Origin: Eledone cirrhosa
Taxonomy: Eukaryota
Assembly (NCBI GenBank): GCA_964016885.1
Contig: OZ024745.1
Location: forward strand, 73,346,001 to 73,410,000
Direction of reading: 5' to 3'
DNA: 64,000 nucleotides
Part shown: one piece after another, positions 1-64,000 of the stretch
Position numbering within the stretch: the stretch's first letter is position 1
Layout of the letters: every line of letters starts with the position of its first letter
Translations under genes and position numbers: made by a program
Notes under the pieces: generated by a model
Told to the model about the DNA's origin: nothing
The model's input: the letters and a program-made list of their open reading frames with translations, nothing else
Databases searched by the model: none

Positions 1-1647
1 TTAAAAATTTTGAAAATTAACGAAGGGAGGATATGTGCGAGGAAAAATATTTTATTTAGGGAGGGGGGGGGGAAGGATGAAAAAAAGGGGGAGGAGATGA
101 GAGTGAAGGTGGAGAGGGAGAGATGGGTGATAGAGAGAAAGAGATAGTTTTTATAACTGAGAAAAAGATATATTGTTTTAATATAGAGAGGTTGGGAACC
201 GTTGGAAGATAATGTATAAATTAAAGGAATTTGAAAATTAACGAAGGGAAATTATGTATGAAGATAGAGAGAAGAAAATAATAATTGTGGGTGAATATTC
301 TAACGTCAAAAGAAGAAATGTATGTATTGTGGCTATTTCAAAATTAGCGAAGAGAGAAATGTTAAGGTTTATGTGTAGAAGGATTTGAGAAAAATAATGT
401 GAAGTTAAAGTTTGTATATTGAATTCATATGTATTAATAATGAGTTCGTTGATGGGGAGAAAAAAATAAATAATAATAAATTAAGGATGAAATTGAGATT
501 AAAAAGATTTATGATAGAGAGAAAAAATAATAATGATTGCGGATGAATATTCAAAAAGTCAAAAACAAATGTTATTGTTTTACGAGAAGATAGAATGAGG
601 GTAATGAGTAAACGAGTATTATAGAGTGTATAATGCCCTTTAAAGTAAGGTAAGGTAGATGGGTATATTTTAAAGAGGTGTATGTATATGTGCCTTTGAG
701 AAAAGATTCTAAATTGATAAAGAATTGAATATTAACTGTATACTTTGTGAAAAGTTCTATGGAATTTATGCAGGCAGATAGAAAACAAATCTGAGCGTCT
801 ATTTATTATGGATTCTAGGTTAGAGATAATGGTAAATTTTTCATTTAGGCAGAGATTACAGATTTTAGATAGAGAGCTGTTCAAGTATGAGGATGCAGAA
901 GAAATCTTTTTCCAAAAGATGCTATATTTAATGTTTTTGTCTTTTAAGGACCATATGAGTTCTGAGAGAGCAGTGTTAGTTCTTTTAAGTTTGTATTTGA
1001 AAGATGAATGATGATTATAGAGACGAGCTTTAAAAGAGGTGGAAGTGGAGCCAAAATAGGTGAAGGAATTGGTGCTAGTTATAATTTTACATTCATAAAT
1101 TAAGTTTTTATCGAGGCAATGGTTGTTGAGAGGACATTTATTTTTAATGCGGCAGTTGCAATTAGAGAGATTATTAATGAGTGATCTAGTGTTATCTATA
1201 GAAGGAATTGGATTGGAGAAGTTGTTTGCGATAGGAATAATAGGAATAATAGTTTCTTGATTTAGAGTTGGATTATGAACATTTAGCGAAGTTGTGTTTG
1301 ACGTTGTATTTGGGTTTACAGAAGTTAGCCTAGGGTTTACAATGACGTCGGGAGTACTATTACTGTTATTATGAAATTCAATATTGGAAGGAAGAGATTT
1401 AGTATTTAATATTTTGTTGTTGTGTTTAGAGATGATGTTGGAAATATTGGAGGATGTAGAATACGAAAATTTGATGGTGTGTTTGTTAAATATTTTACTA
1501 TAGATATGTGAGGGAGGGAAGCATTTATTTAAGACACTAAAAAATAATTTAGGAATATTGTTATTAATAGAGATGGAGAAAGGAGCATTATACCAGATTA
1601 TGTTTTTGTATCTAGGTCTTTTATTAAAATTATTGGAATGGTTATGA
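1..1647 (-). mobile_element. Inverted partial copy of the Penelope-like element (3' part of ORF plus most of the pLTR); runs off the window start
   Basis: Reverse complement of ~4557-6206 with only a few substitutions. ORF-track peptides 808-1011(+) and 5193-5396(-) are identical except for one residue. Confidence 0.95.
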
Positions 1648-1651
1648 ACAG

Positions 1652-2993
1652 CTCATACTTGAACAGCTCTCTATCTAAAATCTGTAATCTCTGCCTAAAT
1701 GAAAAATTTACCATTATCTCTAACCTAGAATCCATAATAAATAGACGCTCAGATTTGTTTTCTATCTGCCTGCATAAATTCCATAGAACTTTTCACAAAG
1801 TATACAGTTAATATTCAATTCTTTATCAATTTAGAATCTTTTCTCAAAGGCACATATACATACACCTCTTTAAAATATACCCATCTACCTTACCTTACTT
1901 TAAAGGGCATTATACACTCTATAATACTCGTTTACTCATTACCCTCATTCTATCTTCTCGTAAAACAATAACATTTGTTTTTGACTTTTTGAATATTCAT
2001 CCGCAATCATTATTATTTTTTCTCTCTATCATAAATCTTTTTAATCTCAATTTCATCCTTAATTTATTATTATTTATTTTTTTCTCCCCATCAACGAACT
2101 CATTATTAATACATATGAATTCAATATACAAACTTTAACTTCACATTATTTTTCTCAAATCCTTCTACACATAAACCTTAACATTTCTCTCTTCGCTAAT
2201 TTTGAAATAGCCACAATACATACATTTCTTCTTTTGACGTTAGAATATTCACCCACAATTATTATTTTTTTCTCTCTATCTTCATACATAATTTCCCTTC
2301 GTTAATTTTCAAATTCCTTTAATTTATACATTATCTTCCAACGGTTCCCAACCTCTCTATATTAAAACAATATATCTTTTTCTCAGTTATAAAAACTATC
2401 TCTTTCTCTCTATCACCCATCTCTCCCTCTCCACCTTCACTCTCATCTCCTCCCCCTTTTTTTCATCCTTTCCACCCCCTCCCTCCCTAAATAAAATATT
2501 TTTCCTCGCACATATCCTCCCTTCGTTAATTTTCAAAATTTTTAATTTATACAGTATCTTCCAACGGTTTTCAACCCCTCTATATAAAAAATATATCTCC
2601 TCTCAGTTATAAAAACTATCTCTTTCTCTCTATCACCCATCTCTCCCTCTCATCCCCTTCCCTTCTCATCCTCCCCCCCCCTCTCTAAATAAAATATTTT
2701 TCCCAATATCACACATCAATCTAAAACCACTTTTCATATGTTGATTTAAAACTGCACTATCAACAAGTGTTTTTTAGCCTTCATATCATGTTCTCCTGTT
2801 TTATCTGATGAAAACAAATATTATTGCTTGATGATGTTTGTTTTTGAAATGCGCATAATAAAATATATGGAACTCCTTTAACCATCTTTTGATCTTATAT
2901 TATGCATACTCCAGTCCCACAAACTGTAGAGTGCTTCTTATCCGATATCTGCATTGCTTTATTGTACTACAATAAAACTCACCTTCTACATTA
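1652..2993 (+). repeat. 5' pseudo-LTR of the PLE
   Basis: Near-identical to 5313-6653. Includes the ORF C-terminus, CT-rich internal sub-repeats and a hammerhead. Confidence 0.93.
2799..2863 (+). ncRNA. Type I hammerhead ribozyme in the 5' pLTR
   Basis: ttttat-CTGATGA-aaacaaata...tgtttgttt(tt)-GAAA-tgcgca-TA-ataaaa. Stem I is ttttat/ataaaa and stem III is the palindrome ATGCGCAT, as typical of dimeric PLE HHRs. There are extra U residues before GAAA. Confidence 0.8.
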
Positions 2994-3009
2994 ACTTGCT
3001 CCTTAACGG

Positions 3010-5472
3010 TTGAGCGCTTACTCTCATATTGGATACCTTTTGATGGTCCTTCACCTCTTCTTCTACAACATGGATTATTACAACATAACCAATTCAACTA
3101 AAGACATTCCTATACCTGGTAAATCTGAATTCACCAAACTTCTTATTGAAAAAACTGACTCCTTCGTAAGAAGACTTAGATGGACAGCCTATTTCTATGA
3201 CCAGCGCCTAAAAGGGAACTTTCATACCAAAGAACACAACTTCCTCGATCATCTTTTTAATTCTAGACGAAATCCTCCTTCCAACAAAAATCTAGCACAA
3301 TTCGAGGAAGAATTAACTAAAATAATAAAAAATCTTAAATTCAAGAGATACCCTTACAAAGGACAAGAGCACCTTGTAAATCTCAAGAACACAATCTCTA
3401 ACCTAAATTCCTCAAAAAATGTTTTAGTCCACTCTGACAAAACCAATAACCTATATGGTATTTCCAAGGATAATTATAACAACCTTATCCTAAAGGAACT
3501 TAGGAAAAAGTATCGTAAAACCAACCATGAAAATTTAGAATGCATAAACCTTGAAGCCTATGAGATTATGTCAAAACTTGGCATTGAAAAAAAGACCGAA
3601 CCATTCCTCCCAAGAACTCCGAGGATAAATCTCAAGGATCACAAAAACAATTTTCGCACTGAACTACCTGTTAGATTAATCGCCCCCTCTAAATCTGATT
3701 TGGGGGTTGTTAGTAAAGCCATCTTGGATAGGATTATCCCACAGGTTAGTTCTAATTGCTCTTCTTTAAACCTAAATTTATGGTTTGGTACTTCTGAAGT
3801 GATTGGCTGGTTCAACAAATTGGATAATAAAAACAAACTAAAATTTATTCAATTCGATATTGCCAGCTACTATTCCTCCATTTCGCCTTCACTTCTCAAT
3901 AATGCTCTATCTTTCGCACTTAAATATTCTGACATCACCACAGATGAACTTCACATCATCCTCACCGCACGTAAAACCATCCTAGAGTTCAACAACGAAT
4001 ATTGGACCAGAGCCGATACCTCTAACAACTTCGACATCACAATGGGAGCATCCGATTCATCCCAATTGACTGATTTAATTGGTATCTTCATTTTGAACTC
4101 TTTGAGTCGGAAAATTCCTCAACTTCGCGGTGGAATTTATCGTGACGATGGACTCTTTACTATCCTAAATTGCAATATAGTTAAACTTAATATTATTAAG
4201 AACAATATACGTAATCTCTTTAACCAACATAACCTAAAAATTGAATTTGATAATAGTATCAAACTAGCTAATTTCTTGGATGTATCTCTTAATCTTGACA
4301 CTGGCCTATATTACCCTTACCATAAAAACAATGAGAATCTTAATTATGTTAACTTTAAATCTAACCATCCTACCAATATCAAGAATGCTATAGTTAATAA
4401 TATTGGAAATAGAATATCTAACATATCTTCTAATAAAAACATCTTTGATGCTAACGCCAATTACTATAATAACGCACTTTCTAAAGCCGGCTATCCAGAT
4501 AAAATCAAATATAATAAAGAAACAAATTCTAGGAAAACTTACAGTAGAATAATTAATCATAACCATTCCAATAATTTTAATAAAAGACCTAGATACAAAA
4601 ACATAATCTGGTATAATGCTCCTTTCTCCATCTCTATTAATAACAATATTCCTAAATTATTTTTTAGTGCCTTAAATAAATGCTTCCCTCCCTCACATAT
4701 CTATAGTAAAATATTTAACAAACACACCATCAAATTTTCGTATTCTACATCCGCCAATATTTCCAACATCATCTCTAAACACAACAACAAAATATTAAAT
4801 ACTAAATCTCTTCCTTCCAATATTGAATTTCATAATAACAGTAATAGTACTCCCGACGTCATTGTAAACCCTAGGCTAACTTCTGTAAACCCAAATACAA
4901 CGTCAAACACAACTTCGCTAAATGTTCATAATCCAACTCTAAATCAAGAAACTATTATTCCTATTATTCCTATCGCAAACAACTTCTCCAATCCAATTCC
5001 TTCTATAGATAACACTAGATCACTCATTAATAATCTCTCTAATTGCAACTGCCGCATTAAAAATAAATGTCCTCTCAACAACCATTGCCTCGATAAAAAC
5101 TTAATTTATGAATGTAAAATTATAACTAGCACCAATTCCTTCACCTATTTTGGCTCCACTTCCACCTCTTTTAAAGCTCGTCTCTATAATCATCATTCAT
5201 CTTTCAAATACAAACTTAAAAGAACTAACACTGCTCTCTCAGAACTCATATGGTCCTTAAAAGACAAAAACATTAAATATAGCATCTTTTGGAAAAAGAT
5301 TTCTTCTGCATCCTCATACTTGAACAGCTCTATATCTAAAATCTGTAATCTCTGCCTAAATGAAAAATTTACCATTATCTCTAACCTAGAATCCATAATA
5401 AATAGACGCTCAGATTTGTTTTCTATCTGCCTGCATAAATTCCATAGAACTTTTCACAAAGTATACAGTTAA
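3010..5472 (+). CDS. PLE polyprotein: reverse transcriptase + Cys-rich linker + C-terminal GIY-YIG endonuclease (most like the Naiad clade); probable ATG at 3070
   Basis: Uninterrupted 820 codons. RT motifs PVRLI, FIQFDIASYYSSI, FDITMGASDS, IYRDDGL, NFLDVSL. Linker CNCRIKNKCPLNNHC. GIY-YIG LIYECKI...TYFGST...KARLYNHHSSF. C-terminal CNLCLNEK...CLH. Confidence 0.93.
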   Translation: MSAYSHIGYLLMVLHLFFYNMDYYNITNSTKDIPIPGKSEFTKLLIEKTDSFVRRLRWTAYFYDQRLKGNFHTKEHNFLDHLFNSRRNPPSNKNLAQFEEELTKIIKNLKFKRYPYKGQEHLVNLKNTISNLNSSKNVLVHSDKTNNLYGISKDNYNNLILKELRKKYRKTNHENLECINLEAYEIMSKLGIEKKTEPFLPRTPRINLKDHKNNFRTELPVRLIAPSKSDLGVVSKAILDRIIPQVSSNCSSLNLNLWFGTSEVIGWFNKLDNKNKLKFIQFDIASYYSSISPSLLNNALSFALKYSDITTDELHIILTARKTILEFNNEYWTRADTSNNFDITMGASDSSQLTDLIGIFILNSLSRKIPQLRGGIYRDDGLFTILNCNIVKLNIIKNNIRNLFNQHNLKIEFDNSIKLANFLDVSLNLDTGLYYPYHKNNENLNYVNFKSNHPTNIKNAIVNNIGNRISNISSNKNIFDANANYYNNALSKAGYPDKIKYNKETNSRKTYSRIINHNHSNNFNKRPRYKNIIWYNAPFSISINNNIPKLFFSALNKCFPPSHIYSKIFNKHTIKFSYSTSANISNIISKHNNKILNTKSLPSNIEFHNNSNSTPDVIVNPRLTSVNPNTTSNTTSLNVHNPTLNQETIIPIIPIANNFSNPIPSIDNTRSLINNLSNCNCRIKNKCPLNNHCLDKNLIYECKIITSTNSFTYFGSTSTSFKARLYNHHSSFKYKLKRTNTALSELIWSLKDKNIKYSIFWKKISSASSYLNSSISKICNLCLNEKFTIISNLESIINRRSDLFSICLHKFHRTFHKVYS

Positions 5473-6649
5473 TATTCAATTCTTTATCAATTTAGAATCT
5501 TTTCTCAAAGGCACATATACATACACCTCTTTAAAATATACCCATCTACCTTACCTTACTTTAAAGGGCATTATACACTCTATAATACTCGTTTACTCAT
5601 TACCCTCATTCTATCTTCTCGTAAAACAATAACATTTGTTTTTGACTTTTTGAATATTCATCCGCAATCATTATTATTTTTTCTCTCTATCATAAATCTT
5701 TTTAATCTCAATTTCATCCTTAATTTATTATTATTTATTTTTTTCTCCCCATCAACGAACTCATTATTAATACATATGAATTCAATATACAAACTTTAAC
5801 TTCACATTATTTTTCTCAAATCCTTCTACACATAAACCTTAACATTTCTCTCTTCGCTAATTTTGAAATAGCCACAATACATACATTTCTTCTTTTGACG
5901 TTAGAATATTCACCCACAATTATTATTTTTTTCTCTCTATCTTCATACATAATTTCCCTTCGTTAATTTTCAAATTCCTTTAATTTATACATTATCTTCC
6001 AACGGTTCCCAACCTCTCTATATTAAAACAATATATCTTTTTCTCAGTTATAAAAACTATCTCTTTCTCTCTATCACCCATCTCTCCCTCTCCACCTTCA
6101 CTCTCATCTCCTCCCCCTTTTTTTCATCCTTTCCACCCCCTCCCTCCCTAAATAAAATATTTTTCCTCGCACATATCCTCCCTTCGTTAATTTTCAAAAT
6201 TTTTAATTTATACAGTATCTTCCAACGGTTTTCAACCCCTCTATATAAAAAATATATCTCCTCTCAGTTATAAAAACTATCTCTTTCTCTCTATCACCCA
6301 TCTCTCCCTCTCATCCCCTTCCCTTCTCATCCTCCCCCCCCTCTCTAAATAAAATATTTTTCCCAATATCACACATCAATCTAAAACCACTTTTCATATG
6401 TTGATTTAAAACTGCACTATCAACAAGTGTTTTTTAGCCTTCATATCATGTTCTCCTGTTTTAGCTGATGAAAACAAATATTATTGCTTGATGATGTTTG
6501 TTTTTGAAATGCGCATAATAAAATATATGGAACTCCTTTAACCATCTTTTGATCTTATATTATGCATACTCCAGTCCCACAAACTGTAGAGTGCTTCTTA
6601 TCCGATATCTGCATTGCTTTATTGTACTACAATAAAACTCACCTTCTAC

Positions 6650-6653
<4 letters not shown>
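5313..6653 (+). repeat. 3' pseudo-LTR of the PLE
   Basis: Direct repeat of 1652-2993, followed by (TA)n at 6652-6690. Confidence 0.93.
6459..6523 (+). ncRNA. Type I hammerhead in the 3' pLTR (T>G at the stem I base next to the core)
   Basis: Same as 2799-2863 except ttttag-CTGATGA. Confidence 0.72.
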
Positions 6654-6694
<41 letters not shown>

Positions 6695-7329
6695 ACAGGC
6701 ATATACATATATATATATTTCGTTTTTGTAAATGTTTTGTAAGAATTTTGACGTGAAATCTCTTATTTCCCCTTTATACCACTCTTCTTTCCATTTCAAT
6801 CTCCGTTCCCATTTTTTTATTCTTCCTGTTTTGCTATCGTTACACACACATTAATTCAGTATTGTTGTTCATCCCCAGTTTTGCCTTGATCAAGCAAAAC
6901 AATAATCAGAGACGTTCCGGCCATGATTATTCTGGCCTTTATTCGGACAGTACATTTAGGACTATATAATATCTACGAATTAAGTCACTTATCTATAACT
7001 CAAACCTGAATCAAACAAACCCCATAGGCTATCTACATGACACAGTGAATATAGATGTATCAAGAATGCACTTAGAATTTACGAGAGAGAATCGCTAATT
7101 ATCCTCTATGCACTTATAATTTATTTGCTATTGGCGAGGAAAATCATTTATGTGCACACCACTAGACGTTGTCTCCCTCTAGTCATTATGGTGTAGGTTG
7201 AACTTGAAACTTCAATTAAGTTTTCATTGAAATTACACTAAGTGTAGCTCTGCATTCTGTTTGCTCGACAGTAAACAATGTTCGTTATAGGAAGATTTGC
7301 CTGACGAGCTAAAACATGCAATTGTAAGC

Positions 7330-7830
7330 TAACTCCAAAGGCGGACAAGCATTACACGGTAATACTTGTCCACGTATTGTTGATTACATTGCTGAAATCC
7401 TGCCGAACCAGGAATTTGAGGTATTGGAACATCCTTTATATATTCCTGGCTCTGCACCTTCAGATGATCATCCGCTTGTTCCATTCAACGAGGTTTTTTC
7501 CCTTTGGTTTCTAAACTACATGAAACCGCCTCTGGTTCTACGATACAAGACTGTTTGTTTCAAATTGTTTACATTTATGTAAATACCTTCCTGTTAAGTT
7601 ATGTTCCAAACAGCAGATAAACAATGAAAAAGTTAATTATATTACTAAATCCTTCCGAATTTTTAGAAATATGATGTCAAAAGGGTTAGGAAACCGCCGC
7701 CTATTTGTCACGGACAAAGAAGTGAAGGAAGCGATGCATACATGGATCATCTCTCAGCCGAAACTCTTTTTTTTGTGAGGCCATAAAAAACGTTTGTGCA
7801 CAATGCACTGTGTCGAAAAGCACTACTGCT
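7330..7830 (+). pseudogene. Degraded mariner transposase fragment, interrupted by another ~200-bp repeat (~7490-7688)
   Basis: 7421-7486 translates VLEHPLYIPGSAPSDDHPLVPF (cf. mariner HPPYSPDLAPSDYHLF). From ~7708 it reads TDKEVKEAMHTWIISQPKLFF. Confidence 0.7.
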
Positions 7831-7960
7831 AGTGTAGTAAACTTTAAAAGCTACCCCCCCCCCCAAAAAAAAAGAAAGAAAAGAAAACAAAAATAAAACA
7901 TAAACGGATCACTTTTCTTTGGCGCGAAAACAGAAAGCGGAGCGGCTATAGTTAACAATT

Positions 7961-8398
7961 ATTTCTATTATAGGCACAAGGCCAGCAATTGGGGGTGGGG
8001 GGTCGATTAAATCGACTGGTGCTTTATTTTATGAACCCCGTAAGATGAAAGGCAAAGCTAACTTTGGTGGGATTTGAACTCAGAAAGTAAAGGGTCGTAA
8101 CTAAATGCCACAAAGCATGGTGTCCGACGCTCTACCGATACTGCCAATCTATCAATCTGGCAATAATAATAATAATAATAACAATAATTTCTACTATAGG
8201 CACAAGGCCAGCAATTTTGGGGTAGGGGAAAGTCGATTAAATCGACCCAGTGCATTACTGGTGCTTTATTTTATCGACCTCGTAAGGATGCAAGGCAAAG
8301 CTAAACTCGGCGAGATTTGAAATCTGAACGTAAAGGGCCGTAACTCGATGCTGCAAAGCATGTTGTCCGAAGCTCTACCAATACTGCCAATCCACCGC
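7961..8398 (-). mobile_element. Two tandem copies of tRNA-derived SINE family 1 (7961-8152, 8184-8398)
   Basis: A-box-like tggcagtatcggtag and B-box gagttcaaatccc. Central gcctttcatccttacggggtcgataaaataaagtaccag resembles the Meta-SINE domain. Tail ggccttgtgcc...agaaa(att)n. Confidence 0.85.
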
Positions 8399-9477
8399 AA
8401 TGATAGTAAATAAATAATATCAATATGGAAAATAAGAAAATAAAAGAGAAGAAGAAAAATAAAAGCGAAAAATAGAATTAAATTTAAAAGCAATAATAAA
8501 AACTACGAGTCAAATGTTAAATAAAACTAAAATAAATCCACTTACACAAATATAAACATCCACACCTATTGAAGAGAGAGACAATGAAAATGAAAAAAAC
8601 TCGAATACTCACATGCCAAAGCACCCTACCTAGCAGGTTCCTGTTCAAAGATAGTCAAAATCATCACAGAAATAATTACTTTTTTATTAAATTCCCATGG
8701 AAAAAAATATTAACCACCCCAATATCTAAAGAGGGTGTAATTACGAATTGAAAATTAAAAACAAAAAAGAAAGAATTCTCCCCACACTTAGAAAAAAATC
8801 TGATGTGGGAAAATTTCTCCGCGAAGACCATAGAGTTAAGTAGAGGCTAACATTTTTTTTTTTACGTATCTCTCACCGTATTGTAGTTTTGGTGGTCACC
8901 AGTCACCAATCTAGTACTTTCTCAAAACTGCAAAAACTAGACTTTTTTTAGAGGCGGCCTTTACTCGCCTCGTCATAGCTACATCACTGAGTTGTGAGAG
9001 CTTTCTTGGGAGCTACAAGTGTCACCCATTGCTCTATCTCCTCTAGTAGTTTACCGTGGTTAGTCCAGGGTTGCTTATTTGTCCAGCAGTTGCCCGCTTA
9101 TATCGCAACTAACCGTCATATCTGGTGGCTGTGTCGCTATCTGCCAGCTGCGACTCGTTCTCTAGCAGAACAAATTTAAAATTACATCCACAATGTAAAG
9201 ATTAATGATAATTCTTGTCAAGACACGCAATGGAGATAACGCTGAAATCCAAATTGAATAAAGTTTTGTGTGTGAACTAACATACTTAATTTGGGGAGAC
9301 AAAGATATTTCTTTCATTACGGAGGTAATTTTAATTGATTAGACATTTTTTTATTTACCTTAACCCTTTAGCATTCATATTACTCTATATATACTATTAT
9401 ATTTTCATGGTCCAGAGCGAGAGAAAAGGGGTGAGAGAGAGTGAAAGAAGAAGAAGAAGAAGAAGAAGAAGAAGAAG

Positions 9478-9606
9478 AATCGACCTAATCCCGAAAGAAG
9501 AAAAAGCGAAGTTGGCATCGGGCAGGATATGAACTTAGAACTCAGAGACGAAATGAATACGGAACATTCAATCCAACGCCATAAGGAATTTACCAGTTTA
9601 CCGCCC
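9478..9606 (-). mobile_element. Old diverged SINE fragment, head-to-head with the next copy
   Basis: Degenerate tRNA-like head and central domain. Confidence 0.55.
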
Positions 9607-9623
9607 ATATTTTTCCAATACTA

Positions 9624-9952
9624 GGCGGCGAAATGGCAGGGAGGTTAAAACGTTGGATAGAATACTGTGCGGTATTCGTTCTGGCTTTCTTCTCTGTGGG
9701 TTCAAATCCCAACGAGATCAACTTTTTCATTCATCTTTTCGAGGGCGATAAAAAAAGTACTAGTTTAGTAATGGAGTTGATTCTTCCTCTATAGATTTTT
9801 CTCACTTCTACTCTCACTTTCTATCTTTCTCTGGAAGAAATCTGCTCTTTCAGACCTGGAATGGGATGGGCTCCACCAAACTTTAAAATGCCCAAGAAAC
9901 CCCATCACGGCGTCCCTACCACCCAGGAGTCACGAGATCAAGCTTGCATACT
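9624..9952 (+). mobile_element. SINE family 2 (same head and core, different 3' tail)
   Basis: Tail gattcttcctcta...aaatctgct..ttcaga...ctccacca...ttaaaatgccc is shared with 48638-48980 and 56320-56570(-). Confidence 0.7.
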
Positions 9953-10453
9953 CAAATACATATACACCAATACCTCGTTTATGTTTCCTCTGCGAACGAA
10001 AGTTCGTAACAACGAAGCTCAATATTGTAGAAATTTAACAGCCAAAAGAAAACAAATTTCACGTTGCTTGGCCGCTCAAATGATCGTAACTTTTGTAAAG
10101 TAACACCGACCCACACACACACATACACATACACACATATACACATACATAGACACATACACACGCATACATACACTCATACATACACATTCAAAGTAAA
10201 ATCATGAAAAATACGAAGAAAATATGAAGTGTTTGGATGGATGATATGTCAAAACGTTACACGCTACTCTCTCAAGTTAGTATCCAGCAAAAGGCGTTAG
10301 ATTTATTTCATCACTTGAATGGCTGATGATTTGAACAGTTCTCGAAACGATATAATCTATGTAGCATTCGGATAATAAATGACTTATCAAGTGTTAACTT
10401 CCAGGTTACATCGGAATTTCCAGCTTGATTGAAACATATTACAGAAAGACGTA

Positions 10454-10811
10454 CTCTCGGGTCCCAAATAATAAACGGGTAGTGGGGATGATGATGGTGG
10501 AAAGTAGGTAATTTTTCTAGGTTGTCTCCCTTGATTTAAAAAAAACCCGGTATTAGTCGTTTAGTTTACATATTGAGATCCCAGCCCATCCTATTTATTT
10601 TATAACGTATGGGATTTCTTGAAATGTACTTTTTTTGTCTTGTGCGCGTATAATGTTTTGCAATATCTAAAGAAAATTATCACAGGAATGTTACCACTTG
10701 AAATAAAATTTTGCCAGAGATAGATTAACAAAGTTTAATAAACAGAGTAGGGGGAGATCGGAAAAAATTATAAGCCGGATGGAGTGGTGGCGATTATTCG
10801 AGATCCGAGAG
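10454..10811. mobile_element. TA-flanked MITE with CTCTCGG terminal inverted repeats (Tc1/mariner superfamily-like)
   Basis: TA-ctctcgggtcccaaataat...attattcgagatccgagag-TA. Homologous to 23098-23582 in the opposite orientation. Confidence 0.8.
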
Positions 10812-10819
10812 TAAATGCG

Positions 10820-11690
10820 CAGCAAATCTAGTTTTTAATGAAGACAACGCGAGCTATTTTGGAAACGTTTTACGCTATAAAACTTTTATCTTAAAGGAGG
10901 AAAAGAAAGGCACCAGAAAGTAAAACAGGAAATGAGTTGAAATATGAGGCAGTCCTTGTTTATCATTCTGATACTGCAAAAGCAATGAAAGGTGCATTCA
11001 AATCTAGTCTAACCATTATATGATTATAGACACAAGGTCAGTTATTTGGGAAAGGGGAAAGTCGATTAAATCGACCCCAGCACGTTACTGGTGCTTTATT
11101 TTATCGACCCCGTAAGGATGAAAGGCAAAGTTAACCCCGGTGGGATTTGAACTCATACCGTAAAGGACCGTAACTCTATGATGCAAAGCATGGTGTCCGA
11201 CTCTCTATCGCTACTGCCAATCCACCGCCCTTTCGTCTAACCATTATATGGAAATTTATTACAAGAGCTGGAATTATATGGGATTGTTTACTGGATTTGT
11301 TGCTCTCAAATGTTACCGTGATAAGAACAATTTTGAATTTAAGGAATGTCTGCTTTTGGATAATGCTTCTGATTATTCTTCAAATCTACATTCTGTCTAA
11401 ACAGACATTGTCACTGAAGTCGTTTTAATCCACTAAACACAAATTCAGGGAGTTATCTCTGTTTTCAAAGCTTATTATCTTAAATCTTTAAATCTGTTGA
11501 TCATAACATATGATGATAAACATCAGCCCATCAAGGAATTCTGCAATACATGCTCTATTATGCAAGCAATGAAAATATTATAGATGCTTGGAAGAAATTG
11601 AACTTAAATATCTCGTTAGAGTTTGCAAAAAATGTGTGTTCAAATGTAGATAAGGAAGACCATAGAATAGGGGTTGAAACAATCTTAACC
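10820..11690 (+). pseudogene. Degraded pogo/Tigger-like transposase, split by a SINE
   Basis: Frameshifted remnants: FNEDNASYFG (cf. FNADETGLFW), KEEKKGT, CLLLDNA, QGVISVFKAYYL. Confidence 0.65.
11023..11231 (-). mobile_element. SINE family 1 copy with 16-bp target-site duplication
   Basis: Flanked on both sides by gtctaaccattatatg (~11006-11021 and 11235-11250). Confidence 0.9.
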
Positions 11691-12425
11691 AGCCTTGTAC
11701 AAATACCACAGGATCCCTTTTCTTGTATATCTAAGCGCATTATAGGTCCCTACTGTATCTTAAATAAAGGTGTATATTTCTTTCGATAATTAAAAGAACT
11801 TATATGCATGCAAATTGTTTTACTTACTTCTGATTATGTAATTTTTCTACATTCAAATATATAGAAAAATACTAAATTCGTTAATCAAGGTTAATCAAGG
11901 TAGTAGTGTGTGTATATATTAATTACGAGGAATCATTTGGTATTGACCGGTTGTATGAAGCAAACACAATTCATAAGTTATTGCATTACGAGCCAAAGGT
12001 CGCGCCCTTAACTGTTCGCTCGACATAGTACTGGTGAAAGCAACGGTAAAATCTTCGTCAAATCATACCCTACTGTTTAAAAAAATGACGGGTACATTAG
12101 ATAATGTAATTTTAAATATCACGTATTGGAAAAAATAAAGTTAAAATGGTTATGACTGAAATGCCTTTAGTCTTCCCAATCTGATGTTGAGCTAAATAAC
12201 AAAACTTGAACTTTCTAAAGTAATAATACGAACATGTTTTTTTTAAAAAATGTACTTTTAGATTTATAATCACCGATAATATTTTCAACCGAAACAGTAA
12301 ATTGACAATACTTGCACTTAACATTAGCAAATCATTTGACCAGAAACGCCGAAATTGGAAGGAGGGAAGAGGGAGTTTATTCCCTTTGTCTTATTGTCAT
12401 GGGAGTTTGAGAAAGGATGAGGGAA

Positions 12426-12828
12426 ATAATTGTTTCTACTTTTGGCCAGCAATTATCACAGTGTATTACTGGAACTTTATTTTATCGACCCCGTAAGGAT
12501 GAAAGGCAAAGTTAACCTCGGTGGGATTTGAACTCAGATCATAAAGGGCCATAACTCTTTGCTGAAAAGCATGGTGTCCAACCCTCTACCGATACTGCCA
12601 ATCCACCGAATAATGGTTTCAGATTTAGGCAGCAGGCCAGCGATTTGGGGGGAGGTGAAAGTCGATTAACTTGACCCAGTGCGTGACTGGTACTTTATTT
12701 TATCGACCCCGTAAGGGTGAAAAGCAAAGCTAACCTCTGCGGGATTTGAACTCAGAACATAAAGCGACATAATTCTATGTCGCGAAGCAGGGTGTCCGAC
12801 GCTCTCCCGATGCTGTCAATCCACCGTC
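12426..12828 (-). mobile_element. Two tandem SINE family 1 copies
   Basis: Same head, core and tail motifs at 12426-12608 and 12610-12828. Confidence 0.85.
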
Positions 12829-14429
12829 TTGGATGAGGAAAATAAGGCCATTATTTTTTCATATTGAATTATGTCCCATATTTGTAGCACCATTAGATTA
12901 AACAATGTCAATGAATTTTGCATTTTTCGTATCAGACTCTTTTGCAATAGTTATGTATATATATATGGACCTGTAACTCGTAGTCGAGTCGTAGTGACTC
13001 ATAGTGGAGTCGTAGTGATACAGAGCATATTTTGGGCACTTTAAACCATTTCACTCTAGGCATGAACTCAGCCAATGTCTTTCAGAGAAGGAGAGAGAGA
13101 GAGAGAGTGTGTGTGTGTGTGTGTGTGTGAGGGAAGAGGGGGAGAAAGAGAGAGAAATAAAGAGGGAAAGAGAGAGAGAGAGAGAGAGAGAGGGGGAGAG
13201 TGAGAGAGAGAGCAGCTATTTTTTTAATCGACTTAGAAAGGAGGAAATGAACACCACAAAGTACCTTATCCGATGTTCTAACAATTCTGCCTATTTGCCG
13301 CCTATTTTACGATAATTAATTGCCTTATTCTCCATAATGAGCAATGGAAACCATTGATTTAAGTCAAGTCATTTTACAAAAAATTATGCATTATTTAGAT
13401 TGGTTATGATTCTATTTACATCACGCAAATCACATAAAAATCACGTGTACAAAAGTATACTTAAATATGTGGCATTTATTTCTGGTCTATATCTCATTTA
13501 TTTATAGTGGTTATTTACTATTAAGCAGCAAGGGTTACGTAATGTAAGTGATATTTCAATTTTTGAATGCCAAAACGTGATCGTTTGGCATTAAACAAAA
13601 TGAGAATGAGATCCTAGTTTCAAGACATTGATCGTTTCTACAGGGCAAACAACTTCAACATTTTTTCGGTTTCTCCATATCCTGGAACTGCAACCAATAA
13701 TATATGTAATTAATTGTAAATGTTGTTTTATTTTACACTGCACACGCTAAAATAATTTTTAATTGAAAGATTATAATATGACTATTTTGATTAGAGAGCA
13801 AATATGATTTTTTTAAATTTCTTGGAAATTATAATTAAGACTATTGAAAAATGTTATTTTTATACCCTTTATCATATATAACAATACAGGTAGCAGTGTT
13901 TAACAGTATGAGTTATAACAAATATTGTTATAATAAATCTAAGGATTTGGAACTCATGATCATAAGGTCGTGGATTGAATTATTAGACCTGTTGACACAG
14001 GGCACTTCATTTCATGTTGCTCCAATCAACTCGCTGAAAATAGGTAGCAGCGGTGATTGGTGGTTAGCCCTATGCTGTCTAGAAAGTTGTCATCTACTCG
14101 CAGTCGCTTGACGCCCCCTGATACCGGAATAAGCTTCGGCTTTCCTCCACTTCGTGCAAGCGGACATAAAAACTATGCTTTTCAATGTTATTTCATATAT
14201 TTATTTTCACAGTTTAATATCTATACCAGCCCCACACACGCAAATATCCATTGTATTGTAATAAATCATCTAAATGCTGTCGGATATTTATCGTTATAAG
14301 GTTATATATCGATAAATATAGCTAGATGAGTTACTATAAACATTTTGCTTAAGAATCTTTTAAGTTTCTTGTGGTCACACCTTAAAAATTCTAATGTCTT
14401 TTTCAATCGGTGATGCATAGACAAGCCTA

Positions 14430-14827
14430 ATAATTGATTTTACTTTTAGCACAAGGCCAGCAATTTGAAGGAAAATAGAAAGTCGATTAAATCGATCCCA
14501 GTACGTTACTGGTACTTTATTTTATCGACTTCGTAAGGATGAAAAGCTCAGCGGGATTTAAACTCAGAACGTAATGGATCGTAACTCTATGCTGCAAAAC
14601 ATATTGTCCGACGCTCTACCGATACTGCCAATCCAATAATAATAATGATTTCTACTATAGGCACAAGGTCAGCAATTTTTGGGTAGAGGAAAGTAGATTA
14701 AATCGACCCCAGTGCGTGACTAGTACTTTATTTTATCGACCCCGTAATGATGAAAGGCAAAGCTAACCTCGATGGGATTTGAAATCAGAAAGCATGGTGT
14801 CTGACGCTCTACCGATACTGCCAATCC
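14430..14827 (-). mobile_element. Two tandem SINE family 1 copies
   Basis: 14430-14635 and 14641-14827; the second is internally deleted. Confidence 0.85.
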
Positions 14828-15157
14828 AATAACAATAATCATAATAGTTGTTGTTGTTGTTGTTGTTGTTATATGTGATGAAGCCTGTGACATTTCGAAT
14901 GTTGAAAAGACAAAATTTAATGTCAGATCTTGCGACAATAATTTTGGAATATCTGAAAATTTCTTTGGCTGCACGTCTTGCTTATAGGGACATACCTCAT
15001 TTGCTATATTTAGCTATGTAAATGACATCTTTGTTGTATGCAAACTTAGTAAAGCAAAATTTGTGAGTTATTTCTGGATGGCACTTTCTCAATGGAGTGC
15101 TTAGTTAAACTCATAAAAAGGGGTAACAAAATCTACGTCATTATTTTGTATATACAT

Positions 15158-15344
15158 AGGGCGGTGGATTGGCAGTATCGGTAGAGGGTCGGACGCCATG
15201 CTTTCCAGCATAGTTACGTCCCTTTACGATCTGAGTTCAAATCCCTCCTAGGTTGACTTTGCCTGTCATCCTTACGGGGTCGATAAAATAAAAGTACCAG
15301 TAATGCACTGGGTAATTGCTGGCATTGAGCCTAAAGTAGAAACA
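15158..15344 (+). mobile_element. SINE family 1 copy with ~18-bp TSD
   Basis: Flanked by attattttgtatatacat on both sides. Confidence 0.9.
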
Positions 15345-15974
15345 ATTATTTTGTATATACATTACTTAACACAGAGTAACGAGCTTATAGTTAATGATGC
15401 GACATACAACCCAGAGTTGCTAAATAACGTTCAAAATATTTGCAAAGTTCTATATGTGCATATCGGTGTTAACCCAAAGCGTATTTTGTATATACAGGAA
15501 TCAGTATATACTGCAATCATGTTTGTTAGAGAACATATCTACAGCTCGGTGGACAACGACATGTTGTACATCTGACGTTGTATTAAACAAACAAAATACA
15601 ACAAAAAAGGACTTAAAGAAATTTTGAGTTTGCTAACAATAGATACGTTAGCGGCAAGTTTAGCTTGTTTTCAGGCATCAGGCTGTTGAAATGGATTGCA
15701 TCATTTCGAATTAGGTTTCAGCTAGAAACGACGGGTTTCTACACTCTTCCTATCAACCAGTTCCATTTACTAGTTATTGGGTCACCCCAACGCTATAGTA
15801 GGGGATATTTACCACACAAAGCACCACATAGTGCGATCAAACTCGGAAACACATGGTTGTCAAACTAGTTTATTTACTACAAAAATAAGTGTGTATGTGT
15901 ATGTATTTGTATGTGTGTGTGTAAATATATATATCATATCTATATGTTTATAAATACACATACACACACGCACT

Positions 15975-16003
<29 letters not shown>

Positions 16004-16005
<2 letters not shown>

Positions 16006-16556
16006 GGTGGCTGCCAACTCGTTTTCGAGTATGGCCACTACTTTATATCCATGTAGGAGAACCCCTACCGATGCGCTGAACGAGTGTGACTTTTTAGTCC
16101 AGCCAGCAACTTGTAAACTCTGGTACAAACACTACACTTTCGACAATTATTGACACATAGTGCTGGGCCCATGGTACCATGTGACGACTAGAGCAAAGAG
16201 ATCTCCAGATATAAAGCAATGCCTGTGCCGTGAAGCTTTTATAGTGAGCAAAGGCACTGCACAAAGCCAGTCCCACTCTCTTAACCAAGATGATATTTAC
16301 CAAAAAGAAGAACAAGTCAACATCATTGGATACCATCAGGGTTGCAGGTGTTATATCAGAGTTTTCCTTCTCCTAGAATTCTGCCCTGACAAAGGCTAAG
16401 GGGTCATCTCTCCTGGTGATTTTGGATGGCCATTGGCTCTTAAGAGCTCCTTTGACAGGTTTTGTTTTTAGTCCTGCAGGATGTCCAAAGTCACCCTCCT
16501 CACCAAGAAACCTTGGTGGGGTTGCCAGTTTAGTCGCCAACGACCCGACCATGAGA
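16004..16556 (-). mobile_element. Non-autonomous retroposon, probably RTE-derived, inserted in TA/CATA repeats
   Basis: Close second copy at 55215-55666. The minus strand carries ctaggagaaggaaaactctga, which resembles RTE 5'-UTR-derived segments. No credible ORF. Confidence 0.6.
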
Positions 16557-16975
<419 letters not shown>

Positions 16976-17358
16976 TATATATGCGTGTCTGTGACCTATA
17001 TACACTGGTCACAGACACACACATATACACACACACACACACATATATATATACAACAACCCCACCAGCTCTCTCCCTGTTCCATTCATTTTCCTTCTCT
17101 GTCTCCTCTCTCTCTCTCTCTATGTCTCTCTTTTAATCTACTCTCTCACAACGACTATCTTTTTCTCCCTCTCTCTACTTATGAAGGTATCCGGAAAACC
17201 CCCATATCTCGGGAACCCATGCTCCGATTTACACGAAACTTGTTTCATTCCATTTGTATTCCCATTTCAGGTGCAACTTCCTTTCAATGTGTTTTCCCAT
17301 TATGCCCACTTTAACTGTATTAAATTACAGACAAGCACACAATCACAGAGGTTTAGTA

Positions 17359-17411
<53 letters not shown>

Positions 17412-17522
17412 CGATCTTCTATTTTCTATTCTGTTTGTGATCGCGGTCATTCTGTTATCTTATGTAACTAATTCTGCAATTAACAGAATACGTATATATA
17501 TATAATACGTATATATATATAT

Positions 17523-18185
17523 ATAGAGGAAAGGTGTTTCCTCAAAAACCAGTGTGACTCTAAAAACCGGTTTGTCTGTGTGTTTACATACAGAATAGCT
17601 GGACACTCACAGTAAAGTGACCAGTGAAAAACTCGGTACATCTACATATGTATACGTGTGTGTATTCATATGCATACTAGTATTTCAGTATACATATGTG
17701 GATGTACATTTTTAACTTAATTGTTTAAGCGTCAGTCATACAAAAGTGAGTTACAAACGAAACGAAATTTAATTTCGTTTCGTTATTTGATTTTATCGTC
17801 TCCGTTGAACCGGTACGTACTCACGCTCTATGCAAATTGGTCTGCCCACTACTAATTTTCATAGAAAAGGCATATAACGATATGTGCTTTTACGATTCTC
17901 TAGAAAGGCCGGAAGATAGGTAAATATTGCTGATGAGTTGTAACAACAACGAAACTAGTTCAATATTCCTTGTCTGGCTTTCTGGAGAATAGAGGAAAGG
18001 TGTTTCCTCAAAAACCAGTGTGACTCTAAAAACCGGTTTGTCTGTGTGTTTACATACAGAATAGCTGGACACTCGCAGTAAAGTGACCAGTGAAAAACTC
18101 GGTACATCTACATATGTATACGTGTGTGTATTCATATGCATACTAGTATTTCAGTATACATATGTGGATGTACATTTTTAACTTA

Positions 18186-18190
<5 letters not shown>
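17523..18190 (+). mobile_element. Non-autonomous hammerhead element: 466-bp unit plus 202-bp terminal direct repeat, between (TA)n tracts (retrozyme/mini-PLE-like)
   Basis: 17523-17724 = 17989-18190 with one mismatch seen. Canonical HHR in the unique part. No ORF. Confidence 0.88.
17923..17967 (+). ncRNA. Type I hammerhead ribozyme, canonical core
   Basis: aatattg-CTGATGA-gttgt aaca acaac-GAAA-ctag-TT-caatatt. Perfect 7-bp stem I, 5-bp stem II and palindromic stem III AACTAGTT. Stem I is extended by attctctagaaaggccgga/tctggctttctggagaat (~17894-17990). Confidence 0.92.
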
Positions 18191-18222
<32 letters not shown>

Positions 18223-19249
18223 ATATTTATTGAAGAAAATCATCGGAGTTTTTAAGTCAACATATTTGGTACAAATTCGATTTAACCATTTTGATACAAA
18301 ACAGCCTGAAAACATGCCCCTAGTTTTACGATATAAAACCTTGTTTTAAAGTGTTTATATTTATCTGCAAACTTTTCTTGTATTATGTTCAAAGTAGTTT
18401 AATAATCAGGACGTCAGTTATTTTACTAAATCTCACTGAATACTTGATTTCAAAATCAATTAAAATCACAGTCCATGTTTTTCTTTAGAAATTTGCTAAT
18501 GAAAGGGCTAAATATAATTTATAAATAAACCACTTATATTTTGTAGTTAATTTGTAAAGTTCTCTCTACAATAAGTCAATTGTATTGTCTTCGTTTCTTA
18601 TTCTTACCAACAAATCTAGCTCAACGACATTTAAATGGTTTCCGTGACAAGTGGCTGTTTGAGCTGTTCATCAATTATAGAGCACTGCGATACTTGTACC
18701 ACTTATGATCTGCTCTTCCAAAACAAATTATATTGGCTAGAGTTATTGGGTGGAATTTCTAAGGACATACTAAAAACAATGGTTTCTAATTTAGACACAA
18801 GACCAATATGTTTTTTGGCATGGAGGGCTAAGTCCACCCTAATATTTGACCAGTACTTCATTTTATCAAAAGTGGAAAAAATATTTCCATTTGACTTTCC
18901 ATTACTGATACTGTCTATCCTTTGTAACTTTTAGAAGAAAGAGGCGGGATTTGAAATTAGTAGACTCACAGTAAGATTAGGTACCACAAAGCAGTGGACC
19001 AGAACAAATACCGAAACACTTCATCTGACGTCCTGACGACTTGCCAATTACTTCCATGGGAAGTAATGACGTCAGGGAGACGAAAGTGTGCGGGATAGAG
19101 TCACATATATTCATAGACCACCATTCACCCCCATTAAAAAAGTAAGATGTTCTCAGCTTGCAGTGCTAATGTTCAAGAACTGGTTGGCTTTTTTTAATAC
19201 CCCAAATCTCTCGTTTTTTTGGTTTTTGCTAAGACGTTTATCAAGATCT

Positions 19250-20950
19250 ATTTCACTAGAGAGTAAATGCTTCAGGATGTATAACGTGATCAACCAAGGC
19301 GTGCTTTCTCAAGTACTTCTGTGTCAGGTGTAAAGGGTTTCCAGCTAATGTTCAAAATATGTCTTGGTTACTTTTAGTGGAAATTTTCTGATGGAACTTT
19401 TCGAGGATCGGGATGTACCGTCGGTACGGTGTCCTTATTTCAGACGAGAGGTGTAAAACTTGGTGGGAAGTTTTAAGTCCTTGTCTAACTAGATTTGTTT
19501 TTTGAAGGCTCAAACTCTCGACATTTGAACTAAGGTATTTTTCTAGCGCTTTACCGATTCTACCAATTTATAGCTAATGTATCTAGGGAATATACCATTG
19601 GATTTTATTGCATCTCATCCTTTTTTGGATAAATGTAAGGACAACAAATTGTTCTTGTAGCTAGATATTCTTAAATATTTTGTGAAATATTTTGCTCATT
19701 CATTGCAATATCGGGTGTGATTTCCATAGGACAGTAGTTGCTGAAGCAAAGAAATTTTGACAGGATTTTATCCGTCCAAATATATATTGGTTGGAATTGC
19801 AAGTCTGATTTACTGGCAATTGTTCCTGACAAGTAGGTGTTACTGTATGCATATTTATGAAGCTTTAACGTTACTAATGCTCAACATCCGTTCAGATTTC
19901 TAATCAATTCAGAGGCTTGGCTCCAATGTCGCTTGATGGAAAGTATAAATCATGCTGATTTCTTTTGAATTTATTCCCGATTCTTTCCTAATTCAGCATT
20001 GCCCCAGAACATTTAGGTTTTAAACTGCAAATGTGGTCGAACATATTCTTTGTACCATTACAATTTGCTGGAATTAGACAACCTGTTAAGAATACCCTGT
20101 AGTTAGCATATTTGGTGCTCCTTTTGATGTGTGGATTCGTGTTGAGTTTGGATTGGAGACCTTGGTATTTCGATTCTTGAATATGCCGTATAATTACTAT
20201 CTTCTTTGTTAAACTAAAACTATCAACTTGTTCGAGTTAAAATCTTTTGAGTCTGCTTTTCAAATCACTTGCGGTCTGCTTTTCTCAGTCAGCAAGTGAT
20301 TTAAGATGTTAGGGAATGGTATGCAGTCTTCAAAATTTCTGATTACCTTGGAGATACAGTACGGACTAATACATTCACTAAGGTAGTCCAGCAAATCGAG
20401 TGATAGTCTTAAGATAGGTTATCAAGAGTATTCCTTGATTTACTGCTCGTATCAATATGTTAGTGAAGAGCATGAGCTGACTATTACAGAACTACTTCTT
20501 TCATTCTGAATAGGCGCTGAAAACGTGATAAAGGGGATGGGCTCAGCAAGGTATTTGATTTGCAATGCTGCTGTAGAGTAAGAATTAAATTGTTTTGTTT
20601 TGTTTTTGTTCGGTTTTATTTTTGTTTGAAGATAGAACTGATTATGGTCTGTTTTCAGTTTGTATAAATGTAAGAGTAGTAGAGTGAAGCTTGGAAGAAT
20701 AATTTTCAACGAATTCTTTTAAGAAATATATAGAAATGTTTTCAGGTCTACGGCCTTTATGTGTATTGAGTTTTATTTTTTAGCAATTTTCCCATCCTTT
20801 CTGAGACCCGCCATTAAAGATCATCCTCCAGGTTAGTTTTGAAATTCTTCTGGCATTTACAAATTATCTTAATAGGAATAGTAATAGTTACTTCAAGAAA
20901 TCTGTTGATATCATAAGGTCGAATCATTTAAAAGGAATTACCTTCTTTAT
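19250..20950 (-). pseudogene. Highly degraded non-LTR retrotransposon RT remnant (clade uncertain)
   Basis: Weak, correctly ordered minus-strand motif remnants near 20040, 19925 and 19775; many stops. Confidence 0.3.
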
Positions 20951-21024
20951 GTGTGCACGTCAGAGTTTAAAATAAATCTGTTATATGGGATCGGATCAAT
21001 GAGATAAAAGAAATACAAGTATAA

Positions 21025-21240
21025 TATTGGTTTCCGATTTAGGCACAAGGTCAACAATTTTTTTTTGGGGGGGGGGGGGTCGATTAAATCGACCCCAGTG
21101 CATCACTGGTACTTTATTTTATTGACCCCGTAAGGATGAAAGGTAAAATGTTCAAATCCTGTCGATATTATCTTTGCCTTTCACCCTCACGGTGTCGATA
21201 AAATAAAGTATCAGTAATGCACTGGGGGCGATTTAATCCA
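21025..21240. mobile_element. Two SINE fragments joined in opposite orientation
   Basis: 21025-21147(-) tail and core abut 21149-21240(+) B-box and core. Confidence 0.7.
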
Positions 21241-21400
21241 ACTCTAATATTAATGAAAGTCAGACAACATACATCATATTCATTTAAATAATACCCGATG
21301 TCCACATAAGGCATTCACATTGGTCACCAAAAAAAAAAAAAAAAAAAAAAATGGCGCACTAAGTAGATCTCAAATAAAGGAAGAGAAAATATTATTCTTT

Positions 21401-21462
21401 ATGTATTTCAAACTCCAATAATTATTGGAGTTTGAAATACATTCATTATAATGAATGTATTT
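21401..21462. repeat. Two overlapping perfect palindromes (42 bp and 28 bp)
   Basis: atgtatttcaaactccaataa|ttattggagtttgaaatacat (21401-21442) and aaatacattcatta|taatgaatgtattt (21435-21462). Confidence 0.9.
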
Positions 21463-21767
21463 ACCAACTTATCCCTTAAGTACATCGTAGAATATTTGTG
21501 AAATAATTTTCCCACGTAAATTTATGTGAAAATACAAGTAAGATACGAGAACATATATTAAATAATTAAGCTTGCTGAATGTGTTTCTAAATCACAATAT
21601 ATATTTGTTTAAATTTGTTTATGCATTGTTTAAGATTTGCAAAAGAAATAATATATATTTATAAATTCTTCAGTGTGGCAATTTTGTATTGAATATTTAA
21701 TTTTGTTACTCCTTTTTCTCATTCAGCCCCACTCACCATAAATCCTTATTATTTTCACACAGATATT

Positions 21768-21955
21768 AGAGCGGTGGATCAGCGAACAAAATGCTTTCCC
21801 GTATTTAGAGGGGACTTTCTTAATTCAAATTATGTCGAAGGTTAACTTGATCCTTCATCTTTCTAGGGTCAATAAAATAAAGTACCAGTTAAATCGATAT
21901 AGTTGAGTTCATCTTTCCCACAATTTGCTGGCCTTGTGCCAATGTTAGAAATAAT
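21768..21955 (+). mobile_element. Older SINE family 1 copy
   Basis: Core gtcaataaaataaagtaccag and tail ggccttgtgccaatgttagaaa. Confidence 0.7.
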
Positions 21956-22342
21956 TATTTTCACACACACACACCTACATCTTGTAGGTAGAAAAGGAAG
22001 CCTGTTGGACGTGTGATGCATGAAGGCATCTTTTGCATAGTTGAAATTTATACGTATAGAAATTTTATCTCCCACATTTTCTTTGACAACAGAAACATAG
22101 CAGTTGTTTCGATGGATTTTCTCATATCATTCTAAACGAATATTGTCAGAAATTGATTGTAACATTCACGAGTTTTTGAATAAAAATCATTTGATAAAGT
22201 TTACACAGCCTGAAAGCAGAATTAAAATGTTTGCTCCAACATAGCTGTATACATATAAGTATGTGAAATGTGTATATCTAAGCCAGAAACACGTTCTGAA
22301 GTTTTCATCAATTATTACATAACTCACAATGCTTCACATTAA

Positions 22343-22428
<86 letters not shown>

Positions 22429-23097
22429 ATTAAGACAACAAACCAAGGAAATTCGATAGTGAGAAAAGCAATTTTGCGTGGGTAGAAAATTTAATTTTCC
22501 GGCCCCGATAGATATAGGTTTCTGTTTTCGTGTACCAATTTTCATCTACAAGATATTGGTCAACCTGATGCTACAGTAGAACATATCGCCTCAAAATTTT
22601 AGGCAAGTCTCTTTTGATATTCTTTCACTTCCCATCTTTTATTATTTGAAATGTATGCGAAATGGAATAAAATGTTATGGAATACTTTTGATTTTGCGTG
22701 GACATTCTTTCTGTGGATGAATTCAAAGTGCTTATTTTGTCACATAATTTAGAAATATATGCGCTGTTTTCAATGAATAAAGCTAAAATGTTCCTTTGTT
22801 CAGCATTGAATGCAATATACACGTGGTGTATTTGTTTGAATGCTTTAGCAAATACACGAGAATTCAATTTTCCGATTCATAGGATATTTGTAAGTCTTCG
22901 TTTAAATAGAAATCTGAATTGAAATATTTAGTAATTGCTTTATGTGTAAAGTCTTATATTATAGTACAGGTATATGTAATAATTTATGACAATGTTGATG
23001 GATGCTAGTTAAATATTCGTCGCCTCCAAGAGCGGGTTTTAAATATACGTCTAACTAACATAGGTAGTGAAATGTAGGGGATGGGCATAGTTGATTA

Positions 23098-23582
23098 CTC
23101 TCGGGTCTCGAATAATCGTCTTCCACGCTTATTAATATTTCAGCCCCCCTCTTTTTCCAACCTCATAGTTTATTAAATTTTGCTAATCTACGGCGAAATT
23201 TTATTTTAAGTGGTAGCATTCCTGTGTTAATTAATTTTCCGCAGGCATTAAAAATATTATACACGGCAAAAAAAAAAGAACATTACAAGAAATCCTATAC
23301 ATAGTTACGTCCCTTTACGATCTGAGTTCAAATCCCGCCAAGGTTAACTTTGCCTTTCATCCTTACGAGGTCGATACAATAAAGTACCAGTAATGTACTG
23401 GCCTTGTGCCGAAAGTAGAAACAATTATAAAATAAATAGGATGGGTTATCATATGTAAATCAAACGACTAATTCTGGTTTTAAAAATAAACCAAGGGAGA
23501 CAATCTAGAAAAAATTATCGATTTTCCACTACCCCAAATATTCCAACGTTCCCCTATTATTCTATTATTTGGGACCCGAGAG
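23098..23582. mobile_element. CTCTCGG-TIR MITE inserted in an old SINE and itself interrupted by a young SINE (23298-23428,+)
   Basis: TA-ctctcgggtctcgaataa...ttattttgggacccgagag-TA. Old SINE sequence continues on both flanks. Confidence 0.82.
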
Positions 23583-24078
23583 TATGTCGACTTCAGGACC
23601 AAACTGGTACTTATTTCATCGACACCGACTCCGGAATAATAAATAAGATAAAGTCAACCTTAAAGGGTTGCGAATTAATGGTCGCAGCTAATTAGGGTAT
23701 TTTATTCGTCGCCCTATACAAGATTAACATTTGTATTATCTAATTCAATAAGTGAAGAAATTTAGATACATACAAATATTTTGATTTTGTTGTTTTTCTT
23801 TGATGGACAGTGTGGTGTTGGGGCTAAGTTACTGATACAAATCTTACACCTCACATATGGCATACCAATTCATTAAAAAAGGCATGGAACTCTTGTTCCC
23901 CATGTGTCTTAAGTTAATATTAATGGATATATCTTGGATATATCTGATTACGAATAGAACAGGAATAAATGAGATAAATATTCACCATAATATTACGTCT
24001 TTAAGTCTGCTAGAGAGTCTCTATGTGATCGCATGACCTGCAAAAAATAAGAGCCAAATCTCCATAAAACCACTATTG

Positions 24079-24545
24079 CAGAGGTTGGGAACCTTTTCAT
24101 GCTGAAAGGCTGCATTAAGTTACTTGTAATATGTCAAGGCTACATTCAAGAAACCATAATTATATATTCTTAAAATCTACATTATTTTGTAAAAATCTAA
24201 TTATTATGTACTAATTATCTAAAAAACGAAAAAACTTAATTTCAAAGCTAACATTCTTTTATTGACTTTGTTGTGACTGCTTGTTGTAGGAAAACATTTT
24301 AATATTTGGTTGCAACATGGAGGTCCTTATGATCTACTAATTGTTTAATTCTGGCTGTCTGTGGATTATTTCGTAGAGATTTCTTTTACTCTTTGGTATT
24401 TAAAATACGTTAATATTTTGGTTTAAATTAAAATAAAAGATAGGCAAAAACATATGAATAAAAAGTTAAAAATTTGTTGGAAATTTTTTATTCTTTCAAA
24501 AGGCCGCACCGAATGGCATAGAAGGCCGCAGGTTACCCATCTCTA
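24079..24545. mobile_element. hAT-superfamily MITE
   Basis: TIRs cagaggttgggaacct / aggttacccatctcta, 8-bp TSD cactattg/ccctattg, subterminal ggccgca motifs. Inserted in an older dispersed repeat also seen at ~12000-12190 and ~48440-48610. Confidence 0.8.
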
Positions 24546-24844
24546 CCCTATTGTCTTAAAAACGGAAGGACACATTAGATGAAGTAATTCTAAATACAGT
24601 TATCTGAATAAATTGTCACGATTGGAACACTTTTTATAAGTCTGCTTGATTGGAGCTAACCTGAGGCTAACTTAAAGTTTATTGTGAATTATCATCTATT
24701 CCAGTGGTTTAAAAAATATCTGTCACACTGGGAAGGGGAGGTGACAGTATGTGTGTATGTGAGAGAGAGAGAGACACAGAGAGAGAGAGAGGAGAACTGA
24801 GAAGGAAATAGAAAGAAATTGGGAGAGAGAGTATGGGAAAGAGG

Positions 24845-24901
<57 letters not shown>

Positions 24902-25035
24902 ACTTTTACGAAAAATATTGTTTATCCTCAAATAAATGAGTAAACTATTCCATTTTAGAAGTTTCAGTCATTTGTTAAGTTTATATGATATATTTTGTTA
25001 CTGTTTATAAATTAAATACTATATATATAATATTT

Positions 25036-25073
<38 letters not shown>

Positions 25074-25199
25074 TATATACATAACATTTTTAAATAGAAT
25101 ATTTAAAATGTCATATTGATCTTTAATACTTTTTTTCTAATTAAATCGTGGAATATCTATGGGGAGGAGGTTACCTAAAAAGCTGAAGTTTTCTGTTGA

Positions 25200-27580
25200 C
25201 TCTCTGTATTACTCACTCCTATTTGTATTCCCGTTTACCCTGGATTAATTGATGCACATTCCAACTAGTGAATCCACAATATCACCAATAGAAGCCGACC
25301 ACGCTTAGCCAGCACAGACCTCCGATGCGGAAATCTTCAACCAACCACGATTCCAACAGCTGACACCATACATACGACGACTAGCTATTGATCCAAAACT
25401 CTAATTGATTGTGTTAATCCATGTTTTCAGCTGTTTGCATGGCCATTTACATTATTACGAGAGGAGTTCCAGCGTGAATGCATAGAAAATGAGTTCGCCC
25501 ATGGACGACGAAATCCGTGACCAAATTAACAGAAGTACCTTTTGAGCAAGAGTTGTGGAAGGGACTCAATCTGATCATGACAAATTTCGGAGTTTGACAC
25601 AATTTTCCAAAGTACAAACACGGATGATTCAGATAAGGAAAACAGCCAGATACTTCCAGCCGCACTCGTTGGCCATGTACCACAACCGGATACTAGGATA
25701 GTGGAAACGAGGGTTCGGCAGATGTAAGGTTTTTGTGGTTTCATGGATCTTCAAGATGACAGAATATGTCACGTGCACAACTGATGTAAACATCTATTTA
25801 ATCTCTACTCTAACCTATGGCAGTAAGGTACTCGAATCGATCAACTTTTTCTAGAGATTCATCATTGAATATAACGGGCATCTTTCAAAGGAGGAAATAT
25901 CGGCGAATGCTATTTTGTCTAGGCTGCGTTCATTTTCATGTCAACATCCGATGTGTAAACACTGAAGTGTTTAAGGGGCTATTGAGTATCCACGTATTTG
26001 GCACAGAATATCAAGAGGTTTTCAGCATAGTCAAAGTCAATGACGTTGAAATCATGTCCACAATAACACTCGGGAAATTCACTCAAGTACAAGTAAATTC
26101 CACGATTTAGTCGATGACATAGTTAAAGACTATTAGATATAGAAAATGAATTTCGAAGCACTCAGATTTTTCACGATAACAACAGAATGTCCAAATTAAA
26201 TCCACCAGCTTTACAATTATTAATCATTCTATGAACCATAATACTTCGGCGTACGCTGCGAGCAACAGAATCAAAAGCTGCTGCGAAACTCACAAAGCAA
26301 GTGACGTTTCATTTTGGGTAGCTACAGTGCTGCTCTAGAATGCTTTTGAAAGTGAAAACTTGATGCGCGCAGCTTTGGACATGCAGAAAACCATACTGGT
26401 GTAGTCGAGTGCGTTGATCACACCCGTGTAGAGTGATCTTGACCGCACTATCTAACAAACTGATATCCCGTTAATTAGTGCAGTGACGCTTAACACTCTT
26501 CTTAAAGAAAGGGAGAATGGACGAAATTGCGTGTCTCAGATACGGGTGTTCATGCGGTGCAGCCAGAAAAAAAACAAGACATTGAAACAACTTTTGAAGA
26601 TCAGAGTGGGTAGACCATCTTCACTGGAAAACTTATTGTTCTCCATGCACCTCCTTGATGGTAAGCGCATCCGGATTGCATGTGTCGCCTATGGCATGTG
26701 TGGAGTCGTGCATGACCGGTTAAGAGACGAATTATTGTTGAATGGGTTTATGAAATGGTAACACTATCGACTAGGAAAAATCATCTAGGTACAAAATAAC
26801 CGCGTCTTGAGATTTGAGGACCGCTTTGCTACTTGATGGGCGATTTTAAAAGTTGATAGTTTTCATGAGTTCCAAATCGAAACTACATTCTCCAGTTTTG
26901 GAGCGACGCTACACCAGTATTCAGCGTGATCAACACGAACATAATGAGTCGTTTGTCTTCTAAGTAGACGATAGTGAGTGACCTCACTGTTTGGGGCATG
27001 ATTAAACGTTTCAGAGAATTCTCTTATACGACCAATATTTTCCAATATTTTCTATTACGTCTGATAAACCTCTAGTCTTCTTGCCCGGGGCCCAAGAACT
27101 TGTGCTGTTCTTTTTCTACCATTCTTTCGGTACGTTCTAGCGTATCCAAGATACTGAATCGGTTTCCAAATTTGAGTTGGAATCACAAAGTGGTGCCACT
27201 TCATTTTGGTTTTACAATATTATGTTTCGGTGATCCCTTAGATAGTTTGTTGGCCCTTAGTAGTATATTATGTTTTTTTTCTAGTACCAGGATTGCGATC
27301 TGAGCTGTTTTCATTGCTTATTTCAACACCTCAGTAAGAACAGACTGAGCTAGACACATGGTCCAGCGAGATTGAACAAAGAAATAATTAATTTGATTGA
27401 TTGAGTACCAGATGATGTGATGTTTTTTGTGAGCCTTCTCATCGACCAGAGTTGTTTTCAGCACCCATATGGTACATGTAGTGGTGAACTGACGATTGGG
27501 GAATCTTAAATGATTCATGGCCAAAGTCAGGTAGTCTCACATCTGAGATTCAAGGAAGGTCTATATCATACCGATGTATC
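25200..27580 (-). pseudogene. Degraded RTE-like LINE (APE + RT)
   Basis: Minus-strand remnants: HKKHHIIWYSINQINYFFVQSRW (APE end), CFVSFAAAFDSVA, DFDYAEN (cf. DLDYADD). Confidence 0.7.
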
Positions 27581-29092
27581 GTAGGCATAGTCAGAATATT
27601 TCTTTCAAGAGTATTCAGTATTCTTCTTACATTCCAGCAGAAGAAAAAATAAATTTCGCTGTGAGCTAGTATTTCAGATTGAATAGCTATCATTTGCTTT
27701 CCTCCGCGAATAAGTGAATCGGCCCAGCCGTAGCATTAATAGGATTCTGAAAGGACGGTGAATTAGAGCAGTAATCAGTAGTTGTTTACTCTTACGCTGG
27801 TCCTGATCGAGCAGGATTATGATCAAGTGCATCTCATCCAGTGTTCTTTTTAATATAACTAGGACTACATTATGCAAAGTTTCCTTCCTGTGGGAATGAA
27901 ATTTGAAAGAGATTTTGCTGTTATTTCTAACAATTAAAGCGTAAATTAGAGGCATACTCCTTGGCTCGAATAAGTACTTGTCATGTACTTGGGTTGAATA
28001 CATCAATTATAACCTTTCCTATAAATATACGTTTCTTTATTTCCCAAACTGGAAATCATTAATAATATATTTAATTCCGATCTGTCATTAGAATTTAAAT
28101 TTTGTAATTATATTATAGTATTGAACCATTACATACAATGGCCGTAATCAATGTGGCAATTGTATTTCGTTAAAACAACAATAACAAAAAAAGAGCAAGA
28201 ACAAAAAAAAAGTCAACAACGCAACAAAAACGCTATATTTAGAGCATTCTAGAATTTTCTGGAATATGTTCAAAATAGCATGAAATAATGTAAAATGAGT
28301 TCGTGTTTCACCCATTAGTTGACATCTTGAGGCATTGAATATCTTTCTTCTCTTTCTTCATTCTAAGATCTTTTTCTCTAAGAGAATTTTCAACCAAATT
28401 ATTGGTGCCTAAATTAACTGTTTCAGCAATAATTAACCATTATTTACCGAATAACCAAATCACTCATTCAAAAGAAAACAACAATTACAAAACAAAAGTG
28501 GAACAATAACAACAACAGCACTAACAACAACAACAGCAACAGCAGCAACAATAAACAATATAGTAATGTAGCAAGCAAAAAGAAATGTGTGTTCAATTGT
28601 TAGAAAATCTCGTCAGGAGAATGAGAATCGAGTTCTGACTTCTAAAGAAATAAAAATCGATTTCAAACAAGATTCTGACCTTAATATTGATGATTTCTCA
28701 ATAAGTTGCCACTTTTTTCTTTTTCACTTATTATTATTATTTTTTTTTTCTAGAAAGGAAAGTAAGATATTTTGTAACGGTAACTAGCAAAAATAAAATA
28801 AAATAAATAGATTAAATAAAATAAATAGGAATCCATTATTGAAAAAAAAAAAAATCATATATAAAAACAGATAATTAAATAAATGTAAAATAAAGTCTCC
28901 AAATTCCTTGAATGGACAAACAAGTTCAAAGACTTTATTGTGGCTTGGTAAGGGAGCTGTTTATCGATGGAAATAATAATAATATAGAAAAGCACGCACA
29001 CACACTCAAAACATACGCCCATGCAAATACTATCAGAATGCTGCACATACACTGACACATACACTGACACATACATTCACACGCATTGACAG

Positions 29093-29123
<31 letters not shown>

Positions 29124-29695
29124 CTTACAGATACACACGCGCAGACACACACATACGCAGACACACACACACACATATATATATATGCATACGTGTGTGA
29201 ACGTGTGTATGTATATATGTATGTGCTCGTGTGCGCATGCGTGTGGATGTATGTGTGTGTGTACTTGTGTGTGTATATGTTTGTATGTGTGTGAGTGTGT
29301 GTATGTTTGTGTGTGTATGTGTGTGTGTGTATGTGTAAACATATAAACAAACATTTTGTTCCTTTGAAGTACATGAATATATAGTTAAACTTGTAATAGT
29401 GGAATCTATAGTTATTTTTTTTTATTTTTACTTGTTTGTATTCCATAAATCTTACGTCGCTACAAAGAACATGGCATGTTATTAGACAGGAAGCAAAGAG
29501 GTAAGTGTTTCTATGAAGAGAAAATGGAGTTTCGACCGCTTTACGTGTCTGTTTTCAGCAGTAACTGACGTACGATAGAACGCCGTATTCATGTAGTCGT
29601 GCATTCATAATGACTTGCAGACTCCGTGGAAATTCCGTAGTTTAATTAGATACAACCATCAAGTACTAAAGGTCAATATTATATATATATATATA

Positions 29696-30098
29696 TTAAA
29701 AAAAAGAGAGGTGTGACACACGAGTTGTGATATATTACTAAAAAGGAAAAGAAAATGCTGACAAATTTTTCCCAGTGAAAAATAGTTTAATTAGGAATAA
29801 GTATAAATTAGTACTAAGTATTGGTTAGTATTCAGTTTTAGTTTTAAGTTTTTACCGGTTGCGCATTTCTTATGCTTTTCAAAAAATAATTTTGAGATAG
29901 AGTGCTCGTGATGTTTGAGCAAAAATCACGAGCACTCTATCTCAAAATTATTTTTGAAAAGCATTAGAAATGCGCAACCGGTAAAAACTTTAAACCAAAA
30001 CTGAATACTAACCAATACTTATTACTAATTTATACTTATTCCTAATTAAACTATTTTTCACTGGGAAAAATTTGTCTGCATTTTGTTTTCCTTTTTAG

Positions 30099-30107
<9 letters not shown>
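29696..30107. mobile_element. Asymmetric fold-back element between (TA)n tracts (~185-bp arms)
   Basis: ~29730-29912 is the reverse complement of ~29925-30107 with several mismatches. The left arm extends ~35 bp further to its own (TA)n. Confidence 0.88.
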
Positions 30108-30167
<60 letters not shown>

Positions 30168-30259
30168 CAGGAAAGAAGAGTGACACGGTTTGCTATACAA
30201 AAAAGGCTTTTAATCTCATTGCTGACAATTGTTTCTCTGAACTGTTTCTCTAATTTCTA

Positions 30260-30302
<43 letters not shown>

Positions 30303-30307
<5 letters not shown>

Positions 30308-30596
30308 TAGAAATTAGAAAATATAAGCTTTCACCGTATTTTAGACTAAAGAAATTTCTAGCTTGATAGTGGGGTTTATAACCCTCGGAGAAATGGAAAA
30401 AGATGAGTGTTGCCGTACATGTACAGCAACACTCATCTTTTTCCATTTCTCCGAGGGTTATAAACCCCACTATCAAGCTAGAAATTTCTTTAATCTAAAG
30501 TACGGTGAAAGCTTATATTTTCTAATTTCTAATTTCAAACTAGCACACCGTTTCAAAAACATACTTACATGTTTACGTTTATAATTTGCTTGTTTA
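30303..30596. mobile_element. Asymmetric fold-back element between (TA)n tracts (117-bp arms, no spacer)
   Basis: 30303-30536 is palindromic about gtaca|tgtac (30419/30420). The right arm extends ~60 bp to (TA)n. Confidence 0.9.
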
Positions 30597-30618
30597 TATA
30601 AATATATATATATATATA

Positions 30619-30956
<338 letters not shown>

Positions 30957-31139
30957 GTGTGTGTGTGTGTTAGGTGTTTAATTACAGTTACAAGTGTGCA
31001 AATAAACTCGCATATCTGATGAAATGTCGAAAAAAGTCGGGCCCCGTCATCTTGATTTTACTCTAAGATGCTCGATAAGGAAACAATTGTAATATGCCCC
31101 AAAAAATTGTTTTGCTGCAACATTTACTTCGTTTCTTTT

Positions 31140-31652
<513 letters not shown>

Positions 31653-31848
31653 ATATATATATATATATAAAATATTAAACAAATAATGAATAAAACAATG
31701 AAACAGTTCCTTATATTAAACAAAAAAAGTTCATTATTTAACGATCGTTTCTAGGATATCCGGAATACATTGAGTTTTCATGATATCCGGAATACATTGA
31801 GTTCTTCATACGGATTGGACACTACCGTAAACTCTTGGTAGATTTATC

Positions 31849-31953
<105 letters not shown>

Positions 31954-32649
31954 GGAAATGTGCGTTTATATATTTGTTTTGCAAGATTCTTGATGTGAAA
32001 TCGTGTGATGAAACAGATATTGTTATATTTGGGGTGGTCATGCTGCCAGTTTTGCCAATAAAAACACGCATTGTTTAACTTTCACACCAGCTTTATTAAT
32101 ATTAGTTATTGGTTATTGCCCATTTCGTAAAAGCTCTTTTGTCACACATTCTATGACCTCCTCGAGGACTATTTGTTCTTCTTTGTGTTTCCTTTTCTTT
32201 GTGGTCTTATTCTGTTTACTACATCTTGCCTTTCTGTGCTACATTTTCTTGCCCGCGGAAGTGTTTGCGTTTGTAGCTGTGTGTGTGTATGTATCTAGCA
32301 TGTATATGTGTGTCTTGTGTGCACGTGTGTGGGTTTGTATATTGCACTGTTTGTATCGTCATATTTTTTCTCCTTATGTGTCCCATTATGTTTTCAGTCG
32401 TTAGGTTTTTGGGTGAGTGTTTTACTATTCCATCCGTGTTTTCTTTTGAGATCTGGTCTACTTTCTATTTTGTGTGTGGCCTCCGTAATTTGTTTGAGTG
32501 TTGTATCGGTTATACGCGTGGATACATAGAACCGACACATAATAAAGTACTATTTAATTAGGTATATGCAGCACAACAAAATGAATCGAATGACTTTAAC
32601 AGATGACTGATACTATTGACATGAAATGCTTTATTAATTCTTTCTCGTG

Positions 32650-32743
32650 CGCCCACACCTTCTCATACACACTTACCATCACCTTTCCATCAAAAGGTTA
32701 GATCACCGCTACCACCTCTCTTTCTCTCTCTCTCTCGCACACA

Positions 32744-32832
<89 letters not shown>

Positions 32833-33089
32833 ACACACACACCCACACACACACACACCCACACACACAGAGACACACACACACAGACACACACACACAC
32901 GCACACACACACACACAGACACACACACACACACTTACCATCACTTTTCCATCAAAACGTGAGATCACGAGTACCATCTTTCTCTCTCTCCCTCTCTCTC
33001 AGACACACTCATACCACCATCTTTCCATCAAGACTTGAGATCATTAAGAGTCTCTCTGTCTGACTCTCTCTCTCTCTCTCTCTCTTTCT

Positions 33090-33123
<34 letters not shown>

Positions 33124-33200
33124 CCAACGCACACGCTCGTACCACACACCTTCCAATGAAACCGACCTTTTACACAACAGAAAACACCAAGTTTAATATA
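32650..33200. repeat. Compound minisatellite: cttaccatcacc/ttttccatcaa units interleaved with (CT)n and (CA)n; related block at ~33880-34100
   Basis: The motif recurs at ~32672, 32934, 33021, 33918 and 34037. Confidence 0.7.
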
Positions 33201-34159
33201 ATAAATATTTGACACTGAGGTAATTCAACGGTTTCATTAGAAAAAACACCAAATGCTAAAAATCGATATATCATTTTAAATGTTTTCTTTATAAGTGATA
33301 TTGTTTACACACTAACAAAATATGTGGCACGTAATTGTATATACACAACAAGATATACAACAATATCGACCATGCAAAAAATAAATGAAATAAATTTAAC
33401 AAATGATTGGAAATTACCAAAATGGAATATTTTACTTATTTATAATTTGAGGATAAACAATATTTTTCATAAAAATAATTCTCCCCCTCTCTCTCTACCT
33501 CCTCTCTCTTCCCCTCTCTCTCTCTCACTTTCTCTCTCTACCTCCTCTCCCTCATTCTATCCCCCTCCTCTCTCTCTCTCCCTCACTCTATTCCCCCTCT
33601 CTGTCTTCCCTTTCTCTCTCTCACTCTCTCTCTCTCACTCTCGGTCTTCTCTATCTCTCTGTACCTCCTCTCTCTCACTCTCCCTCTCTCTGTACCTCCT
33701 CTCTCTCACTGTCTCTCTCTACCTCCTATCTCTCCCTCTCACTCTCTCTCTCTCTCTCTCTCTCACTTTCTCTCTCCTCCTACGCCTCTCTCTCTCACAC
33801 ACACACACGCACACACTCTCTTATTACTCTCTTTTCGTAATTGTTATAGCGTGGGATTTCGGCCTTGCTGCCACTACTAGCACCACCGTTATGTTTCTCT
33901 CACACGCACACAAGCTTTTACCATCACCTTTCCAAAGCATGATCCACCTGATTCCCCCCTCTCTTTCTCCATCTCTCTCTCTCTTCCTCTCTCTCTCTCC
34001 ACCTCTCTCCCTTTCTCGCACACACACAAACACACTCTTACCATTTCCCTTTTTCAAGATGACAGACGTTTTACGCTATAGAAACACCAACTTCAATATT
34101 ATAAGTAGATAGACAGACATACAGACACGTTGATAGATAGATAAATAGATAGATAGATA

Positions 34160-34209
34160 AATTTCTATTTATTTGCCACGAGGGCACAAAAGAAGGGGAC
34201 ATTTACACA
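34160..34209 (-). mobile_element. 50-bp 3' terminus of a Tx1-like LINE in (GATA)n
   Basis: tttatttgccacgagggcacaaaagaaggggaca matches the 3' ends at ~34232 and ~37192; gata repeats on both sides. Confidence 0.8.
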
Positions 34210-34404
34210 GATAGATAGATAGATATATTTCTTTATTTACCATAAAGGCATAAAAAGAAGGGACAAATACAAAGGGGGAGTTTACATAAAACCGAGTAAA
34301 AAGGGTATAAAATGAAAATAATCGAAAACAACCTCGAAAAAGTGTGCAATCCTTTGCCCGGGGAGCACATGGAGAAGGTGCTCCCCTCTCCTTCACTTCT
34401 TTAC

Positions 34405-35556
34405 CTACAGGATGGTATACAGAGAAGGCCCATTTACACGAGCCATTCTCGCCACTATCACCCACCTTTCATAAAGCTGCCTGTGGCCAAGCTCCTCTCT
34501 CTCCATTCTTATCCTTCTTCCGAAGTGATATCGGAAGAAGTAGACCAGACTATGGCCAGAGAGGAAGCTGCCTGACCTCAGACCTTTCAATCGTGTCCAC
34601 CAAATAACCTCTTTCAACATGGCTATTACGCACAGAAAAACCGCCTTTGCTTCCTTTGTGAAAAAGGGAGGCGGCTTCATTGTCATCACGGATTCGGCGG
34701 TCAATCGAATCGGCGCCACCCGCGACAGCAGTCGTTCGGCGTAGCCCCACAGATCAGCCACGCCCGGACATTGCACCAATGCGTGTGCAACGGTTTCTTC
34801 GTGACGCACGCATCTAGGGCAAATCTTTTTCGAGGGATCCCTGCCCGGGCGCCCGTGTCTGTAGAGCCTCTCTCGAACGGGTAGAGCCCCCCGGTAGCAG
34901 TGCCAGGCCAGTGACTTCTGGAAGTTGTCCATTGTTCCCGGGCCGAAAGTCCTACCGAACAGGCTGGCCAGTTCGTCCTCTTCCATGTCCAGCGACTCTC
35001 CAAGGGTGTCATCGCCCCTGCTAGCCACCAGCCCTCTATAGAATGACGAGGTGGATTCTCCACCGATGGCCGGGTCCGCTTGCCAGAGAGCCCTGAGCGC
35101 CTGGGCACACTCAGTGTGCCAGTCGCCCAGTTTTCCGGATCTTTGCTTGACCCAGGACTGCAGCTCGGTGAGCGAGACGAGTCTCGGAAAGGCTCGTCTC
35201 ACGAACGGAACCCACACCGGTTGACCAGTGAGGAATACCTGTAGGTGCCGTAGCCTTAATGCGTGCCTACGCAACATCAACCACGGCATCCCCAGCCCTC
35301 CTTTCGAAGGTTGTTGGCAGCAGATGGATCTTCTCACCATAGGAGGGCGCTTTTTCCAAAGAAATTGAAAGAGCATGCGTTCCATGGTGGTGAGTGTTTC
35401 CTTAGGGCAAGGCACGATAGTCAGGCGGTAGTAGGTGACGGACGCTATGTAAATGTTCGCCACCTCCGCCCGACCTTTCAGGGACAGCTTACACTTGGCC
35501 CATTTCTGGGTCAGTGCAAACACCTTGCTCGTAACCTCACCCCAGTTCTTTTCCAC
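34405..35556 (-). CDS. C-terminal remnant of Tx1-like ORF2 (post-RT region and zinc-binding domain)
   Basis: LSLKGRAEVAN, SKGGLGMP, CPRCVRHEETVAHALVQC; the frame is open for 383 codons. Confidence 0.85.
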   Translation of the reverse strand: MEKNWGEVTSKVFALTQKWAKCKLSLKGRAEVANIYIASVTYYRLTIVPCPKETLTTMERMLFQFLWKKRPPMVRRSICCQQPSKGGLGMPWLMLRRHALRLRHLQVFLTGQPVWVPFVRRAFPRLVSLTELQSWVKQRSGKLGDWHTECAQALRALWQADPAIGGESTSSFYRGLVASRGDDTLGESLDMEEDELASLFGRTFGPGTMDNFQKSLAWHCYRGALPVRERLYRHGRPGRDPSKKICPRCVRHEETVAHALVQCPGVADLWGYAERLLSRVAPIRLTAESVMTMKPPPFFTKEAKAVFLCVIAMLKEVIWWTRLKGLRSGSFLSGHSLVYFFRYHFGRRIRMEREELGHRQLYERWVIVARMARVNGPSLYTIL

Positions 35557-36559
35557 CTGTTTTATTGAGTGAGGGGTTGGGTGGGACTGTGTTTTGTTTT
35601 TGGGTAATGTGTTGTGTCTGTTTGTGTTGTGGTGGTGGTGTAGTTTTACTGAGGGACGGGTTGGGTGGGACTGAGTTTTGTTGTTTGTTTATCTGTTGTG
35701 GTGGTGGTGGAGCTGGTGTTGGTAGCAGGGTTTTCTTCTTGTTGAGTTGGGGACAAGCCGCCTTCAGGTGCCCTCTGCCTGCACAGATATGACAGGACGG
35801 CCTTCTCCCCTCCACGCTAATGTTTATATACCCGTGGCCCTCTAATAGGATTCTGTCGGGTATTTGGGCAATGCGTTCAGGCTTCATTTGCACTACAAAT
35901 TCTATACCTGTTCCACTGAACGCATTGCCTGTGGTTTTCCCAATGGAAATCACGTTGTCATTCGCTGGATCGATGAAGCCAGCTATGAGCCAGCAGTAGT
36001 CTACATCTGGCATCATCGCATCCAGCCATATGCGCTGAGTTCTTTTACCCATATAAGATGGATAAAAGGTAAAATTTGTCGAACGAATCGGCGACAAAGC
36101 ATATTTTTTTGCCGCTGATTCGTTCTTCATAATAATCGTTAGGTTTCCATACAGCCTGTCTCTTCTTATGAAAGTGGCTTCATTAAGTACTTCTGTAAGT
36201 ACTACTTTAATTTCTGCTTGTGTTGGTTGTTGAGGTTTTTTTGAGATGTTGTTGATGGTGCGGAAAACGACCGTCCGACTTTCAATATCTTTGGTGAGTT
36301 CTTGGGGCATTTTTACCGATAAGATTCCATTTTCCCCTTGAGTTATGTATTGTTTGGCCTTTTTTATTCTTTGTGCCACATCTGAAATATTTTCAGGTAT
36401 ATATGTTAAAGATTTCTTTGTTGTTTGTGCAAATGAAATATTATTGGTGTTGACTTTGTCGTCTGCTTTGCTTTCTGTTATGATGTTGTTTTCAAATGTT
36501 ATTTTTGTGTTTGTTGTGTCTTTGTTTGTGGTATTAATATTGTCATGCAAATCTTTCAA
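35537..36559 (-). CDS. Tx1-like ORF1 (nucleic-acid-binding protein with CCHC knuckle), C-terminally truncated
   Basis: VEGRRPSCHICAGRGHLKAAC followed by P/Q-rich repeats; homologous to 41780-42672. Confidence 0.85.
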   Translation of the reverse strand: MKDLHDNINTTNKDTTNTKITFENNIITESKADDKVNTNNISFAQTTKKSLTYIPENISDVAQRIKKAKQYITQGENGILSVKMPQELTKDIESRTVVFRTINNISKKPQQPTQAEIKVVLTEVLNEATFIRRDRLYGNLTIIMKNESAAKKYALSPIRSTNFTFYPSYMGKRTQRIWLDAMMPDVDYCWLIAGFIDPANDNVISIGKTTGNAFSGTGIEFVVQMKPERIAQIPDRILLEGHGYINISVEGRRPSCHICAGRGHLKAACPQLNKKKTLLPTPAPPPPQQINKQQNSVPPNPSLSKTTPPPQHKQTQHITQKQNTVPPNPSLNKTGGKELG

Positions 36560-37108
36560 ATTTTTTTGTTGTTGAAATCAATGTCCAGATTTGTGTTTTC
36601 GTCATTTTTCTCCGCACATTCGTCTGTTTTTCTTTTATTTTTTCTTTCCTTCTCTATGACGTTAGTTGGGAAGGAAGGGGGGACTAAAGCGTGCGAGCTT
36701 ACAACTCTTACCGCTGTCCCCCCCACCACTATTTTCGTTAGCTTCGTTTAACATTTCTGTCAGACGATTGAACTTTTATGCCACAAATTTTTAAAAAACA
36801 GGTTTTTCACTCCTGGGAGGGGCGAAGATGAGCTGACCCACCGCCTGACAGTTCAGACGGGGGGTCAAGCTACACAATAGTATCAAAATTAAAATTGAAC
36901 TTACAAAATTTCCGCAATAAATTTGAACAAAACTTCTGCGCGAAGTGAATTACATCTCTGCTGTAGAACAGACGACAGCTAGATTGATAGATAGATAGAT
37001 AGATAGATAGATAGTTTGGTAGGCAGGTACGTAGGTATGTAGGTAGGTAGGTATGTAGGTGGGTGAGATATTAGGTAGATATAGAGATAGATAGATAGAT
37101 GGTTAGAT

Positions 37109-37161
<53 letters not shown>

Positions 37162-37425
37162 GAGAGAGAGATAGGTAGATAGATATGTTTCTTTATTAGC
37201 CACAGGGGCACAAAAGAAGGGGACAAATACAAAAGGGGATGTTTACATACAATAAAAACGTGTAAAATATTATCACAAATGCAATTTAAAAATTAAACAA
37301 TTTTCCCAAATAGGGGGAGACATTACATATGGGTAACACATACCCCCGAAAAAAAATGTGCAACCCTCATCTCCAGGAGTACGAAGAGTTTGTACTCCTT
37401 TCCTCTCCTCCTCTTTTTCCTCAAC

Positions 37426-40400
37426 CTACAGGCTGATATAGAGAGAAGGCCCATTCACTCGGGCCATTCTCGCCACTTTCACCCACCTTTCATAAAACTT
37501 GCTGGGGTACAGCACCTCTCTCTGCATCCTGATTCTTCTTCCAAAGTGGTATTTGAAAATAAGAATCAGTTGTTGGCCGGAGAGAAAATGTCTGACCTCA
37601 GCCCTTTCAACCTTGTCCACCATACAACCTCTTTCGCCATAGCTATCACACAAAGGAAAACCGCCTCTCCTTCCTTTTTGAAGGAGGGTGGCGGTTTGAT
37701 CATGACAATGGACTTGGTGGTCAACTGGATTGGTCCCACCCGCGACAATAGTCGTTCCACATAGCCCCACAGGTCGGTGACGCCCGGGCAGTGTATGAAT
37801 GCGTGCGCGACGGTTTCTTCGTCTCGCACGCACCTCGGACAGATCTTTTTGCAGGGTCCCTGCCCGGGCGCCCATGTCTGTAGAGCTTGTCTCGAACTGG
37901 TAGAGCTCCTCGGTAGCACTGCCAGGCCAGGGACTTTTGGAAGTGGTCCATCGGTCCCGGGCGGAAGGTCCTACTGAACAGACTGGCCAGTTCGTCTTCT
38001 TCTACGCCCAGAGTTTCACCGAACACGTCGTCGCACTTGCTGCGGATCAACCCTCTATAGAATGACGAAGTGGAGTCTCCACTGATCGCCGGGTCCGCCT
38101 GCCAGAGGGCTGTGAGCGCCTGAGCACATTCGATGTGCAAGTCGCCCATTTTCCTCGGTCTTTGCTTGACCCAGGACTGCAGCTCGGTCAGCGAGACGAG
38201 TCGTGGGAAGGCTCGCCTCACGAACGGGGCTCACACCGGTTGTCCAGTGAGGAATACGTAGAGAAGCTGCAGCCTGAGCGCGTGTTTGCGCATCGTCAGC
38301 CACGGCATCCCCATCCCTCCGTTGGAAGGGCGTTGGCAGCAGATGGATCTTCTCACCAAAGGAGCCTGCCTCTTCCAAAGGAATTGAAAGAGCGCGCGCT
38401 CCATTTTGGCGAGCGTTTTGGTGGACAAGGCACGACGGTCAAGCGGTAGTAGAAGGCGGACGCTATAAAAGTGTTCGCCACCTCCGCTCGATCTTTCAAT
38501 GATAGTTTGCACTCGGCCCACTTCTGGGTGAGTGCAAACACCTTGACCGACACCTCGTTCCAGTTCTTCTCCACCTGGAGGTCCGGACCAAACCAGACCC
38601 CGAGCAGCTTTACTGGTCCTTCCGTCCAGCCTTGGAAGTGGTCCATCGGAATGCATTGGTTTGCCTCTCCACGATCCGAGTTACAAAACGATGGACTTGT
38701 CCCGGTTCAGCTTCGCTCTTGTGAACCTTTCGTATTCCTTCAGTAAGGTGCCGACCTCCTCGATTTACGAGGCGCTCGACACCATTACTGTCACGTCGTC
38801 GGCGTAGGCCGACGCCGCTTTCCGCAGTCCCGGTTCCAACTTCCTTAGTAGTGGCTCGAGAGTCAATACGTACAGAAGGGAGGAGAGAGGGCATCCCTGT
38901 CGAATGGATCGCGTAGCCGTTCACCTTAACCCTTGAGCAGATGTTGCTGTTATGCATTGCAGCAATCCAGCCCTTGAACACGGGTCCGAAGCCTGCCGCC
39001 TCGAGCACCGCAACCAGGTAACGATGGTCAACCCTATCGAAAGCCTTAGACTGATACAAGTTGATCAGGGCCCCACCGAAGCCGGGTTTACACCCTACCC
39101 TCTCTATGATGTATCGCATGACGTGGAGGTTGTCGTGTATGGACCTGGTCGGGATTGTGCATGTCTGCGCTTCTCCCACCAGGTTCTCGACGACAAGCGC
39201 CAGCCTCTTTGCCAACACCTTGGCCAAAATCTGTAACTGTGTTTAGCAGAGTTATGGGCCGGAAGTTGCCTATGTCATCCCCCTTATTCTCGTCCTTCCT
39301 GACAAGTGTGACTACGCCCCCGGTCACAGAACTGGGAATTCTCCTGTTCTGTTGCCAGTTGCAGTAGACCGCTTCCAGGAGACCGGAGAATAAGTCCGGC
39401 ATTGCTACGTAAAATTCGTAGGGTAGACCGTCGAGACCTGGAGATTTGCGTTTGCCGCATTGGCTCAACGCGTCCCCTATCTCAGCGGCTGAAATCGGCT
39501 TTTCGCAGAACCTTGCCTCGCTGTCCGAGAGTCGTGGTAGGCCGTCGAGGTATGGACTAAAATCCATAGCCCCTCCCGGCGCGCCGCCCTGCCCGAACAG
39601 CTGAGCAAAGTGCCGCTGAAAGGCCGCACACATCTGCTTCGGCTCACGTATCACGCGTCCGTTTTGGTCCTTCAAAGACCGAATCGTGGACTTGTTGCCA
39701 CTTTTTGCCTCCGTCACTCGGGCCCAGCTAACAGCTTTGGCTCCCTCGTTTCCCAGAGCACGTATTTTGCTTCTGACAACGCAGTCCTCATGCTTTGCGT
39801 CGAAGAACTGGCCCAAGGCCGTTCTCGTTGCTAGCACGCTGGCTACGTTGCCACTTATAATTGCCTCTTCTACTTTATCTACCAATTCTTTCTCCGTTCT
39901 ATTTCTATCTAACGTTAATTCTTTACTAAAAACTAACGAGTCTAATCTAACTGCCCTCTTGCGAGAGTACCACCATCTGTTGTTGACAATGGCCCCTGTC
40001 AAGTGCTGTTTAACTAAAGTGCTAATCCGTCTACTGTAGGCTTTGCATGTCGGTAACGACAAGTTCAGCTTCCAGTAGCCGGGTCCTTGTCTATGGGTTC
40101 TATCAAGGTTGACCATGCAGGTTACTAGTTTGTGATCTGAATAGGCAACCATGAACATTTGTGGACAGCTTAACATGTCCCTATCTTTATTTCTAACTAG
40201 AACCCTATCTAGGTACGATCTAGATGTTCCGCTGCGATTAGTCCACGCCCACAGTGGCACAGTCGGAAAATCTAGTCGATATCTATCGGCCAGGTCAAAT
40301 CGGCCGATTAACTGTTTGATGATGTTACACCCCCCTTTATCGGGACATGCTCCCACATAGTCCCAACGTGCATCTAGGAATCCATTCCAGTCCCCCACTA

Positions 40401-40812
40401 AAAGCAAGGAGCGGGACGTTCCCAGAAAAGCCTCTAGACGTTTGAAGAAGTCTGGCCGCGGTGTCCCGGATGGGGCATATGCGGCCACCAGCCTGAAGGC
40501 TCCACCTTCACTACCGTCAACGTCTAGGACCACCAGTCGACCCTCCGGGTCCAGATGTACCGTCTGTGTTACGAGGCCCAGGTGTTTCCGTAGCAAAACG
40601 GCAACCCCGTCCCCATCCCCCGGCTGACAGAGAGATGCGTAGATCTCAAAGTCATCGAAGATGGGGGCCAGCTGTCGCTCGCTGTGGATCCTGGACTCGT
40701 AAATGGCTACTACATCCATACTGTGCGACCTGAGGTCGTTTAAGAGTTTGCCCTGTTTCCAGGGCATCCCCAGGCCGCGTACATTCACACACCCAACTCT
40801 TATATTGGCCAT
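37426..40812 (-). pseudogene. ORF2: APE endonuclease - RT - zinc-binding domain, several frameshifts
   Basis: MANIRVGCVNVRGL, LLVGDWN, SYLDRVL, SDHKLV, KSPGLDGLPYEFY, NFRPITLLN, KAFDRVDH, YADD (~38795-38806), CPRCVRDEETVAHAFIHC. Confidence 0.93.
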
Positions 40813-40849
40813 GTTGGTTCTGAAAAGTTCAAAGAGGAGAAGAAAACAC

Positions 40850-41642
40850 TCACCTCTTCGTCTCCCGGGTATCAGGCCGCACGGTTTCCATGGGGGTGTT
40901 AGAGGAGTTGTCTGGGTGGGTGGTGGTTTCCGGCAGGGTGGGGACGGAGATGTTTGGTGGGGTGGGGGTGTCTGGGGTGACTGTGTCTGGGGTGAGGGTG
41001 GGGAAACTTTTTTAAAGGACCCGGTTAATGGGTTTAACACAAGGATTACCCACGTCCTTAGGAAAGTTTTCCTTTAAAGACTTATAACTGTCCGCAGGGA
41101 CCCTAATCATCTTTAAATTAGGTTTGTCTACACAGTTCGAAAAAGTTTTCCCTTCGGTGAAAACCGAAGGGTCGTTGGAGATGACCTCCATTAAACTTTT
41201 GTTTTTACTGTTTATGTATGTGTAATGTTCTTGTTGTGTTGCGGTGGTTTTTGTCTGTTGTTCTTGTGGGAGCTTTCGTTTTGTCGTAGGTGTTTGTGTT
41301 TGGAGTGATGTCGTGGTTTTGTTTTCGGGACGGGGGGGGTTTTGTTTGTAATGTTTGTGTTGTTTGTGTTGGTGGTTGTATGTTTGTAGTGATGTTTTTT
41401 GTTTATTTTGTTCTTGTGGTGTCTTTTCTTCTTTCTTTTCGAACGGAGAGGCTCTCCCTCATCATCACTTGGTGATGATGTGGGGGCCTCGTCCGTTGTG
41501 GTCTCCGTGTTATTTGGAAGGGGGTATGTTTTGGGGAGCTGTTGTGTTTGTGGGTGTTTTTGCAGTGGTTTTAGGTGGAGTGGGGTTGGGTGGGACTGTA
41601 CTTGCAGGTTGGTTTGTTGTTCTTGTTTTGGTTGTGTTTGCG

Positions 41643-41709
<67 letters not shown>

Positions 41710-42672
41710 GGTGTTGTTGTTGTTGTTGTTGTTGTGGTTGTGTTGTTGTTTTGGGTGTTGGCAGTAGTGGCTCTTTTTTTTATTTAGTTAACTGAGGACA
41801 ACAAGCCTTCAGGTGACCACTGCTTAAACAGTGGTAACATGAAGGCCGCCTACCCTCAACAGAAATGTTTATGTGTGAAATTCCATCCAGAGGCACACGT
41901 TGGGGTATTTTAGCTATCCGTTCTGGCCTCATTTGGACCAGAACTTCTATGCTTGTACCATTGAATGCGCCTCTGGAGGACTTTCCCACCGAAATGATGG
42001 TGTCTTCGTCGAAATCGATAGAGCCAGTTAGAATCCACCAGACGTTTACATTTGGTGCAATGTTCAAAATTTTTATTTTTTGAGTTCTTTTTCCCATATA
42101 TGTGGGGGAAAAGGTGTAAAGAAGAGGGGGGGGGACACAATCGGTGATACAGAATATTTTTGTGCTGTCAATTGGTCTTTCAACAACACCGAAATGCTTC
42201 CAAAAAGTTTCCCTTTTTGGATGAAGGCAATATCCTTCATGGAATTCTTCAGAACCAGTTCAATATCGTTTTGGGATAACTGAACTGGTTTTTTCGACAC
42301 ATTTGAAACCGTCCTAAAAATTACTGTTTTTAGAACAGTTTCTCTGCGTAACTGTTGAGGAGAAGTGATGCTGAAAGCACCACTCTCACCAAAAGTTACG
42401 TACTGTTTTCCATCGCTTAACATTTCCCTAGCATTGGAAATGTCAAGGTATGTGAACAGTTCCGTCTTTTGGACGGTTTGAGCAAAATAAATCTTTTCCT
42501 TGTTCGTGGAGTTGTTCGTGTTGCTGCTGTTGTTGTTGGTGGTGTTGTTGTTATCATTGTTGCTGTTGTTCTTGTTGTCATTATTGTTGTTGTTGCTCTG
42601 GTTGGTGTTGTTTATATTTTGCATGTTATTGGTGTTTGTTTTAGTGTTGATGTTACAATCAACGTCCGACAT
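40850..42672 (-). pseudogene. ORF1 of copy A, with frameshifts, CCHC knuckle, poly-N and poly-Q tracts
   Basis: VEGRRPSCYHCLSSGHLKACC; (CAA)n at ~41643-41750; frameshifts near homopolymer runs at ~42100 and ~41775. Confidence 0.8.
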
Positions 42673-43003
42673 CGTGTTTTCAAAACTGACGATGAGGTGG
42701 TGAGAGTAGGTGAATGCGAGCTTAACACTCTTACCGCCTCTCCACCACTTCTAGTTATGAACGCAGCGTTCATGACTGAATGCAAGGTTTGTTAACAATA
42801 TTTTTTATGACCGGCGAAATTTGTTTCAAAACGAAAATTTCACCCCAGGGAGGGGTGAAGATGACTTGACCCACCGTCTGAAAGTCCAGACGTGGGGTCA
42901 AGCTATAAAATAGTAATAAATTTAACAATAAATTTTTGATTTCTTACTTAGAAAATCAACAAAAACTTACCAGCGAACTGGCACACGTCTCAAGTAAAAC
43001 CAG

Positions 43004-43086
<83 letters not shown>
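43004..43086. repeat. (GATA)n microsatellite
   Basis: About 20 perfect units. Confidence 0.98.
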
Positions 43087-43087
<1 letters not shown>

Positions 43088-43792
43088 TATGAATACAATA
43101 TAAGATATAAATCAAGTGAAAGACCTTTATTCAGCTAGCACTGAATAAGCTTAGAGTAGAGATGAAGAAGCTTCCATTGCTTATCTAGTTTCGTTGTATT
43201 TTACATAGAATGACAATCAAACTAAAGTGAATTGATTGGTAGTGAGGTGAGGAATAGTTGTGTTTAGAAGGAAGTGCTAGAGGCCAAAATAGCTGGAGTA
43301 ACTAAATGACTGTAAATGTCGGAAAAATTCTTTAAGGAAATACAAGAACGATTGAGCCGTGTTTGAATCCACTAGATGGAGACACAAACACTCGTATACC
43401 CATACAAACAGTTACATACACATACCCATGGATGCTGACAGTTACACACACAAATACATGAATCTGCAAGATCAATAAGTACACACTCACACATACGTAC
43501 GCATTTGCAGCAAACACGAATACACTACTTGAATAAGCGCGCGTACACACACGCAACACATACATGAACATATATATAAATATGTATAAATAAATACATA
43601 ACAATAAGAGCATGAATACACATGAATACACATTTTCGACTATAGCATCTATTAAACGTTCCCATTCATTATCAATTACGTTATAGTAGCCAGACGAGTA
43701 TGTGGTCGAATCTGAAACTTGGCTGCTATTTCTGACATTGTGAATGACCACGTAGTTGTCCTCTCATTTTCTCGAATCAGAGTGTTAATAAC

Positions 43793-44322
43793 AATAATTG
43801 TTTCTACTTTTGGCACAAGGCCAGCAATTACCGAGTGCATTACTGGTACTTTGTGTTATCGACCCCGTAAGGATGAAAGGCAAAGTTAACCTCTGTGGGA
43901 TTTGAACTCAGAATGGCAAGGGCTGCAACTCTATGCGTTAAAGCATGGCGTCTGACCCTCTACCGGTACTGCCAATCCACTAATAATGCTTCTACTTTTG
44001 GCACAAGGCCAGCAATTATCCCAGTGCATTTTATCGACCCCGTAAGGATGAAAGGCAAAGTTAACCTCTGCGGGATTTGAACTCGGAACGTAAAGTGCCA
44101 TAACTCTATGGTGCAAAGCATGGTGTCTGACGCTCTACTGATACTGCCAAATGGTTTCTAATATAAGCACAAAGCCAGCAATTTGGGGAAAGGGAATGTC
44201 GATTAAATCGACCCCAGTGCATTACTGGTCTTTATTTCATCGACTCCGTAAGGATGAAAGGCAAAGCTAACCTCGGCTGGATTTAAACTCAGACCGTAAA
44301 GAGCCGTAACTCTATACTGCAA
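43793..44322 (-). mobile_element. Three head-to-tail SINE family 1 copies
   Basis: 43793-43980, 43981-44152 and 44153-44322. Confidence 0.88.
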
Positions 44323-44934
44323 TAGATAAAATAGAAAAAAAAAAGATAAAAATAGAAAAATAAAGAGGAAAGAGAGGAAGAAGAGGAAGAAACGGAAAAA
44401 CAATTGAGAAAAAAAACAAAAAAAAGAACGTACGTATTTCAATCAGCCATTTTGGAAATATATATTTATGTTTATGGGGGATGCCTGTTAGTCAAAAGGT
44501 CCAATAGTTACAAGACTCAATAGACAGATGGTCTGATACCGCGATATAAGCAATTATTGGAAATTGCTTACATTCTGCAATTGCTATCCCAAAATCCGTC
44601 AGGTGCTTGTTCCCTAACTTTTATTGCCCTTTGAGGTGATGAATTAGCGATTCCAGTCGTCTCCATTTTCATTTTCGGATGTCTTCTGTCAGCAGTGTAA
44701 ACTTGAAACTCTAGATTGACTTGTGAAACCTTCTGGTGGTGGTGAAATGTTCAGGGTGACCGATGTTTAGCATCCACAGTCTAGTTACTTCCCGAATGAA
44801 AGCTACAAAAGACAAGTAAGTATACATTTAATGATTCATGTCTGGATAAATAAAAGTGGTGCAACAAATACCATTAAATACGTATAAATAACATTCATTA
44901 AATTAGGAAGAACAATGCCCCATAAAAATATTGA

Positions 44935-45148
44935 TTTCTAATTTAGACTAAAGACCAGTAAATATGGTGGAAGGGAAAATTTGATTATATTAACCACAGT
45001 ACTTGACTGGAACTTTATTTTATCAACTCCTGAAGGATGGAAACAAAATTGATCTCGGCAGGATTTGTACTCAGAGTGTTAAGAGCCAGAATAAATACCG
45101 CAATGGCATTTTATCCGACGCTCTATCAATTCTGCTAATCCACCACCC
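44935..45148 (-). mobile_element. Older SINE copy
   Basis: Diverged head, core and tail. Confidence 0.7.
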
Positions 45149-45229
45149 TAACATCGGAAGATTATTAAATTGATTTACATTCCATATGTGAGCATTTCTG
45201 TTGTGCACATTCTTCATCAGTGGTAGGTA

Positions 45230-45350
45230 CTCTCAGGTTTCCAATAATCGTCACCCAACCCCGCTTATTAATTTTTCAGATTTTTTCCCTCCAATGCTCT
45301 TATTCCAACTTCCCTGTTTATTACACCTCCCATTATTTGGGACATGAGAG
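45230..45350. mobile_element. Short diverged CTCTC-TIR MITE
   Basis: ta-ctctcaggtttccaataat...attatttgggacatgagag; similar to the left end of 23098. Confidence 0.6.
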
Positions 45351-45746
45351 AAACTGCCATTAAAGTAGTTTCTGTTAAAGTTTTGCAGCTTTGGAAATTG
45401 TGAAATGATCTCGCTGAAGTTCAGCCCAGTATTAGTGGAAGCTTTCTCTCACAACAACCAATCATAAATAACCACGAGAAAAAGCAAAAACACATGCAGA
45501 CCTGTCAATTCTTCCCGTCGGACAGGGAGATCTCCCATCCACTTTGTGGTGGGTGAGAGATGTCTTCTCTTGTGAAAATGGGTATAGCTTTCATTATGTA
45601 AAATCTCCTTATTTTACCTTATTTCTCTCCGTTTTGGGGTACTTTTTTCGTGGTACTCCCCGTTGAGGTTTTTAGAGGTTGGCAGGTCTGCATCTGATAC
45701 ATTTTGAAGTGTCTTTAATATGTTCCAGACAGTCCACCTCCACATA

Positions 45747-46012
45747 GATAAATGGAAAAAATGAAATTTCATTTCTCACTCTTAGTACGGCTGATACTTA
45801 AATATAAGTATGTATACGTTTGTTTACAAACAAACCGAGCATTATAATAAATGTTCGGTAAACCCATACGTACATATATATATGTGTGCATGTATGTATG
45901 TATATACATACTACTGTACGTCTGTATACATATATGTATGTGCGTATACATACTTATATTTAAGTATCAGCCGTACTAAGAGTGAGAAATGAAATTTCAT
46001 TTTTTCCATTTA
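45747..46012. repeat. ~70-bp inverted repeats enclosing part of the 57905-58323 element, ending at (TA)n
   Basis: 45747-45817 is the reverse complement of ~45943-46012. The spacer matches ~57925-58076 in reverse. Confidence 0.85.
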
Positions 46013-46765
46013 TATATATATATATGGCGTTGTTGAAAAGAGCAGTGGCCTGCAATAAAACTGGAGACAAAATTTTTCTGTACCAAAAAACAAGGTACAC
46101 ACAGACACACAAACAAGTTTGTTTGTGGGTGTGTGTCTCTGTGTCAGTGTGCGCGCGCGCGCGTGTATGTGTGTGTGTGTGTGCATCTATCTATGTATAT
46201 ATATATAAGGGATACAGATATTGTTTGCTCTGTCACTAAGCATCTTAATTCATTCGTTGCAACTAAGTTTGTGATCGAGGCACTTTATTTTACAAGGTAC
46301 TATTTTCCCCTTGAGTTTGTGATTCAAGAGAAAGGTAAGAAATTCTTCATATTTTGCATCTTTTGTATTTTGACTTTACAGTTTGAATTGTAGAATTGTC
46401 TATCCACTCAAAATATTACATCAGCTAACAGTGAAATGTAGAATTTTAAAAAAAAAGCTTTTTCGACTGAGATCAAATCTTTGAGAACATTCTGAAATAG
46501 CTTGCTTTTGTTTTGGACTGAAACCTTTTTGTATTTAATTCGTACGAGTATTTTTTAAAGATTTTTTTAAGATTCTAACAGAACTTGATTTGGCCCAGTA
46601 ATCTACTGATATCAAAATCAGTAGTATATTGAAAATTGGAAAAATAGGGTAGGGGGGGGGGTGTTTCGTGATTTCGAGGGGCGTTTGGCCAAAATGGGTT
46701 GAGAACCTTTGCCGTATATAAATACGGCATCTCTACGACTCCTTCGGTAGTTACAAAACCATGCC

Positions 46766-46797
<32 letters not shown>

Positions 46798-46857
46798 AGA
46801 ATGACCAAGTATATATTCTATTCAACAGACTTCGATTGTACTATATAAAATTTGTCA

Positions 46858-47560
46858 GGGCTGTGGATTTGCAGGACCGGTAGAAAGTCGGGCAACATGC
46901 TTTGCAGCATATAGTTACGTTCCTTTATGTCCTGAGTTCAGATCCAGCTGAGGTTAGCTTTGCCTTTCATCCTTAGGGAGTCGATAAAAGAAAGTACTAG
47001 TAACACACTAAACCATTATATAAGCTTTGTAATAAAAAAAAAAAAAGAAAACGAATGAGGAAAAATAGCGCAAGGGAAAGGGGGGAGTGATAGATTCTAA
47101 ATCCCATCAATTATAATTGTTTCTACTTTTGGCACAAGGCCAGCAATTATTCCAGTGTATTACTGGTACTTTATTTTATCGACCCGTTCCCATCAATTAT
47201 AATAATAGCGAATGTGTGTATTTTTATTTATATATATATATATATGTCCATCACGCACTAAAATGGAGATTAAGGAAGGGGTGGAGTCAAACTATAGAAA
47301 ACAGCGACCAGCGTTCTCAGATTCGCTACACTTGTGTGAGTATATGTAGCGAATTGGCTACACACATTGGCTGTGGATTGGTAGTATCGGTAGAGAGTCG
47401 GACACCATGCTTTGAAGCATAGAGTTACGTCCCTTTATGATCTGAGTTCAAATCCCGCCGAGGTTAACTTTGCCTTTCATCCTTACGGGGTCGATAAAAT
47501 AAAGTACCAGTAATGTACTGGGTAATTGATGGCCTTGTGCCAAAAATAGAAACAATTATT
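46858..47560. mobile_element. SINE family 1 copies: 46858-47008(+), 47117-47186(-, 5'-truncated, TSD tcccatcaattataat) and 47369-47560(+)
   Basis: Shared motifs; 16-bp direct repeat around the truncated copy. Confidence 0.85.
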
Positions 47561-47824
47561 GTGTTAGAGTTTCTGTTTATATCACTTCTGTGAGTGTATG
47601 TGTGTTTGTGTGAATATATTTATACTTGTGTGAGTGTATGGATACTTCTGTGTTTATATTTGTATACTCATACATATAAATCTATACATATACACACCAA
47701 GATATTATCTTAGTTATCTATGTTAGTTGCGGATAGTTTTTCCACATAAAAAGTTTGTAATAAAAGAATCATTAAACTAAAAATATGATGTTGTACCCTT
47801 TATATACATAAAATACTGCAATTA

Positions 47825-47857
47825 GCCGTCACTTTTGACGGCACGGGGCCTGCTAGT
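47825..47857 (+). mobile_element. Helitron-like 3' terminus
   Basis: GC-rich hairpin gccgtca-cttt-tgacggc, 10 nt upstream of CTAG|T. Confidence 0.55.
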
Positions 47858-47966
47858 ACGAGAATATTTATTGGAGTAGGAAAGTAGAATTCTCTTGAGA
47901 ATTCAGAAACGCCAATTGCTTGAAAAACATTAGTTTAGTATTTAATGCATGGGCCATTAAAATGCA

Positions 47967-48014
<48 letters not shown>

Positions 48015-48637
48015 CGTGTCTGTGTGTGTACACACACACATTCTTGTATATTTACAATTATATTAACTAATACCGTTCGTTTGTTTTCTTTTTCTCGCTA
48101 AATATTATTGTTAGTTGATATCCATGCATTAATAAATATTTTGAACACTAACGTACGAATAGTTATGGGAGGATAACGACATGTTGCAGTCTGTTATACT
48201 ATTGCAGATTCCTAAAACTATTTATATTGACAGAAAAAATTGAATTTTTGAAATGTCTAGCCAGTTTGTTAACAATATTCTATATTATGATAGACAAGTG
48301 TCAAGTAATGTAATTATTTACATTTCATTTTATTTTTTTATCTAATTCATTTATGTATTTTATTTTATTTTTACATTTTCAAAGAATTTCTGTTACCAAT
48401 TAACAGTCTTCATTTGCACAATACATACAAGTGAAGTACCTCTATGTGATCGCTCGATCTGTTAAAAACAGCATTGAAATCTCCCTCGAATAACACCATG
48501 ACTGTTTTCCAAACGAAACGAAATATCATACAAAGTAGTCACAACTATAAAAAAGACAAGATCGTCACTGATGGAAAAACTTTTAGTCAACGTTCCGCTT
48601 GATCATAGCTAAATTAATTTAAAGTAGACGTTGTGTA

Positions 48638-48980
48638 GGCGTCGGATTGGCAGAGTCATTAGAACGTCGGATAGAATGCCTTGTGGTATTTGTTGCAGCT
48701 CTCGGCTCTCTAAATTTAAATCCAGCCGAGGTTAAATTTGCCTTTCATCCTTTCAAGGTCAATAAATAGTACCATTCTAGTACTGGCGGTCGATTCTTCC
48801 TCTCTATCTCATTCTCACTTCTGTTCTCTCTCATTCTCTATCCGCCCCTAAAAGAAATCTGCTGTATTCAGATTTGAAAAGGATTGGACTCCACCAGGTT
48901 TTAAAAATTCCCTAGAAACGACATATATCGATATGGCGCTCCTACCACTTCCTCAGGAGTTACGGGACCATGCATACTTA
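48638..48980 (+). mobile_element. SINE family 2
   Basis: Head and core plus the tail shared with 9624-9952. Confidence 0.72.
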
Positions 48981-49303
48981 TATTAGTAAGGGACCATACC
49001 ATACCATACGTTGTACTCAGCTTTTCTAGTACTGTGCAATACTATCTACATTTAAATCTCGATTTAATTTATTATCCATTTCGAAAACAACTTGAAGACA
49101 AACAATTCTAGAAAAATATGATTTACGTGACAAAGCAAAGCAATTATTTTCGCCTTAAATATTTGTCAGTATCTTTCTATACGATAATTACTTTAATTAA
49201 TATATTTTATTTTATTTTTTATATTTACATAAGCACGAATCTAGACAGGTTCATACAATAACTATTGATTAATCCGAGATTGTGTGTATATGTGTGCGTG
49301 TAT

Positions 49304-49357
<54 letters not shown>

Positions 49358-49446
49358 ATACAGAGGGCAATAAATGTTATATATTCATATATACACTCAG
49401 ATATGCTCAAAACCACCAACTCACACGCTTACATATCGTTCATATT

Positions 49447-49716
<270 letters not shown>

Positions 49717-50450
49717 AGAGAGAGAGAGGTGGGGGGATAAACCTGCGATAGACTGGCGTCCTATCCAAGCAAGAAGTAGTAGTCTTGTACTTTCAGTTAC
49801 TGAAATATAACTCAGGAGTGATGTGCCCGCGAGCTCGAAAAGATATATATATATATATATATATATATAGTATATTGGTGTATAATATTCAGTTACTGAT
49901 GGTTCCCTTTCTTTCATTCTTTCTCTCCCTCTTCGCTTTTCCCTTCCTCTTACTGATTCTTTTCATCCTTTCCCCATTTTCTTCCTTTCTCCCACCCGTC
50001 GCTTTTACACGTTACTTCCGCTTACAGAGCCATTGTTTTTGCCTTTCTTACAATGACCTGAGGCCGAGTGGTTGCACTTTATTTCTCTCTCCCTCTCTAA
50101 CCTGTCTGTCTCTCTATCTAAAGTATTCGTTCCTCACACAAAGGTTATACCAACAGAGATATTTATTTATTCGTTGTTATGAGCCGTCTATTTTACATGG
50201 TCCTTTTATTTAAATCGTCGAAACCACGGGCGTTTTTTAAGCTGATGAGAATATTTAAATGTTTGTGTGATCTCCTCTCGTCCATTTTATTCCGTTTCAT
50301 CTTTCATCGTATCACTTTTGCGAGCCAACACATTTCTAGCCGCTGATTTCTCTCCTTTGAGGTAAATTTTAGCCGACACCGTCATAGACGACATTTTTCT
50401 ATTTTAACAGCTTCCTTGCGCTGAGTTTTTTTCCATTACTCTACGAATAA

Positions 50451-50535
<85 letters not shown>

Positions 50536-50740
50536 AGTTATATTTAATTTGTTGGGTTACAACAACGAAATATTTTTATAACTGATATAAAGCACTCAAC
50601 AAATTTTTGGAGTAAAAATACAATATATTAACAAATGGAAACTATATTTATAAAACCATATTCATTTCATTATACATATACATATCCTTGAAATATGTAT
50701 AATGAAATAAATATGGTTTTATAAATATAGTTTCCATTTG

Positions 50741-50748
<8 letters not shown>
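50536..50748 (-). mobile_element. Family X fold-back, copy 1 (truncated inside the hammerhead)
   Basis: Homologous to 51885-52043 and 62483-62641. Arms ~50623-50678 / ~50693-50748; long arm on the left. Confidence 0.85.
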
Positions 50749-50781
<33 letters not shown>

Positions 50782-51142
50782 AAACTAAAAATCAGTGATG
50801 CATCTGAACTCAATTTATTGTGTCTTACAATTGTTTCACCGGCAGACAGCTCGAGACACGATCATTGTGTTGGTCTGTCTGAGTCTCGATCCGCAGGTTC
50901 GACGGACACGTCTAATGATTTCGGAGCAAATTCTTTCACTGGGGTGTTAGCGTCAAAAACATCCTCTTGCGCGTCCTGTTATTGGCTGCTGTTTTTCTAC
51001 GTCATCGTAATTTTGACCAACAAGTGTCATTCGACTGACCACCATCAGCTGTCGCATTTCTGCCACACTTCGATGAATTACTACTGGGTTTGGTAGTTCA
51101 TACGTTCACGCGCGCACTCATACACACATATACACACACACG

Positions 51143-51216
<74 letters not shown>

Positions 51217-51396
51217 CGCATACACATGCATACGCGTATATATACTCGTATACCCAAACACGTACAGACATATACATAGACACCCCGCCCCCTTTTCCCC
51301 CTTATTCCCCCATGGACACGCACATACACACACGTGTCCATATATAGAGGCACAGATACAGACGCGCTCGCAAACACACACACACACACATACACG

Positions 51397-51450
<54 letters not shown>

Positions 51451-51575
51451 AACAAGCCCTTTCCCTATATTGGGTGCTAGTACACACACACACACACACT
51501 GGCTCATATACACTCTTACAAATATGCGCATATTCACATACAGGCCCACGCACGCCTACAAAGATATATACATAT

Positions 51576-52039
51576 ATATACGATATTAAACAAATGGAAA
51601 CTATATTTATAAAACCATATTTATTTCATTATACATATTTCAGGGATACCATATTAAAAATATGGCATGCCTTCTTCAGACAAAATACAATATATAAGCA
51701 GTTTTATAAATAAATTTGACGTACCATAGAATTTTGAACAACTTCCATTTAAAAAAGTTGGAAGTTGTTCAAAATTCTATGGTACGTCAAATTTATTTAT
51801 AAAATGGTACGTCAAATTTATTTATAAAACTGCTTATATATTGTATTTTATCTGAAGAAGGCATGCCATATTTTTAATATGGTATCCCTGAAATATGTAT
51901 AATGAAATAAATATGGTTTTATAAATATAGTTTCCATTTGTTTAATATCGTATATCTACTCCAAAATTTGTTGAGTGCTTTATATCAGTTATAAAATATT
52001 TACTCGTTGTAACCCAACAATTTTTAAATAAAACTTTTG

Positions 52040-52043
<4 letters not shown>
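51576..52043 (+). mobile_element. Family X fold-back, copy 2, with a hammerhead in both arms
   Basis: Arms ~51576-51747 / ~51759-51955, and the long arm continues to 52043 and (TA)n. HHR tattttat-CTGAAGA-agg...ccct-GAAA-tatgta-TA-atgaaata at 51844-51909. Confidence 0.88.
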
Positions 52044-52069
<26 letters not shown>

Positions 52070-52070
<1 letters not shown>

Positions 52071-52833
52071 GATCAAGTGATTGTCTCGTTTTTTGAAGTT
52101 TGTGTTACAGATAGTTAGGTTATTAGCGTCACAGAATTCTAGGATTCTGGAGCCTTCCTCATTTCTACTACCAAACCTTCTTCTTTTTTATATATCTCTA
52201 TGTGACGTTATATGTATATTTTTAATATATTACATATTTCTTTTATATATGTGTATATACGTATGTGTATATATAGATGTATATATATATGTATATATAT
52301 GTATGTGTATATATGTATGTGTATGGTTATATTGTTTATATATGTGCATGCTTATAACAAGATGCATAATTTCATGTATGACCCATTGTGTATCTTTATA
52401 TGACTTTGTGTATATATCCTATTTGTGTGTATATATATATGTGTATATATATATATATATACACAAATAGGATATATACACAAAGTCATATAAAGATACA
52501 CAATGGGTCATACAATGGGTCATACATGAAATGATGCATCTTGTTATAAGCATGCACATATATAAACAATATAACCATACACATACATATATATACACAT
52601 ACATATATAAACATATATATATACATCTATATATACACATACGTATATACACATATATAAAAGAAATATGTAATATATTAAAAATTTACATATAACGTCA
52701 CATAGAGATATATAAAAAAGAAGAAGGTTTGGTAGTAGAAATGAGGAAGGCTCCAGAATCCTAGAATTCTGTGACGCTAATAACCTAACTATCTGTAACA
52801 CAAACTTCAAAAAACGAGACGATCACTTGATCA
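52070..52833. repeat. Inverted duplication (~360-bp arms) centred on a TA-rich tract; copies the first ~108 bp of the RTE fragment plus its flank
   Basis: 52070-52430 is the reverse complement of ~52460-52833. 52726-52833 encodes GFGSRNEEGSRILEFCDANNLTICNTNFKKRDDHLI, in frame with the downstream RTE. Confidence 0.92.
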
Positions 52834-54960
52834 CCTACAGATCAGGGGAACATACCAGCCAGGTAGATTATATCCTTAACAGAAGACGTATCAGAGTGTC
52901 TGTTGTAAACACTAAATCCCCCATGAAGAATGCACCTTCCAACATAGACTCATAGTTAGCGACCTCATAGTCAGGACGAGACATACTTGACAACAGAGGA
53001 GGACTATCCTAAGGAGAAGAATATGGCAGTTAAAGGACCCCACAGCCAGTAACAAATTTAAAAGCATATTACTTGATGCTTTTGACAGTAAGGAAGAGCA
53101 ATTAGAGACGTACAATATAGAGGAACAGTGGGAATTCCTGAAAGTTAACCTGCTGAAGGCGACAGTTGAAATCTGTGGCTGGAGCAGACCTATAGGCAGG
53201 AGGAGAGTAACGTGGTGGTGGAACAGTAAGGTGGAGGAGTCAATCAAGGCCAAAAAGCAGGCTTGGAAAGTATGGCGGGATGGGGGAAGTAGAGAAGACT
53301 ATCAAGTAGCCAGGAGGGAAGCTAGGAGACAAGTGTACTTTGCAAGAAGGGAAGCAGACGAAAGAAAGTTCAAGCATGTTCTACAACGCGAAGACCAAAA
53401 ACGTGAGGTGTTCAGGATTGTTAGGCAATGTGTCAAGGAAAACCGTGATATTGTCGGGGAGAAGTGTGTCCGTAATGATGATGGTGTACTTGCCATCACT
53501 GATGCTGATAAGAAGGTAGCTTGGAAGTGTCACTACGAGAGGCTACTAAATGAGGAGAATAAGTGGGAAAAAGATAGTCTGCCCCACATCGATCCAATAG
53601 AGGGACCAGCAGTGCAAGTTGAAGGTAGTATAATAAGTAAGGCAATCAAAGATATGAAGACAAGCAAGGCACCTGGGCCTTCGGAGATAGTTGCTGAAAG
53701 CATCTGGAACGGTGGGACACACTGTGGTCACCCGGATAGTAAACCAAGTCATACAGAACTGTGTCATACCAAATGACTGGCGTAGCAGCATCATCTTTAA
53801 CTGCTACAAGGGTAAAGGAGATGCCCTAGATAGGGGAAACTATAGACGCATTAAATTAATTGACCAGGTCATGAAGGTCACAGAAAAAGTTATAACACAA
53901 CTAATAAGAGAGCAAATTGATCTAGACGAAATGCAGTTTGGGTTTGTGTCAGGTAAAAGTACCACAGACGCCCTTTTCTTTGTACGACAACTACAGGAGA
54001 AGTACCTAGCTAAAAGTAAACCCCTATACTTAGCTTTTGTTAACTTGGAGAAAGCATTTGACAGAGTCCCCCGCTCGATTATCTGGTGGGCCCTTAGAAA
54101 ATTAGGGGTTGATGAATGGCTGGTGAGAGCTATACAAGCCATGTATAAAGAAACAGTCAGCAAGGTTAGAATTAACAACGAATATAGTGAAGAATTTAGC
54201 ATAAAAGTTGGTGTTCATCAGGGCTCTGTTCTTAGTCCCCTCCTATTTATTATTTCCCTTCAGGCTATAACAGAGGAGTTCAAGACCGGCTGCCCATGGG
54301 AACTTCTATATGCAGATGATCTAACGCTCATAGCTGAATCGATGGCTGAACTAGAGAAGAAATTCCAAACATGGAAGCATGGCCTAGAATCAAAAGGCCT
54401 TAAAGTTAACTTGTCTAAGACTAAAGTTCTAGTATGTAGGAAGGAAAATAGGGCACAGGTCACCATGGGAAATGGCCATGCTCAGTGTGTAGGGAAGGAG
54501 TAGGCAGAAATTCCATTTTATGTCCCTAATGCAAAGTATGGGTGCATAAAAGATGTAGTGGGATCACAGGTAAGCTATCTAAGAACGTAGATTTTATATG
54601 TGGCCGGTGCTCAGGTGCAATAGGTAGCAAGTGTCCACAGGATACTAGCTCCTTCTATTGCCCAGATGTCTCTATAGAAATAGTGGACACCTTCCGTTAC
54701 CTGGGTGACAAACTCAGCAGTGGTGGAGGGTGCTCTGAAAGTACAGTAGCCAGAGTCAGAACGGGATGGAAAAAGTTCAGAGAGCTTATACCACTATTGA
54801 CCACTAAAGTTTTCTCTCTAAAAATGAAAGGCAGACTGTATGATGTCTGCATACGAACTGTTATGTTACATTGCAGTGAGACATGGGCATTGTGTGCAGA
54901 GGATCTGCGCAGACTGGAGAGGAACGAAGCATGCATGCTCCGCTGGATGTGTAATAGTAA
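52726..54960 (+). pseudogene. RTE-clade LINE fragment: APE C-terminus - RT - PHD-like Cys cluster; frameshifted
   Basis: HLITYRSGEHTSQVDYIL, KAPGPS, KGKGDALDRGNYR, FVNLEKAFDRVPR, GVHQGSVLSPLLF, LLYADDL, WVHKRCSG...FICGRC, FRYLGD. Confidence 0.93.
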
Positions 54961-55160
54961 TACACGGTGTATTTTTGGTTAAGAGGTATCTACTGACTGT
55001 AGGTTTCGCTTTGTACTTAGGCAAGGTCTTCTGTATTACTGCGTAGCGTCAAAGATCTCGGTCCAATGACATTGTCTTGGAGAGGTGTAAGTGTGTCAGG
55101 TCGGATTTTATCAAATCGTCCCAGGTTTTTCTGGGTCTGCCTACTCCGTAGCTTCCATCA
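54961..55160 (-). mobile_element. RTE-like ORF C-terminus in inverted orientation, tail-to-tail with the body
   Basis: Minus strand reads KCRAIKIDGSYGVGRPRKTWDDLIKSDL. Confidence 0.75.
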
Positions 55161-55214
55161 ATTTTGATCGCCCTGCATTTTTTTATATATATATAAATCT
55201 ACATACATACATAT

Positions 55215-55666
55215 ATGGTTGCTGCCAACTCGTTTTCGAGTACGGCCACTACTTTATATCCATGTAGGAGAACCCCTACCAATGGGCTGAACGAGTGTGA
55301 CTTTTTAGTCCAGCCAGCGACTTGAAAACTCTGGTACAAACACTAAACTTGTGACAATTATTGACACATAGTGCTGGGCCCATGGTACCATGTGACGACA
55401 AGTGCAGAGAGATCTCCAGATATAAAGCAATGCCTGTGCCGTGAAGCTTTTATAGTGAGCAAAGGCACTGCACAAAGCCAGTCCCACTCTCTTAACCAAG
55501 ATGATATTTACCAAAAAGAAGAACAAGTCAACATCATTGGATACCATCAGGATTGCAGGTGTTATATCAGAGTTTTCCTTCTCCTAGAATTCTGCCTTGA
55601 CAAAGGCTAAGGGGTCATCTCACCCGGTGATTTTAGATGGCCATTGACTCTTAAGAGCTCCTTTGC
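55215..55666 (-). mobile_element. Second, shorter copy of the 16004-16556 element, also in TA/CATA repeats
   Basis: High identity; ORF-track peptides 16160-16399 and 55371-55610 are nearly identical. Confidence 0.75.
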
Positions 55667-56319
55667 CCTTTGATACATACATATATATATACATATATAC
55701 ATACATACATTTACCTATGTATATAGCTATGCATTTATACATTTGTATATATATACATGCATTTATATTTAAGTGTGTAAGGATGTTGACATGATTTATG
55801 TTATTTTTGTTTGGTAAGGAGAACATTTTGACTCCAGATTTTATTACCTAGGAAGATTAAATACCACAGATCTTGCTGAAAGCCGACCAGGTTCTCAACC
55901 CCATCAAACACCAGCGCCGGCCTGTGTATGTACGTATGCATGTGTGTGTATGATTGTATGTATGTAATATGTATACACCCACACCTTTCATCACCATTGC
56001 TTCTTTTTCTTGTCGTTTCTGTTGTTCTTGTAACTGTTGTAAAAGTTGACGTCCTTATTTCCATTTTCTTTGATTTCTTTCGTTTTTCTTTTATCTCCCT
56101 AGGGAATTCGTTGACAAGCTTCTTTTATTTATTTTGTTCGTTTTCTTCATTCAAATGCATTCACACTGGCTGTCTCAGAGACGTACAAATATGGCTTATA
56201 AAACTTACCTAAGTAAATAGCTTAGCGCACCCCCCTCCCCCCAGCTTCAAACGCCCCCTAATGCCCCCGTGCTCCAAAACGCCCACCCCTCCGTTGAGAA
56301 CCTTTGATATACGGCGTTT

Positions 56320-56570
56320 CTAGGGCATTTTAAAACCTGGCGGAGTCTATCTCCTCTCCAAGCCTGAATACAGCAGGTTTCTTCAAGAGAATGATAGAGA
56401 TTGAAATGATGGAAGTGAGAAAGAGATATAGAGGAAGAATCGACACTAGTACTAGACTAGTACTTTTTTTGTCGACCTCGAATGGGTTTGAACTCAGAGA
56501 GTAGAGACTCGAAACGAATAGCGCAAAACATTCTATCCGACCTTCTAATGACTCTGCCAATTCACTGCCT
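56320..56570 (-). mobile_element. SINE family 2
   Basis: Reverse-complement match to 48638-48920. Confidence 0.7.
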
Positions 56571-56949
56571 TTCATTCTAGTTAGCATTTTTAATACTCCA
56601 ACCATGAGAAACGTCAATACTAACTTATCAACTGATACACATAACCAGAGGCCACTATTTAGCTTTCTCGTTCACCAGATTAGTAATAGCAAGATTTCCT
56701 GTTACAATAGGCACTGACAGAGTATAGTATTTGGGTTTACTTTCAGTCACTCACACACACACAGGGATCTTTTGTTTTTTCAATCGAAAATTGTGTAGGA
56801 AGTATGGATCATAATTATGGATTATATAAGAACATGTGTGACTAGTAAGTAAGCCATAATTAGTTGTGCAATAAATATTTAATTTCAGTTATTATTAATT
56901 GGGTAAATTGACTAATAAGAATATCTATCACAAACCTATAAATAATAAT

Positions 56950-57144
56950 AATAATAATTGTTCTACTTTTGGCACAAGGCCAGCAATTACCCAGTGCATT
57001 ACTGGTACTTTATTTTATCGACCCCGTAAGGATGAAAGGCAAAGTTAACCTCGGCGGGATTTGAACTCAGAATGGCAAGGGCCGTAACTCTATGCATCAA
57101 AGCATGGCATCCAACCCTCTACCGATACTGCCAATTCACCGCCC
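56950..57144 (-). mobile_element. SINE family 1 copy inside an (AAT)n tract
   Basis: Complete head, core and tail, with (AAT)n on both sides. Confidence 0.9.
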
Positions 57145-57782
57145 TAAATAATAATAATAATAATAATAATAATGATTTCTTTAGTACATGTGCATTTTAA
57201 ACAATTTGGACAAATGTTCTTCTATGAGTTAAGTTTCTAACCTTGGGCTTATATTTTTTCCCCCTCCTCCTGTCCTGTTGTGACAATCTTAATGTCAGTG
57301 GTATCTGACTAGCTAGCCTGCACGCTATTTCTGCAACAAGTCTCACAACCATATCTTCATCATGGTACCGGTTGCTGTTCAAATATTGGACTATGTTTCT
57401 GTATTAGTTACCTTCTGTATTATTGGAACTTTATAGAAACGACGTTGACTTATGGATAGTTTATTGTTTGCCTAAAGAAAGCAGTCATCAAAAGGACATA
57501 TAATGTTAAGTAAAATCTACTTGAATTTCTTAATTCGCAGAATAATGATAATTTGTATGCTGTTCAAGATAAGAGCTGAATTTATTATATATCTAATTCT
57601 TAAAGAAGTCAACTAGATGGTTTCACAATTAATTTGATAACAGTTAGCAATGTTTACTTGTCATACTTTTCTCAGAATGGTTTGAATGGATTCTTTCGTA
57701 CACACACATACACACATGCACGCCCGCACACACATACACACACACACGCGCGCGCGCGCATACTCACTCATATATATATACA

Positions 57783-57883
57783 CAGGGTGTCCCAAAAATT
57801 GTATACATACACTTTAATTATCTGTACAAGCAATATTTATTAGAATTCTGTTGAAGTGTGTATACATTTTTTGGGACACCCTG
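57783..57883. mobile_element. 101-bp Tc1/mariner MITE
   Basis: TIRs cagggtgtcccaaaaa.tgtataca / tgtatacattttttgggacaccctg; TA on the right flank. Confidence 0.85.
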
Positions 57884-57904
57884 TATATATATATATTTAT
57901 ATAT

Positions 57905-57978
57905 ATAAATATAAGTATGCATACGTACATACATATATGTATACAAACGTGCAGTAGTATGTATATACATACATACAT

Positions 57979-58024
<46 letters not shown>

Positions 58025-58323
58025 GTATGGGTTTACCGAACATTTCTTATAATGCTCGGTTTGTTTGTAAACAAACAGCTCGAATTATTAGCCGTACATT
58101 GTTCAGCAACCATCGTTGCCATTTTGTTCAACACTGACAAAGGAACGATGAACTAGTTTCTAGCTTATTAGCTGTCATCAGCACCGTATGCCTTCCTGTC
58201 AGTCGATTGAACGTTTGAAAGTATATACTTACCTTATGCATATTAACGGCTGAGCAGCCTAATTTGCTACTGTACGTCTGTATACATATATGTATGTACG
58301 TATACATACTTATATTTAAGTAG
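57905..58323. mobile_element. MITE-like element with ~50-bp AT-rich inverted termini
   Basis: taaatataagtatgcatacgtacatacatatatgtatacaaacgtgcagtag / ctactgtacgtctgtatacatatatgtatgtacgtatacatacttatattta. Related to 45790-45965. Confidence 0.65.
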
Positions 58324-59837
58324 AGAAAGAAATATTGACTGGTTTGGTGTGACTATGAAGTAATCAGTGAGCGCACTGTTTCAGAGTAACGAATGAGAAA
58401 TTGTCACGACTCGTTGCCTTGTTGAGTTGGAGTGATCGAAGAAGTTTTCACATATAATGTTGGTGTGAATATGAAGGTGAGAAAAATAGAGTAATGAAGG
58501 AAAATTGGCGGGAAGTTTTGCTGTGTGTGAACAGTTTAGAATTCTCTTCACTCCACTACATCCTCATTCTTTATTCCCTTTTCACTCTCTTACCAAATTT
58601 GTCTTACTCCTTTTCAGCATGGATATGTGCATACATTTTGGGAAATAAGGCTGTTTGTTTACTCTAGGCACAGGAATGACTGTGTGCTTAAAAATTTACT
58701 TTTGCAATCACATAGCTCCCGGCTCTATCCAACAGCGTGTCACATTCGACAATTGACGTCTACTATAGCCTAGAGTAAACCTCACCCTTGTCAATAAAAT
58801 ATATTCTCGTAAAGACACAGAGCCAATGGTGAATACAAGCCGTCGGCCATTATTTGGCATCCAGCCCCTGCAAACAATTGTTAGCTTGAGATTGAGAAAA
58901 GGGAGAACAAAAATATACAACACTAAGAATAATTGCAAAGGAAAACCTGCAAAGAAAAACATTAGCACAATCCAATTTCTCTTCATATTAAATAAATAAA
59001 AGTCTTAAATAAAAAATACTCCCAAAGCGCATGTTCTCAGAAAAGTAAAGATATCTCCTGTTCTTTGATATTTAAATATACGATGTTTCTGTGTCTCTCA
59101 TTTTCTCTCTTTCTCTCTTCCTTTCTCTCTCTCTTCCTCTTTCTTCCTCTTTCTCTCCCCCTCTCTTTCTATCTTTCCCCTCTCTCCCTCTTTCTCCCCT
59201 CCTCCCCATCTCTCACTCCCTCTAATTCTCATTCACTCCCCCCCTCTCACTTTCTTTCCCACCATCTGAATGTTAGTTTAATTTCATAGTTTATAGTTTA
59301 TTCGTTATACTTCATTAGAAAGCTCGACCACGTCAGCGTGAGGTGGGGTGGGGACAGGTGTGTGTGGGGAGACTAAAAACAACAATACTAAAAAGAAAAC
59401 TAAAAGTAAAAGTCGAAGTATAATAGTAAAATAAATACAAAATGAAAACCTAATATAATATAGTTCTGTTCCATATTTTTTTACGATCGTTATCATTATC
59501 AAGATCATATCACATATTTTCAAATGAAATTACCATTTTAATACAAAACACACAAACAAATAGATGAACAAAAAAAAAAAAAAAGAAACAACAGATATTT
59601 AAATAACAAAAACAAAAACAAAAACAAAAAAAAACATCGTTCATAATTGTTTTCCTAATTTTTTAAATCAATATTTTTAGCTTTTAAATACCATTTTGAA
59701 TTAAATTAAGAAATGATTTTATTGGAAACCGAAAGCTTTCTAAATTAGCAATATTGACCAGGTCATCTACTTCTCATCAAACACTCGTTGTACGCTGTAG
59801 TGGATGTTTGTTTTTACAGGTATTAGATTCCGTTAAG

Positions 59838-59838
<1 letters not shown>

Positions 59839-59868
<30 letters not shown>

Positions 59869-60013
59869 CTTCTTCTTCTTCTTCTTCTTCTTCTTCTTCT
59901 TCTCTCCTCCTCCTCCTCCTCCTCCTCCTCCTCCCCCTCCTCCTCCTCCTTCTTCTTCTTCTTCTTCTTCTTCTTCTTCTTCTTCTTCTTCTTCTTCTTC
60001 TTCTTCTTCTTCT
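59839..60013. repeat. Compound (CTT)n-(CCT)n-(CTT)n microsatellite
   Basis: Seen directly in the sequence. Confidence 0.98.
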
Positions 60014-60399
60014 TTCATTTCCTTTCACCCTCATTTCCAATCTCAACTAGTTTCCATCCCCTCCAACTGCCCCTTTTTTTTTTATTCGTTACTGTATTGT
60101 GGTGATGGGGATGGAGAAGGCAGAGCAATAATGCGGTGGCGGGGACATGATGTAGGTGGCAGTACTGGTGGTGGCAGTGGTCGACTGATTACTTTAAACA
60201 TCCTAATTAATCTAAGCCATCGACGATGGAGAGATTTATAAGGGATTAAACAGCTGGGATCATTGTAAATGTGATATCAGGTCATCGGTGATAAATGTTA
60301 TTGGTGTCGCTGGAGATTGTACTGTTGTTTTTGTAACTGCTGCACCTTGCTATAGGTTGTGTTCGTATCGTTTTTGATGATGATAGGACCCGTAATTAT

Positions 60400-61290
60400 T
60401 AGTTTATTGGTTACAGGGAGAAGAAAATATACAAAATATTACATACAAAAGATTACAAACGGAGAAGGGACAAATTAGGAGATACGGTAGAATCTAAAAA
60501 ATACAAAATGCAACATAATAAATAAAACAACAAATATACATATAAAATATACATATAAAATATACATATAAAAGCAAATATAAAAATACTCTCACAAAAG
60601 TCATTAGATTTACCAGCCAGAAAGGACCAGAATATCCCAAGACCTCCAGCCATATTCTATTCCAGACGCTTACTCACACCTGACTGCAAATTCCAGATCG
60701 AAGTGGACCACTCGCTCTCCTATACATACTGATTTGTTTACTTGAATTCCAGAACAACACACCATTCTCCTTCTTCCTATCTTTCATTTCAAGTGATACT
60801 TGTAGAATCCAAATTTCTTGATCCTTCCTAGAAAGCAATGGGATTCCCTTAATCAGATCTACACAACATATGCTAGGACAGCCCATCACCTCCATCGATG
60901 AAAAATAAAAGACAGCGCAGCATGTGACTGTGGGAAACCCTACTAGACAGTGCTGCATGTTGTTCAGGATTGCCCTCTCAGACGTTTTCCCGGCGGCCTG
61001 TAGGCAATCCATAATACTACAAATGGCGCCTTGGTCTAGCTCACCAGCGTCAACTTGTCTCTCTATCCATTGTTCATATGTCGTACGACAAGAAGAATAA
61101 GAATTTTTTGATCAAAGAGGGTGTCCTATGAACAGCCCATTCACTGATGGTCAGCATATAGCCCCTTTTGCTACAGCTATCAGACAGAAAAATTGCAGAT
61201 CTCCTAGAAGGAGGAACATTATCATTTCGTCTAAAATCACATAATAATATTTTCCTTATCTGATAAGAGCGACAAATATAGTGACCATGC
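60400..61290 (-). pseudogene. Possible degraded 3' end of an L1/Tx1-like LINE
   Basis: Higher-complexity block with weak Cys-motif remnants, a T-rich 3' UTR and aataaa at ~60403-60408 (minus strand). Confidence 0.35.
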
Positions 61291-61749
61291 AGGGCTCGAT
61301 TAAATATGAAGCAAACCAAGTAAAGTGGAGCATCAAAGAAAGTGGGGCACCATATAATTCAAATTAAATGCATTTGTCATTTAAAGTTATTTGAAGACTT
61401 TATATATGGGAGTGAGCACTTTAATCTATGAAATGCTCATGGATTCAAAAAGGATTAATCTGATCTTGTAACCATATCAACACAGACACTCACATCTACT
61501 CATCAATAGCTCACTAGATTAATGTCATCGCTTACTCTAACCAGTATTATACGACGAAAGCCAAACAATGTTCAACAAGTTCGGTGTTTCAAGTTCAAGA
61601 ATTCCATAATCAATTTCTTTTTCTATTTTCGTCGCCTAAAGGATTACAATAACGAGAAAGAATGAGCAGCAACGGGTGCAAATCAGATTCAAACAAATAA
61701 ACTCTACAAAATGCATTAAATACTATTCCTTCTATCTGTACCTTCAAAC

Positions 61750-61830
<81 letters not shown>

Positions 61831-61834
<4 letters not shown>

Positions 61835-62635
61835 ATTAATAAATGGAAACTATATTTATAAAACCATATTTATTTCATTATATATATTTCAAGGATACCA
61901 AGTTAAATCATGGTATGCCTTCATCAGACAAAATACAATATATAACAGTTTTATAAATAGATATTGACGTACCCTTTCAAAAAGGTGACCGTTGTTTTTG
62001 GAGGCCATCCGGATAGTGGTTTGTTTACTTTAGTAAGTCATAGTGTTAAGAGTAAGTAAAAAGATGGAGAGAGAGAGAGAGAAACGTGGAGAAAAGAAAG
62101 GGAAAGATAGATAAAGAAAAAGAAGAAAGCAAAAAGAAAAGAGAACAGAGGAAAAATAACGGGGAGATATCAAAACATCAGACAGAGAAAGAACTCTGTC
62201 TGATGTTTTGATATCTCCCCGTTATTTTTCCTCTGTTCTCTTTTCTTTTTGCTTTCTTCTTTTTCTTTATCTATCTTTCCCTTTCTTTTCTCCACGTTTC
62301 TCTCTCTCTCTCCATCTTTTTACTTACTCTTAACACTATGACTTACTAAAGTAAACAAACCACTATCCGGATGGCCTCCAAAAACAACGGTCACCTTTTT
62401 GAAAGGGTACGTCAATATCTATTTATAAAACTGTTATATATTGTATTTTGTCTGATGAAGGCATACCATGATTTAACTTGGTATCCTTGAAATATATATA
62501 ATGAAATAAATATGGTTTTATAAATATAGTTTCCATTTATTAATATTGTATATCTACTCCAAATATTTGTCGAGTGCTTTAAATCAGTTATAATAATATT
62601 TGCTTGTTATATCCCAACAATTTAAATAGAACTTT

Positions 62636-62641
<6 letters not shown>
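61831..62641 (+). mobile_element. Family X fold-back, copy 3: ~357-bp near-perfect arms, 6-nt loop, hammerhead in both arms, (TA)n on both sides
   Basis: 61831-62187 vs 62194-62548; the only difference I saw is a 2-bp (GA)n indel. 93-bp extension to 62641. HHR tattttgt-CTGATGA-agg.atacca...tggtat.cctt-GAAA-tatata-TA-atgaaata at 62444-62508. Confidence 0.92.
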
Positions 62642-62677
<36 letters not shown>

Positions 62678-62685
<8 letters not shown>

Positions 62686-63362
62686 ACAAAGCAATCAAAT
62701 CTATGTTTAATACATTTTATTGCTGACAATCGTTTCTTCCAAACAGTTATTTGGAATCATCGGAGCATTGGCAAAGTTTAAACACATAGATAACTCTCAA
62801 CACATGCAACAACAAAACTTTGTTTATGTATATTACACAATTTGCTTCATAATTTTCACCTTGTATCTTCCCCATGCATTACTGACTGCTTAATATGTTC
62901 ATCCTATTACACCTATATTTTGTGATATCTTTGCCATATTATGATATATATGCTTAATACCTCTGCACTCTTACTACCTATATGCTTATGTACCAATAAT
63001 GCCCTCCTTTGCGAGTAACCCTCTTTTATACTCTTTATTATACCCTTTGTTGCAGACCATAACATCTTTACTCATTTTGAATATGACACTACTGATAGCA
63101 ACAATAGTATCAACATATCTTTATGAATGTTCTGTTAAATAGGAATTTATTTATGTGTTTAAACTTTGCCAATGTTCCGATGATTCCAAACAACTCTTTG
63201 GAAGAAACGATTGTCAGCAATAAAATGTATTAAACATAGATTTGATTGTTCTGTACTTTATATTCCTGCTCTGTAATACACCTGATGTATTCACATTGAG
63301 CTATTTTTCATACTGGTAATAAGGTGGTAAAAAATCAAAAATACTGACCTTTCCTGCTTATA
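62678..63362 (+). mobile_element. Fold-back element (~115-bp diverged arms, ~350-bp spacer) with a variant hammerhead in each arm
   Basis: 62678-62792 vs ~63147-63261. HHR tgtt/tgct-CCGATGA-ttccaaa caactc tttggaa-GAAA-cgattg-TC-agca at 63173-63219, mirrored at ~62721-62767. ~100-bp extension to a TA-rich end. Confidence 0.85.
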
Positions 63363-63391
63363 ATAATATATAGTTTATATATAAGTATAAA

Positions 63392-63432
<41 letters not shown>

Positions 63433-63433
<1 letters not shown>

Positions 63434-63761
63434 GGTCGGTGAATTGGCAGTATCGGTAGCGGATTGGACGCCATGCTTTCTAGCATAGTTACGTCCCTTT
63501 ACAGTCTGAGTTCAAATCCCGCCGAGGTTAACTTTGCCTTTCATCATTACGGGGTCGATAAAATAATGTACTGGATAATTGCTGGCCTTGTACCTAAAGT
63601 AGAAACAATTATTATTTGACGCATAGAGTTACGGCCCTTGCCATTCTGAGTTCAAATCACGCCGAGGTTAACTTTGCCTTTCATCCTTACGGGGTCGATA
63701 AAATAAAGTACCAGTAATACACTGGGTAATTGCTGGCCTTGTGCCTAGCGTAGAAACAATT
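63433..63761 (+). mobile_element. Two tandem SINE family 1 copies
   Basis: 63433-63615 and the 5'-truncated 63620-63761, downstream of (ATT)n. Confidence 0.88.
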
Positions 63762-64000
63762 ATATATATATATATATATATATGGGATAACAAATTATCG
63801 TTATAGGTAATCCAGTTAGAGGTTGTGAATACTCCGTATTGTGGATAGTTTTAGCGTACGGCTTTGTTTGACTCAACAAGAGGTTTCCTTAGGTAGTAAG
63901 CTTGCGAGTTCTCTGGAATTCCTATGCAGGTTAATCTTGGAATAATAATAGTGAAAGAGTGAAGAATAACATGGTCAACAGTACAAAAAGGGTTTTATTT

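Follow-up and report, generated by a model that had tools for sequence, protein, structure and literature searches.

Our analysis indicates, with good though not full confidence, that a lineage of APE-type LINEs, which likely belongs to the Tx1 clade, occupies (TATC)n/(GATA)n microsatellites in a single orientation, and that it likely inserts by target-primed reverse transcription. The TATC repeat is the target of these elements and not merely their tail, and the specificity is not absolute. In the window, the 64 kb stretch of DNA that was analyzed, three LINE insertions, all on the minus strand, share one (TATC)n tract (Table 1). They comprise a 50 bp stub, an internally deleted copy of 2756 bp, and a broken full-length copy of 5819 bp. 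When read on its own sense strand, every insertion is bounded by (TATC)n, and the 3′ end of each consists of AATAAA-GAAA joined directly to TATCT without poly(A). Both the co-oriented trio and its repeat-bounded ends without poly(A) had been proposed in a sequence-only reading and are borne out here. That reading had also recognized at least two diverged subfamilies. The divergence holds, with the B copy matching the A copy at 79% over their common ORF2 part, and the number is refined to three, namely A (5.8 kb), B (2.76 kb), and E (the stub). All six arrays of at least three GATA/TATC units in the window (6/6) lie at junctions of these insertions.

The stub is letter-for-letter the 3′ end of a young E copy (L359), and the short spacer that separates it from the B copy is likely a target-site duplication. 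The B copy is 96% and 94% identical to a full-length B copy (L239). We considered the 2.76 kb copy as a possible non-autonomous family and rejected this assignment, because its deletion junction is present in 0/29 other B 5′ ends compared and another copy of 2.73 kb (L244) carries a different deletion. The A copy has stops and frameshifts in ORF1 and ORF2, with at least four frame changes in ORF2 as judged from tblastn frames. Its ORF2 domains were assigned using Pfam (PF03372, PF00078, and PF13966) and an alignment with L1 ORF2p, both of which agree with the APE start at 40812 named earlier. From sequence, a similar 3′ hairpin is predicted in families A, B, E, and G.

Table 1. Features of the insertion stack and its flanks (positions within the window).
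Feature	Position	Strand	Details
Imperfect (GATA)7 array	34132..34160	.	3′ flank of stack
Family E (young subfamily) 3′ stub	34161..34210	-	5′-truncated, 50 bp; TATC on either side
(GATA)~4 spacer	34211..34224	.	Between B copy and E stub
Family B copy	34225..36980	-	Both ends kept; ~3 kb internal deletion at 35559/35560
B copy contents		-	ORF1 N-half from 36754; ORF2 C-terminal part 35559-34408 with zf-RVT
Compound microsatellite spacer	36981..37184	.	(GATA)7 at 36986-37013, degenerate TAGG/TAGA units, (TA)25
Family A full-length copy	37185..43003	-	5819 bp; both ORFs broken
A copy 3′ terminus	37185..37220	-	Predicted short hairpin, followed by AATAAAGAAACAT, which runs into ATCT repeats; lacks poly(A)
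ORF2 of A copy	37426..40812	-	APE endonuclease (40812 to ~40070), reverse transcriptase, zf-RVT
ORF1 of A copy, broken	40860..42773	-	End 40860 approximate
Perfect (AGAT)21 array	43004..43087	.	5′ flank of stack

Flanks were tallied on the best-scoring 30-40 copies per search, not on a random draw. Copies of A that are randomly truncated at the 5′ end were found using a 66-nt query without flank and range from 64 to 1238 bp. They were scored as positive when at least two TATC units lay no more than 25 nt from the 5′ junction, a criterion with a background rate of 0.18%. Among these best-scoring copies, 23/26 with resolved junctions have TATC at the 5′ junction, and the opposite-strand repeat is found at 0 of the 26, so the suggestion that TATC might occur only as a 3′ tail does not hold. 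A family is regarded as target-specific when one sequence type accounts for >20% of flanks (PMC4494074). The 5′ junctions of best-scoring copies exceed this value in A (the truncated copies, and 18/29 full-length ends), B (21/29 full-length ends), E (38/40), and D (11/21, with rough boundaries). At the 3′ end, TATC is found in 37/40 copies of family E, which is young with intact ORFs, and in 21/30 copies of D, again with rough boundaries. The apparent 5′ junctions of family C and some of those of D are artifacts of a missing reference and were left out of the counts. A search with the 3′ end of subfamily C, in which common words were skipped, gave no candidate copies; thus, subfamilies C and F are known only as neighbors of others. 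RTE controls from the same genome show TATC flanks in 0/22 and 0/30 cases, and a 200 kb genome sample contains 76 bp of (TATC)n versus 8318 bp of (TA)n. At least five subfamilies, at 72-85% nucleotide identity, have the same TATC target. The tallies of A, B, D, and E, together with the controls, give good support to the proposal that (GATA)n/(TATC)n specificity extends across subfamilies. Exceptions do occur. Three of the 26 truncated A copies have no 5′ repeat, 8/29 of the best-scoring A copies fail a strict 3′ test, some B copies lie in (TA)n (L244, L238 at the 3′ end, and L101 at the 3′ end), the targets of L240 and L247 consist of only 1-2 units, and at one array (L493) an element end points the opposite way.

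Several TATC-family copies are flanked by target-site duplications of 11-21 bp that begin with TATCT. In eight of them (L240, 15 bp; L241, 19 bp; L247, 18 bp; L047, 11 bp; L033, 14 bp; L102, 16 bp; L355, 21 bp; and L373, 18 bp), the duplication contains non-repeat bases, which proves that these flanks originate from the target. The dinucleotide TC lies upstream of the duplication in 12/25 cases versus 60/544 in the background, most of these cases being in arrays or behind another copy. Young full-length E copies (L350, L352, and L364) and full-length G copies (L469-L471, L473, L477, and L481) carry a variant base on the 3′ side that is not mirrored on the 5′ side. Target duplication therefore does not account for all of the 5′ repeat in full-length copies.

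Family G, from the same genome, is flanked by (ATT)n, with ATT in 30/30 of the 3′ flanks listed and at 20/20 of the 5′ junctions listed, and with TATC in 0/30. Its duplications are 17-18 bp long and include variant bases. In the tree, families A, B, and E group together (100/100) beside G, and the endonuclease (EN) domains of the TATC families are 60-65% identical to that of G. Thirty-four fixed differences separate the EN of A, B, and E from that of G, and the motif in the hairpin loop of the EN is N[RH]SG[QT]SRS in the former versus NRIGSSRS in the latter. Since this sister family behaves in (ATT)n as the others do in (TATC)n, a single switch of target within the octopod lineage is likely.

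These observations are consistent with the following mechanism. The endonuclease would nick the strand that carries (AGAT)n, and the cut would probably fall at a T-A step. Transcription would read through beyond AAUAAA into a few AUCU units, and this RNA tail would anneal to the cut strand and thereby prime reverse transcription. A second nick approximately 15-20 bp further would then generate the target duplication. Full-length RNAs probably begin within the upstream repeat and would thus carry a few of its units. Because every insertion duplicates its target, later copies can stack head to tail. Site selection probably requires both an endonuclease preference and pairing of the tail, and the same process would operate in (ATT)n for family G.

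Two other explanations of the repeat flanks were weighed against this mechanism. In one, there is no targeting: TATC would be a 3′ tail made by slippage of the reverse transcriptase and, at the 5′ end, a part of the element, followed by array growth, and stacking would be secondary or reflect survival in gene-poor repeats. Full-length copies do appear to carry 5′ repeat units. Moreover, when 20 GATA arrays of at least six units were picked by position, a co-oriented element end lay close to 12 of them, and many arrays may accordingly owe their origin or their length to the elements. However, the repeat lies upstream of truncated copies whose break points are many and different, the duplications contain flank-specific bases, orientation is strict, and neither the RTE control nor G has TATC. 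The truncated copies in particular largely refute this explanation, which we regard as very improbable. In the other, targeting is real and the RNA alone chooses the site, with a relaxed endonuclease and integration only at nicks that pair with an (AUCU)n or (AUU)n tail; a target switch would therefore need just one mis-insertion beside a new repeat. This possibility would account for targets as short as 1-2 units and for the identity between the bases that start each duplication and those that end the element. It also fits some G copies, which have unique sequence 1-6 bases upstream of an 18-bp duplication, and an EN loop that has the length of that in the promiscuous human L1 EN. Moreover, L1 integration sites are shaped by factors beyond nicking (PMC1950540). 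On the other hand, the three TATC families share a loop motif that differs in G along with the fixed differences, although descent also explains this pattern. Retention of one target by at least five diverged subfamilies is easier to understand if the protein holds the target, and wild-type Tx1L EN nicks almost solely its own site (PMC1950540). We therefore consider choice by RNA alone unlikely and favor joint selection by the endonuclease and the tail.

The placement of the lineage rests on its proteins. Both an ORF1 and an ORF2 with an N-terminal APE domain, a reverse transcriptase (RT), and a C-terminal zinc motif are present, as in APE-type non-LTR retrotransposons of the L1 group; 5′ truncation and target-site duplication, which are also hallmarks of this group, are seen as well. 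ORF1 is predicted to fold into two RRM domains and to carry a single CCHC knuckle, the linkers being rich in Asn, Gln, Pro, and Thr. The fold was predicted from the core of an intact E-family ORF1 (pLDDT 93), the top PDB matches of the model are tandem-RRM proteins, and zf-CCHC is found in 22/71 aligned proteins. By predicted fold and Pfam, ORF1 is of type I (RRM plus CCHC), not Transposase_22. The RT falls inside the L1/Tx1 group and outside vertebrate L1 (100/100); its position, the lack of a Transposase_22 ORF1, and the lack of poly(A) rule out the vertebrate L1 clade. From the ORF1 type and an RT tree that held no named Tx1 reference (Tx1L, Kibi, Koshi, Keno, or Dewa), we conclude that the lineage likely belongs to the Tx1 clade. 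It might instead represent an invertebrate branch of its own within the L1 group, with microsatellite specificity acquired independently of Kibi and Koshi. Consistent with this alternative, the RT forms no clade with P0043, the sole fish ZCCHC3-type anchor in the tree (39% identity), and its nearest relatives are unnamed proteins at ~52-54% RT identity. In addition, ORF1 has a single knuckle, no Pfam ZCCHC3-RBD match, and no significant BLASTP match to P0043, and ORF2 is short (1135-1150 aa). Against it, type I ORF1 is tied to Tx1 in non-mammalian animals (PMC5203782), Tx1-149kDa and ZCCHC3-RBD clusters are among the atlas leads, the RT lies outside vertebrate L1, and 13 recently active L1-Tx1 families are annotated in Octopus vulgaris (PMC13282606). 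A separate branch seems doubtful. The distinction is one of name rather than mechanism and is compatible with site choice by endonuclease and tail or by RNA alone.

Tx1 families specific for microsatellites such as (TC)n, (TTC)n, (TTCC)n, and (TTTC)n are already known. Kibi, on (TC)n, and Koshi, on (TTC)n, are teleost Tx1-clade families (PMC4494074, PMC3812793) and likewise APE-type LINEs of the L1/Tx1 group with microsatellite-specific insertion. By description, the lineage reported here differs from them in its (TATC)n target, its sister on (ATT)n, and its likely octopod host. Crocodilian Tx1-1_Crp, Tx1-5_Crp, Tx1-6_Crp, Tx1-1_Gav, and Tx1-2/3/5/8_AMi target (TTCC)n or (TTTC)n, and related families among them already show changes between microsatellite targets (PMC4494074). 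They, too, are several related families with a tetranucleotide target; however, their targets are polypyrimidine, whereas TATC and ATT are not, and the host here is an invertebrate. Assignment by target to Kibi, Koshi, or the crocodilian group was rejected, as the junctions are in TATC register and not in (TC)n, (TTC)n, (TTCC)n, or (TTTC)n. Dong targets (TAA)n (PMC3812793), the same repeat class as that of family G, and belongs to the R4 clade with a restriction-like endonuclease (PMC4640811); Dong-R4 is also recorded in Octopus vulgaris (PMC13282606). In contrast, G has an APE domain and an ORF1, so a (TAA)n target in G would be convergent with that of Dong. Waldo, on (ACAY)n, and Mino, on (AC)n, belong to the R1 clade (PMC3812793), and SART1Bm inserts into (TTAGG)n, where three units suffice and the A in the unit is required (PMC7265360). 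All three are APE elements on short tandem repeats, but they are of the insect R1 clade, unlike the present lineage, and SART1Bm ends in poly(A), whereas the elements here end in the target repeat. A library of 13 L1-Tx1 families with 421 recent insertions is described in Octopus vulgaris (PMC13282606), and these are probably the same or related elements; the word "target" is absent from the main text on them. No LINE with a GATA/TATC target is named in the papers that the literature searches listed.

Beyond this genome, a scan with alignment A1 returned 73 distant loci, and TATC/GATA arrays of at least four units occur at 0/73 of these. Contigs that include the 3′ part of E come from four other organisms. 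Among the sequencing-run rows listed, 16/22 include part of family E and none is an RNA run. A metagenome scan with P0003 and a scan of viral contigs gave no match.

Microsatellite-specific L1/Tx1 elements are thus likely extended to a cephalopod, GATA adds a target to a group known for choosing other short repeats, and many GATA arrays of the genome are linked to one LINE lineage. We tentatively entertain a broader reading, in which young, intact sister families that arose from one octopod LINE lineage divide two non-polypyrimidine microsatellites, (GATA)n and (TAA)n, between them, both undescribed as targets of Tx1-type elements, and flank approximately half or more of the long GATA arrays in the genome. 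The way in which APE-type LINEs acquire and alter their target specificity is an open question; microsatellite targeting is described as having a mechanism that is not well understood (PMC3812793), and L1 loop grafts gave no modular transfer of specificity (PMC1950540). The sister pair addresses this question and, if correctly interpreted, would be a natural experiment on LINE target change. Because the sisters are close, with intact ORFs, EN domains at the identity given above, and clean, different targets, the roles of the endonuclease and the RNA tail are directly testable by swaps. In the boldest reading, if true, the read-through repeat of the RNA, and not the endonuclease, would program the insertion site.

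The three co-oriented insertions described in the sequence-only reading as 50 bp, 2.8 kb and 5.8 kb measure 50, 2756 and 5819 bp, all on the minus strand, and form the stack listed in the Table. Its description of GATA repeats on both sides and no poly(A) was borne out. All six of the window's GATA/TATC arrays of at least three units sit at stack junctions, and each of the at least six 3'-end variants (subfamilies A–F) terminates in AATAAA-GAAA without poly(A). ORF2 encodes APE, RT and zf-RVT domains and is disrupted by at least four frame changes. The family B copy retains both termini and lacks about 3 kb in between, a deletion private to this copy. A and B share 79% identity across their common ORF2 stretch, and pairwise identity among A, B, C, D and E is 72–85%. 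A hairpin with a 5-nt loop is predicted 5' of AATAAA in A, B, E and the sister family G, and this small structure may be an RNA recognition signal.

Table. Features of the window (C5:73346001-73410000) and copies of the sister family.
Feature	Position	Strand	Remark
(TATC)21	43004-43087	-	5'-most part of stack
Family A LINE, 5819 bp	37185-43003	-	next after (TATC)21
Predicted hairpin	37185-37220		
Compound microsatellite, 204 bp, ends in (TATC)7		-	between A and B copies
Family B LINE, 2756 bp	34225-36980	-	both ends kept
Predicted hairpin	34225-34260		
TATC units, about four		-	between B copy and E stub
Family E stub, 50 bp	34161-34210	-	
Predicted hairpin	34161-34195		
(TATC)7		-	3'-most part of stack, after E stub
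Short repeat, possible SINE	43780-43990	-	
Broken LINE, presumed RTE-type	~52750-54960	+	outgroup and control
Family G copies L384-L413, L416-L485	e.g. C4:157086400-157093500		young, intact

TATC as an insertion target was examined across the 3.0-Gb genome, whose assembly has four contigs of 379–443 Mb and many of 35–137 Mb, an uneven karyotype for the probable host group. Candidate places numbered 818, 192, 1196, 253, 131 and 1213 in the individual searches. For each search the best ~40 were scored and 30 extracted; the junction sets are best-scoring samples, not copy numbers. A strict pass required at least two sense-strand TATC units within 25 nt of the junction, a criterion with a background rate of 0.18% in 20 evenly spaced 10-kb stretches. 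The flank tally proposed in the sequence-only reading, run on these best-hit samples, shows TATC predominating at both ends. The key set, 29 family A copies outside the window, was retrieved with a 66-nt 3' query lacking flank. The 5' junction was resolved in 26 of these (copy lengths 64–1238 bp), and 23 of these 26 truncated copies pass at the 5' side, with none on the opposite strand; three lack a 5' repeat. At the 3' side, 21/29 pass. Full-length 5' ends pass in 18/29 (A) and 21/29 (B); 12 of these A ends and 8 of these B ends follow the 3' end of another copy by no more than 120 nt. In the young family E, 37 of 40 copies span the full length (~5.7 kb) with 97–99.8% identity to one copy, and many carry a 611-aa ORF1 and an ORF2 of more than 1090 aa. 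Its pass rates are 38/40 (5') and 37/40 (3'). Family D passes in 21/30 at 3' ends and 11/21 at 5' ends, where boundaries are rough. The control LINE from the same window, which its motifs suggest to be RTE-type, shows TATC at 0/22 and 0/30; its other copies terminate in (GAT)n, often within (TA)n. In the background, (TA)n occupies 8318 bp versus 76 bp for (TATC)n, making it ~100-fold commoner, yet only a few copies lie within it. Some targets held just one or two TATC units. These data make strong, strand-specific microsatellite targeting very probable, whichever part selects the site.

Occupancy was also viewed from the arrays. The genome contains 174,303 overlapping (TATC)6 matches; 20 of the first 27 arrays listed on contig C1 were sampled (the first 22 minus two known to flank E copies). 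A co-oriented element end lies within 120 bp of 12 of the 20, with some of these arrays paired at opposite ends of the same insertion, and an opposite-strand end lies at one. This reverse-oriented 3' end (copy L493), which lacks AATAAA, directly abuts (TATC)13, so that it either was inverted or departs from the strand rule.

At 38 places in the genome, a protein-level search seeded with a distant relative revealed a 1150-aa open frame. The resulting family G, from 30 extracted places, has 71–74% DNA identity to A, B, D and E and is intact (5.8 kb, 636-aa ORF1, 1139-aa ORF2), with 837 candidate places. Its 3' ends pass into (ATT)n in 30/30 printed flanks, with TATC in 0/30; a separate 3' search gave at least three ATT units in 28/30 against a background of 0.28%. 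At 5' junctions, a first set has pure ATT of at least 18 bp in 18/20, with one variant array and one without a boundary call, and a second set has ATT in 20/20. Tandem G copies are frequently exactly 18 bp apart. Of the G copies examined, only two are 5'-truncated, which makes truncation a weak test for G: L479 has ATT in its duplication, and the older L439 does not pass. Additional ATT-associated 3'-end variants occur upstream of L475, L476, L479, L484 and L485. Like the LINE tails, the short repeat has a 3' end with AGAAAC and ATT units preceded by a GCC-N5-like hairpin, and this end recurs 5' of L421 and L424, both G copies. The repeat may be a SINE mobilised by the ATT family. The ORF2 tree unites A, B and E (100/100), with G and protein P0001 next to this clade and an Argonauta protein outside. 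A target switch between TATC and ATT, in either direction, is likely. Endonuclease (EN) identity is 72–82% within A, B and E versus 60–65% to G, and the sequence of the loop preceding the catalytic Asp is N[RH]SG[QT]SRS in A, B and E versus NRIGSSRS in G. The corresponding hairpin loop of human L1 EN has the same length as in this lineage.

RT trees (104 rows from 349 domains dereplicated at 55% identity, plus a 40-row subset) place the family within the L1/Tx1 group and outside vertebrate L1 (100/100). In these trees, which contain no named Tx1 family, P0043, the sole fish anchor whose ORF1 domain is of ZCCHC3 type, shares the family's side of the L1 split and forms no clade with the family. 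Sister proteins are unnamed (52–54% RT identity); the closest named protein, from Argonauta hians, has 67% and makes an octopod host likely. The sister clade (P0002–P0019, P0114–P0200) is large, with ~1150-aa ORF2 proteins and one cluster of 732 members. The ORF1 core, modeled from 71 sequences (pLDDT 93), has a predicted fold resembling tandem-RRM proteins, and a single CCHC knuckle follows it. Atlas matches, among them Tx1-149kDa and ZCCHC3-RBD clusters, were taken as leads only. By this model ORF1 is type I, which is associated with Tx1 in non-mammalian animals (PMC5203782). Tx1 membership of the lineage is likely.

Known microsatellite targets include (TC)n for Kibi, (TTC)n for Koshi and (TTCC)n/(TTTC)n for crocodilian elements (PMC4494074), (ACAY)n for Waldo, (AC)n for Mino and (TAA)n for Dong (PMC3812793), and (TG)n for Togen (PMC4640811); PMC3747384 and PMC7265360 give general background. 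Octopus vulgaris has 13 active L1-Tx1 families in an article whose available text lacks the word 'target' (PMC13282606), and Tx1 is absent from the available portions of PMC9115989 and PMC3124438. No GATA target for a LINE appeared in the literature searched, and Repbase, Kojima and Fujiwara 2004, or supplements could still have one. On balance, (GATA)n/(TATC)n appears to be a previously undescribed LINE target.

Duplications that include non-repeat bases were found in 25/132 junction pairs, some by chance from stacked tails. Clear cases are 11–21 bp and start with TATCT (L240, L241, L247, L047, L033, L102, L355, L373), and G duplications of 17–18 bp carry variant bases (L419, L472, L478, L479). 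Because the clear duplications include non-repeat bases, these repeat units are target-derived. A variant base on the 3' side has no 5' counterpart in several of the young full-length copies, and six further G copies likewise have unmirrored 3' variants; full-length 5' ends therefore probably include element-borne repeat units. Near-identical full-length copies also occur head-to-tail with the target repeat alone between them (L344–L345, L448–L450, L441–L442).

Position, orientation, truncation and duplication are read directly from the insertions; the remaining steps would follow established target-primed reverse transcription. The nick would fall on the (AGAT)n strand, at a bond ambiguous by 1–2 nt because the element's last bases equal the duplication's first bases. 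A nick at a T-A step would suit TATC and ATT families alike; L1 nicks at the poly(T)-A junction, also a T-A step (PMC1950540). Read-through repeat units would base-pair with the primer. Endonuclease choice, to which the sequence-only reading ascribed the specificity, and RNA pairing both predict TATC at both ends, and thus the flank tally cannot separate them. Just upstream of the duplications the bases are TC in 12 of 25 cases versus 60 of 544 in the background, but the majority of these sites are inside arrays or follow another copy. We favor a mechanism in which endonuclease preference and RNA pairing act jointly.

Follow-up and report, generated by a model that had tools for sequence, protein, structure and literature searches.

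The leaders of Tx1-like LINEs in Eledone cirrhosa carry exactly one intact splice-donor hexamer in every one of the 14 families we compared. In most of these families it is followed, at short-intron spacing, by branch-point-like and acceptor-like motifs that fall within a covarying hairpin (hairpin i). We give an even chance to the reading, drawn from the DNA sequence, that the leader is splice-controlled, with hairpin i lying over the branch point and the acceptor of a short intron. A first-pass annotation had recognized structured modules here and overlooked that the conserved bases in and upstream of hairpin i match a candidate donor, branch point and acceptor at intron spacing.

Two Elements and Fourteen Families

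The window, i.e., the whole stretch of DNA analysed, is 64 kb long (OZ024745.1, positions 73,346,001-73,410,000) and was drawn from a 3.0-Gb, microsatellite-rich genome. It holds two LINE copies, A and B, arranged head-to-tail on the minus strand, and the 5′ end of each adjoins an (ATCT)n tract (Table 1). ORF2 of the group encodes an APE endonuclease, a reverse transcriptase (RT) and a zf-RVT domain (Pfam); in one intact family-B copy ORF1 has 626 codons and ORF2 1145 amino acids. The best named match of ORF2 is a “Transposon TX1 uncharacterized protein” (26% identity), nearer matches being unnamed. A word search with ORF1 returned zero homologs and a profile search 217 matches, all unnamed; the neighbours of ORF1 in a protein atlas are zf-CCHC/ZCCHC3-type proteins (0.90-0.92). 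This predicted make-up, with APE, RT and zf-RVT in ORF2 and an RNA-binding/CCHC ORF1, fits the Tx1 clade label. Membership of the Penelope-like elements was rejected, as ORF2 is APE-type and not an RT fused to a GIY-YIG endonuclease.

Table 1. Features of elements A and B in the window. A caret marks a predicted splice junction.
Feature	Element	Position	Strand	Remarks
Tx1-like LINE	A	37190..43003	-	full-length, with frameshifts; ends approximate
Tx1-like LINE copy	B	34225..36985	-	internal deletion fuses mid-ORF1 to late ORF2; ends approximate
AGACGT, DPE-like motif	A	42985..42990	-	5′ end (~43003) abuts (ATCT)n
AGATGT, DPE-like motif	B	36952..36957	-	5′ end ~36985
Upstream donor hexamer CTG^GTAAGT	A	42965..42970	-	site of families A, C, F
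Candidate acceptor TTTTATAG	A	42903..42910	-	68 nt from donor (C 69, F 67)
Alternative acceptor CAG	A	42880-42878	-	93 nt from donor
Predicted 60-nt intron	B	36845..36904	-	GTAAGT 36904-36899; branch-like TTGAC 36868-36864; CAG 36847-36845
Hairpin i	A	42864..42903	-	holds TTGAC 42901-42897 and CAG 42880-42878
Hairpin i	B	36831..36871	-	
Hairpin ii	A	42839..42859	-	8 bp
Hairpin ii	B	36806..36826	-	
ORF1 start codon	A	42771..42773	-	frameshifted downstream by 19-nt loss
ORF1 start codon	B	36752..36754	-	extra G in following G-run
Stem-loop iii	A	42697..42748	-	ORF1 codons ~9-26; inner hairpin GAGT/GCTC 42730-42718
Stem-loop iii	B	36670..36730	-	ORF1 codons ~9-28; approximate
Second donor hexamer AG^GTGAGT	A	40848..40853	-	overlaps ORF1 stop; 36 nt before ORF2 ATG (40812)

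The insertion target of the group is (ATCT)n/(GATA)n. Families pile up head-to-tail in (ATCT)n with a spacing of about 5.8 kb (e.g., G000:C1 4223506-4253896 and 168108115-168119767). Two copies of family B3 (L154 and L155) carry intact ORF1 and ORF2 and are young. Elsewhere in the window there is a separate reverse transcriptase of another element (52991-54982, plus strand; RVT_1, E 4e-31), as well as two stop-free frames of 821 codons (3007-5472, plus strand) and 306 codons (732-1652, minus strand) in strongly skewed sequence, on both of which Pfam gave zero matches.

Our comparison uses 14 related Tx1-like families (A-N) from the same genome, found via tandem-array neighbours and hairpin patterns. 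Their ORF1 cores are 36-79% identical and the ORF1 tree is poorly resolved. The numbers of distinct sequences per family are B 109, A 32, J 16, C 13, I 9, K 8, D 8, L 6, G 6, H 5, E 3, F 2, M 1 and N 1; some sampled loci duplicate one genomic place, and M and N are single copies. The sample was chosen largely by hairpin ii, so selection accounts for part of the perfection of that hairpin in C, D, E, G-L, M and N, and families without it would escape the sampling. A hairpin ii pattern with one G-C pair occurs at 1055 places genome-wide; another pattern matched only two mutated A/B copies. Because base-pair counts share ancestry, the shuffle counts given below are not probabilities.

Splice-Type Motifs and the Hairpin across Them

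The single intact donor hexamer (GTAAGT, GTGAGT, GTAGGT or GTAAGY) stands at one of two sites, -108 to -117 or -75 to -83 from hairpin ii. The animal donor consensus is given as agGTaagt in a passage of PMC13644364. At the downstream site, GT-R-R-G-T is present in all 11 families that use it, with a mean pairwise identity of 0.88 versus 0.37 before and 0.47 after; by chance, such a donor would be expected at 0.006 per family. The A of a branch-point-like YTRAC lies 39-43 nt downstream of this donor in the 11 families. YTRAC forms the base of the 5′ arm of hairpin i, is present in 13 of 14 families (all except F), and its R is a purine in 13 of 13 even though it is unpaired in five of the 13 rows. 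U2-type branch points have the motif YTRAY, about 18-40 nt before an AG; here, in the 11 families with the downstream donor, an AG follows YTRAC at a distance of 20-28 nt. In nine of them a YAG occurs 20-21 nt past the branch A, at the top of the 3′ arm of hairpin i, which gives a predicted intron of 59-63 nt, a layout that matches the geometry of small introns in Drosophila. In the other two, I (TAG) and J (GAG), whose consensus is without the in-hairpin YAG, the next AG comes at 28 nt; in K and L the in-hairpin CAG becomes TAG. An exonic G at -1 is found at just one of the 11 downstream donors. A YAG also lies 2-8 nt upstream of the ATG in eight of 14 families and may be an alternative acceptor. 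Contigs of another organism span the leader from donor to hairpin ii, and stem iii as well; none is listed with a variant in the donor, the branch motif or the acceptor.

Families A, C and F are without the downstream donor. Their donor lies 32-35 nt further upstream and is followed 67-69 nt later by TTTTRTAG, a T-rich candidate acceptor just before hairpin i and outside it. In B, G and M the upstream donor site holds a decayed NGAAGT. The leaders of A, C and F look alike, but an A+C+F clade on ORF1 is rejected (p-AU 0.0003). Since the three are not a clade, the donor has switched more than once or leaders have been swapped.

Could the donor be kept for something other than splicing? It might be a landing pad for U1 snRNP near the cap, protecting an A-rich transcript from early polyadenylation or boosting transcription, while YTRAC and YAG are kept as parts of hairpin i. 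The donor is indeed the best-conserved signal (14 of 14 families versus 9 of 11 for the acceptor), an intact copy carries AATAAA-type hexamers near the beginning of its ORF1, and our genome patterns turned up no spliced copies. However, a landing pad requires neither the fixed distance to the branch-like motif nor a new T-rich AG at 67-69 nt each time the donor moves, and H, J and N still have YTRAC despite the decay of their hairpin i. We consider this explanation rather unlikely.

The leaders were claimed in the first-pass annotation to be structured, which our folding bears out for A (z -5.6) and B (z -5.2), with none of 100 shuffles as stable. Three modules had been assigned to the element strand; all three lie in their places on the minus strand of both copies. 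Compensatory changes had also been claimed. When A is compared with B only, all differences in hairpins i and ii are one-sided (wobble) changes; double changes appear with the other 12 families, and once the 14-family set is used both hairpins covary beyond shuffles. For hairpin i in 13 families, 76% of 208 cells are paired (33-45% in slid-alignment controls). Its covariation is 0.204 versus 0.132 in shuffles, with 0 of 500 as high, in an alignment where the row of family I is shifted at two columns and two of the eight double-change pairs stem from this misaligned row. Family F was left out of the counts for hairpins i and ii because its sequence does not align; at the position of hairpin i it has an unrelated sequence, which folds into a hairpin of the same length (z -6.6).

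By folding energy, in a table where rows C and I are out of register by one, hairpin i is strong in A, B, C and F (z -5.1 to -6.6), moderate in D, L, G and M, weak in E, I and K, and no better than shuffles in H, J and N. The predicted pairing probability is at least 0.89 for the branch A in 10 of 13 families and at least 0.99 for the acceptor A in nine of 13. Given the weak hairpins of E, I and K and those of H, J and N that do not rise above shuffles, occlusion of the two sites would not be general. The sense strand of the leaders is not favoured over the antisense strand in folding energy.

Upstream of the donors there is an RGACGT motif, which we take to be a DPE-like internal promoter element. 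It is found in 13 of 14 families, and in 12 of these its distance to hairpin ii, which follows it, is 130-132 nt, whichever donor site is in use; this fixed spacing could point to a DNA promoter architecture. Only family B has about 28 bases of its own upstream of the motif. For most of the others, a start site 28 nt before the motif would lie within the (ATCT)n target; their transcripts may therefore initiate in the microsatellite and may carry target repeats at their 5′ end. The conserved bases might be DNA elements of an internal Pol II promoter and the hairpins palindromic factor sites. Besides the fixed spacing, this agrees with hairpin ii being an almost perfect inverted repeat that has no strand preference, and with the human L1 donor, described in a passage of PMC5860796 as kept as part of a RUNX3 site. 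It does not agree with the half-sites of co-existing families, which differ (TTCG, TTCA, TTTA) and are each matched by their complement, nor with the unrelated hairpin i of family F at the same place. Moreover, the donor varies as U1 pairing allows and jumps between two sites, and stem iii (below) covaries across amino-acid changes. A pure promoter explanation therefore seems improbable to us.

In 13 of 14 families the ORF1 stop is overlapped by a second donor-type hexamer (AG^GTRAGT or GTAGGT); the single copy compared from family E has it mutated. The hexamer is followed by a pyrimidine tract and then by the CCAAC-ATG of ORF2, and ORF2 ends in CCTGTAG^G.

Hairpin ii and a Stem within ORF1

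Hairpin ii is almost perfectly paired: of the 104 cells given by eight pairs in 13 families, 103 are Watson-Crick and one is G-U, which none of 10,000 shuffles reach. Double changes are found at two of the eight pairs. At pair 5, seven families have G-C, five A-U and one G-U; at pair 6, 11 have C-G and two U-A. Family F has a shorter variant. The RNAalifold consensus on a MAFFT alignment was weak (-6 kcal/mol) owing to misalignment of loops of 4 and 5 nt, and the pairs were therefore counted loop-anchored by a script. In all 14 families hairpin ii is followed by a spacer of 65-87% A/T and then the ATG, at a distance of 37-87 nt.

Module iii had been placed in the 5′ UTR. It consists instead of in-frame codons of ORF1 (approximately 9-27). 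An upstream, open, in-frame ATG is found in 68 of 81 copies, 12-13 codons before the module iii motif in 66 of them. The reading frame through the module runs for more than 500 codons in the best copies, with a complete ORF1 in L154, and its translation is A-V-R-V-(L/V)-S-S. The 19-nt loss after the motif in A and the extra G in B conceal this coding nature in the window copies. On a loose contig end from another organism, an in-frame ATG precedes the same S-G-G codons. The IRES-like role that had been proposed for the module is thus hard to maintain, as it is ORF1 coding sequence downstream of the AUG; Rfam IRES models had no match in the window leaders or ten further loci. The sequence described as conserved, GCGGTAAGAGT..TAAGCTCGCA, is shared by A and B and in part by G, H, M and N but absent from the other eight families, while the stem is general.

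Stem iii pairs a purine-rich with a pyrimidine-rich arm within the first ORF1 codons. Family E has GCAGC/GCUGU and family I GAGGC/GCCUC in place of the inner GAGU/GCUC, and the encoded amino acids change as well. Several observations concern the surrounding sequence. Four copies of a subfamily of C (L188, L190, L191 and L197) have TTG in place of the ORF1 ATG, and a non-AUG start upstream of stem iii is possible there. In D, E, H and J-N the first ORF1 codons contain GCCACGCC (A-T-P/L), kept at the DNA level including a rare ACG codon, which resembles an Sp/KLF site. A splice donor inside module iii (GCG^GTAAGA) was considered and dropped, since it is not kept across families.

These positions raise the question of whether all three stems serve only translation or particle assembly, as a scanning brake, a start-codon helper past the AUG, or a binding site of ORF1p or ORF2p, with the splice-like motifs incidental. 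The order of hairpin ii, A/T-rich spacer and ATG in 14 of 14 families speaks for such roles, and so do the six of 14 families in which stem iii beats synonymous shuffles (z <= -1.8); in the other eight, however, it does not, and such roles do not explain why each of the 14 families has its donor at one or the other of two mutually exclusive sites. As a full account we think it improbable as well. A role of hairpins ii and iii in translation or assembly, such as the packaging signal that had been suggested, can coexist with a splice-controlled leader, in which the two stems would act on ORF1 initiation or particle assembly.

The head-to-tail arrays, spaced about 5.8 kb, permit read-through, and a new self-cleaving ribozyme that frees the element from read-through transcripts had been suggested. 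As had been stated, the leaders match no known ribozyme: an Rfam scan (E <= 10 for positions 32000-44000 of the window, E <= 1 for ten further loci) gave nothing over the leaders, the HDV-like, hammerhead, twister, pistol and hatchet classes included, and only chance miRNA-type matches outside them. Motif descriptors, run without a positive control, matched 0 of 14 families for HDV-like, 0 of 14 for hammerhead and 1 of 14 for a loose twister. The loops and joiners are variable, the hairpins lie 100-160 nt inside the 5′ end of the element, which nearly all copies keep in full, and the DPE-like motif suggests that the element has its own promoter. Self-cleavage is thus very improbable.

A Search for Intron-Less Copies, Known Systems and a Possible Two-RNA Cycle

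An element that is copied through RNA would be expected to lose its introns. To our knowledge, Penelope is the known exception, and splicing of human L1 yields dead ends. We searched the genome with exact patterns for joined leaders of families A and B only. The pattern of the donor of family A followed by a non-G base had one match, a 1-base loss, and no spliced copy. The 60-nt join of family B had no match in the genome. The donor of B followed by A or C had four (three G>A changes and one 7-nt loss), none of them spliced, and joins from the donor to the YAG before the ATG were not found for A or B either. Thus no copy of these two families was found from which the predicted intron had been precisely removed, as in the SpIREs of L1, with patterns blind to joins that start with G (A) or, except for the 60-nt join, with G or T (B). 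Contigs placed on A and B had no joint at the predicted introns, which carries no weight, their runs being DNA or of unstated kind; in one run no contig spans 36811-37000 of B, a gap from which nothing follows. The denominator is roughly several hundred leaders: the module iii motif has 940 genome matches (reversed control: 0), and the full 5′ end is kept in 57 of 60 copies chosen without using the leader. The three leader-truncated copies (L087, L099 and L108) stop inside hairpin ii (two) or at the foot of stem iii (one); these points fit pausing of the reverse transcriptase at stems and are too few to count.

According to the available passages of PMC5860796, about 1.8% of full-length human L1 copies (116 of 6,609) carry one spliced leader form. 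Compared with this proportion, the lack of a spliced copy indicates that splicing here is rare, absent, or kept from reverse transcription. It fits tight repression and equally no splicing at all.

Among known systems, the following come closest. In Penelope of D. virilis, as described in the passages of PMC2377424 that we draw on, a 75-bp intron that sits 46 bp past the start undergoes splicing but is nevertheless retained, and its removal abolishes reporter protein without lowering RNA. The likeness is that an internal-promoter retroelement has, near its start, a short intron that genomic copies keep and whose signals are conserved among relatives; here a predicted intron of 59-69 nt would begin at about +47 or +80 if the DPE-like motif is at +28. 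The difference is that Penelope has a GIY-YIG endonuclease and splicing demonstrated by RT-PCR (PMC2377424, same passages), whereas we deal with a two-ORF, APE-type LINE whose splice sites are predicted from DNA and whose branch point and acceptor lie in a covarying hairpin. The human L1 5′ UTR with its SpIREs (PMC5860796) belongs, like the leaders described here, to a LINE of the L1 group; its conserved donor also lies near the 5′ end, and splicing there conflicts with retrotransposition. Unlike our families, L1 leaves spliced copies and keeps its donor as a RUNX3 site; here there is a mini-intron layout, the donor has switched position and our patterns revealed no spliced copy. Kibi, Koshi and crocodilian Tx1 share with our group the two ORFs, the APE, RT and zf-RVT domains and insertion into simple repeats, but target microsatellites other than (ATCT)n/(GATA)n, and the passages concerned describe no leader structure or intron (PMC4494074, PMC3812793). 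In open-access main texts we found no such leader structure or intron described for Tx1 or any other APE-type LINE.

How might a splice-controlled leader work? Transcription would start from the DPE-like internal promoter and U1 would engage the donor. Hairpin i would hide the branch point and the acceptor, leaving most RNA unspliced. The unspliced RNA alone would make ORF2p and be copied in cis, thus preserving the intron; such cis-copying would explain why the intron was never lost. The spliced fraction would be the ORF1 message, and hairpin ii and stem iii would tune initiation or assembly. Retroviral leaders offer an analogy only, with a major splice donor near the cap and upstream of the packaging stem-loops, as does the downstream loop of alphaviruses, a stem inside the first codons. 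More tentatively, and in our opinion doubtful as a whole, the group may run a retrovirus-like two-RNA cycle in an APE-type LINE, with the leader hairpin as a splice switch. Spliced RNA would yield ORF1p, with ORF2 perhaps also removed via the ORF1-stop donor, and only unspliced RNA would make ORF2p and be copied; a functional intron would then have survived the divergence of at least 14 families while its donor moved more than once.

What is new here is a LINE lineage that keeps a mini-intron layout across 14 families, with the predicted branch point folded into a covarying hairpin. If the splice-controlled reading is true, these elements would offer a compact, testable case of an intron surviving retrotransposition and of a LINE setting its ORF1p:ORF2p ratio.

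Follow-up and report, generated by a model that had tools for sequence, protein, structure and literature searches.

A TA-centred inverted copy of flanking and LINE DNA beside a putative Penelope-like insertion in Eledone cirrhosa

A 64,000-nt stretch of the Eledone cirrhosa assembly (contig OZ024745.1), referred to here as the window, contains a palindrome with near-perfect arms and ~360 nt of copied DNA. One end of the palindrome lies within a decayed LINE, and the other is separated by a TA repeat from a copy of a small palindromic element family, which we call family X. This arrangement raises the question of which arm is the original, and of whether the copy was made as the neighbouring element was inserted or in a step of its own. 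An initial annotation of the locus had proposed a joint origin, in which a cut in (TA)n snapped back, copied ~360 nt of flank and was then joined to the element end. The features that bear on this question are listed in Table 1.

Table 1. Features of the palindrome locus and of the elements compared with it (positions in the window)
Feature	Position	Strand	Description
Autonomous Penelope-like element	1652..6651	+	Partial tandem; inverted copy in 1-1652; ends in (TA)19
5'-truncated fragment	30164..30247	-	3' half of hammerhead-like motif; joined to 16-nt inverted copy
Second TA-centred fold-back	30248..30319		Exact 16-nt arms around (TA)19
Family X copy 1	50530..50743	-	Short palindrome and tail
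Left flank	51460..51575	+	CA-strand bias as in right arm; inferred neighbour of right arm in empty site
Family X copy 2	51578..52043	+	Putative non-autonomous Penelope-like insertion; tail ~85 nt
(TA)13 tract	52045..52070		Separates tail of X copy 2 from left arm; probably target-derived
Left arm	52070..52427	-	Inverted copy: ~105 nt of LINE 5' end and ~250 nt of flank
Centre	52428..52461		Imperfect (TA)17; inferred fold-back point
Right arm	52462..52833	+	Resident flank (degenerate CA/TA repeat DNA) and LINE 5' end
Decayed RTE-like LINE, 5'-truncated	52728..54966	+	Endonuclease end, RT, C-terminal part
Family X copy 3	61831..62640	+	Long palindrome and tail

Structure and polarity of the palindrome

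Self-BLAST of the window gave a single inverted self-alignment at 52070-52833, with 778 columns and 94.6% identity when gaps were counted. When the arms were aligned to each other (52070-52425 and 52464-52833), they had 352 matches, 4 substitutions and two gaps, of 2 nt and 12 nt. The longest exact match between them was 134 nt, as compared to no more than 38 nt in any of 200 sequences simulated under an order-3 Markov model. The substitutions were found at left/right positions 52082/52821, 52217/52686, 52293/52610 and 52368/52533; one is a CpG-to-CpA transition and three are transversions. At the site of the D/N substitution, homologues show S or I and give no polarity. The 12-nt gap corresponds to a tandem duplication within the right arm, at 52500-52526. 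Exact or near-exact tandem duplications of 12-27 nt were also seen at 51779-51829, 17487-17521, 31445-31478 and 31755-31809, and such short duplications are frequent in or beside these palindromes and TA-inserted elements of the window.

The 34-nt centre of the palindrome reads TG(TA)5TGTG(TA)9, which can alternatively be described as a 14-nt tandem duplication or as the imperfect (TA)17 of Table 1, and it is predicted to close as a hairpin with a 4-nt loop. The initial annotation had described a TA-rich centre and arms that differ by several substitutions and a ~12-bp duplication, and these descriptions agree with our alignment. It had placed the start of the palindrome at 52044, which we correct to 52070, the preceding 52045-52070 being (TA)13.

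To determine which arm is resident, we relied on the LINE and on strand composition. The LINE, to which we give the provisional label RTE from its motifs rather than from a phylogenetic tree, contains 3 frame changes and 2 in-frame stops, and its RT domain matched RVT_1 in Pfam (E 4e-31). It is 5'-truncated near 52728, since its homologues extend upstream of the FGSRN motif and the window sequence does not. A homologue of its endonuclease, P0001, which carries PF14529 and was 81% identical over a 53-aa query, aligned on the plus strand to 52728-52919 and passed unbroken over the arm end at 52833. On the minus strand, the LINE homologue protein matched 52175-52074 only and then ended. Counts of CA/AC versus TG/GT were 37 vs 6 to the left of X copy 2 and 56 vs 15 in the right arm outside the LINE, as against 12 vs 53 in the left arm. 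The right arm passes without a break into the LINE reading frame, the left copy breaks off at 52070, and the strand bias agrees with this orientation; the right arm is therefore resident and the left arm its copy. The evidence thus supports what had been proposed from the letters alone, namely that the right arm runs into an RTE-like frame and that resident DNA spanning the flank/LINE junction was copied in inverted form to give the left arm. Since the copied segment spans that junction, the duplication is younger than the LINE insertion, and an origin at LINE integration was rejected on the same ground.

Two further arrangements of non-LTR sequence were seen in the window. The segment 54967-55183 holds, in inverted orientation, the 3' end and the C-terminal coding end either of the LINE itself or of another copy; its tail faces that of the main copy, and, as judged by RTE motifs, ~135 nt are presumably missing. 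One end of this segment adjoins (TA)6 at 55184 and a repeat that recurs at 15975-16454 (95%), the other junction carries a 7-bp mini-palindrome, and the segment is possibly a second case of break-end remodelling at a TA tract. On the minus strand, 34405-42750 holds tandem decayed non-LTR elements with gag-like zinc-knuckle and endonuclease/RT frames, which we assume to be L1/Tx1-like.

A motif scan found no hammerhead motif in the palindrome arms, and they had no similarity to the end of the autonomous Penelope-like element (PLE), with an alignment score of 28 that 94 of 300 shuffles equalled. Since both marks are absent, the palindrome is not an element-internal inversion, and an inverted-pLTR structure of the PLE type was ruled out for 52070-52833. 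A MITE or foldback DNA transposon was likewise rejected, as the right end lies inside the LINE reading frame and no other copy is present in the window. Neither the flank nor the flank/LINE junction recurs within the 64 kb. Matches of the hairpins to miRNA-type Rfam families were sub-threshold and were rejected as structure-driven. No gene affected by the palindrome was found; its surroundings are repeat-rich, intergenic-looking DNA.

Family X, Penelope-like elements and TA tracts

The autonomous PLE has an open frame of 821 codons (3007-5472) with an asparagine-rich linker. The frame matched no Pfam family, and its Atlas neighbours belong to GIY-YIG, HTH_animal and RVT_1 clusters. Hammerhead-like motifs were detected at 2805 and 6465. 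Over 1-6690 the element is arranged as a partial tandem plus an inverted copy that are >99% identical, with truncation points that differ between the inverted and direct copies, and it is apparently intact and very young.

Family X has three copies in the window, whose palindromes have differing centres and whose tails are ~85-90 nt long. Copy 2 has a palindrome of its own (51573-51958) with a hammerhead-like motif at 51852, and such a motif is also present in copy 3. In both copies it is a predicted ribozyme, obtained from a scan with a consensus motif rather than as an Rfam hit; Rfam hammerhead matches in the window were sub-threshold only (17912 and 31304), with none in family X. Minimum-free-energy folds of the hammerheads recovered stem II and were weak (z -0.7 to -2.6). 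When aligned to the end of the autonomous PLE, copies 1-3 scored 58-63, and for each copy none of 300 shuffles scored as well. With the motif, an inverted copy, a one-sided tail and PLE-end similarity all found, we take family X to be a hammerhead-bearing, non-autonomous relative of the PLE in the window. A metagenome scan for a 29-nt motif of family X found it in 0 stretches.

In every X copy the inverted arm halts at a common internal TA-like motif (51576, 61826 and 50749), which has ~5 nt in common with the target (TA)n; this stop may explain the fixed length of the tails. The repeat beyond the tail is (CT)n(AT)n at copy 1, as opposed to (TA)n at the other two copies. Because this repeat varies by site, the (TA)13 that separates the left arm from X copy 2 is probably target DNA, and not part of the tail of X copy 2 as had been supposed.

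Many other small elements lie at TA tracts, including those at 30620-30831, 62682-63258, 57897-58322, 45744-46017, 17526-18189 and 31276-31619. These six represent several families, most with a hammerhead-like motif and with inverted or direct terminal repeats. Another small element, at 57770-57896, has terminal inverted repeats beginning CAGGGTGTCCCA, is flanked by TA dinucleotides and is presumably a Tc1/mariner-type MITE. Palindromes of ~370 and 234 nt at 29697-30106 and 30303-30601 are each followed by a tail of 35-65 nt, with (TA)n at both outer sides. Neither has a hammerhead motif, PLE-end similarity or a second copy in the window, the last two having been assessed for 29730-30106 and 30303-30536, and they may be either other non-autonomous families or more flank fold-backs.

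After merging, the window contains 34 TA tracts, of which 16 adjoin an element end; this count is descriptive and uses 19 ends listed by hand. At such a frequency, the adjacency of the palindrome to X copy 2 needs no common cause. We asked how often the two flanks of a TA tract form a fold-back of at least 10 nt, using merged tracts and a complexity filter. Fold-back centres were found at 2 of the 34 tracts and in 1 of 1122 mismatched flank pairs, the lone match among the latter being due to X-family homology. The unmerged form of the test gave 6/43 vs 139/1806 at score 8, figures in which TA runs contaminated both test and control. The segment at 45744-46017 was set aside as a flank fold-back, its core matching the element at 57897-58322.

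The other tract that scored is the second fold-back of Table 1. A hammerhead fragment abuts its 16-nt inverted copy with the truncated end, in an L1-like geometry; over a short length, this fragment matches the hammerhead element at 63147-63330. In both TA-centred fold-backs, the copy is bordered on its outer side by a hammerhead-type element. The chance of both touching such an element is ~0.05-0.08, by a post hoc estimate from 15-19 ends and 68 tract sides, and this shared contact is no more than a hint of a link between the fold-backs and such elements.

Origin of the duplication

The reading that we favour, tentatively and with a confidence just short of even, is that a (TA)n tract broke and was repaired with a local fold-back insertion, in a step distinct from the one that integrated X copy 2. 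The starting site would have consisted of left flank, (TA)n, flank and decayed LINE. A break within the TA tract would leave a 3' end able to pair with itself, as (TA)n is self-complementary; synthesis would then copy ~360 nt of the right flank, and the new strand, once displaced, would be end-joined onto the TA remnant of the opposite side. X copy 2 would have inserted into that remnant, earlier or later. The break may have come from a TA-targeting Penelope-like endonuclease or from fragility of TA itself; the break with its source, the enzymes that acted and the timing with respect to X copy 2 are inferred and are not read off the sequence.

In accordance with this scheme, the insert is the reverse complement of the immediate flank, the fold point is self-complementary, and the left arm shares no more than 1 nt with the TA tract where the two join. 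This near-blunt outer junction is what snap-back synthesis followed by end-joining predicts. Three points weigh against this reading: the contact of both fold-backs (2/34 tracts) with hammerhead-type elements, which is a hint only, the arm divergences, which do not separate the duplication from X copy 2 in age, and the ~360-nt copy, which exceeds most yeast cases (most 5-34 bp; PMC11724301).

The initial annotation had instead joined the duplication and X copy 2 in one event. The Penelope-like endonuclease would cut (TA)n, the right end would snap back and copy the flank, and the product would be joined to X copy 2 as it integrated. Such an event is possible but not favoured, and we consider it unlikely, although several observations speak for it. 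The palindrome and X copy 2 are directly adjacent; at AT-rich DNA, a PLE protein cuts the two strands and extends both (PMC11167929); and L1 insertions with inverted flank duplications primed by 2-bp TA/AT homology have been described (bioRxiv 2024.12.14.628481). In the second fold-back (30248-30319), too, a hammerhead fragment is involved, and with its truncated 5' end. The arm divergences allow an equal age: the duplication has 4 substitutions per 352 matches and X copy 2 has 1 per 172 (Fisher p = 1.0), so that the ages are not separated, and comparison with X copies 2 and 3 pooled gave p = 0.086.

Against a single event, the (TA)13 between tail and copy requires an extra step: if it is target DNA, as is probable, it must be inserted between snap-back and priming. 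The duplication also lies on the tail side, which is tied to RT initiation (PMC11167929), as opposed to the 5'-truncated end in L1, and the base rate of adjacency to TA tracts is high (16/34). Of the earlier proposal, the inverted copy and the fold at a TA tract are supported, the outer junction is as snap-back and end-joining predict, and the joining during X integration stays a less favoured possibility. The more general proposal that TA-targeted integration could create inverted duplications of host DNA can draw on two cases in one window.

The same product, with left (TA)n, inverted copy, (TA)n and resident DNA in this order, could have been made during replication and without a break, if a nascent strand folded at (TA)n, copied ~360 nt of itself and returned to the TA tract. 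Short-range template switching has been reported (PMC7954356), and loss of flank is not evident at the locus. The return switch would have had homology of at most 1 nt, which counts against this origin, and we regard it as quite improbable, with the proviso that template switching and break repair are inseparable by sequence alone.

Spacerless palindromes in TA-rich DNA are a classic form of chimera, so that a fold-back artefact of library or assembly has to be considered. It is very unlikely, given that 4 substitutions, of which one affects a CpG, and 2 indels distinguish the arms and that other palindromes of the window have family-consistent ends. A search of sequencing runs with 51440-53600 gave 3 runs of one sample, possibly the source, that contained 0.51-0.57 of 200 words, and 5 runs of other organisms with 0.05-0.15, which speak neither for nor against an artefact. 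The least credible origin is a flank/LINE chimera mobilised as a unit, as a retrocopy or by a PLE in trans, with the palindrome as a self-primed 5' inversion like that of family X: its outline resembles that of the element palindromes in the window, with a copy arm ending at (TA)n, and PLEs are able to move host DNA in trans (PMC3846280), but flank and junction have no second copy in the window, PLE-end similarity is absent (see above), the copy arm ends 2.3 kb short of the next TA tract where element-type palindromes end ~35-90 nt from the far end, and the strand bias runs on into the left flank.

Local fold-back at a broken (TA)n therefore remains our preferred reading, and the structure belongs to an already described class of break-repair scars. 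The window is crowded with TA-targeted Penelope-like insertions, and the palindrome among them is a real-looking fold-back scar of an ordinary class; taken as one locus, it illustrates cleanly, in natural DNA, a type of repair scar already known. A wider idea, which we hold to be doubtful, is that TA-targeting PLE endonuclease/RT complexes routinely leave host-flank fold-backs of tens to hundreds of bases at (TA)n, whether or not insertion is completed, and are a main source of long perfect host palindromes. Bearing on this are the hammerhead-type elements that both TA-centred fold-backs touch and the inverted 3' end of the LINE (54967-55183), which ends at a TA tract. If this were true, PLE complexes would thereby also give rise to fragile sites and to hairpin RNA in animal genomes rich in microsatellites. 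If the link to PLEs held genome-wide, flank fold-backs would be a countable footprint of two-strand cutting at (TA)n in existing assemblies.

Relation to known systems

A literature search, with most subscription papers and supplements outside its reach, found no description of PLE insertions with inverted duplications derived from the flank. For a purified PLE protein, cleavage and extension of the two strands at AT-rich DNA have been shown, with the tail lying between two RT start sites (PMC11167929), and the steps by which PLEs join their second end were described as still undefined (PMC8557442). Family X and the autonomous element match the inverted-pLTR-plus-tail architecture of endonuclease-containing PLEs (PMC3846280, PMC8557442). 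The features that they have in common with described PLEs are a head-to-head inverted copy, a one-sided tail, a hammerhead, TA targeting and proposed self-priming (PMC3846280, PMC8557442, PMC11167929). In contrast to the inverted pLTR of PLEs, in which element DNA is copied (PMC3846280, PMC8557442), the palindrome studied here copies host flank and LINE sequence around a TA centre.

In human L1 insertions, inverted duplications of the flank were found at the reciprocal (non-priming) end, joined to the cDNA end (bioRxiv 10.1101/2024.12.14.628481). Our locus resembles these cases in that a retroelement lies beside inverted target DNA with a small hairpin and TA/AT homology, and differs from them in that a Penelope-like derivative has the duplication next to its tail, with (TA)13 between the two, and in that a single event is no more than possible. 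The reciprocal-end geometry was thus absent at 52070-52833 and present in the 16-nt case at 30248-30319. At R2 5' junctions, snap-back synthesis similarly precedes joining and is sometimes templated by nearby target DNA (PMC11204384); unlike our natural locus, the R2 cases are engineered rDNA insertions in which the snap-back occurs at the cDNA 3' end.

Another parallel is found in yeast. At double-strand breaks, local fold-back produced inverted insertions of 10 to >150 bp, most of them 5-34 bp, whose second junction had 0-5 bp of microhomology (Yu et al. 2024, PMC11724301). The Eledone palindrome differs from these in being part of an animal assembly, in its ~360-nt length and in its essentially loopless (TA)n fold point. 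It is like them in that an inverted copy of one flank is inserted at a presumed break, with the fold at a short inverted repeat near the end and the other junction within the range of 0-5 bp (PMC11724301).
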